From a virus (taxonomy: Duplodnaviria; Heunggongvirae; Uroviricota; Caudoviricetes): 64,000 bases of DNA. Location: positions 46,839-110,838 of the IMG/VR virus record IMGVR_UViG_3300008085_000025; one strand, written 5' to 3'. Positions 1-64,000 of the stretch are shown here, piece by piece. The notes below the pieces were generated by a model. That model was not told the origin of the DNA. It did not search any database and saw nothing but the letters and a program-made list of their open reading frames with translations. Made by a program: the position numbers and the translations under genes. How positions within the stretch are numbered: position 1 is the first letter of the stretch; every line of letters starts with the position of its first letter.

Positions 1-52
1 TGTTGATTGGACAGAAGCTTGATGATTTCGAAGCGGTGGAGAGAACCTAATC

Positions 53-1669
53 ATGAGTGTAACTTACGACCTAAAAAAGACTGACAGGACGAAATCCGAA
101 ATATCTGTCGATGAAAATACCAGAGTTAGCAACATCGTTGATATTGTGCTGTTTGGTTATAAAGAATTAGAATACGGTCGTGAGTTGAATGAAAACATTC
201 TTCACATTTTAGAAAATTTCGCATGCCCGGAAGACCCCGACAATGTGGGAAACCCCGATGTTTCTAGAGCCAACTACGGGAAATTGGACGGGAGACAGAT
301 TGAAGGGCAGTTTTGGTACAACACTACCCGGTCAGTATTAAATTTTTGGGATGGGACACAATGGGTTCCGCTTTCAAATTTCGGTGAGGACATAGCAGCG
401 AATTGGGGCCAGATATTACACGGTGAGCAGCTTCCTAGACCGCAGTCCGTGTCAGGATACCTTTTTCCTTATGAAGAGTGTAGTTGGATAGTTTCTCCTT
501 TCAATCAGGTAGACACTATGGGGAATATGGTTTGTAGAACTGACGAAGTAGCTACAGTTCAGATGACGTACTTGTACGATGGCGATGTTGTTGATACAAA
601 CGCTATTGCGAACTATTTAATTGTTGGGATTAGAGGAAACAACAACATTGGAACACAATTACCGGTTCCAACACCTTTGCCATCTGTTGGTGTAACTCCT
701 TCTCCGACTCCGACATCAACACCGGGAGCATCTCCGACACCTACACCATCTGTTACACCTTCGCAGTTCTCATTCCCAACACCTACGCCCACTCCGTCGC
801 CTGAGTATTCTCCACTAGGATTAACTTTCAACGTCGCTGAGTTTTTTGGTAGTTGTACTGCGGTCTCCAGTTGTACCGCATCTGACGTAGTATCGTCTTT
901 CAATTACACAGTATCTGGGGGAAGTGGAAACTTTAGTTATCTGTGGGAGTACGTATCTGGATCAACGTTTAGCATTGCTGGTGGAGTAACTTCACCCACA
1001 CCAACTCTGTCTAGATTTGCCGCCGTGTCTTCTTCTGCGTACACTGGTACTGGTAGGTTGACGGTTGTGGATAACATTACAGGTGAGTCTGTAAACAGAA
1101 CCTTTACTTTCAGAACTGTTCATAGTTCTAGTGTGGCCCCATCACCTACGCCGGTGACACCAACGCCGTCGCCCGTACCACCAACTCCATCACCGGTAGC
1201 ACCATCCCCCACACCGCTACCGTCACCGTCACCAATACCGCCATCACCTTCTCCGGTAGCACCGTTGGTAGCAACTGACGAGGGTGGTTGTGATTACAAC
1301 GCGGGTAACACCAGTTTGCTTTGTATTCCGGTAGGAACTGTTGACATTGTCGACGGTGCGTCATATAGCCCGATCATAGCCGTTGGAGTTACAGGGGGTC
1401 AGGGCCCGTATACGTATGAAGTTATTGCGTCTTCGGTGGGTTCAGCTTCTCCGCAGGTGGTGTCGATTACTGCTGATCATACTTCGAATGGTGGCACTTT
1501 ATCGTTCTCCGTTCAAGGAAATGCTGGCGGACCGGATGCTCCGTTGACCGTCACGGTATCTGGAGTGTACACTGTAAGGGTTACTGACGCTCTCGGAAAC
1601 ACTAGCACGGTTAACGTGACTTGTCAGTCTACACACGGCTACTTCTGTAACAATGTGCCGGTTGAGTAA
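53..1669 (+). CDS. Modular structural protein with Pro/Thr/Ser-rich linkers (PTPTPSP repeats) separating Ig-like domains; putative fibre or capsid-decoration protein
   Basis: 538-aa ORF; three PT-rich linker blocks; Hoc/BIG-like segment (FNYTVSGGSG...YLWEY...). Confidence 0.6.
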   Translation: MSVTYDLKKTDRTKSEISVDENTRVSNIVDIVLFGYKELEYGRELNENILHILENFACPEDPDNVGNPDVSRANYGKLDGRQIEGQFWYNTTRSVLNFWDGTQWVPLSNFGEDIAANWGQILHGEQLPRPQSVSGYLFPYEECSWIVSPFNQVDTMGNMVCRTDEVATVQMTYLYDGDVVDTNAIANYLIVGIRGNNNIGTQLPVPTPLPSVGVTPSPTPTSTPGASPTPTPSVTPSQFSFPTPTPTPSPEYSPLGLTFNVAEFFGSCTAVSSCTASDVVSSFNYTVSGGSGNFSYLWEYVSGSTFSIAGGVTSPTPTLSRFAAVSSSAYTGTGRLTVVDNITGESVNRTFTFRTVHSSSVAPSPTPVTPTPSPVPPTPSPVAPSPTPLPSPSPIPPSPSPVAPLVATDEGGCDYNAGNTSLLCIPVGTVDIVDGASYSPIIAVGVTGGQGPYTYEVIASSVGSASPQVVSITADHTSNGGTLSFSVQGNAGGPDAPLTVTVSGVYTVRVTDALGNTSTVNVTCQSTHGYFCNNVPVE

Positions 1670-1674
1670 ACGAT

Positions 1675-2352
1675 ATGGATACTATGGAAATTAAAAATCT
1701 AAAAACATCAAAAACTGAAAAACAGATTCAGGATGAGATTAATGCTGTTAAGGCCAAAAGGAAAACTCAACTATCGCAAACAGATTGGACACAGTTAGAT
1801 GATGTTAACCTACAAAATTCAGAAGAATTTAGGAATTGGAGAAAGGCCCTAAGAGAGTTAAACATTACTTCACTGAAAGATAAATCCTTGCTAGATGATT
1901 TGATTATTAACAAGCCAGTCCCACGAGTTTCAAAAGAAATTCCTACGCAAGAAGATAAAGATATCTCAGTGAAAGAATGTATCGTGGAAGACAGAGTCGA
2001 TGCTGAAAAATGTTTGACAAGTTTGTTGATAGAGGAAAAAAACTCTGAGTTAGTAGAGGCAGATGCTTCTAGTTATCCATTGTTCAGGCTTCTCCAAGAA
2101 GAATTGATCGAACATGATTTAGGACAAACACCACCAAAATTTCTTTCGAGATACATGGGGGCAGTTGGGTTAGACCCACAGGCAACGGAAGATCTTAAAG
2201 AGGTTGAAGAAATTTGCAAAAACTTCTTTGCAACGGTTAATGAGATTTTTTTCACGTTTGAATGTAAGATACGAAGCGTTTATACTATGTCCGAAGAGGA
2301 ATTGGATCAGGAGTTGAATAAACGTGGATATCGATATAGACCTATCAACTAA
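1675..2352 (+). CDS. hypothetical protein
   Basis: 225-aa ORF, coiled-coil-like, tightly spaced after previous gene. Confidence 0.5.
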   Translation: MDTMEIKNLKTSKTEKQIQDEINAVKAKRKTQLSQTDWTQLDDVNLQNSEEFRNWRKALRELNITSLKDKSLLDDLIINKPVPRVSKEIPTQEDKDISVKECIVEDRVDAEKCLTSLLIEEKNSELVEADASSYPLFRLLQEELIEHDLGQTPPKFLSRYMGAVGLDPQATEDLKEVEEICKNFFATVNEIFFTFECKIRSVYTMSEEELDQELNKRGYRYRPIN

Positions 2353-2899
2353 CGTAGATACAAAAAAGCTTTTTCCCAAAGCGATATCTGCTTCATCCAA
2401 CGAAAACGGAGAGCTTGTAAAGCACCTCGTCGGTCACTATTTCCAACACATTCCTGTTGATGAAGAAACCGGACTTTCTGCAATAACTTACAAAAGAGCA
2501 CTAGAGTATGGGTTTTTTAAAATCGACCTACTCCATTTGCGCTTATTGGATAATTTCAAATCAAAAGAACATTTGGAAAGTTATATGTTTCGAGAGCCAG
2601 ATTGGGGTTTGTTACAAAATGAAACTGTCGTGAAACGGCTTTTTCACCTGAGTAAATCGTATGAGCTATTGTGTCGCGTTAAACCTTCGTCTGTTTTGGA
2701 AGTAGCAGACTGTTTGGCGTTGATTCGTCCGGGAAAGGCTTTATTGATAAATAGTTATATCAAAGACAAAAAGGCAATTAGACAAGAGTTGTATAAAAAA
2801 GAAAAACCCAGTGATCTGAGAAAATCTCACGCAATTCCATATGCATATCTGGTAATAGCGCAACTCAATCTAATTGAAGACAACCTATATGAAGCTTAA
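2324..2899 (+). CDS. hypothetical protein
   Basis: 191-aa ORF overlapping neighbours by short ATG-overlaps. Confidence 0.45.
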   Translation: MDIDIDLSTNVDTKKLFPKAISASSNENGELVKHLVGHYFQHIPVDEETGLSAITYKRALEYGFFKIDLLHLRLLDNFKSKEHLESYMFREPDWGLLQNETVVKRLFHLSKSYELLCRVKPSSVLEVADCLALIRPGKALLINSYIKDKKAIRQELYKKEKPSDLRKSHAIPYAYLVIAQLNLIEDNLYEA

Positions 2900-3221
2900 T
2901 AATATCTTCGAAAACCAAATTTCACTATCAAATCGTCAAAAATACATATTGGCGACTATAAAATCGGCAGCTACGCCCCTGTTGGCATACGAGTCAATAG
3001 TGGACAGTGAGCCAGATGTGGTGGCCTCTAAATTGCTTGCTCGGTATGGGTTCATTGAGGTGTCGTCTAAGGAAGGAAAAGCTGTATTAACAACAAAGGG
3101 CGAAGAAGCGGTTGTTGAGTATGGCATAGCAGATGAAACCGGTCAACTTACCGACACTGGGACCGAGTTGGTTAATAACTACGGTAACGGAGAAGAAGAA
3201 TCAGGAGAGATAGTCAGTTAA
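2874..3221 (+). CDS. hypothetical protein
   Basis: 115-aa ORF. Confidence 0.45.
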   Translation: MKTTYMKLNNIFENQISLSNRQKYILATIKSAATPLLAYESIVDSEPDVVASKLLARYGFIEVSSKEGKAVLTTKGEEAVVEYGIADETGQLTDTGTELVNNYGNGEEESGEIVS

Positions 3222-3677
3222 TGTTTTGAAATCTGCTACGGAATCTTGAAAGTTTTCGGTATTTTTATGAATCTTGCGTTTTCTTTTTCTAATTTTCCTA
3301 GGGTTGCTAACATCAAAAAAATACACAGGCCCAATGATTCTGGAAACGTAATCTATTGAGTAGCTTTTTACGATTTTGGACGACTCATGGTCGAACCCCT
3401 CTTTACAAAATTCCACTGAAACCGGGTACTGGTCTCTGTTAGCAGCATACCATTGCCTAGCAATTTCAATTACTCTTTCTTCAGAAACTCCAAGAGGTCC
3501 ACACAAATCCAAGCAAAAAGCAGTGATATGCCTTTTCCCTACATTATCTATGATTGACAAATTTTTCTCATCATTGTATTTTATCAATGTTACGAATTCG
3601 TACCCCTTGTATGATAGGGGGTAGTCTTCTATAACTAAGGGAAATTCTGAATTGCTTTTTAGTCTCTTGATTTCCAT
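3201..3677 (-). CDS. hypothetical protein with basic C-terminus (lone minus-strand gene in a plus block)
   Basis: 158-aa ORF; C-terminal KIRKRKRKIHK. Confidence 0.45.
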   Translation of the reverse strand: MEIKRLKSNSEFPLVIEDYPLSYKGYEFVTLIKYNDEKNLSIIDNVGKRHITAFCLDLCGPLGVSEERVIEIARQWYAANRDQYPVSVEFCKEGFDHESSKIVKSYSIDYVSRIIGPVYFFDVSNPRKIRKRKRKIHKNTENFQDSVADFKTLTDYLS

Positions 3678-3772
3678 GTCTTTAAAAAAAATTATAGTTA
3701 TTGGAATATGATGGTATTTATACAGCGTTCTGGAATACCGAATAAATACAAAAGAATTATTATACAGGGTTA

Positions 3773-4222
3773 ATGATGTTCAAAATTTATCGATATGAAG
3801 ATGATGAAGAGTTAAACAGGGATGATCTGTCAGATTTTGATCTTGAAGAAGACGATGCTCCGGAAGAGGACCAAAGCGAAACAGATTTTCCAGACGATTC
3901 TTCGGACAATTTCTCCGGAGAGAACACCGAAGACGGGGAAGCCGCAGAAAAACAGGAAGATCCAGATTTTGCTGGAACGATAAGAACGGTAGTTGGTGCC
4001 GCTCTCGTATACAAAAGAAAAGCAAAATCCAACACTTTCGAAGAACTTTGGATTTACAATGCAAACAACGATCTTAAAAAGATGACAGAAATTCGGAACA
4101 GTATCCTCGCTGGGACAGACATTGACCCACACACCGAAAGATCAGATGACGGCACACAAACTTGTGACACAACAACAATTGGAAATGTACAATATTTGCA
4201 CATAAAAGGATTACCAAACTAA
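3773..4222 (+). CDS. acidic hypothetical protein
   Basis: 149-aa ORF; N-terminal D/E-rich segment. Confidence 0.5.
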   Translation: MMFKIYRYEDDEELNRDDLSDFDLEEDDAPEEDQSETDFPDDSSDNFSGENTEDGEAAEKQEDPDFAGTIRTVVGAALVYKRKAKSNTFEELWIYNANNDLKKMTEIRNSILAGTDIDPHTERSDDGTQTCDTTTIGNVQYLHIKGLPN

Positions 4223-4650
4223 TGTATGTTGGATATCAATTAACAGACGCCGCTAGAAAAAAGTTAATGGAACTGTTTCCTCCGAAATACTCTAGGGTTT
4301 TCGGACACCATATAACTACTAAATTTGGCACTACCAACAAAGAAGATATTCCGGGATACACGGAGGAAGTAGAAGTGGTGGCATATTCTGACTCTGGAGA
4401 CGGTCTAGAAGCACTAGTGGTTCGTATAAACGGCGATTCCAGAAAAGAAGATGGAACCTTTTTTCATATTACATGGAGCTTGGACCCCGAGAAATACAAA
4501 CCCGTCGACAGTAATAGCGTTGTGTCGAAGAGTCAGAAAAAAATAACACCGGTAAATATCCAAGTGGAGCCAAGGATGTTTCAAGGAAAGACTCCTTTTA
4601 CGGACAAACATGCAAACGAGTCTTTCCTTGATTATCTCAAGAGAATATAA
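4222..4650 (+). CDS. hypothetical protein
   Basis: 142-aa ORF; start overlaps previous stop (TAATG). Confidence 0.5.
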   Translation: MYVGYQLTDAARKKLMELFPPKYSRVFGHHITTKFGTTNKEDIPGYTEEVEVVAYSDSGDGLEALVVRINGDSRKEDGTFFHITWSLDPEKYKPVDSNSVVSKSQKKITPVNIQVEPRMFQGKTPFTDKHANESFLDYLKRI

Positions 4651-4652
4651 TC

Positions 4653-4913
4653 ATGATAAAAGAAGAGAGAAAACAAATGGCAAAAGATTCAGTCGCAATT
4701 TCCCAGTACGAAATATTATTCAAGCATGAGTTTGCAGCATTTGTGGATATGCGAGAGGAATATAAAAAAGCCAAGACAAAAGTTAAAAGGGAGTTACTAG
4801 AAAAAAAGATTGCCAAACAACGCGGAAGAGCCTTGGGTGTGGGTATAAAACTTGCCGAATTGAAAGCATTACAAGAACAGATGAAAGCGAAACAGACGGA
4901 ACTAGAAAAGTGA
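4653..4913 (+). CDS. small coiled-coil protein
   Basis: 86-aa K/E-rich ORF. Confidence 0.4.
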   Translation: MIKEERKQMAKDSVAISQYEILFKHEFAAFVDMREEYKKAKTKVKRELLEKKIAKQRGRALGVGIKLAELKALQEQMKAKQTELEK

Positions 4914-5437
4914 TTGTAACTCTTTCTGGAACTCCGGGGAACGGAAAAAATCAAATCATTTCCGGTCTCAAAGAATACGGTTACAACGTAGTCTCAAAGA
5001 AAGGTGCTGATGGAACCATGCGGGGTCAATTTACGTTGATGAAAAACTACCGTACCCAAATGGAGATGTGTTTAAAATATGAATCTGACGAAGAAATTTG
5101 TATTTTTGAGTCATCTTTTGTCGATATGATAGTTTATACCGCCCTGTGGATAGGAATCTATGACGACAACATGGAAGAACTGAAAAGTATTCGAGAGAAA
5201 TGCATTGATTATCAGAATCAATATGTAGATCTTAATTTTAATCTATATTCGGATACCAGCGATACCACATATTATAATGAAAACTGGAATGCCATAGCAA
5301 ATTTATACTATGGTAAAAAGGTTCAAATTCCTTATTTGCTTAATGGCTATAAGAGTGTAGAATATAATATCAAAGAAATAATTGAGGAAATCGAAGAGCA
5401 TGCATCAAAGCAACAAATATCTGTCGATACACGTTGA
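4910..5437 (+). CDS. P-loop NTPase (possible nucleotide kinase)
   Basis: LSGTPGNGK Walker-A-like motif near N-terminus. Confidence 0.45.
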   Translation: MIVTLSGTPGNGKNQIISGLKEYGYNVVSKKGADGTMRGQFTLMKNYRTQMEMCLKYESDEEICIFESSFVDMIVYTALWIGIYDDNMEELKSIREKCIDYQNQYVDLNFNLYSDTSDTTYYNENWNAIANLYYGKKVQIPYLLNGYKSVEYNIKEIIEEIEEHASKQQISVDTR

Positions 5438-5990
5438 AACTACTGGAATGAATTACGATCTTGAAAAGCTCCCTTGCGAGGGGCATGACATTGTAGTTGT
5501 GTCACTGGCCGTATGTGATTCTAAATTTAAATTACTTGATCGGATGACAGTCCATTTTAAACAGAAAGATTCTGATTATGGACAGCAGTACCATAAGATA
5601 ACACCAGATATTTTGGAAGAGTGTGGCGTGACAGAAGAAGAGGGTCTTGTTGAAGTTTCAAATTTCATTCTGAATCATTTTGACCCAGATGAATATATTG
5701 TTTGTTTGGGGCAAAATGTTCATTCGTTCACCCTCCCATTTTTCAAGCAATTTCTTTACCGGAATGAAGTATATTTTAAGTTTTCGGTTAATTCCATTGA
5801 AGTTTTTTCGCTTACTACCCCAACTATTGGTCCCTACACGATAGAAGAATTAATAGCGGTATTTGGTGATGTGGACGAGTTAAATGTAGAGGACGAAGAA
5901 ACTATTAAATACTTGTCGTTAATGAAGGCAGTCACATTTGTTTCTGTCACAAGGAAAATAAACAAATTATGGAACAGATTGACAGAATAA
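5382..5990 (+). CDS. DnaQ-like DEDD 3'-5' exonuclease-like protein
   Basis: LSIHVETTG...D.IVVVSLAV resembles Exo-I motif (hhD.ETTG); true start probably internal Met. Confidence 0.45.
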   Translation: MRKSKSMHQSNKYLSIHVETTGMNYDLEKLPCEGHDIVVVSLAVCDSKFKLLDRMTVHFKQKDSDYGQQYHKITPDILEECGVTEEEGLVEVSNFILNHFDPDEYIVCLGQNVHSFTLPFFKQFLYRNEVYFKFSVNSIEVFSLTTPTIGPYTIEELIAVFGDVDELNVEDEETIKYLSLMKAVTFVSVTRKINKLWNRLTE

Positions 5991-6229
5991 TTAAGTTCGT
6001 CAAATCTTTATCAGAAAGACAACAACTTTTGTCCAAATCGGTTGGAGGATATGACGCAAGAATAAAGACTCTCGAAAATATAGCTAAAGAAAATCGCAGA
6101 GTTATACAGAACCAAAACAGGGCCATACGAAATCAAGAACGAATCATTCGTCAGCTTACCAACGATTTCAACAATTCTAAAAACGAGATATCGGATTTGA
6201 AGAACACTCTCAAGAGCTTGCGGTCTTGA
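5969..6229 (+). CDS. small coiled-coil protein
   Basis: 86-aa ORF. Confidence 0.4.
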   Translation: MEQIDRIIKFVKSLSERQQLLSKSVGGYDARIKTLENIAKENRRVIQNQNRAIRNQERIIRQLTNDFNNSKNEISDLKNTLKSLRS

Positions 6230-6261
6230 TAAATACCTCTACGTAATTTGAGGTATTTATT

Positions 6262-6675
6262 ATGGCATTAGGCTGGAAACTGATAGGACAATCGGCATTA
6301 AGCTTTTTGAGGGTGGCTTGGCCTATTTTGTTTATCATAGGTGCTACTCTTTTTGTATCAAACCATTTTTATTTTGATCCCAAAATCGATAAGTTAAAAA
6401 CCGAAGTCAAAATGGTCACCGTAGAAAGAGATAATGCTAGAGCGACTATTGAAGAACAAAATAAAGCAATCATAGAACTTTCAAAGATATCCGAAAAAGT
6501 TACCCGAGAAGAGATCGAAGAGTTGAAAGACATGCTCGAAAGAATGTCAGAGGATAACAGGAAAGCCATTGAGTCTATCATAGATGCTGGTGTTCCCGAA
6601 GGTTGCGAAGATTCTAGACAATTTCTCATAGATATGATTAATCAATTACAATGGGAGCAATCTGATGGCAATTAA
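6262..6675 (+). CDS. membrane-anchored coiled-coil protein
   Basis: N-terminal hydrophobic helix then coiled coil. Confidence 0.45.
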   Translation: MALGWKLIGQSALSFLRVAWPILFIIGATLFVSNHFYFDPKIDKLKTEVKMVTVERDNARATIEEQNKAIIELSKISEKVTREEIEELKDMLERMSEDNRKAIESIIDAGVPEGCEDSRQFLIDMINQLQWEQSDGN

Positions 6676-7168
6676 ATTGACAATAATTCTTGTTTTTGTA
6701 ATATCTCTATTAGGATGTAGTATATTAGAGCCCAGAGTAGAATATCGAGATAAACTGGTTCCCGTGTACACAGTCCCAGAGCCACCAAAAATTGAAAGAC
6801 CCGAGTTACCAATTCACGGACCCCGATATGGGAATCTTTTGTTCTTGAGCAACCCAGACAACATTGGACAAATTGCACAAGATTATGCAGTGTCGTTGAG
6901 ATTGGCTTTGAACTATTCTACAGCCCAAGAAGAAATTATTGAAACATATCGAAGATTGTCCCAACAGGATTTCTCCGAAAAACTTTTTCCTATTCGGTCT
7001 ATCGGGAATGTTCAACTATTTTCTGGTGCTATGTCTAATGATTCCAAAGAGGCAGAAGTCATTTATAGTCAAGCCCAGTTTGAAACTTACGCGAGATTCT
7101 CTTTCGAGGATATTGTGGATAAATATGAAGAGAGAAAAAAAGAAATATTAAAAGATGAGACTGAATAA
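6665..7168 (+). CDS. putative lipoprotein
   Basis: Signal peptide with lipobox LLGCS. Confidence 0.5.
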   Translation: MAIKLTIILVFVISLLGCSILEPRVEYRDKLVPVYTVPEPPKIERPELPIHGPRYGNLLFLSNPDNIGQIAQDYAVSLRLALNYSTAQEEIIETYRRLSQQDFSEKLFPIRSIGNVQLFSGAMSNDSKEAEVIYSQAQFETYARFSFEDIVDKYEERKKEILKDETE

Positions 7169-7466
7169 CATTTTTGAGGGTAAAGAAAAAAACGAAATAG
7201 AGTTTAAAGACGAACACCCTGAGAAGAAGTTGCCCGACATAATCTATGCCAAAGTAAAAAGAAAGATTCGTGACGGTGCCAAAGATTATGACACTGAATG
7301 GAAAAACGCCATAGATTTGGTAGATTGGTCGTTAAACGAACTAAATATAAAGAAACCTACTGCAACACAGCCACGCTGGTCACAATACAAGGATTTGATA
7401 AAAAAATCCGTAGAAGAGTTGTCCAGAGCTAGGGGTGAGGATGCGGATTGGACTTTAGGAGTTTAA
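7155..7466 (+). CDS. hypothetical protein
   Basis: 103-aa ORF. Confidence 0.4.
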   Translation: MRLNNIFEGKEKNEIEFKDEHPEKKLPDIIYAKVKRKIRDGAKDYDTEWKNAIDLVDWSLNELNIKKPTATQPRWSQYKDLIKKSVEELSRARGEDADWTLGV

Positions 7467-7472
7467 AGAATT

Positions 7473-8993
7473 ATGGATAAAATTACCGAACAAATGTTGA
7501 GAATGGCGCAGCTTTCCGGGAATCCGGTTGACGCAAAGACGTTGAAACCTGTTGAGAGTGATTCTAATGGATCGGTCGAGCTTACCGAACAGGAATGGAA
7601 AGACATACCCATGAATCAAAAAATTGTCTTAGAAGGAAAAGAACACGTTGTGGCTTTTCAGAACAAATTTGTTCTTAAGCCTGTTACCATTAAGACCGAC
7701 GATAAAGGCAATACAAAAACCAACAAGGTCTCCGATTACGAGAAAGATGGTGGTGATGCTGAGAAGGTCAATAAAAAGATGACCGATAATGACACCGATG
7801 GTGGCACTAAAATGGTCAAGGAAGAACGCAGTGTCGGTCCGGTTAGCGATGAACAGCGTGAAGCCGGTAAAATGGTACACGATCACCTTACACACGGCAA
7901 GAAGAAATACGGCCTAGAAAAAGACATGACTCCCAAAGAAAAAGAAGATGCCGAATACGAAGAGATGATGAAAAAGAAACGCGAAAAGAAAGAGCCTGAC
8001 TCTTTCATCAAATCCAACTCTTTGAAAAATGCTACAATTGGTGAGACATACGAAAACAAACAGGAATTTGATGACAAAGACGCCGACGAATATTATGGTC
8101 TAGATCGCCAACGGGAAGATCGTTTAACGATTCCAAAACAATTGACAAGCTCCATCAATTCTAAAATTAAGGAAATAGCAGCTTCAATCGAGCACTACGA
8201 TGAAAAAGGATACAATGATGGAGACGGTGACAACTCGAACAAGATCAAGGCCATAAATGCCCTAGAGCAGATCAAATCCAACCTCTCTCTAAGAACTGAA
8301 GAAGGAATGAAACAAGCTCAGTTGTTTTTCCTGACTCTAATGAGTCCTATAACTGACTTGTTTCCTGCTGATGTCGTAAACTTCTTGGCTAAGGGTAGTT
8401 TGGAATCTGGTAAAGACAGTAGTACCCTTGATAAGGTTGAACCCTTTTCGACTTCCCTGAAGGAAACTTTTTCTGGTAAAAATTACATGTTTACAAACAA
8501 GAGTCGGTTTGACAAATTTTTTATGCAGGAAGTTTTACCAAGTTCTGGCATTCAGGACGACGTACCAGCTTACAACCAGATGTACATAGATTATGTGGAT
8601 TCTTTAGTTCGAGACGGGCAGCTACCAGCCAACGCTATTGATTGGATTCCACCAGAAATAAAAAAATTTCCTCTTAGAGAGTCTAAGGAACAGCGCAAAA
8701 TGTGGGACATTCTTGAAGAGCGTAAGAAAGCAAAAAAAGACCCATGTTGGAAAGGTTATACTCAACTCGGCACGAAGAAAAAGAATGGTAAAGATGTACC
8801 GAATTGTGTGAAAAACGGGACGAAAGGTGTGGTAGAGACTGTAGATGTTACGGGCTTTAATCCCAAATCACAAGGTGGAACTAGAAAAGAACTTTTGACG
8901 AAGTACACAAAAACCAAAAGTCCCGAAGACGCGGTAAAAGCTAGAAAAGCCGGGGCATCACCGGACGAACTAAAAGCTGCGAAAGACGCATAA
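7473..8993 (+). CDS. Lys/Glu-rich protein with C-terminal CWKGY...VPNCV motif
   Basis: 506-aa ORF followed by a rho-independent terminator. Confidence 0.55.
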   Translation: MDKITEQMLRMAQLSGNPVDAKTLKPVESDSNGSVELTEQEWKDIPMNQKIVLEGKEHVVAFQNKFVLKPVTIKTDDKGNTKTNKVSDYEKDGGDAEKVNKKMTDNDTDGGTKMVKEERSVGPVSDEQREAGKMVHDHLTHGKKKYGLEKDMTPKEKEDAEYEEMMKKKREKKEPDSFIKSNSLKNATIGETYENKQEFDDKDADEYYGLDRQREDRLTIPKQLTSSINSKIKEIAASIEHYDEKGYNDGDGDNSNKIKAINALEQIKSNLSLRTEEGMKQAQLFFLTLMSPITDLFPADVVNFLAKGSLESGKDSSTLDKVEPFSTSLKETFSGKNYMFTNKSRFDKFFMQEVLPSSGIQDDVPAYNQMYIDYVDSLVRDGQLPANAIDWIPPEIKKFPLRESKEQRKMWDILEERKKAKKDPCWKGYTQLGTKKKNGKDVPNCVKNGTKGVVETVDVTGFNPKSQGGTRKELLTKYTKTKSPEDAVKARKAGASPDELKAAKDA

Positions 8994-9011
8994 ACACGTA
9001 AAAACAAAAAA

Positions 9012-9035
9012 GGCTCTTGATAAAAGAGCCTTTTT
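9012..9035 (+). terminator. rho-independent terminator
   Basis: GGCTCTT-gataaa-AGAGCC hairpin followed by TTTTT. Confidence 0.7.
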
Positions 9036-9162
9036 CAATTACAATATTCTGCTTATTTTGAATTTTTTGTCTACTACAATTAAACAGTTTGTTTTAACTA
9101 AAGAAGTTAAATCGGGGTTGACATTAAGAAATTTTCTTGTATTTTTTCAGGTATGGAAAAAT

Positions 9163-9195
9163 TCTTGACATTTTGAGCGCAATATGTTATAAATA
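9163..9195 (+). promoter_or_regulatory. promoter region upstream of natV
   Basis: TTGACA -35 box plus TATAAATA (T4 late-type) at 9188-9195. Confidence 0.5.
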
Positions 9196-9257
9196 GTTTT
9201 GACGGAAGGAGTTTCCGTCTTTGAACCAAAAATTCAACCACATAGGAGTTATGGGTT

Positions 9258-10358
9258 ATGAAACATTACAACTTTACAGTCTTTATTGGCAGATTCCAGC
9301 CGCCCCACAGAGGCCACCTCGAAACAATTCGCAAAGCTTTAGAAATCTCCGATAAGCTTATTCTTATCTTAGGAAGTTCGAACGCTTCGCAAAACATTAA
9401 AAACCCTTTCACGGACGCCCAGAGGGCACATATGATTCTTTCTGCTTTTCCTAACGATGCTGATCGCATCAGCATTCAGCATGTTCAAGACAGGTTTTAT
9501 CAAAACAAATATTGGATTACCGATGTCCAGAAAACCGTGTTCGATGCAATCTCTCGTAGTGGGTGGCATGACAAGCCTTCAGTTGCTTTGATGGGTCATA
9601 AAAAGGATGAAAGCTCGTGGTATCTTGATTCGTTCCCACAGTGGGATTTTATCGAAACCGACTCTATCACGATCAGCGAAGACGATGATGTGATCATGCA
9701 TTCAACAGATATTCGAGAACTTTATTACAAGGGAATGCTTGGGTACATTCGTCACCCACTTGGTTCCGAGACCACATATAAGTTTATGAAGGATTTCATG
9801 ACTACCCCGGAATATGAAAACTTGAAACGGGAATATGAGGACGGTCTGGACTATGAAAGGCTGTTTGCAGCATATCCAGAAAAGTGGGCCGTTAATTTTC
9901 TATGTGCAGATGCGGTTGTGATCCAGTCCGGTCATATTCTGCTTGTCAGACGGGCTGAGAGACCCGGTAAGGGGCTTTGGGCACTTCCGGGTGGCCACGT
10001 AAACTCTACCGAGACAACATTCGACGCGGCGATCAGAGAGCTTAAGGAAGAGACCTCTCTAAAGGTTCCAGAAAAGGTTCTTAGAGGGAGTATGGTCGAT
10101 TCAAAGTTCTTCGATCACCCTGATCGTTCTTTGCGTGGCAGGGTTCATACCAAGCGTGGTAGAACAGTTACAATGGCTTATTGCTTTTCATTGAACGACG
10201 GCCATAAACTGCCCAAGGTCGTTGGGGCCTCTGATGCTAGTGAAGTCAAGGGTGGTGCCGCATGGTGGTTCCCAATTAGTGAATTTAAGGTAATGAGGAA
10301 CCAAATGTTTGAAGACCATTATGACATTGCAAATTATTTCATTGATTCAATGGAGTGA
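9258..10358 (+). CDS. natV: Bifunctional nicotinamide-nucleotide adenylyltransferase / Nudix hydrolase (NatV-like)
   Basis: N-terminal GRFQPPHRGH (HxGH nucleotidyltransferase motif); C-terminal Nudix box GGHVNSTETTFDAAIRELKEETSL. Confidence 0.9.
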   Translation: MKHYNFTVFIGRFQPPHRGHLETIRKALEISDKLILILGSSNASQNIKNPFTDAQRAHMILSAFPNDADRISIQHVQDRFYQNKYWITDVQKTVFDAISRSGWHDKPSVALMGHKKDESSWYLDSFPQWDFIETDSITISEDDDVIMHSTDIRELYYKGMLGYIRHPLGSETTYKFMKDFMTTPEYENLKREYEDGLDYERLFAAYPEKWAVNFLCADAVVIQSGHILLVRRAERPGKGLWALPGGHVNSTETTFDAAIRELKEETSLKVPEKVLRGSMVDSKFFDHPDRSLRGRVHTKRGRTVTMAYCFSLNDGHKLPKVVGASDASEVKGGAAWWFPISEFKVMRNQMFEDHYDIANYFIDSME

Positions 10359-10399
10359 GACCAGTACTAATATAAATCTAAACACGGATAGGTATCTAA

Positions 10400-10407
10400 T
10401 ATAAATA
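10400..10407 (+). promoter_or_regulatory. T4-type late promoter motif TATAAATA upstream of the HNH gene
   Basis: Exact TATAAATA about 28 nt upstream of the ATG. Confidence 0.4.
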
Positions 10408-10434
10408 CCTGATAGAAATGATTAGGTATTTCGC

Positions 10435-11160
10435 ATGAACTATAAAAATGTTTATGATTCAATTATTGATAAAGCTTTAGAAAGAAAACTGGATGTTAAC
10501 ACGTACTATGAAAAACATCATATAATTCCAAAGTGTTTGGGAGGTTTGGATGTAAATGAAAATTTAGTTTATTTAACAGCAAGAGAACACTATATATGTC
10601 ACCGCTTGTTGATAGATATTCATAAAAATAATGTAGAAAATTACACGAAAGTACTTCAAGCATTCATGCCCATGAGAGCTAAAAGTAAATATCATGAAGA
10701 GAGAGTAACCAACAGTAAAATGTATGAAAAGGTAAAAAATATATTATATGGGGATGGGGGATTACTGTTGGGTGAAAACCATCATTGGCATGGTAGAAAA
10801 CATACAAAAGAAACAAAAAAGAAAATGTCTAGGATAGCTATAGCCAAATGTCAAACATCCCATGAACGAAAAAGGTTAAAAACAATGGCCCTTAATAGAA
10901 CACCAGAACATAAGAAAAAAATACGAGATGCCCTCGTTGGAAGAAAAACGACAGAAGAAGCTAGAAAAAAAATGAGTGAATCTCATAAAGGAAAACAAAT
11001 GAACGAAAAAAATGGAAAGTCAAAAAAAGTGATTATAGATGGTAAAGAATATCCATCACTACGAGAAGCATCCAGACAACTCGGTATTAATGTTCACAAA
11101 TTATACTACAGGGTTGCGTTATCTTCATCCAAAAAATTTTCCAATTATTATTGGAAATAA
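10435..11160 (+). CDS. HNH homing endonuclease with NUMOD repeats
   Basis: HHIIPKCLGG...N (HNH); repeated GRKHTKETKKKMS / KGKQMNEKN NUMOD3-like motifs; C-terminal IDGKEYPSLREASRQLGI NUMOD1-like helix. Confidence 0.8.
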   Translation: MNYKNVYDSIIDKALERKLDVNTYYEKHHIIPKCLGGLDVNENLVYLTAREHYICHRLLIDIHKNNVENYTKVLQAFMPMRAKSKYHEERVTNSKMYEKVKNILYGDGGLLLGENHHWHGRKHTKETKKKMSRIAIAKCQTSHERKRLKTMALNRTPEHKKKIRDALVGRKTTEEARKKMSESHKGKQMNEKNGKSKKVIIDGKEYPSLREASRQLGINVHKLYYRVALSSSKKFSNYYWK

Positions 11161-11219
11161 AGATTTTATGATGGGCATAGAATCTTTTGCTTTATAAAAA
11201 CATGATTAAGGAGTTTAAC

Positions 11220-12617
11220 ATGAACAAATTAAGCAACAATCCTATATTGAATTGCGACTCGTACAAGACCAGCCACTTTGGGTTCATGGCACCCGGAACC
11301 ACCCGACAGTATTCTTATATTGAAGCTCGAAAGGGTGGAGAGTATGACACTTCAGTATTCTTCGGTCTTCAACATTTAATCAAAACCTCATTAATGAAGC
11401 CCGTTACGATGGAAATGGTTAATCAGGCCGAAGCCGTTATCACAGCACACGGTCTTCCATTCAACCGGAAAGGTTGGGAATACATAGTCAACGAATGTGA
11501 CGGGTTTTTGCCTTTAAGTATTCGCGCAGTTCCAGAAGGAATGCACGTACCAGAAGGAAATGTGATGGTTGTTGTCGAGAACACCGATGAGAATTGTGCG
11601 TGGGTCACTTCCTATGTGGAAACCTCTTTGCTTCGTGGCGTGTGGTACGGAACTACGGTCGCAACGCGCTCATATCGTTTCCGGGAATTGATTTCCAGTT
11701 ACTTGGAAGAAACTGGTGACCCCGACCTCATCGACTTCAAGTTTGTTGATTTTGGGGCACGTGGGGCATCTTCTAAGCAGTCGAGTGAGATTGCTGGTGC
11801 AGCACACTTGGTCAATTTCATGGCAACTGACAATATTGTTGGGATTCTCGCCTGTATGGAGTACTATAATTCTCCGGTTGTAACAGGGTTTTCAATTCCG
11901 GCGACGGAGCACACGGTTACTATTGCAGAAGGTCCGGGCAACGAGAAGAAGTTTTTTGAGCGCGCCATTGATGTATACGGTGGCGAGGGTAAGATGGTTT
12001 CTGTAGTTAGCGACACTTATTCGTTCGAAAACGCTCTTAATATTTGGGCAGAGCTTCGGGAAAAGATAGAAGAAAAGGGTGGTACTGTGGTGATTCGTCC
12101 AGACAGTGGAAATCCCACAGAAATGGTTATGCTTGCGTTGAACAAGCTTTCCGATTCTTACGGCTACACTATAAATGACAAGGGTTTTAAAGTTTTGAAT
12201 CCAGCGGTCAGAATCATTCAAGGTGATGGTGTGAATCTCTCCGAAGTCGAAAATATTTTGAAGACCATGAAGGTCTCAGGCTTCAGTGCAGATAATATTA
12301 CATTTGGGTGTGGTGGATATTTGCTTCAAGATTTGACGAGAGATACGTTACGTTTTGCTATGAAGGGCTCGTATGTGGAAGTTGATGGAGAAATTCGAGA
12401 AGTATGTAAAACTACTGAGACTGACCCCACTAAGGCTTCTAAGGCGGGTCGGGTTATATTAGTTAAGCGATCCGGTGTCCGACTACCCATCACCATTAGA
12501 GAGGAAGAGAAACTTCCGACAGACATAGAACTACTGGAAGAGGTATTCCTGAATGGAAAATTGGTACGGGATATGACGTTTGAAGAGGTCCGCACCAACG
12601 CCCGAACAAATTGGTAA
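11220..12617 (+). CDS. nadV: Nicotinamide phosphoribosyltransferase (NadV/NAMPT)
   Basis: NCDSYKTSHF signature, full-length about 465 aa; start set at ATG after AAGGAG RBS (ORF track begins at 11187). Confidence 0.9.
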   Translation: MNKLSNNPILNCDSYKTSHFGFMAPGTTRQYSYIEARKGGEYDTSVFFGLQHLIKTSLMKPVTMEMVNQAEAVITAHGLPFNRKGWEYIVNECDGFLPLSIRAVPEGMHVPEGNVMVVVENTDENCAWVTSYVETSLLRGVWYGTTVATRSYRFRELISSYLEETGDPDLIDFKFVDFGARGASSKQSSEIAGAAHLVNFMATDNIVGILACMEYYNSPVVTGFSIPATEHTVTIAEGPGNEKKFFERAIDVYGGEGKMVSVVSDTYSFENALNIWAELREKIEEKGGTVVIRPDSGNPTEMVMLALNKLSDSYGYTINDKGFKVLNPAVRIIQGDGVNLSEVENILKTMKVSGFSADNITFGCGGYLLQDLTRDTLRFAMKGSYVEVDGEIREVCKTTETDPTKASKAGRVILVKRSGVRLPITIREEEKLPTDIELLEEVFLNGKLVRDMTFEEVRTNARTNW

Positions 12618-12623
12618 AAGGAC

Positions 12624-12654
12624 TTGACACAAAATAATTAAGTTGTTATAAATA
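12624..12654 (+). promoter_or_regulatory. Hybrid promoter: TTGACA-N17-TATAAA overlapping late motif TATAAATA
   Basis: Consensus -35, 17-nt spacer, -10 that is simultaneously TATAAATA. Confidence 0.6.
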
Positions 12655-12724
12655 AGAGTGACCGATGCTCAATGGTGAGGTCGGTCACTTTTATACATTC
12701 TTGCTTATAAAAAGGAGAAATATT

Positions 12725-13231
12725 ATGACAAAATTAGCAACCAGACGAAATGAATTGGCAACCAGAAGAAGCGCAATTGATTCGACGTTTCAAGAACTGA
12801 TCAATGGCTTCACAAGAGATTATCCAAATAATCTGAGATTTATCAGTGATTTATGGGACCATCAGCCTTTTTCCGGCCAAAGCTATCCTCCATATAATAT
12901 CGAATATGGTGAAAATACCGGGGATTACAGAATCGAAGTTGCCCTAGCCGGATTCAGTAAGGATGATCTAGAGGTAGAATTCCTTAAAGATCAGAAACTT
13001 ACGATTCGGTCTAAGTTCGGTGAGACCGAGGGTGGGGAAAAAGAGGACGCAGAAGTCACAAAAAACAGATACGTGAAGAGGGGTATTGGAAAGCGGGGCT
13101 TCAAATTGGCGTTCAGCATCCCCCAGTATTCTGTGGTAAAATCGTGTGAAATGCGAGATGGCCTTCTAGTGATTAGTATCAGGCGAGAAATCCCCGAAGA
13201 AGAACGAACGAAATTACTTGACATTAGGTAA
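12725..13231 (+). CDS. Small heat-shock protein (Hsp20/alpha-crystallin, IbpA-like)
   Basis: DYRIEVALAGFSKDDLEVEF...LTIRSKF matches IbpA alpha-crystallin core; start chosen at ATG after AAAGGAGA RBS. Confidence 0.8.
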   Translation: MTKLATRRNELATRRSAIDSTFQELINGFTRDYPNNLRFISDLWDHQPFSGQSYPPYNIEYGENTGDYRIEVALAGFSKDDLEVEFLKDQKLTIRSKFGETEGGEKEDAEVTKNRYVKRGIGKRGFKLAFSIPQYSVVKSCEMRDGLLVISIRREIPEEERTKLLDIR

Positions 13232-13247
13232 TTTCTCGTGTAACTTA

Positions 13248-13277
13248 GAGGGGAGCTATACGGCTCCCCTTTTAATT
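13248..13277 (+). terminator. rho-independent terminator
   Basis: GGGGAGC-tatac-GGCTCCCC hairpin then TTTTAATTT. Confidence 0.65.
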
Positions 13278-13284
13278 TGAGGAA

Positions 13285-13794
13285 TTGGAAATGAAACTGC
13301 GACAAATTTACGAGAACTACAGTGACCAACCGATTTTGTTTATGTTGGTGGGGCTCCCCGCTGCTGGAAAAAGTACATGGATCAAACAAAACACTCCAGA
13401 TGCGGTCATTCTTAGTACTGACAATTATATTGAGGATAAAGCCTCCGAAATGGGTAAGACATATCACGAAATTTTCCAGTCGCAGATAAAGCATGCAAGT
13501 AGAAACTTGAATGTAGAATTGAATAAGGCTATCGAGAGTGGAAAAGATATCGTCTGGGATCAGACCAACGTTGCGCCCACAGGCAGAAAGAAGAAGCTTA
13601 AAGGGATTCCAGATAGATATTATAAAGTGGCGGTGGTTTTTGATGTAGAGGATGCGGAGCTTGAAAGACGCTTGGCAAAAAGAGCAGAGGAAACCGGGAA
13701 GAGCATCCCACCACATGTACTTAGTAGTATGAGGGATAGCTTCATTTATCCGACAAGAGAAGAAGGCTTTGATAAAGTAATAAAAGGAAATTGA
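13285..13794 (+). CDS. P-loop kinase (polynucleotide-kinase / AAA_33-like kinase domain)
   Basis: MLVGLPAAGKSTWIKQ Walker A; layout resembles the T4 Pnk kinase domain (GxxGxGKSTW...D.TN...VL..MR). Confidence 0.6.
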   Translation: MEMKLRQIYENYSDQPILFMLVGLPAAGKSTWIKQNTPDAVILSTDNYIEDKASEMGKTYHEIFQSQIKHASRNLNVELNKAIESGKDIVWDQTNVAPTGRKKKLKGIPDRYYKVAVVFDVEDAELERRLAKRAEETGKSIPPHVLSSMRDSFIYPTREEGFDKVIKGN

Positions 13795-14417
13795 ATATGA
13801 ACACTGAAGCTTTGAACGTTGAACAGTTACCATTGATCCTACAATTGAATGCGGGTGGTGAGCCCGTGGGCTGGATCAACTATGAAAAGTCTGCATACTT
13901 TTACGCTAAGAACAAAGTATTGTGGAGTTTGGGACAGCACGAGGTTACTCTTCGTGGTGGTACTAATGCGGTTACGGGACAGCGTTCCAGACTGGTTATG
14001 GATACTATTGTAGCAGTTGATGCTAAAATGAGTCCTTCTAAGTGGAGATCAGGAACACCACCTTTGACCAACAAGACATTGTTCATTCGTGACCGTAATG
14101 TTTGTGGCTATTGTTCAGAGTTGTTTCCTAGATCGGATTTAACTCGTGACCATGTTGTGCCTAAGTCTCGGGGTGGAGAAGACAGTTGGACCAACTTGGT
14201 TACTGCTTGTAAGAAGTGTAACCATAAGAAAGCCGACAGAACACCCGGAGAAGCAAAAATGCCATTGGTATACGTTCCATATGTGCCAAATTACAACGAG
14301 CATCTTATTCTCCAGAACCGCCGAATCCTAGCGGATCAGATGGAATATTTGATCAAGGGTGTGTCGAAGAATAGTCGTATCCATGAAATGATCGAAAACG
14401 GTTACTTCTTACACTAG
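13791..14417 (+). CDS. HNH endonuclease
   Basis: CGYC...DHVVPKSRGGEDSWTNLVTACKKCNHKK (HNH with zinc-binding Cys pairs). Confidence 0.75.
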   Translation: MNMNTEALNVEQLPLILQLNAGGEPVGWINYEKSAYFYAKNKVLWSLGQHEVTLRGGTNAVTGQRSRLVMDTIVAVDAKMSPSKWRSGTPPLTNKTLFIRDRNVCGYCSELFPRSDLTRDHVVPKSRGGEDSWTNLVTACKKCNHKKADRTPGEAKMPLVYVPYVPNYNEHLILQNRRILADQMEYLIKGVSKNSRIHEMIENGYFLH

Positions 14418-14535
14418 AACTGAGTTTACTGGCTCTCCTACGAACATGGTACCTTCCGTTTGTAGTGATCCAGATGCAAGACCTATGAAACCTCCGAGGC
14501 CGTAGGCGACCGGGATTGATCACCCGGTTTAATTA

Positions 14536-14568
14536 GAAAGCCCCGCAAGGCGGGGCTTTCATTTTTTC
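14536..14568 (+). terminator. rho-independent terminator
   Basis: AAAGCCCCGC-aagg-GCGGGGCTTT hairpin then TTTTTT. Confidence 0.75.
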
Positions 14569-14577
14569 AAAATCAGC

Positions 14578-14585
14578 TATAAATA
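14578..14585 (+). promoter_or_regulatory. T4-type late promoter motif TATAAATA
   Basis: Exact TATAAATA 30 nt upstream of the DUF1508 gene. Confidence 0.45.
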
Positions 14586-14615
14586 CTATTTGTAAACACG
14601 AGGTTTAGTTAGGTT

Positions 14616-14963
14616 ATGTTGAGAAAACCAGAATTTGATATAAGAAGAAGTAAAGATGGTCAAGAATATTTCGTGTTGAAAGCTAGAAACGGGAAAGTGA
14701 TATTGCTCTCGGAATTATACAAATCTACTGCATCTGTTAAAAAAGGAATTGAGTCTGTTAGGTTTAATTCGGATAGAAAGGGAGCATTCGTCAAATTTAG
14801 AGACAAATCCGGAGAATTTCGCTTCACGCTTAGGGCAAAGAACAACAAGGTCATCGGCCAAAGTGAAGGTTACAAAACAAGGTGGGGTAGATTGATTGGA
14901 ATTCTGTCTGTAAAGCTAAACGCACCGTTGGCAACGATAGTAACCGGTTATAAAGAAGATTAA
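14616..14963 (+). CDS. YegP/DUF1508 tandem-domain protein
   Basis: Two repeats of the ...YF.LKA.NGKVI..SE.Y....... module. Confidence 0.7.
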   Translation: MLRKPEFDIRRSKDGQEYFVLKARNGKVILLSELYKSTASVKKGIESVRFNSDRKGAFVKFRDKSGEFRFTLRAKNNKVIGQSEGYKTRWGRLIGILSVKLNAPLATIVTGYKED

Positions 14964-14966
14964 AAA

Positions 14967-14993
14967 GAAAAGCCCCGAAAGGGGCTTTTTCTT
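14967..14993. terminator. bidirectional terminator between convergent genes
   Basis: AAAGCCCC-gaaa-GGGGCTTT flanked by A-run and T-run. Confidence 0.7.
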
Positions 14994-15300
14994 AATCTTT
15001 CGGTGCGTCTTCGTAAAAGAAATAGCTCAGATTCAAGTCTATTCCACCTGCTTGCGTCGCATATCGAATACATGCATCAAGCGTCTCAGTGTCGTTCTCA
15101 GAAGCAATAAGAACTACTTTCTTGGTATTCTTGAGTACCTTTACCAGAACTCGAAGAAAAGCTCTCAGCGGGGCGTTGGGGGCCTCTAGAACAGTTCCAT
15201 AACGATAGTCTTCTGGACTTCTTATGTCGATTACTGCGTGTTTCTTATTCTCTACTAGATTTTCCAAAAAAGAAAAGTCTCTGATTCTATTGTGTTGCAT
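14992..15300 (-). CDS. Rhodanese-like domain protein (possibly catalytically inactive)
   Basis: HAVIDIRSPEDYRYGTVLEAPNAPL matches rhodanese fold motif; no Cys at the expected catalytic loop. Confidence 0.5.
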   Translation of the reverse strand: MQHNRIRDFSFLENLVENKKHAVIDIRSPEDYRYGTVLEAPNAPLRAFLRVLVKVLKNTKKVVLIASENDTETLDACIRYATQAGGIDLNLSYFFYEDAPKD

Positions 15301-15701
15301 AGTAATTCTCCTGTTTGAGTGTGTATTCTAACAGACCGTAGGAATTGTGTCAACTACTATTTACCACCACCAGTCCCAGTAAAGTTGTGCTTTTCTCCCA
15401 TAGTCATCACGCCAACCCGTGATTCTTTTCCAAAGCCACGGAAAAATACCGTAGTAATAAGGCTCTGGGATAGCAGGTTCCCATTTGCCGGTTCCCGGAT
15501 CGTAGCTAAGTGTTTCGTATTCGTTTTTATTCATTTCATCACCTCACGAAGTCATCTTTAAAATTTTAGCAGTATTAGATAAATTGTAAGAACTCATTCT
15601 GTTACCAAATTTATCTACCGGGCGGTTGGGTTTGATTTTTTCTTCTAAATATTTTACCCTACTTTCCGGATTTTGGATTTTTTGCATTAAAAGAGCCTCA
15701 T

Positions 15702-16286
15702 TCATGGTTTGTTTCCTTCTAGGATTTGTCTTTCGGCATTCAAATCTCTATTGGCTGTGGCGTCGTCACTGTAAGAACCCTTGTAACGGGAGCGCAGTTT
15801 GTCAATGTTGTTCTGCCACCCCTCCCCCCAATCTATACCCATTTCGTCAGACCCAATAGCTTTATACCAATCAGAGTCAAAAAATTCTTCTTTAAGATTA
15901 ACCACATCAAACTCTCCGGTATGAATTGCTTTTGCGAAAGCCTCTGATAACTCACCGGCTTCTGTGATCATCCCGATTAGACAGTGTGCTATTCTAGTAT
16001 TAACATCGGGCTTAACTGCATCCTCTCCATATAAGGCGGACCTAGGAGTTGACTCATAATGTTTAAGAGTGTATAGCTCTAACTCCAATTGAACCAACAA
16101 ATTTTTGATGTTTTCTTCTAGTTTTTTAGGGTTGTTGTAAAATGCCAATTTCTTTACACAATCCAGTATTTCCGCACTGATATGATTTAGTGTCAGCGCA
16201 GCTACGAGAAAATCCGCACTGATGTTTAGTTCTTCAATATGTGATTCGGTTATTTTTGCTTGCTCAATGTATTCTTTCCAATCCAT
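15702..16286 (-). CDS. MazG-like nucleotide pyrophosphohydrolase
   Basis: CLIGMITEAGELSEAFAK helix resembles the MazG EExxE/GELAE motif. Confidence 0.6.
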   Translation of the reverse strand: MDWKEYIEQAKITESHIEELNISADFLVAALTLNHISAEILDCVKKLAFYNNPKKLEENIKNLLVQLELELYTLKHYESTPRSALYGEDAVKPDVNTRIAHCLIGMITEAGELSEAFAKAIHTGEFDVVNLKEEFFDSDWYKAIGSDEMGIDWGEGWQNNIDKLRSRYKGSYSDDATANRDLNAERQILEGNKP

Positions 16287-16344
16287 AAATAAATCTCCTT
16301 AGTTGTAGACTAAGGAGACATTATCAAGACTTTGTGACTACTTG

Positions 16345-17082
16345 TCAATCTTCAATGCATTCAATCCAAGCTCTAACAAAATCACTTCGAACTATGTCTT
16401 GTCTCTGGAAGTATATGGTGTCAAAGAAGTTGTTATTAGAAAGAACCTTGTCTAGACGTTCAATACATGATATATCCCTATTGGATTTGAACAAATCAGA
16501 TTGATTGGAGTCGCCGACCAGAATTATTTTACTATTTCTACCAACTCGTGTCATAACAGTATTGACTTCGTGGAAATTGAGGTTTTGGACTTCGTCAACA
16601 ACAATAACAGAGTTGTCCCACGTTTGTCCTCGCAAGAAACTTGTTGGCATGAATTCTACTTTACCACTCTCCTTGAATTTGTCGTATGACGTTGGCATGT
16701 CAAACAAGAACGAGAACAATTCTCTATATGGGGTTTCATATACAGAAATTTTTTCATCTATCGAACCCGGCAAATATCCAACTTCTCTGGTCGGTACAAC
16801 ACTTCTAATTATCTTGACGTGTTCAATAGGTTGGTCCCGGTCCAACAAATCGTTCAATGCTAGATATAACGCCACCAAGCTTTTTCCCGTCCCGGCAGAA
16901 CCGGATGCAAAGATAGAGTTTCCGGAAAAATAAGATTCCATCATCTGTTTTTGTGGTGTTGTTAGGGGTTTAATGGCCTTCAAGTCGTGGAACGAGAGTG
17001 ATTTGCAGTTGTTGTTATATTCTTGGCGAGCTAGGTTGTCGTGTTGAACTACATGTAGGCTCTTTTTCTTAGACTTTTTCAT
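16345..17082 (-). CDS. phoH: PhoH-like ATPase
   Basis: Walker A GSAGTGKS; VVDEVQN Walker B; typical phage PhoH length. Confidence 0.85.
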   Translation of the reverse strand: MKKSKKKSLHVVQHDNLARQEYNNNCKSLSFHDLKAIKPLTTPQKQMMESYFSGNSIFASGSAGTGKSLVALYLALNDLLDRDQPIEHVKIIRSVVPTREVGYLPGSIDEKISVYETPYRELFSFLFDMPTSYDKFKESGKVEFMPTSFLRGQTWDNSVIVVDEVQNLNFHEVNTVMTRVGRNSKIILVGDSNQSDLFKSNRDISCIERLDKVLSNNNFFDTIYFQRQDIVRSDFVRAWIECIED

Positions 17083-17194
17083 CGTTGTGATATCTCCTGA
17101 TGGTATGGGTTAGAGTCAAAAAAAGGATTGAGGATGAATTCCTCGTAGAAAAGTTGAATAAAAGATTTTTCTGCAATTACCATACGGTGGTTTT

Positions 17195-17452
17195 TTGCAT
17201 CGCTATTCGAGAATATTTATACATACCCCGACAGGTATCTTTGGAAACATGAACAAACCCCACGACTATTGCGTTTATGACGGTAAAGAATTTATAATCA
17301 CCGGAAGAGAAGCACGAAATGCTAAAGGCTCTATTATGATTGAACTCAAGCCAAAGATATGCGAAGTGTATAACATTGGGGATGAGTTCAATAGATGGGT
17401 TTCTCCACAAGACACGTACATGATAAGCACACCAAGGGACGAAGAGAACTAA
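17195..17452 (+). CDS. small hypothetical protein
   Basis: 85-aa ORF immediately upstream of frd; start uncertain. Confidence 0.35.
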   Translation: MHRYSRIFIHTPTGIFGNMNKPHDYCVYDGKEFIITGREARNAKGSIMIELKPKICEVYNIGDEFNRWVSPQDTYMISTPRDEEN

Positions 17453-17453
17453 T

Positions 17454-18020
17454 ATGAAACCAAGAATAGCGGCTATAGTAGCCGTAGATGAAGAAAACGG
17501 TATAGGTAAAGATGGAAGAATGGCTTGGCACATCCCAGAAGACTTTAAACACTTTAGAGAATACACAAAGAATTCTTTGTGCATAATGGGCAGTACCACA
17601 TTTAACGATATCTGTTTACATAAAAAAAGCAAGGATGGACCGTTTTTGTCCGGAAGGACTTGCATAGTTTTGACTCGAAGACCCGATGAACTCATAAATA
17701 ATTGCAATTTCACCGGAGTTCACTTCATGTCGGATGGGGTTTTATTAAAAGATATCATACGTCTTACTTCTACTTCTACTTACACCCCACTGCACCAATT
17801 CGACAAAGTTTGTGTTATTGGTGGTAAGAGTGTGTATGATCTTTTCTTCGATATTCTTGACGAGATTGTTGTTACGCGAGTAAAGGGATCATACGATTGT
17901 GATGTTCACATTAACATGACACCATATACAGAAAAGGCTTCTGTTGTAACAGGATGGGGGTTAGATGGCACCCCCCATATGGTGGAATTGTATATTTTAA
18001 ATCGAGATCAGGGAGAATAA
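17454..18020 (+). CDS. frd: Dihydrofolate reductase
   Basis: IAAIVAVDENGIGKDGRMAWHIPEDFKHFREYT matches the DHFR N-terminal signature. Confidence 0.85.
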   Translation: MKPRIAAIVAVDEENGIGKDGRMAWHIPEDFKHFREYTKNSLCIMGSTTFNDICLHKKSKDGPFLSGRTCIVLTRRPDELINNCNFTGVHFMSDGVLLKDIIRLTSTSTYTPLHQFDKVCVIGGKSVYDLFFDILDEIVVTRVKGSYDCDVHINMTPYTEKASVVTGWGLDGTPHMVELYILNRDQGE

Positions 18021-18023
18021 AAT

Positions 18024-18328
18024 TGAAAACTAAAAGCGTTTATAACATCCTAGAGGATTTTGCTAAAAAACTAGGCGACGAAGATTTAACTGTATCGTTT
18101 GCATTATGTAGGGGAGAGTGGTACGTGTCTGTGTCTTGTCACAGCTCGATGTATATGAAGTTTGATCATGATGGAGAACAACGATCAGCTATTATCCATC
18201 ATAGTGAATCAGAAACTAACATAAAAAAGATACTCGGAGAATTGGTTGATAAATACCTCGAACATATGAAAGATACGAGGAAATCAAATGATATTGAGAG
18301 AATTGAAGTATCCGAAGAGACCAGTTAG
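18024..18328 (+). CDS. hypothetical protein (possible TTG start coupled to the frd stop)
   Basis: ORF 17954..18328 overlaps the frd end; GGAGA RBS precedes TTG at 18024. Confidence 0.4.
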
Positions 18329-18825
18329 TTCTGATTCAGAATTAGGTGTATCTGTGGGGAAATACGTAGGGGTAAATTTCACCCCAGAAACCGTTGAACA
18401 AATCAAAAAAATAATCGACGGGGACAAAATACCGAACCCAACAAACCCAGAAGATTTTCATTCTACGATAGCCCATAGTGTAACAGACATTAAAGGTTAT
18501 CAGCCTGATGAAGAACTCGAAGAACCAAAAGAAGCAAAAAATCAAGGGATTTAAAATTTTTAATACGAAAGACGGTGGTCGCTGCTTGGTAGCGGCCCTC
18601 GATTCAGACTACTTGAGAGATAAACACCAGACCACATTAGATCATGGCGCTACTTACGATTTTCCAGAGTACATCCCTCATGTAACTTTGTCCTATAATG
18701 TGGGTGACGACTTGTCCGAAGAAAATCTAGATAAGTTGACGAACAAATATGGCGGAACTGTACTAAAAATTTCGAAAGAATATATGCAAGATCTTGATCC
18801 AAATTGGGTAGAAAAGCGCTCATAA
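18288..18825 (+). CDS. 2H phosphoesterase (LigT/Acb1-like) split by a +1 frame change at an A6 run
   Basis: First H-x-T motif (FHSTIAH) in frame of 18288..18554; second (PHVTLSY) in frame of 18508..18825; deleting one A in GCAAAAAATC (about 18533-18538) gives a continuous protein of about 175 aa. Confidence 0.55.
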
Positions 18826-18881
18826 TCGTTGACTCTAACGTAGATATGTTGTATAATATCGTATCTACTTGAGGGTTAACA

Positions 18882-20762
18882 ATGACTATCGATATCGAGA
18901 AAACGATTCAAGATTTACAAAAATTCGACGAGGCTTACTATAAGGGTTCACCCCTGATCCCCGATGACCAATACGACGCACTTCGTAGGAGAGCCGAGGA
19001 AATTTCTCCAGAACATGAGTATTTCAAAAAAGCCCCCCACGTTAAAGAAACATCGTTGGAGAAAGTACATCTCCCATACTCTATGGGAAGTTTAAATCAG
19101 GTCTATGAGGGTGAAGCGTTAAAGTGGGCTGAAAAGTATGATTGTATTCAAAATGATGTTGTAGTCACAGAAAAGCTCGATGGGGCCAGCATTCTTTTGG
19201 TGTACGAAAGCAACGGGAGGGGCAAGGCCGAACTGTCCAAAGCGTTCACGCGGGGTGATGGTGTTCTGGGCCATGACGTTACTCGTCATATTGTAGCTAT
19301 CGTCGATATTCCCAAAACCGTCGGTTGTGACTATCTGGCGGTTCGGGCGGAAATAATAATGCGCCGTTCGGTATTTGACGCCAAATATAAAAGAAAGTAC
19401 AAGAATCCTAGAAACTTAGTTGCAGGTTTTCTTAATAGAAACGAAACTAATCTGGAAATGGTGCAAGATGTTGATCTTGTCGCCTACGAGATTATCGATG
19501 TTTCCGGAGTTAGTAACGTATTTACGAAAGAAGAAACCGTAAACCATTTGAAGCAGATGGATTTCACTGTGGCTCGTCACGAGAAAATGAAAGGATGTGA
19601 CCTGACCGACGAAAAACTTGCAAACACGTTGGCCGAATTCAAGAGAACCGGCGTGTATGAACTAGACGGAGTAGTGGTAACAGTCAATGACTATTCTAAT
19701 TTCAAGGAAACCTCTGATTCAGATTCATTGAACCCGGAACACTCTGTGAAGTTTAAGGTACAAACACTGTTTGAAGAAGTAGAGGTAAAAGAAGTTATCT
19801 GGAAACTTTCTAAGTCTAACTTTTTTAAACCTAGAATCAAGTTTGAAGAAGTTGAGTTAGACGGGGCCACTATAACCTACGCCACGGGGCACAACGCAAG
19901 ATTTATTCGTGACAATGGGATTGGTAGTGGTGCCAAAATTAAAATCACTCGCGCCGGTAGTGTTATCCCGTATGTGATGGGGGTAACGAGACCCGTTCAC
20001 CCCGACATGCCACCCAAAGGCACGTGGAGTTGGGATGAAAACGGGGTTGAAGCTGTCTCTAAGGAAGAAATCTCTTCCCAGCGTACTTTGATGGAGACCG
20101 TTCACTTTTTTAAGACTCTCGGTGTTGATAACGTACAAGAAACTTCTATTGAAAAATTAATAGAACATCAAGGATGGAGTGAAAAAATCTTCGACGATTT
20201 GGTAGTATCAATTATAGAGTTATGGGATGAAGAGTGGAGACAAGCGTTGGGAGAAAATGGGAAAAAGGCGTTTCTGAGTTTACATACTATTCTCTCTAGT
20301 GTAAAACCTGAAGTGGTAATGGGATCACTCCCTTATTTTGGAAGAGGGTTCGGGGTTCGAAAAGCGAAGAAGGTTTTGGGACAAATGACCCTAGAAGAGT
20401 TCAAAAACGCTACATTCGAAGATATCGAGAAACTAGAAGGGTTTAATTCTACATGTGAAAGCATCTATGATGGATTAAGCCGCTTCAATATATTTTTGGA
20501 TAGAACCAAGGACTACATAACTTTCACAAAAAAGTCGGTGACCGAGCAAAGTATGGGTGGTCAAACTATAGTGATGACAGGATTTAGGGATAACGAATTG
20601 AAAGAAAAAATCGAGGAGCGCGGTGGAAAGGTCACGACTTCTGTTTCTAAGAATACAACTATGGTTCTTACCAAAAGCGTTAAGTCTTCTAGCTCTAAAG
20701 TGAAGAAAGCTAAAGAATTGGGTATTCCTGTGGTCGATGTTGCTGATTTTGATGTTATCTGA
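18882..20762 (+). CDS. ligA: NAD+-dependent DNA ligase (LigA-type)
   Basis: KLDGAS adenylation motif (KxDG), LigA N-terminal Ia-like region, C-terminal BRCT-like GQTIVMTGF... Confidence 0.9.
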   Translation: MTIDIEKTIQDLQKFDEAYYKGSPLIPDDQYDALRRRAEEISPEHEYFKKAPHVKETSLEKVHLPYSMGSLNQVYEGEALKWAEKYDCIQNDVVVTEKLDGASILLVYESNGRGKAELSKAFTRGDGVLGHDVTRHIVAIVDIPKTVGCDYLAVRAEIIMRRSVFDAKYKRKYKNPRNLVAGFLNRNETNLEMVQDVDLVAYEIIDVSGVSNVFTKEETVNHLKQMDFTVARHEKMKGCDLTDEKLANTLAEFKRTGVYELDGVVVTVNDYSNFKETSDSDSLNPEHSVKFKVQTLFEEVEVKEVIWKLSKSNFFKPRIKFEEVELDGATITYATGHNARFIRDNGIGSGAKIKITRAGSVIPYVMGVTRPVHPDMPPKGTWSWDENGVEAVSKEEISSQRTLMETVHFFKTLGVDNVQETSIEKLIEHQGWSEKIFDDLVVSIIELWDEEWRQALGENGKKAFLSLHTILSSVKPEVVMGSLPYFGRGFGVRKAKKVLGQMTLEEFKNATFEDIEKLEGFNSTCESIYDGLSRFNIFLDRTKDYITFTKKSVTEQSMGGQTIVMTGFRDNELKEKIEERGGKVTTSVSKNTTMVLTKSVKSSSSKVKKAKELGIPVVDVADFDVI

Positions 20763-20814
20763 TAGCGCGTGTTCTAAATAGAACAAACGATTCTTTTAAT
20801 AAAGGAAACAATGC

Positions 20815-21519
20815 ATGTCAAATAAAGCAATTGACGAAAGATTCGAGGATGGTTCTTCTTTTAGGATTGATCCACCAAAAATTAAGCATTACGTACAAAG
20901 CTTGCAATTAAATGTTCACCACTTTTATCTGTCTGGAGAGATAGAGGATGATATTAACAAGTATTCAGACCTACTCAATGTGTTAAAAACCGCTAATGAA
21001 GAGGATACTATAGTAATTTACATCAACAGTGAAGGCGGTTCTCTTAGAATGGCAATACAGATTGTGAACTCTATGGTCGCATCTAGAGCCAAAGTGATTA
21101 CTTCTTTAGACGGAGATGCCCATTCTGCAGCGACTTTGATTTTTTTATCTGGGGAAGAGTATATCATCAATCCGAATTGTTCTTTTATGATACACAACTA
21201 TTCTGGCGGTTTTGCAATCGGAAAGGGGCATGAAATTAGAACGAGAGTAGAGCATGTAAACGGCTATGTGGAAAAAATAATGAGAAAGTTTTATGAGAAA
21301 ATTCTTACAGAAGAAGAGATCGACCATGTAGTTGATGGTCGAGATATCTGGATGGATTCCGACCAGCTTATTGCTCGTTTAGAAGCTGGAGAGAAGAATT
21401 CTTTACTTGAGACAGAAGACATTACTCCCAAAACCCCCTTGGATGGTAAATTGGTATCCAGTGGAAGAAAAAAAACTACTAAGAAAAAGACTAAAATAAA
21501 ATTGTCCGAAGATACTTGA
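20815..21519 (+). CDS. ClpP-family (S14) serine peptidase
   Basis: IVIYINSEGGSLRMAIQIVNSM / GDAHSAATLIFLSG (Ser) / MIHNY (His) align with ClpP catalytic blocks. Confidence 0.8.
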   Translation: MSNKAIDERFEDGSSFRIDPPKIKHYVQSLQLNVHHFYLSGEIEDDINKYSDLLNVLKTANEEDTIVIYINSEGGSLRMAIQIVNSMVASRAKVITSLDGDAHSAATLIFLSGEEYIINPNCSFMIHNYSGGFAIGKGHEIRTRVEHVNGYVEKIMRKFYEKILTEEEIDHVVDGRDIWMDSDQLIARLEAGEKNSLLETEDITPKTPLDGKLVSSGRKKTTKKKTKIKLSEDT

Positions 21520-21528
21520 CGGGTTGGA

Positions 21529-21536
21529 TATAAATA
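21529..21536 (+). promoter_or_regulatory. T4-type late promoter motif TATAAATA upstream of ssrA
   Basis: Exact TATAAATA about 10 nt before the tmRNA acceptor piece. Confidence 0.45.
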
Positions 21537-21544
21537 GGTATAAT

Positions 21545-21935
21545 AATAAGCATTCGTTGAGACGAGACTGAAAGCGAACGACACGCGGGTTCGACTCCCG
21601 CCGTCTCCAAAAGCGTCTACAAGTGCCAACAGAGGAAGGATAGGGCATCCTCCCGGCGTAGCAAACAAAAAAGCCTTAGACGAGTTGGGTAATGCGTCAG
21701 AAACCCGGTAAATCCGGGAAATGGTGGACGCTTTTGGAGGGGGCGAAACTGGAAATCGACCGGGCGTTATTAGGAATCGAGGAGAATCGTCAACAAAGAC
21801 GCAAAAATGATAGTAAAATAAATGCAGCAAATGACGCTGACTTCGACAGCAACGCTAACGGCTTCGCCCTAGCAGCTTGATCGAATGCGGGTTAGAGCAA
21901 TATCCGTATAACCAAAGCTCAGAAGGGGACAAGCT
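21545..21935 (+). ncRNA. ssrA: tmRNA (ssrA), apparently circularly permuted two-piece form
   Basis: Upstream T-arm GCGGGTTCGACTCCCGC then an acceptor 3' strand CCGUCUCCA(AAA), where a CCA trinucleotide is present only if the acceptor strand is taken as GCCGUCU/discriminator C or CGCCGUC/U, and is followed by AAA under the CGUCUCC/A reading; about 110-nt intervening segment closed by perfect 11-nt inverted repeat CCAAAAGCGTC/GACGCTTTTGG; then GGGGGCGAAACUGGAAAUCGACCGGG (cf. E. coli GGGGCUGAUUCUGGAUUCGACGGG); tag ORF GCA AAT GAC...GCA GCT TGA = ANDADFDSNANGFALAA; terminator soon after. Confidence 0.65.
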
Positions 21936-21957
21936 AACTTGTCCCCTTCTCTATTTT
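21925..21957 (+). terminator. rho-independent terminator of ssrA
   Basis: GGGGACAAG-ctaa-CTTGTCCCC then TTCTCTATTTT. Confidence 0.75.
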
Positions 21958-22009
21958 AATTGTTGCCAGTAGTATTGCAAATACCGTCTCATATCAATAT
22001 AATGATCAA

Positions 22010-23125
22010 ATGGCCAAGACTCTACGGGAAATAAAACAGCAAATTGCTGAAAGACGAAAAAAGCTTGAAGACGAAAACGTTTTAAGCAATATCTCAATTC
22101 GAGATATTGTTGACGCTGTGGTGTCATATGAAGAAATTGATGTGGTGGGATGGAACAAAGTATACTGCCAAGTATGCGGAGACGGTTCCCGAACACAAGG
22201 ACCTAGAGGGGGTTGGAAATTCGACGGAGAAGACTGCTATTACAATTGTTTCAATTGTGGCATAGGGGGAGCATTTACCCCAGAAAACGACATCTTTATG
22301 TCTAAAAACATGAAGGTTATTTTCGAGGCTTTCGGGATACAAAGTAGAGAATATGGAAAGATTCTTTACAGACTTAGAAATTCAAAAGGTAAACATTTTG
22401 TACCCAAGATAAAGTCTAAAGAGGAACAGAGTCGTGAAAAAGCGTTGCAATCTATGACGCAATCCACCATGGAATTTCCAGATTATCTGGTTCCTTTGGT
22501 CAGCGTCCTCGAAGCCCCAATAGGGAAAAAGTGTACGTCACTGTTAAAGGAAAAAGGTATGTCGCCCGATGATTATCCGTTTTTTGTCAGCAGTGGAAAA
22601 ACCGAATCCAAACATCAACAAGATAAAATAAACGCTAAGATTATGGTCAATCGACTGGTAATTCCCATTTATTATAAAGAAAAACTTTTATTGCTTCAAG
22701 GAAGAGACTTGACAGGAAAAAGTAAACGAAAATATATTAATATCGGAGAGATATCAACAACTTTATATGGATTGGACCGCCTGTCTCCTTCGCACGAACA
22801 AATTTATGTGGTTGAAGGGTTCTTTGACGCGTATCATTTAAATGGTGTTGCAACGATAACAAACAAGCTCCATACCACACAACGTGATGTTCTTAATTCC
22901 ATAGATAAGCCCAAGATAATTGTTCCTGACCGAAATGGGGACAGTAACTCTCTGTTGGAGCATGGGGTGGAGCTAGGCTGGGGCTTTAGCGCACCCAAAG
23001 CCCTTGATAATTGCAAAGATGTAACTGAAGCGATAGTTAAATACGGAAAGCTGTTCACTTGTTATCACATACAAAATTCTAAAAAAATTGGAGACGAGGC
23101 AAAGTTTTTTAAAAATTTTGTTTGA
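22010..23125 (+). CDS. 61: DNA primase (T4 gp61-like; Zn-ribbon plus TOPRIM)
   Basis: CQVCGDGSRT...GWKFDGEDCYYNCFNCG and LVIPIYYKEKLLLLQGRDL and YVVEGFFDAYHL parallel the T4 gp61 blocks. Confidence 0.8.
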   Translation: MAKTLREIKQQIAERRKKLEDENVLSNISIRDIVDAVVSYEEIDVVGWNKVYCQVCGDGSRTQGPRGGWKFDGEDCYYNCFNCGIGGAFTPENDIFMSKNMKVIFEAFGIQSREYGKILYRLRNSKGKHFVPKIKSKEEQSREKALQSMTQSTMEFPDYLVPLVSVLEAPIGKKCTSLLKEKGMSPDDYPFFVSSGKTESKHQQDKINAKIMVNRLVIPIYYKEKLLLLQGRDLTGKSKRKYINIGEISTTLYGLDRLSPSHEQIYVVEGFFDAYHLNGVATITNKLHTTQRDVLNSIDKPKIIVPDRNGDSNSLLEHGVELGWGFSAPKALDNCKDVTEAIVKYGKLFTCYHIQNSKKIGDEAKFFKNFV

Positions 23126-23160
23126 GAATACATAAATATGCTTTAGATGGTTTTTAATTA

Positions 23161-23355
23161 GTGGAGTCCTCATTGAGACAAAAATACCAAAAGACTCTTG
23201 ATGAAATAGGAACTAACGCGAGTATGCGATCCAAAGAGACGGACATTCGTGCTCTCGTCGATCTTGCAGAACAAATGAGACGAGAGGGAAATTACAGCGA
23301 AGCTGCAATGTTGGAAATCATCAAAAAGTTTGATGAAAGAATCGCAAAAGTTTAA
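23161..23355 (+). CDS. small hypothetical protein
   Basis: 64-aa ORF. Confidence 0.3.
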   Translation: MESSLRQKYQKTLDEIGTNASMRSKETDIRALVDLAEQMRREGNYSEAAMLEIIKKFDERIAKV

Positions 23356-23561
23356 TTATCGTCTAACCAGAAAAATACAGACCCTTCGATCTAGAGGGAT
23401 TTCTGACGTTTTCGCCGAATACAGAACAACCGACGACCCCCTTACGTTTTCAAGAAATTACAACATTAGTTTGAATGACGATGGAACTGTATTTGACAAA
23501 GACTCCAAAATGAGGTATGATACCCTTTCAGATTGGATTCAATTTTCCAAAAGGAGTTAAA

Positions 23562-23912
23562 ATGAAACATTTTAAAATAGGTTTTGTTCTTTTCTTTTCT
23601 GTTTTAATGACAGGATGCATTGCCTATACCGATGGTTATTATGGTTCTGGGGTTTACGTTAGGGAAACTGTGACCGTAAGGAACGGTCCCGTATATTACG
23701 AGGTTCGCCATGGACCAGCCCCTCGGTATGTCCCAACGTTGGAAGAAGCAAGAAGTGGTCAATGTCGTCCCGGCTACATGTTGATGAGCCAAAGTGGACT
23801 GTGTGAGCACGAACGTATTTATTATGGAGACGTTTTGTCCCCCAGATTCCGGGACTGTTATAGATATTATGATCCCCGATACGCGGGAAATTACAGGTAC
23901 CGCTGTAGATGA
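23562..23912 (+). CDS. Tyr-rich lipoprotein
   Basis: MKHFKIGFVLFFSVLMTGC lipobox after AAAGGAG RBS; ORF track begins at 23517. Confidence 0.6.
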   Translation: MKHFKIGFVLFFSVLMTGCIAYTDGYYGSGVYVRETVTVRNGPVYYEVRHGPAPRYVPTLEEARSGQCRPGYMLMSQSGLCEHERIYYGDVLSPRFRDCYRYYDPRYAGNYRYRCR

Positions 23913-23915
23913 AAA

Positions 23916-23945
23916 ATGGGGTGGCTGAGGCCACCCTTTCACTTT
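23916..23945 (+). terminator. rho-independent terminator
   Basis: GGGGTGGC-tga-GGCCACCC then T-rich. Confidence 0.6.
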
Positions 23946-24295
23946 TCTTCGATGTTGTTTTGTTTTGGGTTTTTGGCTTCCCCTCTTCCTTTAGGAAGAG
24001 GATTCTTGTTTCATAGTCCACTACATTGTTCTCTACAAGAACTTTAGATTTATGTCGGACTCCACAAGCTATTCCCGTATGCCCTACGGTTCTTTTTCTA
24101 CCACTTTTAAGGTAGATATTTACAATATTATTCAGCACTTGGTTCTCGATACTGAAATATTGTAATCGCATTTAGTGAAAATGTCAAGTGGTGAATGTTT
24201 TTTGCTAAATGTTCTTAGAGTTTGTCCCCTCCCTGAAGGAAGGGGGTCTTCTTTGCTTTCTTGATAAATAACCCATATAAAATAATTCGTTATTC

Positions 24296-25957
24296 ATGGT
24301 ATTAAATTCTTCTTCTTCCAAGGCCATTGATTCTTTTTTAGAATATTTTAGGGAAGCAAAGCCCTACCATACAAAACTTTTAGAAGTTGTAGAAAAATAT
24401 AGCTTCTTCGAGGCTATGGATGCAAATTTCATAGAACGGGTCAATAAACGTGTGGTTATTGTCAACGAGCCACTTTGCAAACAGACGGGTTTTGGCCTAG
24501 ATTACGACGATAATTGTGGTTATGATGCTATTGACTGTTGTGATTTATTCGATTGTAACGGTGGATACGGTGTGGTGTTTGATAACTCAGACCTTGTCGC
24601 TTCTGAATTAATCATCGCCCAAAATGCAAAAGAGGAATGGTTTGAAGTAGAGGGTAACCATACTGATGACACAAGATTTAAAATATTAAGCATCCCTTCA
24701 AACAACGAGGTAGTAGTTTCGGGTGATGCTTCTACCATACTTTCAAACCATGCTATCATGTTGGTAGTCAATATGTTGCCGTTCGAGGTCATTTCTAACG
24801 AAGAAAAATTTTTGATTTTGGAAGGAAACCACGAGAATTTTATTTCAAACAAAAACGAGTTCCAGATAACCGGGACCGAAAGTGACTTCAATGGAAAGTA
24901 CGTAGTTCGATCTGCGGCATATGACGCTGACGCCGACCAAACCACTGTAGAGTTCCACTCATTCAAAAGCGTTTCAACAAATGATTTGCAGGGTATAGAT
25001 ATTTATTTCCGGAACAGCGAGCCCAACACGGGTATTTACGAAATAGAAAGTTCAACATTTGATGGAACTAACACTACTATAACCACCAGAGCGGGCTCAG
25101 AGTTTGATTTTACTGATCTTGCCTTGCCTGAATATCAGAAAGGTTCAATTCAATTCAGGACGGCCTTCAAATATTCAAGAGAAATTGATATCGACTTATC
25201 AGAGGGTTCAGAGTTCCATAATATTTTGTATTCTGAATACATACCACCGGGTGAAACAGATCTAAATAAAACACCTAACCGCACTCGAATTTATGTTGAC
25301 GGTAGTTTCGGTGACATCGTGTTGGATGAATTTGGGGAAGTCATAGAGAGTTTGAGTACCTTCTCGTATGTTTCCGGAGTAGACACTTTAAATATGTACG
25401 GTTATTTTTTCAATGGTGGCTATGACGGAAACCCAGAATGTATTCTTCCGAAGGACACACACGTTTATGCTATGTTAGAGGAAAAATTAGTTATACGGGT
25501 GGATGACAGCTTGTTGTCCAGCCCGAGCCCAACACCGAGCCCAACAGCTTCTGCTGCCTTATCGTGGACCGATACGTCCACGGATTGGTCTCCCGAATTT
25601 GATGGGGCCAATGTAACATCGTTGGGTGGCGGTTGCTGGAGAATCGATGATCCTTTGTTCGGATCGGGTGTTGCCCTAACATACGGTTCAACTTTAACCC
25701 CGGTTCACGGAATAAGGTTTACACTCGCCTACGCTGGACCAATCAATCCGATACAAGTAGATATTACTATTACTACCAACGCAGGTTCAATTACAGATAC
25801 TGTGAATATTCCAAATGATGGCATCCCTGTACTATACGAGCTAGACAATACTTCTGGAGTATTCGACGGGGTTTCCAGCTTGGAACCCGCAACTCTCTTA
25901 GTAGAAGGTGTCGGGGACTCTATAGAGTTGTGTACTATTGAAGTCTTGACAGAATAA
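24296..25957 (+). CDS. Putative structural protein with a Ser/Pro/Thr linker
   Basis: 553-aa ORF; SSPSPTPSPTASAAL linker like the one in ORF 53..1669. Confidence 0.55.
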   Translation: MVLNSSSSKAIDSFLEYFREAKPYHTKLLEVVEKYSFFEAMDANFIERVNKRVVIVNEPLCKQTGFGLDYDDNCGYDAIDCCDLFDCNGGYGVVFDNSDLVASELIIAQNAKEEWFEVEGNHTDDTRFKILSIPSNNEVVVSGDASTILSNHAIMLVVNMLPFEVISNEEKFLILEGNHENFISNKNEFQITGTESDFNGKYVVRSAAYDADADQTTVEFHSFKSVSTNDLQGIDIYFRNSEPNTGIYEIESSTFDGTNTTITTRAGSEFDFTDLALPEYQKGSIQFRTAFKYSREIDIDLSEGSEFHNILYSEYIPPGETDLNKTPNRTRIYVDGSFGDIVLDEFGEVIESLSTFSYVSGVDTLNMYGYFFNGGYDGNPECILPKDTHVYAMLEEKLVIRVDDSLLSSPSPTPSPTASAALSWTDTSTDWSPEFDGANVTSLGGGCWRIDDPLFGSGVALTYGSTLTPVHGIRFTLAYAGPINPIQVDITITTNAGSITDTVNIPNDGIPVLYELDNTSGVFDGVSSLEPATLLVEGVGDSIELCTIEVLTE

Positions 25958-26275
25958 TAAGTGTTTGTGGTCGCGTTGATGTAGTAGGTATGTCATCTGT
26001 ACAGAAAACGTTTCTTAAACTTTTACGATGGTTGGTATATCAACATGAAGTTTAATCATATAAAAAGAGCCTGTAAATTTTTCTGTGTAACCACCCTCTC
26101 AAAGATGACGGGTAATCCGGTCATCGAACTGGATGATAAGTTGATTCAGTGCGGCTTTCCAGTCGCGGATCGGCCACCAACTTCTTGACTTTCTCGTTCT
26201 TCATGATTGCTTCCATTGATGCTCTCCTTATTACCTGAGGATCAATGGGCGTCTACACAAACGAATTTACAATCC

Positions 26276-26283
26276 CTATAAAT
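26276..26283 (+). promoter_or_regulatory. T4-type late promoter motif TATAAATA
   Basis: Exact TATAAATA 27 nt upstream of ORF 26310. Confidence 0.5.
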
Positions 26284-26309
26284 AACGAACAGAGTATACA
26301 GATAATAGT

Positions 26310-28070
26310 ATGAATGCCTACAGAGGAAAAGTTTTAGTAGACACTGAATCCGGAAACTTTCAGTTTCACACGATCAATGGACAACAAATATCTATAGAGC
26401 CAGTAGAGCCTTTGCCCGAATTGGGAAAAACCATTGAAGCTCTCATAATCGACGGAGTGGTTCTGGATTGGCAGTATGATCTAACGGATTTGCCGGATTA
26501 CGAGATCAGGCAAATACACATTGCAGTTGGATTTGGGGTTTCAACTGAAGAAGACAATAATTCTAATGCAGTAGAGGCTGCAACGCGTTGGGCGAAACAA
26601 TTAGAAAATGAAGCCCGCCGTGTGGGGAGGGATCGCTGGGAGGTACATGCGTATCCGGCATCTTACGTGGGCGCGGCCTCAGACTTTTATACCGTTAAGT
26701 GGTCAGACCTAGGCGCTGCCTGCCGTTTGGCCAATCCGGACGCCCCTAGTTTTACACACCTGTGTGCCATTTCACAAACATCGTCCAGCACCGTAGGGGT
26801 GTGTGGTCGAGCAGATTTGGGGGGAACGCTTTCGTGGAGCAAATCTACTTGTGTTGGAGCAAAAAATACGCATTTTCATGAGACCGTGGGTCATTCTATC
26901 ATGGCGGTAGAACATTCCGGCACTGGGAACGGTGGAAACCCATACGGTGAGGGTGATACTATAATGGGAAACGGCGGTGATAGAATATTTGCTGATTTTA
27001 ATACTCCACATTTGTACCATGGGGGTTTGATAGAAGAAAACAACGTAAGATACTTGGTTCCGGGAGAATCAATAGATACTTATTTGGTGCAGGGCTCCGA
27101 CGACCCTCTCAGCTTAAAATTGGGAGAAAACAAGGCGATTTTATGTCATGTGGCCAACACTGGACTCACTCGCCGCTTGATGGTTTCTTTTTTTAATGGA
27201 ACTGTGCGTGTCCATGAGCCCGGACACAGGATGACCACTAATTTTCTACGATCTGGACTTTTACGAACTTTTAGGGCTGCGAATTTGGAGGGAACATTTT
27301 CTGGGGTCAGGGTCAGAGTACTAGAATTGAAAAACGATTGTGCAAGAGTACAAGTGTTCAACCAAACCACGACTGAACCCGAAACCGCAAGAATCCCCGA
27401 AAGGGGGAGACCCGACCCAGCCACTTCTCCGCAAATAGGGGATTGGGCAAGGGGACAGTGGGGGAACAGAAAATGGTCTGTGCAGGGGGTGCATGTCGGA
27501 TTTAATGATAGTGGGAAATTGGTTTTACATTGGTTAACATGGGACAGATACGAAATTGATTCACATGCTTGGTATTGGGCAGTATGCGATATTTCCAACG
27601 ACGGAAGATTAGCCCAAGGTACGTTAATAACGGCTGATAAGTATGGAAGACCGGAAGAAGTGGGAGATATAGAAGTTTTTTGGTATTCTGAAGAACAAGG
27701 AATTGCAAGAGGAACATTCAATCATGGACTGAGATTCGCCATGCCGTTTACTCGTGTGTTTGCTGCTAATCCATCATACATCGCAGGATATTATGGAATA
27801 GGTAATGGCGAGGGTCTAACTATATCGACCGGTTCTAACGGACGCATGTTATGTTATTGGTTAGGACACAACAATAACGACAAATTATGGCACATGCTGC
27901 AAGGAAATGGTGGTGAATTAGACATTTATAAAGTTGAAGGTGGTCAGTTTTCTGTGAAGTCCGATTTTACTGTAGAGAAAATCGGTACTGCGACTGTGTC
28001 AAACAACACGGTAACTTTTAATCTAGACGGAAAGGAACCTGATGAACGTAGTTTACGAAGACTAGCCTAA
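26310..28070 (+). CDS. Large late protein, paralog 1 (conserved FHETVGHS motif)
   Basis: 586 aa; shares with the next ORF the blocks GKTIEAL, DWQYDLT.LP, CGRADL.G, THxHET.GHS, GQWGN..WSVQGVHVGF, W.AVCD, GYYGIGN.EG.TIS, LRRL. Confidence 0.6.
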   Translation: MNAYRGKVLVDTESGNFQFHTINGQQISIEPVEPLPELGKTIEALIIDGVVLDWQYDLTDLPDYEIRQIHIAVGFGVSTEEDNNSNAVEAATRWAKQLENEARRVGRDRWEVHAYPASYVGAASDFYTVKWSDLGAACRLANPDAPSFTHLCAISQTSSSTVGVCGRADLGGTLSWSKSTCVGAKNTHFHETVGHSIMAVEHSGTGNGGNPYGEGDTIMGNGGDRIFADFNTPHLYHGGLIEENNVRYLVPGESIDTYLVQGSDDPLSLKLGENKAILCHVANTGLTRRLMVSFFNGTVRVHEPGHRMTTNFLRSGLLRTFRAANLEGTFSGVRVRVLELKNDCARVQVFNQTTTEPETARIPERGRPDPATSPQIGDWARGQWGNRKWSVQGVHVGFNDSGKLVLHWLTWDRYEIDSHAWYWAVCDISNDGRLAQGTLITADKYGRPEEVGDIEVFWYSEEQGIARGTFNHGLRFAMPFTRVFAANPSYIAGYYGIGNGEGLTISTGSNGRMLCYWLGHNNNDKLWHMLQGNGGELDIYKVEGGQFSVKSDFTVEKIGTATVSNNTVTFNLDGKEPDERSLRRLA

Positions 28071-28143
28071 TTATTTGGTATGAACCATCAAGTGAAAAGA
28101 AAATTAGATACAATTAGAAATTAAATGATAAAAGGAAAGAAAA

Positions 28144-29913
28144 ATGCTAGTATTGCGCGGACATATAACGTTAAACGACCGTCATGTTCCTATCATCATA
28201 ACTGATGAATATCCACTGGGACTAGAACTAACACCACATTCTATGGCCAAAAATCCCCCTATGGGTAAAACGATAGAGGCTCTTTTTTCTGAATCTGCTG
28301 GTCTCTTAAATTTGGAAGATTGGCAATATGATTTGACCGCACTACCAGAGCATGATGTTCGACGAGTCGGACTGACATTTGGGTACGGGGTGTCGCCGGA
28401 AGTTTTTCCAGATCTTGAAAGCGACGATTATGTCAAACGCACTGCAAAAGATATCAAGAATGAATACCTCAGAATAGCTGGGGGTCGAGTGGATATTGAG
28501 GTATATCCGGTAAACTTTCCAACGATTATAACCAGTGATGGCTACTTTGGTGTAGATTGGCCTATGCTTCGGTATATGTCAGATCAGGCGTATCCCAATA
28601 AAAGACTCGGCGACACGCATTACGGGTGTATAACATCTTCCGGTATTTCTAATTCTAGCTTGTGTGGTCGTGCCGATTTAAATGGTCCGAAAAGCTGGTC
28701 TAAGTCGTGGTGTGTGTACAAAAAAAGTACGCATATACACGAAACCCTAGGACATTCCTTATTAGGAGTTAGTCATTCTGGCCAAGGACAACGCGAATAT
28801 GCAGAAAATTCCACGTGGATGGGGCTCGACCGACTACCGGGGGTCGTATATGATTTTAATACCCCACACTTAATCGAAGCCGGGTTGATAGAAGACAACA
28901 ACATCATTGGGCTTGAATCCGGAGAGTCTGTTGAAACGTGGTTGGTCCAAGGTTCCAGAAATCCTTTGTCCTTACGCACCGGCGAGAATAAAGCTGTTAT
29001 GTGCAACACAGGAGACAGCACGAACAAATCAGTATGTGTTAGTTTCTACAATGGAGTTGTTGCCGTCCATGTACCGTGGTTCGAGGGTACCAAGCGGTGG
29101 GTAATTACTAGGCTGTTGCGGTATATTGAAACTGAAACGCAATACGAATTCGATGACATTGTGGTGCGAGTAGAAAAACTTAACAAATATTCCGCAAAAG
29201 TGCGGGTCTTTAATAAAACCAGTACCGCACCCACACCAACGATAACAGAACCTATATGGTGGATTGGGGATTCATCGCCAATAACTAAAAACTTGGCCGG
29301 ACAGTGGGGCAACAAACAATGGTCGGTGCAAGGGGTGCATGTTGGGTTCACCGACGACAATCGCGTGGTTTTGCACTGGCTAACGTGGAAAGATCGGGAG
29401 CATAGCCAACACCAGTGGTTTTGGGCTGTTTGTGATGTAGAAGGGACTGTCGCCAAGGGTACGATTGTTACTGCTAACCCCGAGGGAGAAATATCGGAAT
29501 TGGGGGAAATCATGGTTTATTGGCACAATGACACTACCGGCATAATGCGGGGGGAAATAGAAGGATATGGCCCAATAGCCGTGCCGTTACAGAGAATATC
29601 ACAAGCTTCGGAACATTCAATGAACGGATACTATGGAATTGGTAACAACGAAGGAATGACAATTTCTGTAGACTCAAAAGGCCATGCCATATTGTATTGG
29701 CTTTTGCACGATACCGAAGGAAACAAACTATGGCGGATGTTGTCAGGCCCATTAGATGATTTGAAAATATATTCGGTAGATGGTGGACAGTTTGCTATAA
29801 AATCTGACTTTGAAATAAATTCAATCGGTACCGGCAGCGTTGAAAATGGACAAATTCTCTTTAATATTACCGGTCAACCACCAGATCAAAGAACTTTAAG
29901 ACGTTTGGTTTGA
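28144..29913 (+). CDS. Large late protein, paralog 2
   Basis: 589 aa, collinear diverged paralog of 26310..28070. Confidence 0.6.
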   Translation: MLVLRGHITLNDRHVPIIITDEYPLGLELTPHSMAKNPPMGKTIEALFSESAGLLNLEDWQYDLTALPEHDVRRVGLTFGYGVSPEVFPDLESDDYVKRTAKDIKNEYLRIAGGRVDIEVYPVNFPTIITSDGYFGVDWPMLRYMSDQAYPNKRLGDTHYGCITSSGISNSSLCGRADLNGPKSWSKSWCVYKKSTHIHETLGHSLLGVSHSGQGQREYAENSTWMGLDRLPGVVYDFNTPHLIEAGLIEDNNIIGLESGESVETWLVQGSRNPLSLRTGENKAVMCNTGDSTNKSVCVSFYNGVVAVHVPWFEGTKRWVITRLLRYIETETQYEFDDIVVRVEKLNKYSAKVRVFNKTSTAPTPTITEPIWWIGDSSPITKNLAGQWGNKQWSVQGVHVGFTDDNRVVLHWLTWKDREHSQHQWFWAVCDVEGTVAKGTIVTANPEGEISELGEIMVYWHNDTTGIMRGEIEGYGPIAVPLQRISQASEHSMNGYYGIGNNEGMTISVDSKGHAILYWLLHDTEGNKLWRMLSGPLDDLKIYSVDGGQFAIKSDFEINSIGTGSVENGQILFNITGQPPDQRTLRRLV

Positions 29914-29937
29914 TAAGTTTTTAAACCGTAAAATTTT

Positions 29938-29966
29938 TTGACTTTTTGAATAGTTCCAGTTATAAT
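29938..29966 (+). promoter_or_regulatory. sigma70-type promoter TTGACT-N17-TATAAT
   Basis: Consensus boxes; an in-frame ATG at 29973 lies 7 nt after the -10, so a leaderless start is possible. Confidence 0.55.
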
Positions 29967-30698
29967 ACATCAATGAAATTTTTTAAATCATACGGACCAA
30001 ACCCCGAAGGAAGAGACTTCGTAGTATCCGATCTACACGGATGCTATGAAGATTTCAAAAATCTTCTTTATGACAACAGATTCGATCCTAATGTAGACAG
30101 AGTTTTTTCTGTAGGAGACCTTGTGGACCGTGGACCAGATAGCCTTTCTTGTCTAAAACTGATGGAAGAAGAATGGTTTTTTCCCGTTTTAGGAAATCAC
30201 GAAATAATGTGGCTTGCTGCTCATAAGTATTGGATGGAAGATTACGACCCTGCTACTGATGATGTCGTTCAGTTGAAAACATATTTTCATATTTTTATGC
30301 AAAACGGTGGGTCCATTATTGACAATGGGGGAGCATACCTTAGATTTAAAAAAATAATAGAAAAGCTTCCGTCTATTATTGAGGTAAACCATAAAAATGG
30401 TAAGAAATTTGGGGTGCTACATGCAGAGCTTCCAATCAAATTCACCGATTGGTCGTTATTGTATAAAATGACAGAAGACCAGATGAGCAAAGATTTAGCG
30501 GACAATTTGTATTGGGGCAGAAGCCGTTTTACTTCCAGAAGCTATTTACAAGCCGATCTTAAAAAAATTCTAAATGTTGACCGGATTTACGTCGGACACA
30601 CTATAGTTGAAAAAGTTACCAATATTGGAAACGTTCGTTACATAGACACTGGTAGTTTTTTATCAACCGGTAAAATCACTGTGGAGTTAATGGAATGA
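29946..30698 (+). CDS. Ser/Thr protein phosphatase (calcineurin-like metallophosphoesterase, lambda PPase-like)
   Basis: DLHG, GDLVDRGP and GNHE motifs in canonical order; start may be 29973. Confidence 0.85.
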   Translation: MNSSSYNTSMKFFKSYGPNPEGRDFVVSDLHGCYEDFKNLLYDNRFDPNVDRVFSVGDLVDRGPDSLSCLKLMEEEWFFPVLGNHEIMWLAAHKYWMEDYDPATDDVVQLKTYFHIFMQNGGSIIDNGGAYLRFKKIIEKLPSIIEVNHKNGKKFGVLHAELPIKFTDWSLLYKMTEDQMSKDLADNLYWGRSRFTSRSYLQADLKKILNVDRIYVGHTIVEKVTNIGNVRYIDTGSFLSTGKITVELME

Positions 30699-31126
30699 TG
30701 CAATTTAGGGGAAAATATGATTTTTTAAGTAATTTTTATATGCATCCTATAACATTTCAGGGTGTAACCTATCTTACCTCAGAGCATGCTTACCAAGCTT
30801 TGAAGTTTACTGACCCATCTATTCGGCAAAAGATAATTAATTCAAATACTCCGGGAAAGGCCAAACGCCTATCTCGAAAGTACAGTAAATACGTCCGCCC
30901 GGATTGGATTGACATCAGTCTACAAATAATGTATGATCTTAACAAGATCAAGTTTTCTGATACAGAACTTGCCGAAAGACTGTCACAAATAGACGAGCCA
31001 ATCGTGGAAGGAAACAGTTGGGGAGATACTTTTTGGGGGGTTGATATAGAAAGCGGGAAGGGGGAAAATCATCTTGGTCGAATTTTGGAAAGGATCAAGA
31101 AAGAAAACGAAGTATTTACTGACTAA
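30695..31126 (+). CDS. NADAR / YbiA (DUF1768) domain protein
   Basis: FRGKYDFLSNFY...EHAYQALKF signature. Confidence 0.8.
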   Translation: MMQFRGKYDFLSNFYMHPITFQGVTYLTSEHAYQALKFTDPSIRQKIINSNTPGKAKRLSRKYSKYVRPDWIDISLQIMYDLNKIKFSDTELAERLSQIDEPIVEGNSWGDTFWGVDIESGKGENHLGRILERIKKENEVFTD

Positions 31127-31186
31127 AGGAGAAATACATGTGGGTACTTGATACATCGGGTTTAGGAACTATTATTTTTCCTAGGT

Positions 31187-31585
31187 GTGTTGTTTTTATT
31201 GGGTCTGTGGGTTCGAAGTTCTATTAAAAGAAATATGGCTATCAGTAGTAGAGAAGAAGAGCCGTATGAATTTATATCTGACTGGCGATCTATTAAGAGA
31301 ATTGTAATTTCAGTAGTACTCGTAGTCCTCTGGTTTGTTGTTATGCCGGTTCGTCAAGAATTGAATGATGGGGCCGCAAGGGATTCTATGAAGACCGAGT
31401 TTAATGAAATAACAGAGGAACATCGAGTTCGAATTGAGAATAACTTGACAAGAGAAGCGATAGAGTCTAGACTGAAAGAACTTCGGGAAGAAAACCAGAC
31501 TATTCAAGAACAGGTCGAAAATCAATACGAAGAATTGAAAAAATCTCAAGAAGATGGTACTAACAAAGGAGACGATCAACCATGA
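31187..31585 (+). CDS. membrane protein with coiled-coil tail
   Basis: TM helix ISVVLVVLWFVVMPV then E/Q-rich coiled coil. Confidence 0.45.
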   Translation: MLFLLGLWVRSSIKRNMAISSREEEPYEFISDWRSIKRIVISVVLVVLWFVVMPVRQELNDGAARDSMKTEFNEITEEHRVRIENNLTREAIESRLKELREENQTIQEQVENQYEELKKSQEDGTNKGDDQP

Positions 31586-32465
31586 GAAAACTATTAGTAG
31601 CAGTTGTAATATCCCTTGGAGCTTTACTAATGAGTGGGTGCAGCTACGAGAGAATTCCACCCGCGCATCAGGAAAGATTTTGACAGCACAGGGATATCAG
31701 GATGAAGTTTTGCCACCGGGACGCAAGGCGGTATATATGTTCCAGACACTTGTCCTTTTGGATATGTCTACTCAAACTTTCACCGAAAGTATGACTGTCA
31801 TTTTGTCTGACCGGTTGGAACTGGATTTCGATGTTCGCTTTCGCGCCAGACTGCGCAACGAGCCCCAAATTATAAATGCGATGTTCAATGACATCAAGGT
31901 TGAGCGCGATAATCCATATCTTGGTCTTGACACAGCCTATCGTACCTACGCACAGATGATCGTGCAGAACAAGGCACGTGTGGTTCTTAATCGCTATAGT
32001 TCCGAAGAGGTTTATCAGAATTACGCTCTTATTTCTGATGAACTCGGGGCCGAGATAGGTCCAGCGTTGAGAGGAACACCCCTCTCTTTGGAAAACGTGA
32101 TCATTAATAACATTGCGTTCCCGGATGTCGTGACCCGCGCAATCGAAGTCGCTAAAGAACGGGAGCTTGATATCCAGAGAGAGCGAGCCCAGAACGAAAT
32201 AGACCTTCTTCGTAAAGAAAACGACCGTAGGTTGGCGGAAGCGGAGTATCAGACTCGTATGACTCGTGCAAAGACAATTCGAGATGAGAATCGAACTATT
32301 GCTGAAGGTATAAGCCCCGCCCCACTCGAATTCCGAAGATTGGAAGTTCAGCAAGCGTTTGCGGAACAGGCTGGGTTGGATGGAAATTTCACATTCATGC
32401 CGGTTGAAGCCCTGTATACGCCGGGAGGCAATATGAGAGTATACAATCCCCCACAGTCCCAGTAA
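31583..32465 (+). CDS. SPFH/Band-7 (stomatin/prohibitin-like) lipoprotein, reading frame interrupted near 31670
   Basis: Lipoprotein signal MRKLLVAVVISLGALLMSGC in one frame ends at a TGA after 32 aa; SPFH body continues in another frame (ORF track 31554..32465); one extra T in GATTTTGA would fuse them. Confidence 0.55.
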
Positions 32466-32570
32466 TCGGGTGCGAAAAAAGGTCAATAGTAGCAGACAGC
32501 AACCCAGTGACCTTGAAAGACCCGAAGTGTGAACGCACAGTGAAGCTGTTAGGCTGTCAAACCCGAAATC

Positions 32571-32604
32571 AAAGACCCACAATGGGTCTTTGATTTTTTT
32601 TGTG
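32571..32604 (+). terminator. rho-independent terminator
   Basis: AAAGACCCAC-aa-TGGGTCTTTG then TTTTTTTT. Confidence 0.75.
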
Positions 32605-32658
32605 TATCTGAATATTCTATAAATAGTTCTTGTAATGTCCCAACAAGGAGAATGGGTA

Positions 32659-33117
32659 ATGAGCTTTTTAAAAAATATCCTAGAAGAGAACAGATTCGAA
32701 GAACAATTGTGCAGTTTCCAAGAAGAATATAATAACTTGTTTGAAGAGTTTTGTGCATTGGTATCTGAACATGACATCCAGATTAGTGAAGATGCGGTAG
32801 AAGCTATAAGTGAGGGCATTACAGATTTTGGCCCAAACATGTCAGTGGGAGAAATTTTCGACGAAGCCCAGCGTAGATTTAATACGGCTAAGTGGGCGTT
32901 TGGTTTAACAAATAAACTAAAAAATCCAAGCGACAAAAAGAAACACCGAAGAATAGTTATTACTGCGATGAATCAAATACGAGTGGTGATGAACAAGTTG
33001 ATGATGCAGCTAACTAGAGAAGTGGAAGATGAAGAACCGAGCGATAACAGAGATCCTAACACCATTCAGACTCAACGTAGAATGGAAACTAGACCTCGAT
33101 TAGCAATGGGACAATAA
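32659..33117 (+). CDS. hypothetical protein
   Basis: ORF 32635..33117; start moved to ATG after AAGGAGA RBS. Confidence 0.45.
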   Translation: MSFLKNILEENRFEEQLCSFQEEYNNLFEEFCALVSEHDIQISEDAVEAISEGITDFGPNMSVGEIFDEAQRRFNTAKWAFGLTNKLKNPSDKKKHRRIVITAMNQIRVVMNKLMMQLTREVEDEEPSDNRDPNTIQTQRRMETRPRLAMGQ

Positions 33118-33120
33118 TCT

Positions 33121-33939
33121 TTGAAAATAGGAATAGTTTTGGAAAAGGCCAAATTTTCCAAAGAAAAGGTTATAGCGTATCATGCTACCAGTAAAAAGAA
33201 TCTCCGCTCTATTATCAAAAATGGGTTGATAATGAACTACAGGGGCGGGGGCTTGGGTGATGATGAGATGAACACCGATTTCGGGTTTGGCTATGAGCCA
33301 CACGAGGGGGTGTATTTTACTACCAATTTTGGAAAAGCAAAAAATTTTGCTCGTTGGATAGATAGTAGTGAGCCCGCAATAATAATTGCCGAGGTTCAGC
33401 CGAAATCTTCTTATTTAGACGAAGATGATTTATTTCAGATATTAGATAAAATCGACAGTAAGATTTATGGCGAAGTTTTACATATCCTAGACAAATACAA
33501 CCATGACGACTCTGACGAAATGTTTGAAGAAATTGATCAAATGGTTGAAACAATAACTAAAGAAACCACAAAAACTCTTTCTAAAAACTTGAAAGAGTTT
33601 TATAACTTAAATCCGGTAACGGTTGAAAACATTATCAAACGTTCTACCCTTCACATAAAATCTCTTGCTAGTAAATTGGTTGATGGACGTATTACGGGCA
33701 GTACGGATATAAGAGACGAACAAGACGGTCTCAGAAAGATTTTTAAAAATATAGTCAGGAAATATGTTGGAACAGAAAGTGACAAGATTTCTAAAACTTT
33801 TTCTATTCCATCAAATGTAGGATTCAGGGGTTCTAACAAAATCGTCGGGATAATAGATTTGGCCGGAAAAAAAGCTTGGGGCAAACACATACCGTCCGAC
33901 TTTAGTATGGTTGATGCCCCGGTCGAACTTTTAGATTAA
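33121..33939 (+). CDS. ART-fold protein, H-Y-E class (Tpt1/KptA- or PARP-like NAD+-binding lobe) with about 170-aa C-terminal extension
   Basis: AYHATSKKNLRSIIKNGL ... GVYFTT ... PAIIIAEVQ parallels KptA LYHGTASRFLDEIKKQGL ... YVHLS ... PVILTVKAQ; TTG start. Confidence 0.5.
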   Translation: MKIGIVLEKAKFSKEKVIAYHATSKKNLRSIIKNGLIMNYRGGGLGDDEMNTDFGFGYEPHEGVYFTTNFGKAKNFARWIDSSEPAIIIAEVQPKSSYLDEDDLFQILDKIDSKIYGEVLHILDKYNHDDSDEMFEEIDQMVETITKETTKTLSKNLKEFYNLNPVTVENIIKRSTLHIKSLASKLVDGRITGSTDIRDEQDGLRKIFKNIVRKYVGTESDKISKTFSIPSNVGFRGSNKIVGIIDLAGKKAWGKHIPSDFSMVDAPVELLD

Positions 33940-34520
33940 CGGCCCAAAAAAGATTTTAGTTCTGTAATAGATTGCTGTGCTGTAACGTGAACAATACCTA
34001 TTCCGCCAGCATCTCTCCATGGGCCTATGGAATGCATCCTGTCATCAATTAAAATACTGTTGTTTGTGGCGTAGTTGGCCTTGTCTGAAGATTTCTTTAC
34101 CACTTCCACTCTAATTTGCGGACCAAACACTTTTTTAACCCACTCTTTCTTTTGTTCCGCCCCGTCTTTTGGAGTATACCCGGAAGCGGTCAATATATAA
34201 TAATTTTTAAAGTTTGAATGGACGAATCTCATCAACTCAAAAGCATCATCCATAACGGGCAAATTGAGAAAAAATGGCTTAACTTCTTTATCATATCTAC
34301 TCAAGGTAGACCAAAATTTTTTAGAAGGTGTAGTATCTTTGTCTAAACCCAACATTTCTCTGGCCCCCGCAGAGAAATCGGCCAAAACCCCGTCCATATC
34401 TACTGCTATGGTGTACTTATCAGTAGCGTTTACTGATTCTTGTAAAAATATTTCTTTTAAAATCATTTCAATTTTCCTAAAAGTTGTTCTTTGTTCAGTT
34501 TGAATCCACTGTCCACCCAT
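33936..34520 (-). CDS. HAD-family 5'(3')-deoxyribonucleotidase-like phosphatase
   Basis: AVDMDGVLADF HAD motif I. Confidence 0.7.
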   Translation of the reverse strand: MGGQWIQTEQRTTFRKIEMILKEIFLQESVNATDKYTIAVDMDGVLADFSAGAREMLGLDKDTTPSKKFWSTLSRYDKEVKPFFLNLPVMDDAFELMRFVHSNFKNYYILTASGYTPKDGAEQKKEWVKKVFGPQIRVEVVKKSSDKANYATNNSILIDDRMHSIGPWRDAGGIGIVHVTAQQSITELKSFLGR

Positions 34521-35650
34521 TGTTTTTTGAGTGAATTGATCATTTTACCTAATTCTGGTCCGGGTGTAAAACCCCGTTTCAATAAATCTCCACCAGAAAC
34601 GGGGAATGGTGGAGCATTTTCTGCTGCTTTTGCCGCTGATACAGCAGAACTGTCACCAACTGCCAACCCATATTGACGAACAGTTTCGGGTTTAATTCCA
34701 TTGAAAAAGATTTCATCAAGAAAAGAAACACCTTTTACGTTTTCCCGCGCCACTATGTAGTTTATCAAATTGGCTTCTGGTCTAGACATTTTCATTCTCG
34801 ACACGAAATTCATTGTCTCCGACGGTGTTGCGTCCAACATTGTGGCTATGACCGCCTCTGGGCGAATCTCAGGCAGTTTTGCAGCTTCGGCTCCGTGCCG
34901 TATTGCTGAACTGCTTGTTGGCATAGAAATGGCCCCTAGGACGCCACATTTTTTCATTTCTTTGAATGCTTGTTTCATATTTGGTTGTATTACCATTTTA
35001 CTTAACTCTGACCAAATTCTTTCCGCCGATATTTTACGTAATCCTCCAACATTTCTTGAAATAGATTGTAAAGTTTGTTCGTCTGACGCTCGTCCTTCTT
35101 GTTTGGCCAAGAATCTGAAATAACGAAGAATCCGGAGATAATCTTCTTGAATTCTTTCATCTGGGTCGCCGACAAAGCGGGTTTGCTTGTTCTTCAAGTC
35201 TTCATGGCCACCAAAGTAATCATGAAGTTTTCCGTCCATATCCACCGACATAGCGTTATAGGTCAAATCCCTTCTTCTGGCGTCTTCCTTAAAATCGCGA
35301 GTCCATTCCACTTCAGCATGTCTACCGTCAGTATCTTTGTCAATTCTTAAAGTGGTTATTTCATAAGGTTCATCATTTATAACAAAAGTTAATGTTCCAT
35401 GTTCTGATCCGGTATCAACAACTCTAAGGTTGTTTACACGCCCAATCTTTTCCATCTCTTCCGGGGTAGCGGTTGTTGCTAGGTCGATGTCTTTGGGGGT
35501 TTTTCCGAGTAAAGCATCACGCACAGCACCACCTACGATTCGTATTTCGTATCCATTATTTTTGAATATACGACCTAATTTTTTAACATCCGGGCCGATG
35601 ATGGATGAAAGGTCTGGTTCTTTCGCCTCGAATAGCTTAATTATCTTCAT
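34463..35650 (-). CDS. cca: tRNA nucleotidyltransferase (class II CCA-adding enzyme)
   Basis: IVGGAVRDALLGKTPKDIDL head motif and EDARRRDLTYNAM (cf. E. coli LEDDLKRRDLTINAL). Confidence 0.85.
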   Translation of the reverse strand: MKIIKLFEAKEPDLSSIIGPDVKKLGRIFKNNGYEIRIVGGAVRDALLGKTPKDIDLATTATPEEMEKIGRVNNLRVVDTGSEHGTLTFVINDEPYEITTLRIDKDTDGRHAEVEWTRDFKEDARRRDLTYNAMSVDMDGKLHDYFGGHEDLKNKQTRFVGDPDERIQEDYLRILRYFRFLAKQEGRASDEQTLQSISRNVGGLRKISAERIWSELSKMVIQPNMKQAFKEMKKCGVLGAISMPTSSSAIRHGAEAAKLPEIRPEAVIATMLDATPSETMNFVSRMKMSRPEANLINYIVARENVKGVSFLDEIFFNGIKPETVRQYGLAVGDSSAVSAAKAAENAPPFPVSGGDLLKRGFTPGPELGKMINSLKKQWVDSGFKLNKEQLLGKLK

Positions 35651-35757
35651 TTCAATTTTCCATATTCTCTCTAAATTGTTTATTATTGGTTTCGGGCCAA
35701 TTGCGAATTTTGATATAATTCTATTTATTTCAGTAAATATTAGAAATACAAATATAC

Positions 35758-36603
35758 TTGGTTATGAAAATATTAGATGTATTGAAAGAAGCCCCTATAC
35801 GGGATATCGAACATGTCGGCAATTTCTCCAAAAATTCTTCGTTTCGCCATGAACGAGATAGAAATATTATAACACATCCAGCGTCAATTGAAAACATCAA
35901 GAAAAAATTTGGAAAAACCAAACAAAACATCAACCTCGTGTTTGTCAACACCCCACAGGGTGGCAGAATCACAGAACACGGAAAAGTCGATATAGAGGAA
36001 GTCAGGAAATATCTGGGGGATGAAGTAGCCTCTACTGTCCAAAAGGTCCATGGCTCAAACGACATCACCGTTGTTATGACCAATAACTCGGCAGACCAGA
36101 GATTTAATATGACTCCTTGGATTGTTGCACACAGGATGATGCATGCTTTTGCTAGAAAAGGGGGCGTCGGCTTCCAAAAAGAATACACCAAACCTGCTGA
36201 TGAATTACTACGCTACTTTTCATACATCACAAAGTTGTATGGTGTCATAGACCATGGTGACCGTGATGTTCGATATGAAACAACTTATAATACTGGAAGG
36301 AATTTCCAGTTATTCATGAAGAATTTTTTTCAAGAGGTGGGTACATTTAAGTCGGCCAGAGACAGAAAGATTAGAGACTGGTTCGAAGTTTTCAATGAAT
36401 TAGGTGCTCAATACATGATCACTGGAAACATAAAATTCAAAGAGCTTCCAAGATGTGTAAAATCGGGCCGAAGGAATTATTGCGCTCAAGGAGACGTAGA
36501 ATATAGTGAAGCGGAAGGCGCCTTGGATGCCATTGGGTACTATTACAAATCAGAACTTCAAAAGATGTTAGACAATTACGAGGGTAGTATCTTTATAATG
36601 TGA
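35758..36603 (+). CDS. hypothetical protein
   Basis: 281-aa ORF. Confidence 0.5.
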   Translation: MVMKILDVLKEAPIRDIEHVGNFSKNSSFRHERDRNIITHPASIENIKKKFGKTKQNINLVFVNTPQGGRITEHGKVDIEEVRKYLGDEVASTVQKVHGSNDITVVMTNNSADQRFNMTPWIVAHRMMHAFARKGGVGFQKEYTKPADELLRYFSYITKLYGVIDHGDRDVRYETTYNTGRNFQLFMKNFFQEVGTFKSARDRKIRDWFEVFNELGAQYMITGNIKFKELPRCVKSGRRNYCAQGDVEYSEAEGALDAIGYYYKSELQKMLDNYEGSIFIM

Positions 36604-36831
36604 TCAGTCGTCGTCATTGAGATAATTCTCAATATTTTTTATGATGCTCTCAAGTTCGTATATAAGGTCTTCTTTGGAAGAATCGTTTATAATCTCTTCG
36701 TTTAGAGTTTCAAGATTCTCTATAAGATCGGATATGTTTTTAGCTAAGTCTTCAAGCATTTTTTGCTCCTAATTGATCTTTCTAGTTTATATATCTATCT
36801 GGATAAATAAAAACAGAAATGCTGGAAAACA

Positions 36832-37173
36832 ATGATGTCTTTTTTAAATTTTCTACAAGAGCGTGGACAAGACGATAGCCTTGATTTAATAGAAGAAAGC
36901 GCCGAATACCAAGGTAAAAAGGTAACGCTCAACAAGCCATTTCGAAATGGTGATGGTCCCAAGAAATTTTCGGTCTATGTCAAGAATGATAGGGGCAATG
37001 TTGTTAAAGTAAACTTCGGTGATCCCAACCTTTCTATAAAGAAACACAATCCCGAAAGACGAAAATCGTTTATGGCAAGACACAAGTGTAGTGAAAAAAA
37101 GATAAAACGACACCGGGATATTGGTCCTGTTGGGCATGGAAGACAAAAAACACCCCAGATGATTAAATGTTAG
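36832..37173 (+). CDS. hypothetical basic protein
   Basis: 113-aa ORF. Confidence 0.45.
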   Translation: MMSFLNFLQERGQDDSLDLIEESAEYQGKKVTLNKPFRNGDGPKKFSVYVKNDRGNVVKVNFGDPNLSIKKHNPERRKSFMARHKCSEKKIKRHRDIGPVGHGRQKTPQMIKC

Positions 37174-37259
37174 ACTCTGTTAACATCTTTAGGACAAGAG
37201 GAACATCCTTTTTCGTTACACGGGCAAGCTAAATATAATAAACAAGAAAGTAACTAACA

Positions 37260-37526
37260 ATGGCTACTCACACCTATGATTTTGTTCCCGGAGATACAGC
37301 ATATGCAGTCATTAACAATGATTGTGTGAAAAAGGTATTGGTCCTTCAATATACGTTTGAAACTTATCTAACATCTTCCATCCCCGCTTCTATTGGGGAA
37401 TATGTAGTTAAATACGAAAATGAAGAAAAAACCGATTTTGTGTTACCAGAAAATTTGTTTGCCACTGCTAGTGAAGCGTTGGCTCAAATTGATTTGAATT
37501 TGATGGGAGACTCGTCTCCAGTTTAA
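37260..37526 (+). CDS. hypothetical protein
   Basis: 88-aa ORF with upstream RBS. Confidence 0.4.
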   Translation: MATHTYDFVPGDTAYAVINNDCVKKVLVLQYTFETYLTSSIPASIGEYVVKYENEEKTDFVLPENLFATASEALAQIDLNLMGDSSPV

Positions 37527-37717
37527 CCCAATAAAACTTCTCGGTTGTCTTCCATGACAGGAACTATAATACATTTACTTTTTTGGTCCTCTGTAAGATT
37601 ACTTACAAATACGTCTGCCATGAGTTTAGAAGATTCAACGGTCAGAACTCTGCCGTTTTCTCCGATAACCTTGTAGCGTAAGTCGTTTGTCGAATCAGTT
37701 AGTGTTTTCTTTGTCAT
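37523..37717 (-). CDS. small hypothetical protein
   Basis: 64-aa ORF. Confidence 0.35.
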   Translation of the reverse strand: MTKKTLTDSTNDLRYKVIGENGRVLTVESSKLMADVFVSNLTEDQKSKCIIVPVMEDNREVLLG

Positions 37718-37763
37718 GATAATTTGTATAGCTGTTCTGAATACTATTTATAGAATTCAAATA

Positions 37764-38237
37764 CTAACGAAAAAGCACAGCTTTTTGTGTACCGGGGGAA
37801 ATTTGATAAACACTAATTTCTATGCCCACCGATTCTTCTACTTCTTCCACTACCATAGCTACATCAACCCAATCCAATCCGCCCAGACCGGCTCCAATTT
37901 TCGGCATCTTCAGTTCCATGTCTTCAATTTTAGCCCACTCTGCGGCAGTTGTCAAGGACTTACGTATGGCCCCAAGGTCAGCGTATGGCCCACCAGTGTG
38001 ACCATAAAATTCCTGAGTAAAACAATTTCCAATAACCAGATAATTACTAATGACGACTGGTTGAAAAGTTCCAAGCAAGTGCTTTCCTTTTCCCAACTTG
38101 TAGTATTCTTGAAACACTATAGGCCATTTTGCTCTTATTGCTTTTGCTATCCCAGAATTCATTTTTTGTTGACAGTTGACTCCATGCAATAGAAGTCCAC
38201 TGGTATTTTTCAATAAATCACCTTTAATCAATTTCAT
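37764..38237 (-). CDS. Macrodomain protein (ADP-ribose binding/hydrolase)
   Basis: GDLL...GLLLHGVNCQ..MNSGIAKAI and IGAGLGGLDW match macro-domain motifs. Confidence 0.75.
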   Translation of the reverse strand: MKLIKGDLLKNTSGLLLHGVNCQQKMNSGIAKAIRAKWPIVFQEYYKLGKGKHLLGTFQPVVISNYLVIGNCFTQEFYGHTGGPYADLGAIRKSLTTAAEWAKIEDMELKMPKIGAGLGGLDWVDVAMVVEEVEESVGIEISVYQISPGTQKAVLFR

Positions 38238-38659
38238 TTTCTAAACATGTCCATATTACCGCCGCATTTCCGGGGGATATGCGAATTCCAAGTCATGAAC
38301 AAGCAATTCCCAAAATCCCTCATTTCAACAGAGTAACCAATGATCAAAGTTTCATCAATAACATCCATACAGATGGTTCCTAGAGGTGGAACGGGGTACA
38401 GTACAGTTGGTAGAATGGTGTTTCCGGGAGTTAGATCGGCACAATAGGCGCTGATATATTCAGAGTAATAAAGTTCCCCATTGTACCAAACATCTTCTCC
38501 GACAGTAAATCCGGTTGTATACCATATAATTTCACCGCTGGTGTTGGTAATATTGATTGATACTGCGTGTTGCGAATTCTCCCAATAACCATTTAATTCA
38601 ACTAAATTTTCTGCGGAAGATGCGATTACATTTCCGGCTAAGATAATTTCTTTGATCAT
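38234..38659 (-). CDS. hypothetical protein
   Basis: 141-aa ORF, start overlaps next gene stop. Confidence 0.45.
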   Translation of the reverse strand: MIKEIILAGNVIASSAENLVELNGYWENSQHAVSINITNTSGEIIWYTTGFTVGEDVWYNGELYYSEYISAYCADLTPGNTILPTVLYPVPPLGTICMDVIDETLIIGYSVEMRDFGNCLFMTWNSHIPRKCGGNMDMFRK

Positions 38660-39207
38660 TTTTTGTCCCCAATCTTGTTATAGTATTCGTCGAATTTTTT
38701 TCTGAGAATTATAAATCCGATTGTTACTAGTAACAATACTAGTATTGTTCCCAATGTTATCCATGGAAAGTGTAGAATTGCCCCTATCAAGCCCATCGTT
38801 GATGCCCAAAAAGACATTAACGCAACAAAAGGCATGGGTCTTGGAAAAAAATATCCCGGAGGTAGAACCGGTTCTCTATAATATTCTAACAAATGATCTG
38901 GAACAAAATTTTTCGCAAAGAATTTTCTGATTGTGCTACGGGATCTAGTTAGATAATCCGAGATAAGCTCTATTATATTATCAATTGCGGCCAAAGAAAA
39001 AGATACTATTGCGCCCGAAAAGACTAAGATAATAGGTGTAGTAGGAAAACTTTGCCCTATGGTGGGACCAAACAACCACGGGATAATAGCAAAAATGTGT
39101 ATCATCGGTACCATAAAAAGTTGCATTAGATAATAATCTAAATCTGCTTCTGCTAGTCCAAATTGGGCAGTTAAAAATTTGAAAAATTTCATTCTAAATT
39201 TCCTCAT
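38656..39207 (-). CDS. multi-pass membrane protein
   Basis: Several hydrophobic helices. Confidence 0.5.
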   Translation of the reverse strand: MRKFRMKFFKFLTAQFGLAEADLDYYLMQLFMVPMIHIFAIIPWLFGPTIGQSFPTTPIILVFSGAIVSFSLAAIDNIIELISDYLTRSRSTIRKFFAKNFVPDHLLEYYREPVLPPGYFFPRPMPFVALMSFWASTMGLIGAILHFPWITLGTILVLLLVTIGFIILRKKFDEYYNKIGDKK

Positions 39208-39295
39208 TCTGAGAGAATATGATAGCAGAAACTTCTTGTACTGTCAAATGAAAAACCCCCGCAGGGCGAGGGTTTTATATTTTTAGATGTTTATT

Positions 39296-39463
39296 TCATC
39301 TGCTGTGGAGGTGTTCCACCACCACCCGGTGGTCTAGGTGGGTTTCCCCCTCCTCCGTTGTTGTCATCGTCGTCTCTTTTTCGCCATTTCAAAACAGCCC
39401 AAACTAGAACGGCGAGTCCAGCTAGTATAAGCATCACTTGTACTGTTTGGTCTTCCATTATAA
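39296..39463 (-). CDS. small single-pass membrane peptide (55 aa)
   Basis: MEDQTVQVMLILAGLAVLVWAVLKWRKRDDDD...GGG tail; below the ORF-track cutoff. Confidence 0.3.
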
Positions 39464-39482
39464 ATCTCCTTATTGTGTTGGA

Positions 39483-39773
39483 TTATTGGGAGCGCCCATC
39501 GCCCCCAAGGTATTTAATAAGATCGTCACAGCCACCAATATATTCTATACTACCAGCATTAGTGGTGGTGTGGAAGAATATTTGTGGTACAGTTTTAACG
39601 GTAGCATCAACCCCCAAGCGGTCTACAATTGCTTGAATGTCTTCTTTGGTAGCATCTTGTCCAACGATTCGTTCTTCAACCTCAATTCCATGTCGCTCCA
39701 GAACTTTTTTTGCTTTGACACAGTAGGGGCAAGATGGTTTAGTGTAAATTTCTGCTACAATGTTTTGGTTCAT
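39483..39773 (-). CDS. Glutaredoxin
   Basis: CPYC active site in thioredoxin-fold context. Confidence 0.8.
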   Translation of the reverse strand: MNQNIVAEIYTKPSCPYCVKAKKVLERHGIEVEERIVGQDATKEDIQAIVDRLGVDATVKTVPQIFFHTTTNAGSIEYIGGCDDLIKYLGGDGRSQ

Positions 39774-39822
39774 AGTTTTTCCTCATGTAAGATTTTAATT
39801 ATAAAAGCTTGGGCGTTATGGG

Positions 39823-40101
39823 TCAAGACCCTTCTGGTCTTCCGCCTTTGTCTTTTTTCTTACCTCTGAGTTTTTCTACTTCCGAGCGCTTGAGTATATG
39901 GTCTCTACGACCGGCCTCCGGTTTGTATGACTTCAACTTGCCTTCTCCGACTAGTTGACGGATTCTGGACATTTCCACGCCCAACAGCTTGGCGGCTTGC
40001 GCACTGGTTATAAAACCACCCAATTTACCCGGTGCAGATGCTTTGCGGACCGTTTCTGCTTCATTGGAGTGTATTTCTTCAAATATCTTTTCTAGTTTCA
40101 T
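39823..40101 (-). CDS. HTH DNA-binding protein (MerR/excisionase-like)
   Basis: ITSAQAAKLLGVEMSRIRQLV helix-turn-helix. Confidence 0.5.
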   Translation of the reverse strand: MKLEKIFEEIHSNEAETVRKASAPGKLGGFITSAQAAKLLGVEMSRIRQLVGEGKLKSYKPEAGRRDHILKRSEVEKLRGKKKDKGGRPEGS

Positions 40102-40390
40102 GGTTTTCCCCTTCGAAATTACAAGTATAATTTTCCCATTCGGCTTCAGTAAACCAGATAGTTTCACCAGAGTCTAGGACGATTCGAATGTAAACAGGGC
40201 ATGCTCCGTCTCTCATGATGATAGCAGAGCATTGTTGTGGTTGAATTTTTTTTATGTTATTAGCATCGAAAATGTATGTACGTTCTCTATCGTACAAGTG
40301 TTTACAAGTCCATTGATTATCTAGTATATCATTTGTTGTGGGGGGTGTACACCCGGCCACTAAAAACAGAAGAACAAATAGGAATATTTT
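40079..40390 (-). CDS. putative lipoprotein
   Basis: MKIFLFVLLFLVAGC lipobox. Confidence 0.5.
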   Translation of the reverse strand, partial: KIFLFVLLFLVAGCTPPTTNDILDNQWTCKHLYDRERTYIFDANNIKKIQPQQCSAIIMRDGACPVYIRIVLDSGETIWFTEAEWENYTCNFEGENHETRKDI

Positions 40391-40609
40391 CATGGTTATT
40401 TTTTGAATGCTATTACTATTTATCTTCAACAGCTTTCTTCTCTACGAATTCGTAGCGATTTGACAGGTATTCGTAGATGGCCTCCATTCCTATCTTGAGT
40501 CCCATCTCAAATTCCACTGTGTCTGTAAATTTATCGAGAAGCATTGGATTGGCTTTTTTCTCTTCTGCGATCTTTTCTTTGATACACTCTATTACGACTG
40601 AATCACTCA

Positions 40610-41221
40610 TCAAGCTTTCACCGAATATTTTTCTATTAGAGATATCGCCAATTTGAAACCTTCCTGTCCTTCCTGTGGACTCGTGTAAAAAAGCTCTAAT
40701 ACACCGTCTGAAGTGCTGCTAATTCCGAATATCTTAAATGGTGTCACTCCATTGGAATCTCTGGAATAATCTATAATGATGCCTATGTTTTGGTTTTCTG
40801 ATTCAATCAAAAAACCAATACTTTTTGTGTTTATGTTCTCGGAAACTATTAAACAAAGATTAAGCTTATCCCGATTGTCCATTACTTTTAGAATGTCTAT
40901 AAGCTGGGGGAAATCAAAATCTCCCAGATATAGACTAGATTTAGTTTGGTCATTCCAAGAAAAATATTGAACTAGGGGACCCAGATCAAACGCTTTTTCA
41001 AACGTGCATATATATTTTAGCGGTGGCGTCGTGTCGGTTTTCAAACATTTCAAATGAATTTCCCTCTTGGTAAAAATATCTTCAAGAGAAAGAGTGCGTT
41101 TGTTTCCTTTAACGGTAGAAAATTTCATCCCACCACTTTCACGTTTCATGTTCCTAGACAGGGAAATAATTTCGGAGACGTTGTTTGTTAAAATAATATG
41201 AGAAGTGGGTTTTTTCATCAT
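40610..41221 (-). CDS. hypothetical protein
   Basis: 203-aa ORF. Confidence 0.45.
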   Translation of the reverse strand: MMKKPTSHIILTNNVSEIISLSRNMKRESGGMKFSTVKGNKRTLSLEDIFTKREIHLKCLKTDTTPPLKYICTFEKAFDLGPLVQYFSWNDQTKSSLYLGDFDFPQLIDILKVMDNRDKLNLCLIVSENINTKSIGFLIESENQNIGIIIDYSRDSNGVTPFKIFGISSTSDGVLELFYTSPQEGQEGFKLAISLIEKYSVKA

Positions 41222-41619
41222 ACATCTCCAAAATGGGTTTTAATCAGATCGTCAACTTGTCCATCGTCAAACATTTCTATGATGTTCAACAGAATTGCTC
41301 TTTGAATACTGTCCATTTGGATTTTTTCGTCCACCAATGGTATCAGCTGACGAACAAGAAACTCTTTTTTATGATCTTCGAAAAATCTTCGATTGACTTC
41401 AGCAAGGTCTTCTTTGTTTCGGATACTACCATATTCTACAGTACCTTCCTTATCAGTAACGGCTTTGAACCGATAGGTATTGACATCTATCCATACTTGG
41501 ACATATGTCGATATCGTGTCAGAGTCTATTATCTGCTTAGAGAAGGTTTCTCTAGATAGGGGGTTTATTGAAAACCCAGCATCAATGAAATTTTGTTCTT
41601 CTATGTGTTTTACAAACAT
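41218..41619 (-). CDS. hypothetical protein
   Basis: 133-aa ORF. Confidence 0.45.
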   Translation of the reverse strand: MFVKHIEEQNFIDAGFSINPLSRETFSKQIIDSDTISTYVQVWIDVNTYRFKAVTDKEGTVEYGSIRNKEDLAEVNRRFFEDHKKEFLVRQLIPLVDEKIQMDSIQRAILLNIIEMFDDGQVDDLIKTHFGDV

Positions 41620-42143
41620 ACCTGCTCCTTTGTTATTGTTATTGCTTCTGGTTCTACTCTAATACCTTTAATCATGTCAAAGTAAACGACACCAACACCG
41701 GCTTCCCCAAACATTGTAACCGAATGAAACGCCGATTCACACCAATCCGAACTTCTCCTAGATAGAAAATCATGTAGCCCTTTTACATTAACCACCACGG
41801 TAGATATTCCAGTTTGGATGATACCTCTAGCACAGTCAGAACATGGTGGGTGTGTCGTGAATAGCCAACAGTCTTGAACAGAACTTCTACTCAAATCAAG
41901 AGCATTTCTTTCCGCATGAGCATAATAATGGTATTTCGTGGGGGCATAGTTTCTATTCAAAGAGCCATTCGAATCAGATTCATTGACGCCCATAGGAATT
42001 CCATTGTATCCCCATGAAACGGGTTTACCTTCCGGAGTCACTATCAAGGCCCCCACCTTCGTGGATTGGTCTTTTGACCATCCCGAAATTTCTTCAGCTA
42101 ATTTAAGATGACGGTACAACCATTTGTTGTCTTCTAGGTTCAT
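41610..42143 (-). CDS. cd: dCMP deaminase
   Basis: HAERNAL and PCSDCA zinc-binding motifs. Confidence 0.85.
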   Translation of the reverse strand: MNLEDNKWLYRHLKLAEEISGWSKDQSTKVGALIVTPEGKPVSWGYNGIPMGVNESDSNGSLNRNYAPTKYHYYAHAERNALDLSRSSVQDCWLFTTHPPCSDCARGIIQTGISTVVVNVKGLHDFLSRRSSDWCESAFHSVTMFGEAGVGVVYFDMIKGIRVEPEAITITKEQVCL

Positions 42144-42460
42144 TGTATCTTCCTAAAGAACTCTTGGATATTTTCCATCATGACACGTTTTTCAGATTTT
42201 GTCAATCGATTAGACCAATCCGCCAAGATCTTGTCGCCTTCATAGGAAAATTTTCCTATGAAGTGACCATTTGAACGAACAGAGAATGATTTTTCTTCAG
42301 TATGGAAGGTAAAAGATCTATTTTCTTTGTTGCCATCCACGTAGCTAAACATTATCATTCTTGGGGTTGTATTGACCTGCACCCCCGGTATTGGGTTTCT
42401 GTTGTTGGAACAATGTTGTAAAAAAGACGATATCGGATCGTCAACGTAAAATATATTCAT
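42140..42460 (-). CDS. hypothetical protein
   Basis: 106-aa ORF. Confidence 0.4.
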   Translation of the reverse strand: MNIFYVDDPISSFLQHCSNNRNPIPGVQVNTTPRMIMFSYVDGNKENRSFTFHTEEKSFSVRSNGHFIGKFSYEGDKILADWSNRLTKSEKRVMMENIQEFFRKIQ

Positions 42461-42477
42461 AGTTTGATTCTCTTTCG

Positions 42478-43017
42478 TTATTCTATGTTTATGTCAAACT
42501 CTTCACGAAGTCTCATGAAATGTTTGGCTTGTACAAGTGCGTCGTCTAAGGCGTTGTGATACACGGTTCGTTCCGGTTGATACTTGCACCGTGGGTCATA
42601 GATTCGCCCAATGGTTCTAAAACATCTTTTCTTTCGATAATGAAATAGTGGGATTGTATTATCTTCAGCAAACTGATTGTAAAAGTCTATGATTGCTGCC
42701 AAGTCCAAGTCCAAGTCGTGTGAGAGGATGATGTCGGCCTTGTCGAGTCTCCTAAGCTGTTCTATTGCATAATCTATACTAACGCGTGACTCTTGACTAA
42801 AAACGTCTCTCTTGGCCTCTGAGCTTTGTGTCATCCAGAAATTCAGTGTAGATACACTTAAACGCCTTCCCGCATCAATCTGCGGTTGGAGTTCCGGTAG
42901 TATATACAATTGTTTGGTTATTTCTTCATTGTCAAAAAACACAATACCTATACTGAGGATGCATGTCCTCGCGCTCGTATCTGTTGTTTCTATATCAATC
43001 ATTGCATATGTTGTCAT
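42478..43017 (-). CDS. DEDDh 3'-5' exonuclease (DnaQ-like; DexA/oligoribonuclease-like)
   Basis: AMIDIETTD Exo I motif and YHNALDDA Exo III motif. Confidence 0.75.
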   Translation of the reverse strand: MTTYAMIDIETTDTSARTCILSIGIVFFDNEEITKQLYILPELQPQIDAGRRLSVSTLNFWMTQSSEAKRDVFSQESRVSIDYAIEQLRRLDKADIILSHDLDLDLAAIIDFYNQFAEDNTIPLFHYRKKRCFRTIGRIYDPRCKYQPERTVYHNALDDALVQAKHFMRLREEFDINIE

Positions 43018-43020
43018 TTT

Positions 43021-43428
43021 TTATCCTCTTAGTGATTTTTTCAGTTTTTCTAATACGTCAGGTCTTTCTTCTTCTGAGAAATAAGATTTGTCCTTCTGGA
43101 TTGCATTTTCTATGCTACTAAAGAGACATAAAATTTCCGAAGCTATTTCCATTTCATTCATCGCATAATGACAATTTTTGCTAAAACACTCTTCATTAGA
43201 ATCGAATTCAAATTCGTGTTCTTCCATAAAAAGTCTTCCATGTGTAGAATTGAGAAAACAATACACGCAATCAGAAATAAAATCTACGTCCATTGTAAAT
43301 TTAATATGGACTTTGGTGTAAAGCGATAGACAATCTGTATGAACTGTACAGTTACTAACACCTGAACAAAGTCTTTTTATGTCATCAAAAAAACGATTGT
43401 CGTTATTATGGGGCAGCATGATTACCAA
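43021..43428 (-). CDS. DCL-motif family small protein (member 1)
   Basis: CTVHTDCLSLY. Confidence 0.45.
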   Translation of the reverse strand: MVIMLPHNNDNRFFDDIKRLCSGVSNCTVHTDCLSLYTKVHIKFTMDVDFISDCVYCFLNSTHGRLFMEEHEFEFDSNEECFSKNCHYAMNEMEIASEILCLFSSIENAIQKDKSYFSEEERPDVLEKLKKSLRG

Positions 43429-43946
43429 TATCCTTCAATTTTTTTACCAACCTGAATTATTTGAATAAAAGTTCTTTCAACAAGATCTTGCCATTCTGTC
43501 ACATTGAGATCAGTTTTAGTTTTATGCATAAGCTTGACTGTTATGGAATCTTTTAAGTCTATATTGTCAGTCTCTCGAAACGCGAACAAAAATTCATGGA
43601 AAAGAGGTTTTTTATGTGAGAAATGTGTTGGTGTTATTAATAACACATTAACCCATGTATCCCCGTATTCATCTACATAATCCCCCACACCCAATTCAGT
43701 AATACACAAATCTGACCTTGAAATATTTTTGCAAACCTGTTGTTCCATATTGTTGGAAAAAATAGCATCTAAACAATCAACCACATGCCCGAATTCATAA
43801 AAAATTATAAACCGAATCTGGTCCTTTCCAATAACATTACTTATTCCAACAAACTCGATTTCGTTCCCAAGTTCTTCGTTTTTAGGCTCGTCTCGGGTGC
43901 GAAAATTCATCATAGATTTTATTCTGTTTATAATATTCATTACCAA
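43422..43946 (-). CDS. DCL-motif family small protein (member 2)
   Basis: HVVDCLDAIFS; C-terminal GYW. Confidence 0.45.
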   Translation of the reverse strand: MVMNIINRIKSMMNFRTRDEPKNEELGNEIEFVGISNVIGKDQIRFIIFYEFGHVVDCLDAIFSNNMEQQVCKNISRSDLCITELGVGDYVDEYGDTWVNVLLITPTHFSHKKPLFHEFLFAFRETDNIDLKDSITVKLMHKTKTDLNVTEWQDLVERTFIQIIQVGKKIEGYW

Positions 43947-44410
43947 TAATCCGGGTTGATTTTTTCACACCAATCTAAAACGTTTTCTAAAACACAAATA
44001 TCATGTTCATTCATACGTAATCCTTCAGAAAATTTAAAATCCGTGTTTCTATCCGGATCGTTCACTGTCTGTTGGGCAGTTTCTAGTTCTTGGTCTACCG
44101 TAAAACTCATGTATCCACTAGCCATAGATATTACAAAGTGTATAATGTTTTCATCAATTATTGTTATCCTATAAACGTAATCGGTCGAAATGTCAAGATG
44201 TTCTTCTCTAAGTTGGTACACGGGATTTCTGGTAGACTCAATTAAATAATAGAGTTCATCAAATTTATTAGAAGTTCTAAGACAATCCCAAATGTCTTGG
44301 AATAGTTCGCACAACTCTATATTCAATTTTTTATTTTCTTCTTCTGTCATTTCCAATATTCCGGGAAATCTTTCTTCAATGCCCGTTCTATCACATTTAA
44401 CTCTGACCAA
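43940..44410 (-). CDS. DCL-motif family small protein (member 3)
   Basis: DIWDCLRTS...LIESTRNP; C-terminal DYW. Confidence 0.45.
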   Translation of the reverse strand: MVRVKCDRTGIEERFPGILEMTEEENKKLNIELCELFQDIWDCLRTSNKFDELYYLIESTRNPVYQLREEHLDISTDYVYRITIIDENIIHFVISMASGYMSFTVDQELETAQQTVNDPDRNTDFKFSEGLRMNEHDICVLENVLDWCEKINPDYW

Positions 44411-44832
44411 AAATAGGTAGCCATGGATGACGAAATGACCGGAACAGATGAATAATAGTCACCCGCAGACACGATTACGGCTTCACCTTCAATTGCACCT
44501 TCTTTTAAAACATAATATTGATTTTGGGATTTACGATTGGTTTCCAAATTTTCGTGTTGATGTTTAATTATGATCATATCATCTTCTACAATACTATATT
44601 CACATAATTTTTCTACGTCGTATACCGAGTCGTTGGTTCTTGTTTTAAGTATACGCCCATCAACAACAATCAATTCTCCGAACACACCCCCTAAAATGGT
44701 CCTCGAAAAGTCGCTATATTGATAATATTCAATATGATGAGAAGACAAACAATCCATAATATCTTCAAACCTTGTTAGAAGTTTGTGTGTGTCCATTTCG
44801 TATTGGTGTTCTTTGAATTTATCTTTTTTCAT
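44347..44832 (-). CDS. DCL-motif family small protein (member 4)
   Basis: DIMDCLSSH; C-terminal EYWK. Confidence 0.45.
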   Translation of the reverse strand: MKKDKFKEHQYEMDTHKLLTRFEDIMDCLSSHHIEYYQYSDFSRTILGGVFGELIVVDGRILKTRTNDSVYDVEKLCEYSIVEDDMIIIKHQHENLETNRKSQNQYYVLKEGAIEGEAVIVSAGDYYSSVPVISSSMATYFWSELNVIERALKKDFPEYWK

Positions 44833-45302
44833 AGCAAGTCCTCGTCTCTGAACCTAGACAATTCAGAAAATGATTCTTTGAGAAACTCTAAAAAGTTTTC
44901 AATTTCACCAGCAGAAAATGTTATAATTCTAACACTGTTTTCTTCCTTGGAGGTTGAACCAAAATGTGTTGTCAATATTAAACGGTAAACATCATTCTGG
45001 GCCGAATATCCACAAAAATATTTAAATTTTCGGTCGGTGGTGAGGTACATGATACTCGACTCAATCGAGGCACCGGTAGCCGTCTTGTTAATGTTGTTGT
45101 TGGTTTGATGGTTATATATTTCATCTTCCAGATAAGCTACAAGTTCAAGTTGTTCATCCAAGGCAGAAGGAAGAAGCAGCGTTCCCTTCAATCCTTCTTG
45201 CTGAATAAAAAAACTGTTGCAAGATTTTACCACCGATATCTCACGGCCACCAATTTCTTTTGTGTTGGAAATCATTCCATAAGCTCTTAGTCCCATAACC
45301 AA
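44829..45302 (-). CDS. hypothetical protein
   Basis: 157-aa ORF. Confidence 0.45.
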   Translation of the reverse strand: MVMGLRAYGMISNTKEIGGREISVVKSCNSFFIQQEGLKGTLLLPSALDEQLELVAYLEDEIYNHQTNNNINKTATGASIESSIMYLTTDRKFKYFCGYSAQNDVYRLILTTHFGSTSKEENSVRIITFSAGEIENFLEFLKESFSELSRFRDEDLL

Positions 45303-45326
45303 ATACTCCGTTCGGGACCAGTGATT

Positions 45327-45734
45327 TCATTTTTCATAATCATCATAATCATAGCTCCACAATAAAATTTGTGCCTCTTCGATGCATTTTTGTTCTTCTG
45401 GAGTGACAATACCAGATTTGTCTGATGCTATACGCAACAAGGTATCTATGTGACCTAAAAGTTCAATCAATTCCTTTTCATATGGATCAGCAAATTGTGA
45501 CCTAAAATCCTCTTGTGTAATACTAGGGACGTTATCGTTGAGAATAACTTCCCTCTCCACAACATTACACAGGGCAATCGCATCCGACATCCATCCAACT
45601 ATAATGGCATCTTCACCACACTCTTCTTTTGTTTGAATCACTTCCGGGTCTGCTTCAATGTTCCTTCGAAGTGATCTAATCAGACGAAGAAGATAATCTT
45701 TTCTAACTCCAGAAATATCACGGCTGTTTTTCAT
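45327..45734 (-). CDS. hypothetical acidic protein
   Basis: 135-aa ORF. Confidence 0.45.
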   Translation of the reverse strand: MKNSRDISGVRKDYLLRLIRSLRRNIEADPEVIQTKEECGEDAIIVGWMSDAIALCNVVEREVILNDNVPSITQEDFRSQFADPYEKELIELLGHIDTLLRIASDKSGIVTPEEQKCIEEAQILLWSYDYDDYEK

Positions 45735-46183
45735 CTTTTTGACTCCTTGAGATGTTTTAAAATGCTTTTAGAGTATTCATACATTGTCTTCAACATAATC
45801 CAAAAAATTATATTGAACGCGATCATACACAATGATTCTACGGTCCACCCAGCAGAAAAAAGCCACCAAGAGGTCGATAATACCAGAAAACCGTATGAGA
45901 CTGAACCCCAAAAATCATTAGCCAAATCTGTGTTTATTTCAATAGATGCACCACCATCAAAATTAGCTTTGAAACTGTTATCGTCTAACAATTCCAAATT
46001 ATATTTTGAGATGCTTTTATACATGATCCACAAACCAATAGAACCAAAAACAGAATTGAATAACAAATAAATCGTAGATATTGTTACGATTATATGAATA
46101 AATGTGTTGTCTACCACCATGTATGTTGCCAGTAGCAGAACACATGCCGATATACCCATAATGTGACTCGAAATATTTTTCAT
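45731..46183 (-). CDS. multi-pass membrane protein
   Basis: Four hydrophobic helices. Confidence 0.45.
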   Translation of the reverse strand: MKNISSHIMGISACVLLLATYMVVDNTFIHIIVTISTIYLLFNSVFGSIGLWIMYKSISKYNLELLDDNSFKANFDGGASIEINTDLANDFWGSVSYGFLVLSTSWWLFSAGWTVESLCMIAFNIIFWIMLKTMYEYSKSILKHLKESKR

Positions 46184-46204
46184 AATTTTTCCGTATTTTC
46201 CTTT

Positions 46205-46720
46205 TTACCAATAACCCTTTACGTTATCCCGCAACTCTCTTTGAATATCGTCTAGACAATTTTCCAAATTATCCCCAACACGAGTGATGTATTTTTGTGT
46301 TAATTGTTGTCTCGGTTCTTTGGCGTCCCCGGTCACAACAAATAAACCATTCTCGTCCCACTCAAACTTCCACAGCAGTATCGTGATTCTTGAATTAAGT
46401 ACTGTGTATATTTCTAAAACATTTTTTCCCAAATAAACGTCTGTTTTTATATCTTCCCCACCAACATTTATTTGACTAATCGAATAAGGGTTGCTTTCAA
46501 TTAGAACAGCATACTTCAGGCAATCGTAAATGTCAAGTATTTTCTCTTTTATAACTTCTATTTCTCGGACAATACACAATTTTGTTAAACCATCCGGATT
46601 AACGCTAGGATCGAACAGACGTAAAATTTTATCACACTCGGAGCATTGATAGTACATCCCCCATACCTTTGAAGGTTCAAGAATTTCCCAGTTACAATGG
46701 GTTTCATGTTTCATCACCAA
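46205..46720 (-). CDS. DCL-motif family small protein (member 5)
   Basis: DIYDCLKYAVLIESNPYS (cf. member 3); C-terminal GYW. Confidence 0.45.
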   Translation of the reverse strand: MVMKHETHCNWEILEPSKVWGMYYQCSECDKILRLFDPSVNPDGLTKLCIVREIEVIKEKILDIYDCLKYAVLIESNPYSISQINVGGEDIKTDVYLGKNVLEIYTVLNSRITILLWKFEWDENGLFVVTGDAKEPRQQLTQKYITRVGDNLENCLDDIQRELRDNVKGYW

Positions 46721-46869
46721 TACCCCGGATACCTTTTCTTTAACTCCAATACCAATAAACTCAGTTGATTTTTTATATCATTCAAAAAAACAAATTCTCA
46801 ATTATTTCAGTATTACCATGAATGGCACCATTGGGCCTAATTATAGAAAAAGAAAATGACCCAGTCGTG

Positions 46870-47202
46870 TCATCTAAAATAAATTTGTAAATCCCCCCCT
46901 ATACGCTGACCGCTCAAAGTGTAAGTAAGAGGAGATATAGAATATTTCTCAAAAACAACAACAGAATCGCTTAGCAAAAATGAAAACCTAGTACTACGTA
47001 AAAAGTTCCCGAGACTATCAAACGTCCCGTGACTGTGTACACAATCTATACAATCTTCTAAATCAGAAATAATACGTTCCCGTTCCCGTTCTCGTATACA
47101 GACAACCTGTTCCATCTCTTTCATAAAATTACCAATATCAATCATACTACGAAATACATCTTCACAAAATCTTGTCGGCTCACATAATTCGTCAGTGAAC
47201 AC
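46870..47202 (-). CDS. DCL-motif family small protein (member 6, CIDCV variant)
   Basis: EDCIDCVHSHG. Confidence 0.4.
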   Translation of the reverse strand: MFTDELCEPTRFCEDVFRSMIDIGNFMKEMEQVVCIRERERERIISDLEDCIDCVHSHGTFDSLGNFLRSTRFSFLLSDSVVVFEKYSISPLTYTLSGQRIGGDLQIYFR

Positions 47203-47501
47203 CGATCAACCTTACGCAACATCCCGTCTTCATGTTCCCTACAAATCACACGAAACGTCTTATCAACTTCCGACGCCATATCTTCAAAGTCCATTCGAAG
47301 AATTAACCATTCATCCTTCTCACTGTATTCCATACTTCGTAATGAATGCTGAATACAAAACATACATTCAGTCCCACGCGATATAATAGCATCCAAACAA
47401 TCCATGAAATGATCAAACGAAATCGATATAATAAATGGATTATTCAAATCATCATCCGATGAAGTCCTTCGAATCAATGGAAGTAAAACCTTATTAGTCA
47501 A
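47142..47501 (-). CDS. DCL-motif family small protein (member 7)
   Basis: HFMDCLDAIIS, near-identical motif to member 2. Confidence 0.4.
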   Translation of the reverse strand: MTNKVLLPLIRRTSSDDDLNNPFIISISFDHFMDCLDAIISRGTECMFCIQHSLRSMEYSEKDEWLILRMDFEDMASEVDKTFRVICREHEDGMLRKVDRCSLTNYVSRQDFVKMYFVV

Positions 47502-48540
47502 AAACTAAACTCCTGTTAAGTGAACCTCGTAATATTCAGTTAAGTGAACTATTAACTAAACCGTTAAGTGTCTTTTATACAACACGATACCATTAAGGGC
47601 TAACGCGTGCGTTAGGGGTTTTCCATTTTTTACCACATAATACCACAATATTCCACTTTCTACCACATTTGGTGAACAGCTATTATACTACTTTGTAAAG
47701 TATACTTTACATTCTGCCCGTAGAACATATGAAAATACTTAGAACACAGTATTTCCAGCACTTCTAAGAACACTACATAAACATATGAAAAATAACAACT
47801 TTTTCAATGGTGTAAAGTGATCAATGTTTAAACACTAATTGCATGGACCGAACTCTGCATACATTTCGAAAAATTTTCCAGACCCCTATCTCATGTAAGT
47901 CTTTGATTTTTATGGGAATGTTACATTAGAGTTTCCTAAAGTATTATAATTTTGCCTATAGGCTTAATGATTTTATCAAATGTTATGATCCTTGTCAAGC
48001 ATTTTTTAGCCTTGAAAAGTGGGCTTTGAATGCTGATGAGAATGGTAATACGAATGATTCTCATTCTCATCTGTGTAAATGCGAACGATTCTCATTCACT
48101 TTTGCGAATGGGAATGATTATCAATTGTGTTCTCATGCTACATGAGAATGCGAATGGTTGTCAAGTAGAATCGAGAATCATTCTTATTTCCTTTTTTGGA
48201 TACAGTTTCATACCACTATCATAGCATGAATATTGATGATTTGCAAGGGTTGACAACTATTAAAAAATGTGGTAAATGGGTGAAATAGGATGATACAATT
48301 TTTCTTGACAATGGTGTAGAGTTGTGGTAAATGGGTGAAAGTGTGTCTCATTGTTTTCTTTATAGGGAGAATGTAAAGTATGCTTTACATTTTTGATATG
48401 TCTGTAATACTATTTTCTTGTGGGTGGTGGTTTCGCTCATCGTCTACGGGAAGTTGACATGGTTGAGACCCTGTGATAGTATGGTGGCTCATTCATTCAC
48501 ACAGCGGCTCGAAATTAGTTGAGAAGAACCGAGGATAACA
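47502..48540. repeat. About 1-kb non-coding, repeat-dense control region at the divergent transcription switch
   Basis: GTTAAGTGAAC x3; TACCACA x3; ACATATGAAAA x2; TGCGAA(C/T)G x3; GATTCTCATTC direct x2 plus inverted copy GAGAATCATTC; TTGACA-N17-TAAATGGGTGAAA x2. Confidence 0.7.
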
Positions 48541-48625
48541 GAAATGAAAAATCGTATGGATCGTCACAAGGATAGTATTTTCGAAGTTCGTGATGGAGAG
48601 GGAAACGTGTTGATGAAGCACGACA

Positions 48626-49372
48626 TTGACCTATCTGGTGGTAAGACTTTGGAAATCAGGGATGGCAATGGAGAAATTTTGTTCAGACAACTTTATGGTG
48701 GTAACAATGTTGCCGCTGTTGGGGATAGTTTTGGGGGATATTGATTTTTATGTTATGGTTGGGCGGGTTGAGGAATTGCCTATCGTTAAGGAAGTTTCAG
48801 TAGCGTGGAAAAATTTGTTTAAATATTGTAAGACCCATTCGGTGATTGATGTAAGCGCACCTTTTACTGATAGCACGATTGGGTTATCGGTGATGTTAAA
48901 TCATTTTAGTGCAATTGCATACGAATTCGATCTTCAAAGTAAAAATTCTTCGATGTTTCGATATTTTTTGACTTTTGTTAATGGTGGTGCAATCAGCATT
49001 AACTTGAATTTAGAGTCTGACCCGATAGTAAGACTATTGGCCTCTCATGGTGAGTTGGAGTCGTGTGAGTCATTTCAAGAAATGGCTGGTTCAGTATTGG
49101 ACAATTATCGGTCAAATACTCGACACAAGGAACTTTTTAATAACATCTATCATTCTGACGATTTGTCTGAGTTCCGGCAAAATTTCGAGTCTGCGCTGGG
49201 TGCATTGTTGAATTTTTACAAGCGACGTATGAGTGATGATGTTCTTTCACAATTTGAACAACTTTGGAGTGAAGACTATCAATTGGCGGATTCTGGTCGT
49301 AAGGGTGCTGCGGTTATGCTTATGGAGATTTTTTGGAATGATTTTGAGCGAGGTTGGCCAGACGTTGTTTGA
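48626..49372 (+). CDS. hypothetical protein
   Basis: 248-aa ORF, first substantial rightward gene after the control region. Confidence 0.45.
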   Translation: MTYLVVRLWKSGMAMEKFCSDNFMVVTMLPLLGIVLGDIDFYVMVGRVEELPIVKEVSVAWKNLFKYCKTHSVIDVSAPFTDSTIGLSVMLNHFSAIAYEFDLQSKNSSMFRYFLTFVNGGAISINLNLESDPIVRLLASHGELESCESFQEMAGSVLDNYRSNTRHKELFNNIYHSDDLSEFRQNFESALGALLNFYKRRMSDDVLSQFEQLWSEDYQLADSGRKGAAVMLMEIFWNDFERGWPDVV

Positions 49373-49434
49373 CTTAGATGATCCACTGTGTTATCATGGT
49401 GGATCATTAATCATTCATACATAAGAGAAATTGA

Positions 49435-49743
49435 ATGACTGTTGGAATTTTCGTTATTGTTTATGTTTTGGTCTTGGCAGTTATGGTCTTGATAGGTTCC
49501 ATGTTGGTTGCCGACTTTGATATAGTTCCATTTGCGGTTTGCGTAAGCCCTGTTGCGGCTCTTACTGTTGTCCTTACCACACATTACAGTAATATGGAAG
49601 CTGTTGCAAAATTCTCATGTGACTACACAAACTTACAGGAAGCATTGATTGAAGAATCGAAACGATTCGAAAATCGCCCGAATCGTGTAGAAGAACTTGC
49701 TAACATTCTTAGACACTGGGAAAACATTTGTAAGGCTGTTTGA
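49435..49743 (+). CDS. small membrane protein
   Basis: Two N-terminal hydrophobic helices. Confidence 0.45.
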   Translation: MTVGIFVIVYVLVLAVMVLIGSMLVADFDIVPFAVCVSPVAALTVVLTTHYSNMEAVAKFSCDYTNLQEALIEESKRFENRPNRVEELANILRHWENICKAV

Positions 49744-49812
49744 TATTTGTGGGATTATGAGTAATCATAGTCTTTATTGGAAGCATAATTATTTAACTGA
49801 AGGAGAATAGTA

Positions 49813-50373
49813 ATGGGTCTTGATATGTATTTGGAAGCCCGAAAATATGTAAGTGGTTTAGACCATAATACTGAAGAACACAACGCGCTTTACAGGGCAC
49901 TAGTAGAAAGTGTTCAAGGGCATCTGTGTCATGCGTCTATGCCGTCCGTCAAATCGGTTGAGGTACTATTCAATGTAATGTATTGGCGTAATTCTATTCA
50001 AATCCACAATTGGTTTATTGACAATTGTGCATATGGTACAGATGAATGCCAAGATATCGAGGTAAGTATCGATGATCTTAAAAAGCTTCGAGATTTTTGT
50101 GGTGAGGTGGCGTCGATGTTTCCGGAGGGATACGGGGATGATGAAAAGTATATCCCAGAACTTTCTGAGAATCTGATTAATGCTATTGGGGAAAAGCTTC
50201 CACCTTCAAATGCGTACTTTTTCGGTAGTACTGAATTTGAGCTATGGTACTATCGAACTGTAGTTCGAATGCATGAAGAGTTGAGTAGACTGATCGAGTG
50301 GGATGAGGCAGAAGCCAAAGCTCACGAGAAAGAATATTCCGGGTGGTACTACGTATACCGCGCAAGCTGGTAA
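49813..50373 (+). CDS. hypothetical protein
   Basis: 186-aa ORF with GGAGAA RBS. Confidence 0.45.
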   Translation: MGLDMYLEARKYVSGLDHNTEEHNALYRALVESVQGHLCHASMPSVKSVEVLFNVMYWRNSIQIHNWFIDNCAYGTDECQDIEVSIDDLKKLRDFCGEVASMFPEGYGDDEKYIPELSENLINAIGEKLPPSNAYFFGSTEFELWYYRTVVRMHEELSRLIEWDEAEAKAHEKEYSGWYYVYRASW

Positions 50374-50635
50374 GCGTTGCAATAAACATATGGTCCCCTG
50401 AGATTGTCTCATGGGGGTCTTCACTCAAGGAGAAACACAATGGTTGAGAAAACAACCGAAATAGATGAAGATGAAGTTAGAGCGATTCGGTCTCAGGTCC
50501 TGTTAGAGGCTTCTGAATTCTTTCGTCCTTCAGAAGATATTGTAGCTCGAATTCTGGAAGAGTTCGCAGACAGGGCTTCTCGTTGCCTTGACATTGTCCC
50601 GAACGACTGATACAATTTCAACAAAGGAGAAATGT

Positions 50636-51283
50636 ATGCCAAATCATGTAACCAACCGTCTGATCATCCGTGGAAGTGATCAAGAGGTTCTTAAAACCAT
50701 GGCTGATATCATGGAAGACGAAGGGCGAGAAACCAGTCTATTCCATTATCTTATTCCATGCCCCGATGATCTTATGATACAGCGGGTATGGTATGGAGAT
50801 CCGGACAAGCAAAAAGTTCAAGAAGAACGCGAACTTGCAAATATTGAGAAACATGGTTATCCTACGTGGTATGAATTTAATTGTTCCCGGTGGGGTACCA
50901 AGTGGGATGCTTACAGTGTGGGAGAAGTGACTCTTTCTGATGGTGAATTGATTCTTAGCTTTGACACAGCTTGGTCTGCACCCATTCCGATTTTTGAAAA
51001 ACTCCACGAGATGGGTTTTGAAGTAGAAGCAGTCTGGTTTGAGGAAGGTATTCAATCTTGGGGTTTTTATGATAATGGTGAATGTGAAGAAGGTTCACCG
51101 GATGATTTTGATCTTTACGATGAATTGGGTCCAATCAAGTTTTATGAGGGTATTATTCCGGCCAAAATCTTCGACGCTTTTCCCTATTTGAATGAATATA
51201 TTCAGGAATGCCAAGCTGATTGGGAAGATGAACAACACGAGAGTGAACAAGATGACGATGCATCCGCCCCTAAGATTCACTAG
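50636..51283 (+). CDS. hypothetical protein with acidic C-terminus
   Basis: ORF 50588..51283; start moved to ATG after AAAGGAGAAAT RBS. Confidence 0.5.
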   Translation: MPNHVTNRLIIRGSDQEVLKTMADIMEDEGRETSLFHYLIPCPDDLMIQRVWYGDPDKQKVQEERELANIEKHGYPTWYEFNCSRWGTKWDAYSVGEVTLSDGELILSFDTAWSAPIPIFEKLHEMGFEVEAVWFEEGIQSWGFYDNGECEEGSPDDFDLYDELGPIKFYEGIIPAKIFDAFPYLNEYIQECQADWEDEQHESEQDDDASAPKIH

Positions 51284-51560
51284 AATTATCTGGGTTGAAG
51301 GATCGAGGGGTGAGCGGTATGGCATCGAGTTCTTCGCGTTCGTTGACTCGGGTGATTGGGCTTTGTTCAATCTGCTGGCCTCAGAGTTCTTTCGTCAGCG
51401 TGTTAGGGTAAACCGTGGGGAGAAGCCTTTTCTTCCCTACGGTTCTAGGGCGCAGAGAATTCTGGACATGCACAACGATGCGGTTCGACGACACAGGGAC
51501 CGGAAGCGTTTGACAAAAACACATTGTCTATGGTATGATTCTAATTTAAAGGAGAATTGA
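51253..51560 (+). CDS. hypothetical basic protein
   Basis: ORF 51192..51560, start probably at internal ATG. Confidence 0.4.
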
Positions 51561-51561
51561 T

Positions 51562-52083
51562 ATGCCATGTGATGCAAGTTATATGGACCCCATTGAAGCT
51601 GAGGAAAACAGTAAAGAGGTTGCTACTCTGATCAAGTATGTGGTCGATACCAAAGAGTTAGAAGGATGGTATGATCCTGTAAAGATTTCTAAGTACACTG
51701 CTGTTGCTGATAAACAGTACGGTGAGACGGAACTCCTCGACGAGATGACGGCATTCTTGTGTTCATTGTGCAATCACATGAATGAATCCATGAAGGATCG
51801 GGTCATTTACAATGGTCGAAATCCTGTAGCTCGCAGACTAGCGAACTGGTGGGACAAGCATCAGGACGCGGATAACATTCGTGGATTGGAAACAGAAGAA
51901 ACCGAGGACATGAAGCTTTTGTCCAAGTACATTGATATGAGCGAGAACAGGCCCCGGATCATTTATCAATTCCTTTCTGAATTCCTTCAGGTTATGGACG
52001 AAGAAGACCATTCTATGTCCTACCTTGAAGGGATGGAGAGGGTGATGGATATTTGTATGAATGAGGAGAGCAAGCGACAGTAG
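51562..52083 (+). CDS. hypothetical protein
   Basis: 173-aa ORF with AAAGGAGAAT RBS. Confidence 0.5.
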   Translation: MPCDASYMDPIEAEENSKEVATLIKYVVDTKELEGWYDPVKISKYTAVADKQYGETELLDEMTAFLCSLCNHMNESMKDRVIYNGRNPVARRLANWWDKHQDADNIRGLETEETEDMKLLSKYIDMSENRPRIIYQFLSEFLQVMDEEDHSMSYLEGMERVMDICMNEESKRQ

Positions 52084-52218
52084 TTTGGTAAAACTTTTGG
52101 GGTGTGTTCTTACAATAGCCCCCTTTTTTCTCCCATTTAACACACTCACCCTCTCTTGTCAAGAGGTGGTTCGTCTTTGACCATCCTGCATTTTGTTTGA
52201 ATTAGTTTTACATTCTGC

Positions 52219-52247
52219 TTGACATGCGGGTGTTTCTGCGCTAACAT
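52219..52247 (+). promoter_or_regulatory. sigma70-type early promoter TTGACA-N17-TAACAT (rIIA)
   Basis: Consensus -35, 17-nt spacer. Confidence 0.55.
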
Positions 52248-52286
52248 GTCTCTTGTCAAATCACTCACACACAGGAGAATACATAC

Positions 52287-54587
52287 ATGAAATTGAATGT
52301 CGCCGGTTCGAAGGCTACTGGCTCTGCTGTTGCGGGATCGCAGCAATTTTCGATGGCAATGAATGCCAAGGCTTTTCATACTCTTTCGTCTACCCTCTAT
52401 AAGGACAAGTTTGGGGCTATTATTCGTGAAATTTGCTCCAATGCTTACGATGCTCATTTGATGGTCGGTACGCCTGAGCGTCCTTTCGTACTTACTTTTC
52501 CCGACCGTATTGATTCTGAATTGGTCATCCGTGATTTTGGCCCCGGTATTTCTCCCGACGACATTAGCGGCGTGTACTGCCGGTTCTTTGAATCGACCAA
52601 GGATCAAGACAATAACACCGTGGGGGCTTTTGGGTTGGGTTCTAAGACCCCGTTTGCGTATACTGATACCTTCGCCGTCACTTCGATCCACAAGGGCGTG
52701 AAGCGCATCTACACTGCCTTCAAGGATGAAGGGATGCCGAATCTCAAGTTGATGGCCGAAATGGAAACGGACGAGGAATCAGGTCTGGAAGTTTCCATCC
52801 CGGTTCAGGGCAAGGATATCAGCTCTTTCCACAATGCTGTCATTCGTGAACTGCGGTTTTTCCCAGTGAAGCCTGTATCGAATAGGCAATGGGATTGGGC
52901 TGATTGGGAAGTCGCGATGGATTTTGGTTCTGTCCAGTTTTTCAAGAGTCAGAATGCTGTCATGCGGGGCTTTTTTGTTCAGATCGGTCCGGTCGGATAT
53001 CGCATCGACAAAGGCATGATTACTGAATACGCTCAGAACAAGGGTATTTCCTTGTCTCCAATGACTAAGCATTTGTTAGAAATGTCTGTTGAACAAAGGT
53101 ACTACCACCCCGAGCGCCATAGCGCCATGTTGGACATGCCGATTGGCACAGTTGAAGTTCAGCCTAGCCGTGAAGGTTTGCACTATACTGACGAAACCTG
53201 TCAGAACATTCTTGATGCTATTGGCTCTGCCGAACAGAAGGTTGCCGATGAAATGGTTCAGCGTCTAGATAGTGCTTATGCTACGGGGTGTAAGACTTTC
53301 TTTGATACTGTAAATCAAATGCCACAGTTTTTGCGTGGGACGTTGACTAATATTACTGATTTTAAAAAGAACTACGAGCCGTTCTTCGTTGACCCGAGTG
53401 GTAATTTGAAGGTTGTGTGGGATACCAATATTGTTTCCTCTTGTACCCTTGGCAAGATTGATTTCGGCGACGAACGGGGCAGTGTTGTTAGAACTCCGCT
53501 GGTTTGGTCCGAGTACGACTATAAGAATAACAAGACTGTCAGATATGGAGGCATTGAATTGTTTAGGGCAGATCGGGTTTATATCAAGGATGAGGCGTTT
53601 GCATACAAGTCTCGTATGCATAATCATGATAATGATTCTCTCGTGTTGTACTTCATTGAACCGGCTGACGGACAATCTGTTGATGATCTGGTAGCATATT
53701 TTGAAAAGTTTTTCGAGGTTGTGCGGGTTAGCAGTTTGGACAAAAACGTTTCTCGTTCCAGAACCAGCATTACAGGTGGTAAGGTTCGTGCGTGGTTTGA
53801 TTTGGGAAAGTGGTTGGACACCAATTACGTTTCTCAATTTAGCCACAAACGTTCTTTGTATGCTCACAATGTCCAGTCGGTATTCGATGCGAATCTGAAT
53901 GACATTACTGAACCTACTGTAGTGCTTCGTACTCATAACAATTCATTAGTATATGATTGCGATGATGTCTATAACAAACTTTCCCTTGCCGCTATGCTTG
54001 GGGATGCTGGCTATAAGATCATTGCGATCCCGAAAAGTGTGAAATACGATAACGAAAACCTGTGTGAAATTGAGGAATTGACCGACGATCATCACCGGAT
54101 TCTGCGTGACCGGCTGACAGAAATTCAGGGCGCGCAAGCCTTGAATGTTTGTATCGACTTCGTTTGTTCATTCAACGCATCGGTTCGAAGTATGGTAGAT
54201 CGAAAGTGGTTGAAAGGCACGGTCGAGGATTACGGGTTTGATGATGAAGCGTTCCGTAAAGCTCAGGACTCATTACCGATGATGAATCCTATGCGGAGAC
54301 ATGGGGATTTGGAAATTGTCGAGGCTATTGTTGGTTCAGCTACAAAATACCAGAACATGGACGAACTCTTCGAAGTCGCGAATAAGATGACTGGAATTGA
54401 TTATGTTCCTTCCAAAATGTTGGAAAAAATCGAAAATGAAGTTTCGTTGCAGACTATTATGATGGAATATTTTAATAGAAACAACTACATTGTCGAGGCA
54501 ATTTTCATCAGCAAGGGTTATCCGATGGTAGATGAGACTTTTTCTATTGATTTCAAACCTAAAATTCTGGAATTGGTAGAAAAGTAA
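52287..54587 (+). CDS. rIIA: rIIA protein (GHKL ATPase-fold N-terminus)
   Basis: KAFHTLSSTLYKDKFGAIIREICSNAYDAH, RDFGPGIS and GAFGLGSKTPF track T4 rIIA [38 protein letters not shown] and GGFGLGSKSPF. Confidence 0.9.
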   Translation: MKLNVAGSKATGSAVAGSQQFSMAMNAKAFHTLSSTLYKDKFGAIIREICSNAYDAHLMVGTPERPFVLTFPDRIDSELVIRDFGPGISPDDISGVYCRFFESTKDQDNNTVGAFGLGSKTPFAYTDTFAVTSIHKGVKRIYTAFKDEGMPNLKLMAEMETDEESGLEVSIPVQGKDISSFHNAVIRELRFFPVKPVSNRQWDWADWEVAMDFGSVQFFKSQNAVMRGFFVQIGPVGYRIDKGMITEYAQNKGISLSPMTKHLLEMSVEQRYYHPERHSAMLDMPIGTVEVQPSREGLHYTDETCQNILDAIGSAEQKVADEMVQRLDSAYATGCKTFFDTVNQMPQFLRGTLTNITDFKKNYEPFFVDPSGNLKVVWDTNIVSSCTLGKIDFGDERGSVVRTPLVWSEYDYKNNKTVRYGGIELFRADRVYIKDEAFAYKSRMHNHDNDSLVLYFIEPADGQSVDDLVAYFEKFFEVVRVSSLDKNVSRSRTSITGGKVRAWFDLGKWLDTNYVSQFSHKRSLYAHNVQSVFDANLNDITEPTVVLRTHNNSLVYDCDDVYNKLSLAAMLGDAGYKIIAIPKSVKYDNENLCEIEELTDDHHRILRDRLTEIQGAQALNVCIDFVCSFNASVRSMVDRKWLKGTVEDYGFDDEAFRKAQDSLPMMNPMRRHGDLEIVEAIVGSATKYQNMDELFEVANKMTGIDYVPSKMLEKIENEVSLQTIMMEYFNRNNYIVEAIFISKGYPMVDETFSIDFKPKILELVEK

Positions 54588-54608
54588 GATGAAAAGTGGT
54601 GAAGGGGC

Positions 54609-54637
54609 TTGACCAAGTCCCTGATACCTGATAGAAT
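54609..54637 (+). promoter_or_regulatory. sigma70-type promoter TTGACC-N17-TAGAAT (rIIB)
   Basis: Boxes with 17-nt spacer in the rIIA-rIIB gap. Confidence 0.5.
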
Positions 54638-54668
54638 GTAATTTCCACAACTACATAGGAGAAGTGAA

Positions 54669-55769
54669 ATGAGTGGTATCAACTTTATCAAGACCGGACA
54701 GAACCTTACCGTGTTTATCGACGGTCGTCCGATCACGTTTCCGCTGACAGACCATCGTATTGAGGATGTTCTTGAAGCGATCCGCAATGATGATGAACAG
54801 GCTATCCGGCAACTGATCAACTTCAAGCAGACTGTAGCGAATGTCTCGGAAGGTCGCATCAAATTTGATCCGATGACTCGGACCCTGACTTTCAAGGGTG
54901 AGCCGCTGCATAATGCGATCATTGATCGTTTGTGTGCGTTGTTCGAAGAACGTCTGCCAATCAAGAACCTTCTTCGATTCCTTGACAATTTGATGGAAAA
55001 CCCGGACTATCGTGCGGTGAATGAATTGTATCGCTTCATCGAAGCGTGTGATCTTCCCATCACCCCCGATGGTCATTTCCTCGCTTACAAGATCGTTCGT
55101 CAAGACTATATGGACATTTACAGTGGTCAGTTCGACAACCACGTGGGTCAGATTCCGACCATGGACCGCAACAGGGTCAATCCTGATTCTAATCAGACTT
55201 GTTCTTCTGGTTTGCACGTTTGTTCTAAGAGGTATCTCCCGCAATATGGTGGATTCTTCGGTAAAAGTTCCGATACCAGAATCATGGTTGCTAAGGTTCA
55301 TCCTCGTGACGTGGTTGCGGTTCCGATGGATTACAATAACGCCAAAATGCGTGTTTGCCGCTATGAGGTCGTGGATGAAATTCCTTACGATGAAGTAATG
55401 ACCGATCTTCGGATGTCTGGCTACGTCATCGACAGTTACGGCGCACTTGATGAAGATTTTGAGGATGGGTGTGATGATGACTCCGTAGATGATTCATTCG
55501 AAGAATTCGAAGAAGATTGGAGCGGCATTGGGGAAGAAACCGGGGAAGAAGCTGAGGAAGAAGCTGAGGACGTTATTGTCACTAGTAATACCCCAAGTCG
55601 CCCCGCAGTCACCGGGAAGCTGACGAAGCATCAGGTTCGCGATATTGACCGTCTGCTGCTCGATGGTGAAATGTCTATCGCTTCCATCGGTCGTCTCTAC
55701 AACGTCAACGAATCGACCATTCGCAAGATTCGCGATGGTTTGATCTGGACCCACGTTACTGGACGATAA
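54669..55769 (+). CDS. rIIB: rIIB protein
   Basis: CSSGLHVCSKRYLPQYGG...VAKVHPRDVVAVPMDYNNAKMRVCRYEVVDE matches the T4 rIIB C-terminal core. Confidence 0.9.
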   Translation: MSGINFIKTGQNLTVFIDGRPITFPLTDHRIEDVLEAIRNDDEQAIRQLINFKQTVANVSEGRIKFDPMTRTLTFKGEPLHNAIIDRLCALFEERLPIKNLLRFLDNLMENPDYRAVNELYRFIEACDLPITPDGHFLAYKIVRQDYMDIYSGQFDNHVGQIPTMDRNRVNPDSNQTCSSGLHVCSKRYLPQYGGFFGKSSDTRIMVAKVHPRDVVAVPMDYNNAKMRVCRYEVVDEIPYDEVMTDLRMSGYVIDSYGALDEDFEDGCDDDSVDDSFEEFEEDWSGIGEETGEEAEEEAEDVIVTSNTPSRPAVTGKLTKHQVRDIDRLLLDGEMSIASIGRLYNVNESTIRKIRDGLIWTHVTGR

Positions 55770-55797
55770 GTTCCTGTGTGTCGTGAGACAGAGATTT

Positions 55798-55821
55798 GGG
55801 CGGGTCATCCCGCCCTTTTTC
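55798..55821 (+). terminator. rho-independent terminator after rIIB
   Basis: GGGCGGG-tcat-CCCGCCC then TTTTT. Confidence 0.8.
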
Positions 55822-55823
55822 TC

Positions 55824-55852
55824 TTGACATGACGGCAAAAAGTGTATACTAT
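55824..55852 (+). promoter_or_regulatory. sigma70-type early promoter TTGACA-N17-TACTAT
   Basis: Immediately follows the terminator. Confidence 0.55.
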
Positions 55853-55870
55853 ACTAATATGAACCAAGGA

Positions 55871-56041
55871 AAGGAAAATCATGAAGCTTGAACAACGTCT
55901 CGCTTCCCTCACCCGTCAATTGGCAAATGCCCGTAGGGACGGTGACGAAGAAGCAATCGAAGCTCTGGAAGATCAAATCGATCAGATTGAGCTTGAGATG
56001 GAAGAACAATTTGAATCCAGACACGATACTAATTGGGACTG
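55871..56041 (+). CDS. small acidic coiled-coil protein (56 aa)
   Basis: AAAGGAAAATC RBS plus ATG; below the ORF-track cutoff. Confidence 0.3.
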
Positions 56042-56232
56042 AAACTTAGTGTGACCGCTCTAATTTTTTGAGTATAATAAATAGGTGCTTACACACTAAA
56101 GGAAGTCACATGAAAGCTATGATTCAATCTGTAACAGACAATTGGGTACCAGGATTGTTCTTATTGCTTATGCTAGGTAGTCTCTGGGCGATAGGTCGTT
56201 TATACTTCACCCTATAAATAAAAATGTTATAC

Positions 56233-56317
56233 GCCGAGGTCGCATAGTCTGGTCGATTGCACTGGCTTTGTAACCCAGTATTCCACACCGTAGGTTCAAA
56301 TCCTACCCTCGGCACCA
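56233..56317 (+). tRNA. tRNA, anticodon probably UGU (Thr), atypical 11-nt unpaired variable region
   Basis: Acceptor GCCGAGG/CCTCGGC, T-arm GTAGG-TTCAAAT-CCTAC, A-CCA encoded; anticodon arm CTGGC-TTTGTAA-CCCAG has one C-C mismatch; 85 nt. Confidence 0.55.
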
Positions 56318-56324
56318 AAACAAT

Positions 56325-56398
56325 GCCTCGTTAGTTCAATGGAAGAACCACGCTCTTACACAGCGATGACGGCAGTTCGATTCTGTCACGAGGTACCA
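56325..56398 (+). tRNA. tRNA-Val (UAC), tentative
   Basis: Acceptor GCCTCGT/ACGAGGT (G1-U72), D-arm GTTC/GAAC, anticodon loop CTTACAC, T-arm GGCAG-TTCGATT-CTGTC, ACCA encoded; 74 nt. Confidence 0.6.
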
Positions 56399-56415
56399 AA
56401 TTTTCTAACATGGGG

Positions 56416-56444
56416 GTTGACAAGACCCTTTCCATAGGATAGAA
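56416..56444 (+). promoter_or_regulatory. sigma70-type early promoter TTGACA-N17-TAGAAT
   Basis: Consensus boxes just after the tRNA pair. Confidence 0.6.
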
Positions 56445-56583
56445 TACTCACATGAAAGCAATCATTCAAGTAGATGGTCTTACAAAATTTGGCATGTTCA
56501 TTCGACTAACCAAAAACGGCGCAAATTATGTTTTTTTTGTTGAATTCTGCTACGGAATTCCCTAGTGCGAAGGAAGCACGAGA

Positions 56584-57237
56584 ATGGATTTCGGGAAATA
56601 TTCCCGATCCAGAAAGATTCAAAGTTCTGACAGGAAAAATCTGGATGCGTTGCGTGAAAAATTTCAAAAGTATTTGGACGAAGGGATGCCCGGTAACGTG
56701 GTTGCTCTGGTGGATCGCAAGCACAACGTCATGTTTGACCCTGACGTACATACCACCAAAGATGTTTTGGATTGGTTGTGGTGGTGTAAGAAAAAAGACA
56801 ACGATGCGGCAGTAACACAAAAGGTTTATAATTCGTGGCCAAATGCCAAGTACAATTTACCTTCTACGGTCTTTAACGACTTTGTGTCGTATTATGACCA
56901 CATGAATCAACAAAAAACATACGGGATGGAAATTCGTGTAAGAAAGAATACCAGTTTTGAAGAATTCGAAAAATCGTTGAATATGCTTCTCGACAACTAC
57001 GAACTTACCCACAAGGTTGGGTGTAAAAATCGTAAAGGTGTTGGGATCACATTGTATACGAACGACGGATTTGCTTCCGGAGTGAATTACCTGATCATGC
57101 TGGATCGTGATAAAGACGAGTGGATGCTAGGTAAACTAAGTTACAGTTCTATGTCTCAGGACTGTCCTCCGACTTCACTAAAAGATTGTTTCGAAAAAAT
57201 TATCAACCGAGGTTATACGTATGATCCAGAATGGTGA
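56584..57237 (+). CDS. hypothetical protein
   Basis: 217-aa ORF. Confidence 0.45.
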   Translation: MDFGKYSRSRKIQSSDRKNLDALREKFQKYLDEGMPGNVVALVDRKHNVMFDPDVHTTKDVLDWLWWCKKKDNDAAVTQKVYNSWPNAKYNLPSTVFNDFVSYYDHMNQQKTYGMEIRVRKNTSFEEFEKSLNMLLDNYELTHKVGCKNRKGVGITLYTNDGFASGVNYLIMLDRDKDEWMLGKLSYSSMSQDCPPTSLKDCFEKIINRGYTYDPEW

Positions 57238-57715
57238 CAAAGCAAGACTTCTAGATGATTACACTAGAATGCAGAAAAAACATCTTACCAATGCTCTATT
57301 CGAGATTTCAGTTCAAGGTCGAAAGGAAACCCATTGGTGTTGGTATTTTTTTCCTAACATTCCCGGATTGGGGAGCAGTGAAAGGGCGAAGCACTACGCT
57401 ATCGATCTGGACACCTACATGTTGTTCCTACAGAACCAGAATTTTCGGCGGAACATCTTCACGATGATCAAGGCGGTGGACACTGCGTATCGCACCAGCG
57501 TTCATATGGACCTTGAGTACATCTTCGGGGACAATCCTGTGGATGTTCTTAAGTGGAGGTCCTGTCTGACACTGACACGGTTGGCGTATATGAACATCGA
57601 TCATTTGCATGATGATTGGACACATATCAGTACCATTATCAAGTACTCGCGGGATGTGTATGGCTTCTGTGAGAAAACTATAGAGGAATATCGACCGAAA
57701 GATGCAGTGGATTGA
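57221..57715 (+). CDS. hypothetical protein
   Basis: 164-aa ORF. Confidence 0.45.
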   Translation: MIQNGDKARLLDDYTRMQKKHLTNALFEISVQGRKETHWCWYFFPNIPGLGSSERAKHYAIDLDTYMLFLQNQNFRRNIFTMIKAVDTAYRTSVHMDLEYIFGDNPVDVLKWRSCLTLTRLAYMNIDHLHDDWTHISTIIKYSRDVYGFCEKTIEEYRPKDAVD

Positions 57716-58277
57716 CCAACTCAAGTTTGTACAAAGCGTGAATCAATCCCATCCGCAGAAAAAAACAAAGTTTCCACGAGAGATAGACTGGCAGGAAGAC
57801 ATCTTTACTAGGTTTCATGACTCCTTCTACAAGAGGGAGTATGAGATCAATCAAGCTGAAGCCTCTAAGCTTGTTCGCTCTATCTCTCAAAAGTGTGGGG
57901 TTAGAGTCGAACAGTTATACCCAGAAGCACGGTCTGCCATGAGTTATTCTTGGGGAAAGACGTTGGGACCCAGACATGGATTGATCTGGGTGGAACATAA
58001 CATGATGTATCCGTCATACGTCTTCCACGAGTTGGCTCATGTCGTGGTAGAATGTTTTATTGACTATGACCTAAAGGGCAAGAGTAAGATTCGAGAAGAG
58101 GGACACGGCATTTTGTTCGCTTCTACAGTATACAACTGGCTGTCAGAATACTATGCAGATGATGAAGCTGCACTATCCAGTCTCGATTATTGGTTCAAGC
58201 CCCCCAGAATTCACATGATTACAGAAGAAAATTTCCAACAATTCCAACGACTATTCAAAAACCGTTCACTTCTATAA
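57702..58277 (+). CDS. Putative zinc metallopeptidase (HExxH)
   Basis: YVFHELAHVVVE contains a canonical HExxH embedded in a hydrophobic helix. Confidence 0.5.
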   Translation: MQWIDQLKFVQSVNQSHPQKKTKFPREIDWQEDIFTRFHDSFYKREYEINQAEASKLVRSISQKCGVRVEQLYPEARSAMSYSWGKTLGPRHGLIWVEHNMMYPSYVFHELAHVVVECFIDYDLKGKSKIREEGHGILFASTVYNWLSEYYADDEAALSSLDYWFKPPRIHMITEENFQQFQRLFKNRSLL

Positions 58278-58278
58278 T

Positions 58279-58307
58279 TTGACATATCGATTTTTTCATG
58301 GTAGTAT
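58279..58307 (+). promoter_or_regulatory. sigma70-type early promoter TTGACA-N17-TAGTAT
   Basis: Consensus boxes. Confidence 0.55.
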
Positions 58308-58338
58308 GCTCTTATAGAATTCACTCACAGGAACTAAA

Positions 58339-58581
58339 ATGGAAAACAGCAGCGTGTCCTACACTTTGACCTCAATCCTCATCACTGTATTCATGTTGCC
58401 GGTGGATATTGTTATTGCTATCTTTGGTGATGACCCGGATACTTTTCGGTTCTACATTGGAATTCTTTTCGTCTTTGCATACTGCGTTCTCATTGGCATT
58501 TTGGGCACCATCGCGGTAGTTTTTGTCATTCTTTCGGGGTTTCACATGCTGGGAATGATCTTGTTCGAGTGGTTCCCGTGA
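58339..58581 (+). CDS. small membrane protein
   Basis: Two hydrophobic helices. Confidence 0.4.
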   Translation: MENSSVSYTLTSILITVFMLPVDIVIAIFGDDPDTFRFYIGILFVFAYCVLIGILGTIAVVFVILSGFHMLGMILFEWFP

Positions 58582-59213
58582 TGAGAATGTTGGGAGAAAT
58601 CCCAGAACGGGTCAATGTGGCGGTTTCTGGTGGGGTAGATTCTATGGTCCTTCTTGACTTTTTAATCAACGGTCGTAGGAAGATCAATGTGTTGCACTAT
58701 CATCATGGGACGGAACACGCCGACGACGCTTTTTCTTTCGTCAAAAATGTTTCTGAATCCTTGGGCGTGGGGTTTATTTCTGATGAACTTCGTGATCCCG
58801 TTCCCGAAAAGAGGTCCAAAGAAGATTTCTGGCGTGAACGTCGATATTCATTTTTCGACAGGGCAGAAAAACACGGATATCCGGAACCTATTTTACTGGC
58901 GCATCATCTTGATGATGTTTTAGAAACTTGGCTGTTTTCCAGTTTTCACGGAACACCTAAGATCGTTCCGTACATGCGGGGAAATTGTTTTCGGCCTATG
59001 TTGATGGCTAAGAAAGAAGAAATTTTGGAATGGGCAGAGCGTAATTCTGTTCCTTATATCAATGATCCTTCAAACGAGAATACTGGATTCATGCGAAACA
59101 AGATTCGTCATGAGCTTGTCCCCAAGGTTCTCGAAGTCAATCCGGGAATTCATAAAGTTCTTGCAAAGAAGGTACAAGAGCAGTATAATTCACTGATACA
59201 GTTAAGTGGTTGA
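58569..59213 (+). CDS. tilS: PP-loop ATP pyrophosphatase, TilS-like (tRNA(Ile)-lysidine synthetase catalytic domain)
   Basis: VAVSGGVDSMVLLDFL (SGGxDS PP-loop) and HHLDDVLETWLF (cf. TilS HHLDDQAETFL); short single-domain form. Confidence 0.65.
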   Translation: MVPVMRMLGEIPERVNVAVSGGVDSMVLLDFLINGRRKINVLHYHHGTEHADDAFSFVKNVSESLGVGFISDELRDPVPEKRSKEDFWRERRYSFFDRAEKHGYPEPILLAHHLDDVLETWLFSSFHGTPKIVPYMRGNCFRPMLMAKKEEILEWAERNSVPYINDPSNENTGFMRNKIRHELVPKVLEVNPGIHKVLAKKVQEQYNSLIQLSG

Positions 59214-59272
59214 CAAGAATATAAAAGCGTGACACAATCAACCATACGATTAAACTAACAGGAGAACACACA

Positions 59273-59683
59273 ATGAACATTTCAAAGAACAGCCAAGTTT
59301 ATTCTTTTTTGCATCGGTATGGGGAGTTCTGGGAACCGGCCAACCCGTACTATATCAACAATCTTTGCCAACTATGGACTCGCCTAGCCATATTAACCTT
59401 CTGTCTAATTGCATTTGGGACATTGGCGGGAATGTTCGTCCTAGGAACAATTCAGTTGGTGGTGGTTTTATTTGGTGGCCCGTTTATTTTCTTTACGTTC
59501 GCTCTTTGGGCGTTAATTGTCTGGATAATTATTACAACAATGGCGGCATGTGTGGGGTTTGCGTACAGTATCCAACTTTGGGAAAAATCTACTAATTCGG
59601 AACCGGGAATCATCCGGGAAACTATTAGTGGTTGGAAGAATAAGTATTGTCCAACTGTAAATTGGGTTGATAGAAACAATTAA
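59273..59683 (+). CDS. membrane protein
   Basis: Three hydrophobic helices. Confidence 0.45.
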   Translation: MNISKNSQVYSFLHRYGEFWEPANPYYINNLCQLWTRLAILTFCLIAFGTLAGMFVLGTIQLVVVLFGGPFIFFTFALWALIVWIIITTMAACVGFAYSIQLWEKSTNSEPGIIRETISGWKNKYCPTVNWVDRNN

Positions 59684-59725
59684 AACGATTACTACTTTGT
59701 TCTTTGATGGAAGAACGTTAAGTAG

Positions 59726-59754
59726 TTGACAGGTTTTGATCTTGGTGGTAGTAT
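59726..59754 (+). promoter_or_regulatory. sigma70-type promoter TTGACA-N17-TAGTAT driving tRNA-Arg
   Basis: -10 ends 10 nt before the tRNA 5' end. Confidence 0.6.
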
Positions 59755-59764
59755 AAAAATAATA

Positions 59765-59840
59765 GCCCTTTTGGTGTAACTGGATAGCACAAGGGATTTC
59801 TACTCCCTTAGTATGGGTTCGAGTCCTGTAGAGGGTGCCA
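59765..59840 (+). tRNA. tRNA-Arg (UCU)
   Basis: Acceptor GCCCTTT/AGAGGGT, D-arm GTGT/GCAC, anticodon arm AGGGA-TTTCTAC-TCCCT, T-arm ATGGG-TTCGAGT-CCTGT, discriminator G, CCA encoded; 76 nt. Confidence 0.8.
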
Positions 59841-59897
59841 TTATTACAAACTCTCGACTAACATATAAATAAAAAGTATGTTAGTCGAGAGGGCTTC

Positions 59898-60533
59898 ATG
59901 AAGAAATTTATCGCACTTGAAAAGAGTACTAGGGTTTGGGAGGATAAACATTTGGGGTACATGGTGGTGTATGCTCCCTATCACCCGATGTCGAACAAAT
60001 CTGGAAAATTATATTATCACCGCTATGTTGTTGCAGAAAGCCTTCAAAGAAATCTACTACCAACAGAGGTAGTTCATCACAAAGACGGAAATAGGAAAAA
60101 TAACAGCCTCAATAATTTAGAAATAACAGATATTTCGGTGCATGCTAGAGGGCATATAGAAGAACGTGGCGTTACACTAAACGGATATGAACTTATGTCT
60201 GATAATGAAAAGCACTCAGTGTGTCAGATGTGTGGGAATAAATTTAAAAGAAATTCCAGAAAAAGAAAAAAATATTGTAGTAAAAGATGTGCCGCAGAAT
60301 CCTCAAGGAAAATAAGTATAAAGCCTGAAGTTTTGAAAGAACTTATTTGGTTGACATCCACCTCAAATCTTGCTAGTATTATGGGTATATCAGATTCAGC
60401 CATAGGTAAATATTGTAAAAAACACGGAATCATTAAACCTCCGGTTGGCTATTGGGCAAAGAACAAAGAATTGTCTCAAGATGAATCTGGAAGATTAAAA
60501 CTTTTACTAAGTCAAATTCAAGGAACAATGTAA
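59898..60533 (+). CDS. HNH homing endonuclease
   Basis: VVHHKDGNRKNNSLNNLEI HNH core; next to a tRNA gene. Confidence 0.75.
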   Translation: MKKFIALEKSTRVWEDKHLGYMVVYAPYHPMSNKSGKLYYHRYVVAESLQRNLLPTEVVHHKDGNRKNNSLNNLEITDISVHARGHIEERGVTLNGYELMSDNEKHSVCQMCGNKFKRNSRKRKKYCSKRCAAESSRKISIKPEVLKELIWLTSTSNLASIMGISDSAIGKYCKKHGIIKPPVGYWAKNKELSQDESGRLKLLLSQIQGTM

Positions 60534-60979
60534 TGTTTAATTTAAGCATCATCGACCAAATGAGAGATATCGTCCGGGAGATGGATGACATTTCTAATTT
60601 AGGATTGGATCTCGCAACATGGTTGCCAGAAAGTATCTATTCGCGTAGGGCTTTTGGTGATTGTGGTTGCTCTGATAAGGTTTTTCGTGATACCGCAGAC
60701 CTTCTAACGTCTGCTGTCAAACTGATTTCAGCCATTCACTATCAGCCAACTCTTTCCGATCTGGAACATTACAAGGGGACTGGTGAGGTTCCGGAACAGT
60801 TAAAAGTTCTTGATGTGGATAACTACAAGTGGGAATGGCATAATTCACACAGTCAATTCTTTACTCAGGATTCTATTATTCATGAGGATTACAAGCCCGA
60901 ATGGGACCATTTAGCCGAATCGTATCGAGAACTTTTCGCTCTCAAGATTAAACAGCTTGAAAGTCTGGAAAATTCCTGA
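60533..60979 (+). CDS. hypothetical protein
   Basis: 148-aa ORF. Confidence 0.4.
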   Translation: MFNLSIIDQMRDIVREMDDISNLGLDLATWLPESIYSRRAFGDCGCSDKVFRDTADLLTSAVKLISAIHYQPTLSDLEHYKGTGEVPEQLKVLDVDNYKWEWHNSHSQFFTQDSIIHEDYKPEWDHLAESYRELFALKIKQLESLENS

Positions 60980-61054
60980 TATACTGTAATCTCAAACCAA
61001 ACAGGAGTAATAAAAAATGAGCACAGGTTCTGTAGTATTTCTTCTTTATATATT

Positions 61055-61459
61055 TTGACGATGGTAGATAATTTTCGTTCTGTCGCAACGGGCGTGATTG
61101 CTGTGTCTGGGTTTTCGTTGCTTTCGTTGTTGCTTTTTAGTCTTATCTTTAGTGATCTTAAGGGCCGTACTTTCATGAAAACTTTGTGGGAAAAGGGTGC
61201 TCTGATCATTCTTTCATTTTTCTTGATTGGTGGCCTTATGGTAAAAACATTCGTACCAGACCGCGAAGGTGTCGTTATTATTGTTGCTGGTGCGCTTGGT
61301 TATGAAGGTGCGCTCAACATGGTTAACAGCGAACATGTACAGTCTGTTGGTAGCAAGAGTTTCGAACTATTGGAATCATGGTTGAATCAACAGATTGAAG
61401 AAATCAACACTGAGAAGGATGAACCCGAAATTAAAGGAGAAAACAATGGGAACCCCTAG
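61055..61459 (+). CDS. membrane protein
   Basis: Hydrophobic helices. Confidence 0.4.
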   Translation: MTMVDNFRSVATGVIAVSGFSLLSLLLFSLIFSDLKGRTFMKTLWEKGALIILSFFLIGGLMVKTFVPDREGVVIIVAGALGYEGALNMVNSEHVQSVGSKSFELLESWLNQQIEEINTEKDEPEIKGENNGNP

Positions 61460-61850
61460 TGTAATTCATTTCAAAGAACGTAGTGAATACCAAGTGCGCC
61501 ATATTGCCAGTGTCTATCAGCAGTATGATGGTTACCCCGATAGTGTGGGTGTGACTTTGGCAGAGTTTTTGTCTGGTATCAAAATCATCCATGGTATTGG
61601 TTCAGATGCTCGCCTCGGAACCCATGCGAACGGACCGGGCTGCTTGGTTGCCCAGTTCATCGCCCAGAATAAGGATCGTGTCGGAGGTTTGTATATGACT
61701 GACGAGGGCGACTCACAAGATTATGACTATACTGTATATTTTCGGGAACCAGACAATGCTCTCGTTGTGAAAGTCGAGGAAATCACTTGCAACAAGTGGA
61801 GTGGAACTCTTGCAGAATTTGTCGAATTCTGCAAGTCTGGGGATGATTGA
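61446..61850 (+). CDS. hypothetical protein
   Basis: ORF 61395..61850; start moved to ATG after AAAGGAGAAAAC RBS. Confidence 0.45.
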   Translation: MGTPSVIHFKERSEYQVRHIASVYQQYDGYPDSVGVTLAEFLSGIKIIHGIGSDARLGTHANGPGCLVAQFIAQNKDRVGGLYMTDEGDSQDYDYTVYFREPDNALVVKVEEITCNKWSGTLAEFVEFCKSGDD

Positions 61851-61884
61851 GCTTTGAAGATTTTCAACTTAAAGGAGAAAAACA

Positions 61885-62292
61885 ATGGCATACTGGCAAG
61901 GTACGGGTCGTAGTAATGTGTTCAAAGTCAAAGACCTAGATAAGTTTTTTGAAGATATGGGTTCTCTTGACATTGAATTGCATGTTGTTGACGAGGAAAC
62001 TAACGAAGTCAAGATTTTTTCTTCAGGAGACGGGAACTTTCCTGCCAATTACTTCGACGATGACTTGGGTGATTATGTAGATGTAGATATTCAAGATATT
62101 ATTCAGAAGCACTTGACAGATGACTCTTGCTGTGTGTTGATAGAGGTAGGTAATGAAAATTTTCGTTATCTTACTGGTTGGTCTTGCGCAATTACCAGTA
62201 AACAAATGGAGTTTATCAACCTAGATCAAATTTATCAGGTTGCGGCTAAGATGGCAGGTGGTTCACTTAAAGTGGGTCTAGCAGCGTATTAA
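61885..62292 (+). CDS. hypothetical acidic protein
   Basis: 135-aa ORF with AAAGGAGAAAAAC RBS. Confidence 0.45.
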   Translation: MAYWQGTGRSNVFKVKDLDKFFEDMGSLDIELHVVDEETNEVKIFSSGDGNFPANYFDDDLGDYVDVDIQDIIQKHLTDDSCCVLIEVGNENFRYLTGWSCAITSKQMEFINLDQIYQVAAKMAGGSLKVGLAAY

Positions 62293-62310
62293 TTGCTGAG
62301 TGATTCCTTC

Positions 62311-62338
62311 TTGACAAGGGTAATAAATAGGGTATAAT
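62311..62338 (+). promoter_or_regulatory. sigma70-type promoter TTGACA-N16-TATAAT
   Basis: Consensus boxes upstream of tRNA(CAU). Confidence 0.55.
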
Positions 62339-62458
62339 GATCTCATGTTGATGGTCTAAAGTAACATTGTCTCAAAGTCAAGACCGGCATACGGAAGAGT
62401 GTATGTTTTACTTTGAGAATAATTCAAAAACAGGATTTGGGGTGGGTGGATAAGATTT

Positions 62459-62535
62459 GGGACCGTAGCTCAATCGGTTAGAGCGTCCGACTCATAATCG
62501 GCAGGTTGGAGGTTCGAGTCCTCCCGGTCCCACCA
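62459..62535 (+). tRNA. tRNA with CAU anticodon (Met elongator-like or Ile2/lysidine)
   Basis: GGGACCG/CGGTCCC acceptor, GCTC-AATCGGTTA-GAGC D-arm, CTCATAA anticodon loop, GGAGG-TTCGAGT-CCTCC T-arm, ACCA; close to E. coli tRNA-Met(elong). Confidence 0.8.
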
Positions 62536-62546
62536 TTTCAAATACA

Positions 62547-62729
62547 TTGGAGAAGATTATGAAAATGTGTGTGACGACAGTAGATGAAATACTCAAGGAG
62601 TGGGGTATTTCAGAAGACAATATGAATTTTGACGATATTCATAACGCAATGATCGAAGCATTCAACAAAGGCGCAATTATTGCTTCAATGGATTCAGTCG
62701 TATTGCATGAAGCATTTGTTAACACATAG
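62547..62729 (+). CDS. small hypothetical protein
   Basis: 60-aa ORF with GGAGAAG RBS. Confidence 0.3.
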   Translation: MEKIMKMCVTTVDEILKEWGISEDNMNFDDIHNAMIEAFNKGAIIASMDSVVLHEAFVNT

Positions 62730-62816
62730 TAAAATTTTACCCCGCGTCACTATGCCCGTATTAGCCCACGGTCCGTAATGATCCACCGCAAGTGGTTGGA
62801 AATAGGGTAGAAGGAC

Positions 62817-62846
62817 TTGACGAACCTTCCGGGGTTAATGTATAAT
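62817..62846 (+). promoter_or_regulatory. sigma70-type promoter TTGACG-N18-TATAAT
   Basis: Near-consensus boxes. Confidence 0.45.
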
Positions 62847-62877
62847 TAGTATCAGGTAATGCGAAAGGAACAGACAC

Positions 62878-63177
62878 ATGGGCATACAAAATGAATCGGA
62901 CGGGTATGTCAACATTGAAGTTGAACTTGAGGACAAAGACGTTCTGACGCTGGCGAAAGAAGCAGACAGAAGGGGAATGACTTTAAATTCATTGATTTCC
63001 GAGATTTTGTTTAATGCTGCTCTCAAGGATACAATGGCTCAATATAACTCTGTTCTGAAAAACGTAAAACAAATTTTGTCAGAACAATCATACTCTGATC
63101 AGGAAAAAATTTCTTTGATTGGTGATATGATTGATAAGGAGAAGCCTTTTTTCGAGAATAATGAGGAACAAATATGA
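62878..63177 (+). CDS. hypothetical protein
   Basis: 99-aa ORF. Confidence 0.4.
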   Translation: MGIQNESDGYVNIEVELEDKDVLTLAKEADRRGMTLNSLISEILFNAALKDTMAQYNSVLKNVKQILSEQSYSDQEKISLIGDMIDKEKPFFENNEEQI

Positions 63178-63873
63178 ACAACGTGACATTCAAGAATACC
63201 CGTGAGATTACCAACAAATGGCCCGGAATGATTGTTCAGGGTGACAACGTTACTGAAGAACAGGCTGCGGAAATCCTTCTGCGTACCGATTCCAATCTTC
63301 CTAACTTTCGATGGAGTTGTAACGATCAAGAGTTTTCGGAACAAGTTCAGAGTCTGTTCCCCCCTTGTAAAAGAAAGTGATGATGGCATTTCATGGATCG
63401 AAGCATCCGAGAAGAATCGAGAAACCTACAAGGTTCTCGACCTCTACTATCTGACAAATGAACGTATCATGAGTTGTTGGATAGGCGGTCCGAATGGTTG
63501 GTGTGATTGGGATGGTACAATTGGTTGTAACAACAAGAACATCGGAAAATGGCCTGATGTAGAAGCTGTTGCCGCCGAGTGGGGACTGATCGCTGAAGCT
63601 TTTCCTTTCCTAAATCTCCGTTGCCAACTGTTTGACGGGGAGACCTGCGAAGAAGACGCCAAGCCGATCCTGTTGTTCACTGTAGCTAATGGTAGGGTAG
63701 TTGTTGAAGATTCGGTCAAACCTATTGGATCGTTTGTCGAATCTGACTTTCGCGGGTTCTTCTTTAAAGGAGCCGAACGGGGCATTACCATTCCAGAACT
63801 GAAGAAGAAAATCAAAATGGTTTATCAAGAAAACAAAGAAGACCCCTTCCTTCAGGGAGGGGACAAATTCTAA
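63174..63873 (+). CDS. hypothetical protein, reading frame changes at a C6 run (63359-63364)
   Basis: ORF 63174..63380 and ORF 63232..63873 overlap in different frames; removing one C from TTCCCCCCTTG fuses them into about 230 aa; no in-frame start codon exists for the downstream part. Confidence 0.45.
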
Positions 63874-64000
63874 AAATTTCACCACTTGGCATAAACACTA
63901 GATAGTGGTACAATATAAAATATTCAGTATCGAGAACCAAGTGCTGAATAATATTGTAAAAAAACATCTGCCTTAAAAGTGGTAGAAAAAAGAACCGTGG

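Follow-up and report, generated by a model that had tools for sequence, protein, structure and literature searches.

Lysidine synthetase (TilS) converts C34 of a CAU-anticodon tRNA to lysidine, which switches the tRNA from AUG and MetRS to AUA and IleRS. The described enzymes carry C-terminal domains for contacts with the anticodon and acceptor stems: type I TilS possess CTD1 and CTD2 (about 430–470 aa) and type II TilS possess CTD1 (about 300–320 aa). Without CTD2, the activity of B. cenocepacia TilS is cut sharply and its discrimination at position 3:70 is lost.

TilS genes are also found outside cellular genomes. A 2019 report presented the TilS of the Pseudomonas jumbo phages PA5oct and MIJ3 (Wroclawvirus) as the first from a phage; the accessible text of the MIJ3 paper leaves its function open, draws no link to the 'tRNA-Met' genes and does not comment on missing domains. 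The part of Zaragoza-Solas et al. 2020 available to us devotes one sentence to a tRNA(Ile)-lysidine synthetase in the pelagimyophage group PMP-A (uncultured marine T4-like phages) and gives neither its architecture nor a tRNA linkage. TilS genes occur in giant viruses and Ralstonia phage RsoM2USA, and a tilS-trnI(CAU) module is described from green-algal plastids in the available portion of PMC13494906. In the excerpts at hand for other phages, tRNA-Ile(CAU) was recognized by sequence signatures in T4-like phages, and k2C34 was detected by mass spectrometry in a vibriophage tRNA(CAU). No phage TilS is reported in these excerpts, so host TilS is presumed to be the modifier. Each component by itself is already known from phages, TilS from PA5oct/MIJ3 and pelagimyophages and tRNA-Ile2 from T4-like phages. 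The domain-less TilS architecture and the coupling of tilS to a tRNA appear to be undescribed in the literature searched.

The 64,000-nt stretch of phage DNA analyzed here (the window) encodes a TilS that shares its catalytic PP-loop domain and motifs with the type II enzyme of Aquifex aeolicus (PDB: 1WY5/2E21/2E89). Unlike type I and type II TilS, it stops after this domain, at 210 aa. The PA5oct and MIJ3 proteins are further members of its short family (203 aa, 38% identity at 96% coverage), and their genes lie a few kb from a tRNA cluster with CAU tRNAs that have an ileX-like anticodon arm. PA5oct differs in that it shows no DNA similarity to the window and carries three CAU tRNAs 7–10 kb upstream. 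Going by the available text, the PMP-A enzyme can be likened to the short family by description only. A 206-aa short TilS with a CAU tRNA 311 nt downstream was found on a contig of a Pelagibacteraceae single-cell assembly. The plastid, giant virus and RsoM2USA cases are similar in that a modifying enzyme and a CAU tRNA are kept in one reduced or mobile genome, and the RsoM2USA TilS is longer (349 aa) than the window protein. As in the accessible accounts of T4-like phages and the vibriophage, a phage-encoded CAU tRNA is predicted to become an AUA reader by lysidinylation, but the window phage encodes its own predicted enzyme.

A TilS catalytic domain without C-terminal domains

The short tilS gene and its two signature motifs are located as follows.

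58581–59213, plus strand: short tilS, catalytic (PP-loop) domain only, without CTD1 and CTD2; 210 aa, or 214 aa if read from GTG 58569
58626–58643, plus strand: PP-loop ATP-binding motif SGGVDS in the translation, residues 20–25 of the 214-aa reading
58902–58925, plus strand: HHLDDVLE block, a TilS signature, residues 112–119

The start codon is probably ATG 58581 rather than GTG 58569, because this ATG forms a TGATG overlap with the stop of the upstream ORF, is the start that JGI called on an identical contig, and marks the beginning of the family alignment. The original prediction had described a 214-aa ORF comprising the catalytic domain only; the ORF from GTG exists and a C-terminal domain is indeed absent.

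By sequence and predicted fold, the protein belongs to the TilS catalytic domain family. It matches TIGR02432 (lysidine_TilS_N) over profile positions 2–189 of 189 with 123.4 bits, above the curated cutoff of 93.6, and PF01171 with E = 2.9e-34. Its sequence matches in the PDB are the three solved TilS only, and 37 of 37 relatives scanned match TIGR02432 at E <= 1e-5. The AF2 model (pLDDT 95.4, pTM 0.91) is closest in structure to A. aeolicus and E. coli TilS, ahead of TtuA and TtcA-like proteins. The A. aeolicus enzyme is the nearest by both sequence (E = 1.5e-17) and structure (Foldseek best hit 2e21, TMq 0.81, 28% identity), and Foldseek ranks 1–5 are all TilS (TMq 0.78–0.81). These scores and the fold agree with the earlier assignment of the SGGxDS and HHLDD blocks to TilS/MesJ. 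Identity to any cellular TilS is at most 37%.

The catalytic motifs are conserved throughout. All 37 family members compared carry S20, G21, G22, D24 and S25 as well as H112, L114, D115, D116 and E119. The PP-loop, HxLDD..E, RP, D.SN and RN.IR motifs do not vary within the family and are common to solved TilS, aligning residue by residue with 1wy5, 1ni5 and 3a2k. HHLDDVLE aligns with 'ahhlndllet', 'aqhlddqcet' and 'ghhgddqvet' of A. aeolicus, E. coli and G. kaustophilus TilS. Comparison with a 73%-identical relative gave a dN of 0.21 with saturated dS, which is compatible with purifying selection of a strength that is not quantifiable from these values.

The C-terminal domains of the cellular enzymes have no counterpart here. 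The full-length TilS model NF007942 reaches 65.5 bits against a cutoff of 606, with only positions 18–208 of 439 matched, and an HMM based on the C-terminal regions of 78 bacterial TilS found no CTD-like sequence in the window (best E = 0.39). The 78 cellular relatives examined have 223–514 aa (median 442). Since the ORF ends at 210 or 214 aa without a CTD, its product is a catalytic domain family member of neither described architectural type. It has company: relatives of the short TilS occur in at least 507 IMG/VR contigs, and these TilS of about 200 aa form a large, essentially viral family.

According to published descriptions, cellular TilS depend on one or two C-terminal domains, so the catalytic domain by itself may work slowly or require a partner. 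It is conceivable, although unlikely, that the window protein is not self-sufficient and depends on a separate phage or host tRNA-binding partner, or that it is a degenerate remnant or a tRNA-binding regulator. The tRNA-holding role of the C-terminal domains in type I and II enzymes and the dramatic loss of activity without CTD2 would fit this. Speaking against decay, the catalytic motifs are invariant throughout a family with over 1,000 protein clusters. No neighboring gene is conserved across the loci (at most 27 of 83), and the search for CTD-like sequence in the window was likewise negative; a host or non-homologous partner is compatible with both results.

The CAU tRNA and its linkage to tilS

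A tRNA gene and a promoter candidate lie downstream of tilS.

62311–62338, plus strand: candidate sigma-70-type promoter TTGACA-16-TATAAT, 12/12 in a consensus scan, about 120 nt upstream of the CAU tRNA
62459–62535, plus strand: tRNA with anticodon CAU, Ile2 type, CCA encoded; ARAGORN, and Rfam RF00005 with 73.8 bits

The promoter candidate is a lead rather than evidence of function, since the total of consensus sites in the region does not stand above expectation (20 found, 17 expected). Six ORFs and a tRNA-Arg separate tilS from the CAU tRNA, which begins 3,246 nt past the tilS stop codon; ARAGORN and Rfam both recover the CAU tRNA that had been placed about 3.2 kb downstream.

ARAGORN labels the gene tRNA-Met, by anticodon. 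Its acceptor stem and discriminator have G1:C72, G3:C70, A4:U69, C5:G68 and A73, its D-stem has C11:G24 and U12:A23, and its anticodon arm has U27.C43, C29:G41, G30:C40 and the loop CUCAUAA. According to Silva et al. 2006, G3/A3 or C70/T70 occur in tRNA-Ile(CAU) and are absent from Met or fMet tRNAs, C4:G69 and C5:G68 are frequent in tRNA-Ile, and A11:T24 and G12:C23 are the D-stem discriminators of fMet. The window tRNA is not an initiator, as its 1:72 pair is present and A11:U24 and G12:C23 are absent. It carries the Ile discriminators G3:C70 and C5:G68. C4:G69, which is common among tRNA-Ile2 and acts as an E. coli TilS determinant, is replaced by A4:U69. Searched against 5,288 E. coli genomes, the tRNA matches ileX best; among labeled references, which come from E. 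coli and T4 only, identity is 74% to ileX, 68% to metT and 56% to T4 tRNA-Ile. Judged by these sequence features, the tRNA is of the Ile2 type and not Met or fMet.

The spacing in the window alone proves nothing, since four tRNAs lie within 6.3 kb. Across relatives, the linkage of short tilS with a CAU tRNA is significant. Of 69 distinct loci, 24 have tilS and a same-strand CAU tRNA no more than 150 nt apart, and that tRNA is often the sole one in 20 kb. Counted over all tRNAs, the anticodon is CAU in 24 of 34 that are this close to a short tilS and in 16 of 257 located farther away in these loci (Fisher p = 5.5e-17). Two short TilS in 'cellular' assemblies have a CAU tRNA 300–530 nt downstream, and a relative with 74% TilS identity has one with an identical acceptor stem 1 kb downstream. 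The GGGAC acceptor stem of the window tRNA also recurs in the tilS-adjacent tRNAs of loci L078/L084 and in PA5oct CAU2.

The 24 adjacent CAU tRNAs share G3 or A3 (20/24), C5:G68 (22/24), G30:C40 (21/24) and a non-Watson-Crick 27:43 (20/24), and the window tRNA has all four features. A covariance model was built from 22 tilS-adjacent tRNAs, themselves unlabeled, with the window tRNA left out. The window tRNA scores highest (96.5 bits), with ileX at 87.3 and metT at 76.5. T4 tRNA-Ile reaches 63.8 bits, so the model covers one lineage of Ile2 tRNAs rather than all.

These results support the suggestion that the tRNA might be Ile2-type, through G3:C70, the proximity to ileX within E. coli and the top covariance-model score. 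They correct the impression that its body resembles elongator tRNA-Met, since it is nearer to Ile2. It nevertheless could be an ordinary elongator tRNA-Met, with the phage TilS serving host tRNA-Ile2 and the two genes being neighbors merely by way of a tRNA-rich region. The ARAGORN label, A4:U69 in place of C4:G69, and the 3.2 kb between the genes with other tRNAs close by would agree with this, as would the 34 of 69 distinct short-tilS loci where no CAU tRNA is found at 10 kb or less from tilS. With about half of the loci in this state, some short TilS may well serve host tRNA. For the window we consider an elongator identity improbable, given a G3:C70 pair reported absent from Met and fMet tRNAs, the closer match to ileX than to metT in E. 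coli and a 20-bit lead over E. coli tRNA-Met in the covariance model. Furthermore, the sister phage L090 encodes an ortholog of the window tRNA together with a second, different CAU tRNA. The latter has C3:G70, U30:A40 and a Watson-Crick 27:43, scores 65.3 bits with the same model, and fits Met better.

A putative AUA-decoding pair

We consider it probable (about 78%) that the phage carries its own AUA-decoding pair, a catalytic-domain TilS and an Ile2-type CAU tRNA. Family membership and fold of the enzyme, tRNA features, gene linkage across many viral contigs and AUA use all favor this pairing, which the original prediction had proposed. The window would be part of a large T4-like/jumbo-type phage with a two-part device. 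One part would be the tRNA gene with a CAU anticodon in a tRNA-Ile2 body, the other a minimal lysidine synthetase that consists of no more than the TilS catalytic domain. With ATP bound at its PP-loop, the short TilS may activate C2 of cytidine 34 by adenylation and then attach lysine, yielding lysidine. This could raise the supply of AUA-reading tRNA-Ile for the AUA-rich genes of the phage and make it independent of the amount and recognition range of host TilS. Without C-terminal domains, we infer, the enzyme must recognize its tRNA via the anticodon arm.

An enzyme that does not read the acceptor stem might be promiscuous and also lysidinylate host CAU tRNAs (elongator Met and perhaps the initiator). 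It would then serve host takeover by crippling the decoding of AUG by the host tRNA pool. CTD2-deleted B. cenocepacia TilS, which no longer discriminates at 3:70, lends this idea some substance. So does PA5oct, where two CAU tRNAs have identical D, anticodon and T arms and differ at C3:G70 versus G3:C70 in their acceptor stems; an enzyme reading the anticodon arm only would treat both alike. This promiscuity is pure conjecture and appears highly improbable, as the phage itself also needs Met decoding. The tilS-adjacent tRNAs, moreover, share G30:C40 and the non-Watson-Crick 27:43, which E. coli tRNA-Met lacks, and such distinctive anticodon-stem features suggest that discrimination through the anticodon arm is possible.

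There is next to no probability that the ORF encodes another PP-loop enzyme (TtcA, a TtuA/Ncs6-type thiolase, QueC or PAPS reductase) instead of a lysidine synthetase, a reading that appears already refuted as far as sequence goes: against weak secondary matches (PAPS_reduct 26.6 bits, QueC 15.6 bits, TtcA 42 bits, and PADLOC QueC 27 bits in the PP-loop region only) and TtuA structures at Foldseek ranks 6–20 stand scores far below cutoff for TtcA (42.1 vs 272), QueC (13.7 vs 150.3) and TtuA (12 vs 450), a TilS N-domain model that, unlike these families, is over its cutoff, and TilS model matches in all 37 relatives scanned. The profile search, posed earlier as the check on QueC and TtcA, decides for TilS. 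The window protein also lacks the cysteines that bind the Fe-S cluster in TtcA/TtuA or Zn in QueC, since its single Cys (C139) sits at a variable column.

The preferred reading, a phage-borne AUA-decoding pair, is matched by demand. In the window, 29% of Ile codons are AUA, which corresponds to about 21 AUA per 1000 codons and provides the phage side of the codon comparison suggested at the outset. Viral loci that bear tilS have a median of 19.5 per 1000, and the PA5oct region reaches 54 per 1000. A 2025 JBC paper gives AUA usage of 0.6–4.9 for B. cenocepacia, G. kaustophilus and E. coli. The other three window tRNAs also read A-ending codons (ACA, GUA and AGA).

Family and architecture of the TilS-like enzyme

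The phage encodes a TilS-type protein and, downstream on the same strand, a tRNA with a CAU anticodon. Both lie where the original prediction had placed them, about 3.2 kb apart.

58569-59213 (+), tilS ORF, 214 aa when read from GTG
62459-62535 (+), CAU tRNA (ARAGORN; Rfam score 73.8 bits)

In the 214-aa reading, SGGVDS occupies residues 20-25 and HHLDDVLETWL residues 112-122. ATG 58581, which gives 210 aa, appears more likely as the start than GTG 58569, because the TGA of the upstream ORF overlaps this ATG as TGATG, the JGI-called start on an identical metagenome contig is the same ATG, and the alignment of the short TilS family (enzymes of ~200 aa with the catalytic domain only) starts at its residue.

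The ORF matches the PP-loop family PF01171 in Pfam (E = 2.9e-34), and QueC, PAPS reductase, MnmA and ThiI give marginal Pfam matches at the PP-loop level only. The NCBIfam equivalog of the TilS N-domain (TIGR02432) is covered over its full profile and scores 123.4 bits, above its curated cutoff of 93.6, whereas the NCBIfam models for TtcA (42 bits, cutoff 272) and QueC (13.7 bits, cutoff 150) fall far short. TilS models match 37/37 relatives scanned. The only solved structures matched by sequence are three TilS, from A. aeolicus, E. coli (MesJ) and G. kaustophilus, and their PP-loop, HxLDD..E, RP, D.SN and RN.IR blocks align with the window protein. An AlphaFold model computed from 37 family sequences, with that of the Pseudomonas jumbo phage PA5oct left out, was confident (pLDDT 95.4, pTM 0.91). 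Foldseek ranks TilS structures first for this model (TMq 0.78-0.81) and TtuA-type thiolases lower. The protein has one cysteine, which is not conserved, and therefore lacks the motifs by which TtcA, TtuA and QueC bind metal. A QueC or TtcA identity, which the original prediction had kept as an alternative, is rejected on these missing motifs and on the profile scores. PHROGs has no family for the window TilS apart from generic PP-loop matches, and PADLOC returned a 27-bit PP-loop match to QueC and nothing else. Synonymous sites were saturated in a dN/dS comparison of tilS.

The window protein stops after the catalytic domain, and both C-terminal tRNA-binding domains of cellular TilS, CTD1 and CTD2, are absent. 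The E. coli-type full-length model was matched just within the first 208 of its 439 positions, which bears out the predicted catalytic-domain-only form. The accessible text of a 2025 JBC paper divides TilS into type I enzymes with CTD1 and CTD2 and type II enzymes without CTD2 (~30% of enzymes), and that of a companion study reports that deletion of CTD2 from B. cenocepacia TilS sharply reduced activity and abolished discrimination of base pair 3:70. In the current view, as presented in the accessible literature, one or two appended CTDs are required to hold tRNA-Ile2 and to distinguish it from tRNA-Met. From its sequence, we assign the window enzyme to the TilS catalytic-domain family, outside both described architectures. 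A search for a split TilS gave no candidate partner: no neighbouring gene is conserved as a partner across 83 short-tilS loci, where the commonest neighbour occurs in at most 27/83 and reflects lineage synteny, and an HMM of 78 bacterial TilS C-terminal regions found no separate CTD-like ORF in the six-frame translation of the 64-kb window (best E = 0.39).

Identity of the CAU tRNA and its linkage to tilS

The CAU tRNA was classified with published discriminators, E. coli and T4 references, and the set of tilS-adjacent tRNAs (those within 150 nt of tilS). Among the 1,070 CAU tRNAs classified by Silva et al. (2006), G3/A3 or C70/T70 is confined to tRNA-Ile(CAU) and absent from Met and fMet tRNAs, tRNA-Ile(CAU) often has C4:G69 and C5:G68, and fMet is marked by A11:T24 and G12:C23. 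The window tRNA has the pairs G1:C72, G3:C70, A4:U69, C5:G68, C11:G24 and U12:A23. It therefore carries an Ile-only feature (G3:C70) and, with C11:G24 and U12:A23, lacks the initiator marks; C4:G69 is the single expected Ile feature that is absent. In E. coli genomes it best matches a tRNA-Ile gene with a CAU anticodon between mug and nfeF, which we take to be the ileX locus, and global identity is 74% to ileX vs. 68% to metT. The anticodon arm, UCCGA-CUCAUAA-UCGGC, has C29:G41, G30:C40 and A31:U39 in common with ileX, whereas the anticodon stem of E. coli tRNA-Met differs (U29:A41, C30:G40). Nureki and colleagues reportedly described C29:G41 and U12:A23 as identity elements for E. coli IleRS. 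We conclude from the discriminators and the E. coli comparison that the window CAU tRNA is of the Ile2 type, the identity on which the original prediction had depended.

ARAGORN was run on 80 IMG/VR loci with up to 10 kb on each side of tilS (69 distinct tilS sequences), and CAU is the commonest anticodon in them. In 24/69 distinct loci, tilS has a same-strand CAU tRNA no more than 150 nt away, usually 19-67 nt downstream, and this is often the sole tRNA within the 20 kb examined. CAU accounts for 24/34 tRNAs within 150 nt of tilS vs. 16/257 elsewhere in the loci (Fisher p = 5.5e-17). In about half of the short-tilS loci, the 10 kb on either side of tilS lack a CAU tRNA, so some short TilS may serve a distant phage tRNA or the host tRNA-Ile2.

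Features of the 24 tilS-adjacent CAU tRNAs
G3 or A3: 20/24
C4:G69: 17/24
C5:G68: 22/24
G30:C40: 21/24
Non-Watson-Crick 27:43 pair: 20/24

Position 27:43 is G27.U43 in E. coli ileX and U27.C43 in the window tRNA. A covariance model trained on 22 tilS-adjacent tRNAs, with the window tRNA excluded, placed the latter at the top of 219 hits.

Scores against the tilS-adjacent covariance model
Window CAU tRNA: 96.5 bits
Ortholog in the sister phage (L090): 96.1 bits
PA5oct CAU2: 88.3 bits
E. coli ileX: 87.3 bits
E. coli metT/metU: 76.5 bits
Second CAU tRNA of the sister phage: 65.3 bits
T4 tRNA-Ile: 63.8 bits
PA5oct CAU3 (C1:A72, initiator-like): 49.0 bits

In the window, 3,246 nt separate the tilS stop from the CAU tRNA. 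This gap holds a 136-aa ORF, a tRNA-Arg(UCU), an HNH endonuclease ORF (59898-60533, +; PF13392, 26.6 bits) and four more ORFs without a Pfam match. The gene order of the window's sub-lineage is rIIA, rIIB, ..., DUF1810, ..., tilS, small ORF, tRNA-Arg(UCU). In a relative with 74% TilS identity, a CAU tRNA whose acceptor stem is identical follows tilS at a distance of 1 kb, and in another with 53% TilS identity an ortholog of the window CAU tRNA lies 5.3 kb downstream. The 3.2 kb in the window therefore appear to represent this linkage after ORF insertions had loosened it. The HNH endonuclease is among the inserted ORFs and may be a mobile element that increased the distance.

Two PA5oct genes listed as 'tRNA-Met' (27559-27635 and 28040-28116 of the compared region L002; MK797984 267558 and 268039) have identical D, anticodon and T arms, and their anticodon arm is ileX-like. 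Their acceptor stems differ, CCCUCGG (C3:G70) vs. GGGACUU (G3:C70). The third PA5oct CAU tRNA (L002 30168) has a C1:A72 mismatch, as in the initiator.

Distribution of short TilS and a proposed AUA-decoding cassette

A search of 5.8 billion proteins gave 1,145 matches at E <= 1e-5. The best 120 of these are 195-220 aa long, apart from one of 292 aa, and their contigs reach 343 kb. At least 507 IMG/VR viral contigs of up to 371 kb encode relatives, which were found by an alignment-based scan; a single-sequence scan of IMG/VR gave nothing. A search of 50,697 phage records turned up the short form in no phages other than Pseudomonas jumbo phages of the PA5oct/MIJ3 group (203 aa, 38% identity to the window protein) and two uncultured ~640-kb phages. 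Megablast of the 56-64 kb region against the same records gave no match, and the phage thus has no close sequenced relative. Its nearest isolate rIIA proteins (41% identity) are those of the Xanthomonas jumbo phages Xoo-sp13 and XacN1.

The short form is essentially viral, because in a survey of 185,579 bacterial and archaeal species, with one genome per species, it occurs at only two loci, after which the matches drop to ordinary cellular TilS (<=37% identity, 295-514 aa, plus one of 223 aa). The two loci lie on contigs of a 'Halobacteriovorax' MAG (L092, PBIO01000016.1; short TilS of 207 aa) and of a Pelagibacteraceae single-cell assembly (L093, CACHXE010000024.1; 206 aa), each with a CAU tRNA 300-530 nt downstream. 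In both cases phage DNA was probably binned or sorted together with cells, which could hint at hosts.

Elements of this system have been described before. According to the accessible text of published work, Ile signatures occur in CAU tRNAs of T4-like phages, k2C34 was demonstrated on a tRNA(CAU) of a vibriophage, some pelagimyophages and giant viruses have TilS, and green-algal plastids have a tilS-trnI(CAU) module (PMC13494906). T4's own CAU tRNA is annotated as tRNA-Ile. The first phage TilS, in MIJ3/PA5oct, was reported in 2019 as 'function unknown', in a paper whose accessible text lists three 'tRNA-Met' genes and makes no connection to TilS. The annotated TilS of Ralstonia phage RsoM2USA, in contrast to the short form, has 349 aa. 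The open-access literature, in the text available, makes no mention of missing CTDs or of phage tilS-tRNA(CAU) adjacency, and an earlier description is possible.

Codon usage was counted in a simple set of 87 ORFs (55.7 kb), some of which may be false, so that the values are approximate. AUA makes up 29% of Ile codons in this set, or ~21 per 1000 codons, equal to the AUG frequency. The window holds four tRNAs and one tmRNA (ARAGORN), and AGA, ACA and GUA, the codons of the other three tRNAs, are common too. The median over 78 viral loci with tilS is 19.5 AUA per 1000 codons, and the PA5oct region reaches 54. The accessible JBC 2025 table gives AUA usage of 0.6 for B. cenocepacia, 2.9 for G. 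kaustophilus and 4.9 for E. coli, which we assume to be per 1000 codons.

The original interpretation of a TilS acting with an Ile2 tRNA is supported in silico. We propose that the phage would transcribe the Ile2-type CAU tRNA and that its own minimal TilS would convert C34 to lysidine, which, following the established TilS pathway, would turn an AUG/Met tRNA into an AUA/Ile tRNA. Cellular TilS may act slowly and differs widely in efficiency, and type I enzymes make demands on the acceptor stem (C4:G69 and C5:G68 in E. coli, G3:C70 in B. cenocepacia), as far as the accessible sources describe them. If the phage had a dedicated enzyme that recognised just the anticodon arm, the tRNA would work in any host, even when highly expressed. 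Candidate recognition marks are G30:C40 and the non-Watson-Crick 27:43 pair under the CUCAUAA loop. If short TilS ignores the acceptor stem, other CAU tRNAs with the same anticodon arm may also be modified. A bolder reading, with a probability of roughly 0.35, is that the ~200-aa viral TilS would be a third architectural class, a free-standing catalytic domain with anticodon-arm-only recognition, and that together with the adjacent tRNA it would make up an AUA-decoding cassette that is portable, independent of the host and dispersed among many large phages.

The chemistry and biology are familiar, and the coupling of a domain-less enzyme to a tRNA offers a clean, testable system. A natural catalytic-domain-only TilS that is kept across hundreds of viral contigs and genetically linked to a CAU tRNA would make the minimal requirement for tRNA-Ile2 recognition directly testable and, for phage biology, would be a case of a virus bearing both a tRNA and the enzyme that confers its identity. 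The pair may explain AUA at 20-50 per 1000 codons in some AT-rich phages, whose hosts are possibly rare AUA users. A small enzyme and tRNA that switch the reader of a codon could also serve codon reassignment work. If the enzyme were inactive or the tRNA were Met, the finding would shrink to an ordinary auxiliary gene annotation.

Other features of the window

Upstream of the tRNA/tilS region lie rIIA-like (766 aa) and rIIB-like (366 aa) genes (52287-55769, +). A DUF1810 protein (57221-57715, +; 65 bits) is kept two genes upstream of tilS in three loci of the sub-lineage (L088, L089, L174). The best phage BLAST match of the window CAU tRNA is also in Xoo-sp13. A perfect sigma-70 consensus, TTGACA-16-TATAAT, lies ~120 nt upstream of this tRNA (62311-62338, +) and is a lead only; several 10-11/12 matches containing TTGACA precede other genes in 56-63 kb, and promoter-like sites overall are no more frequent than expected from shuffled sequence. 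The tRNA-Thr(UGU) (56233-56317, +; Rfam tRNA, 53.3 bits) has 85 nt and a variable region of ~11 nt, which is unusual for Thr, and its counterpart in L089 has a normal 74 nt. The phage-encoded tmRNA (21519-21971, +; ARAGORN) is of the permuted, two-piece type and matches Rfam RF04321 (tmRNA_permuted) at 21552-21880 with 60.9 bits (gathering score, 47). Its tag peptide is predicted by ARAGORN to be AANDADFDSNANGFALAA.

The window also encodes an NAD salvage pair on the plus strand, comprising a cytidyltransferase/NMNAT-Nudix fusion (9258-10358) and a nicotinamide phosphoribosyltransferase (11187-12617), and an NAD-dependent DNA ligase (18882-20762, +). The mostly minus-strand region 31668-47501 carries a block of ~25 short minus-strand ORFs with a lower GC content (0.35-0.39) and reversed GC skew, and the rest of the window is plus-strand.
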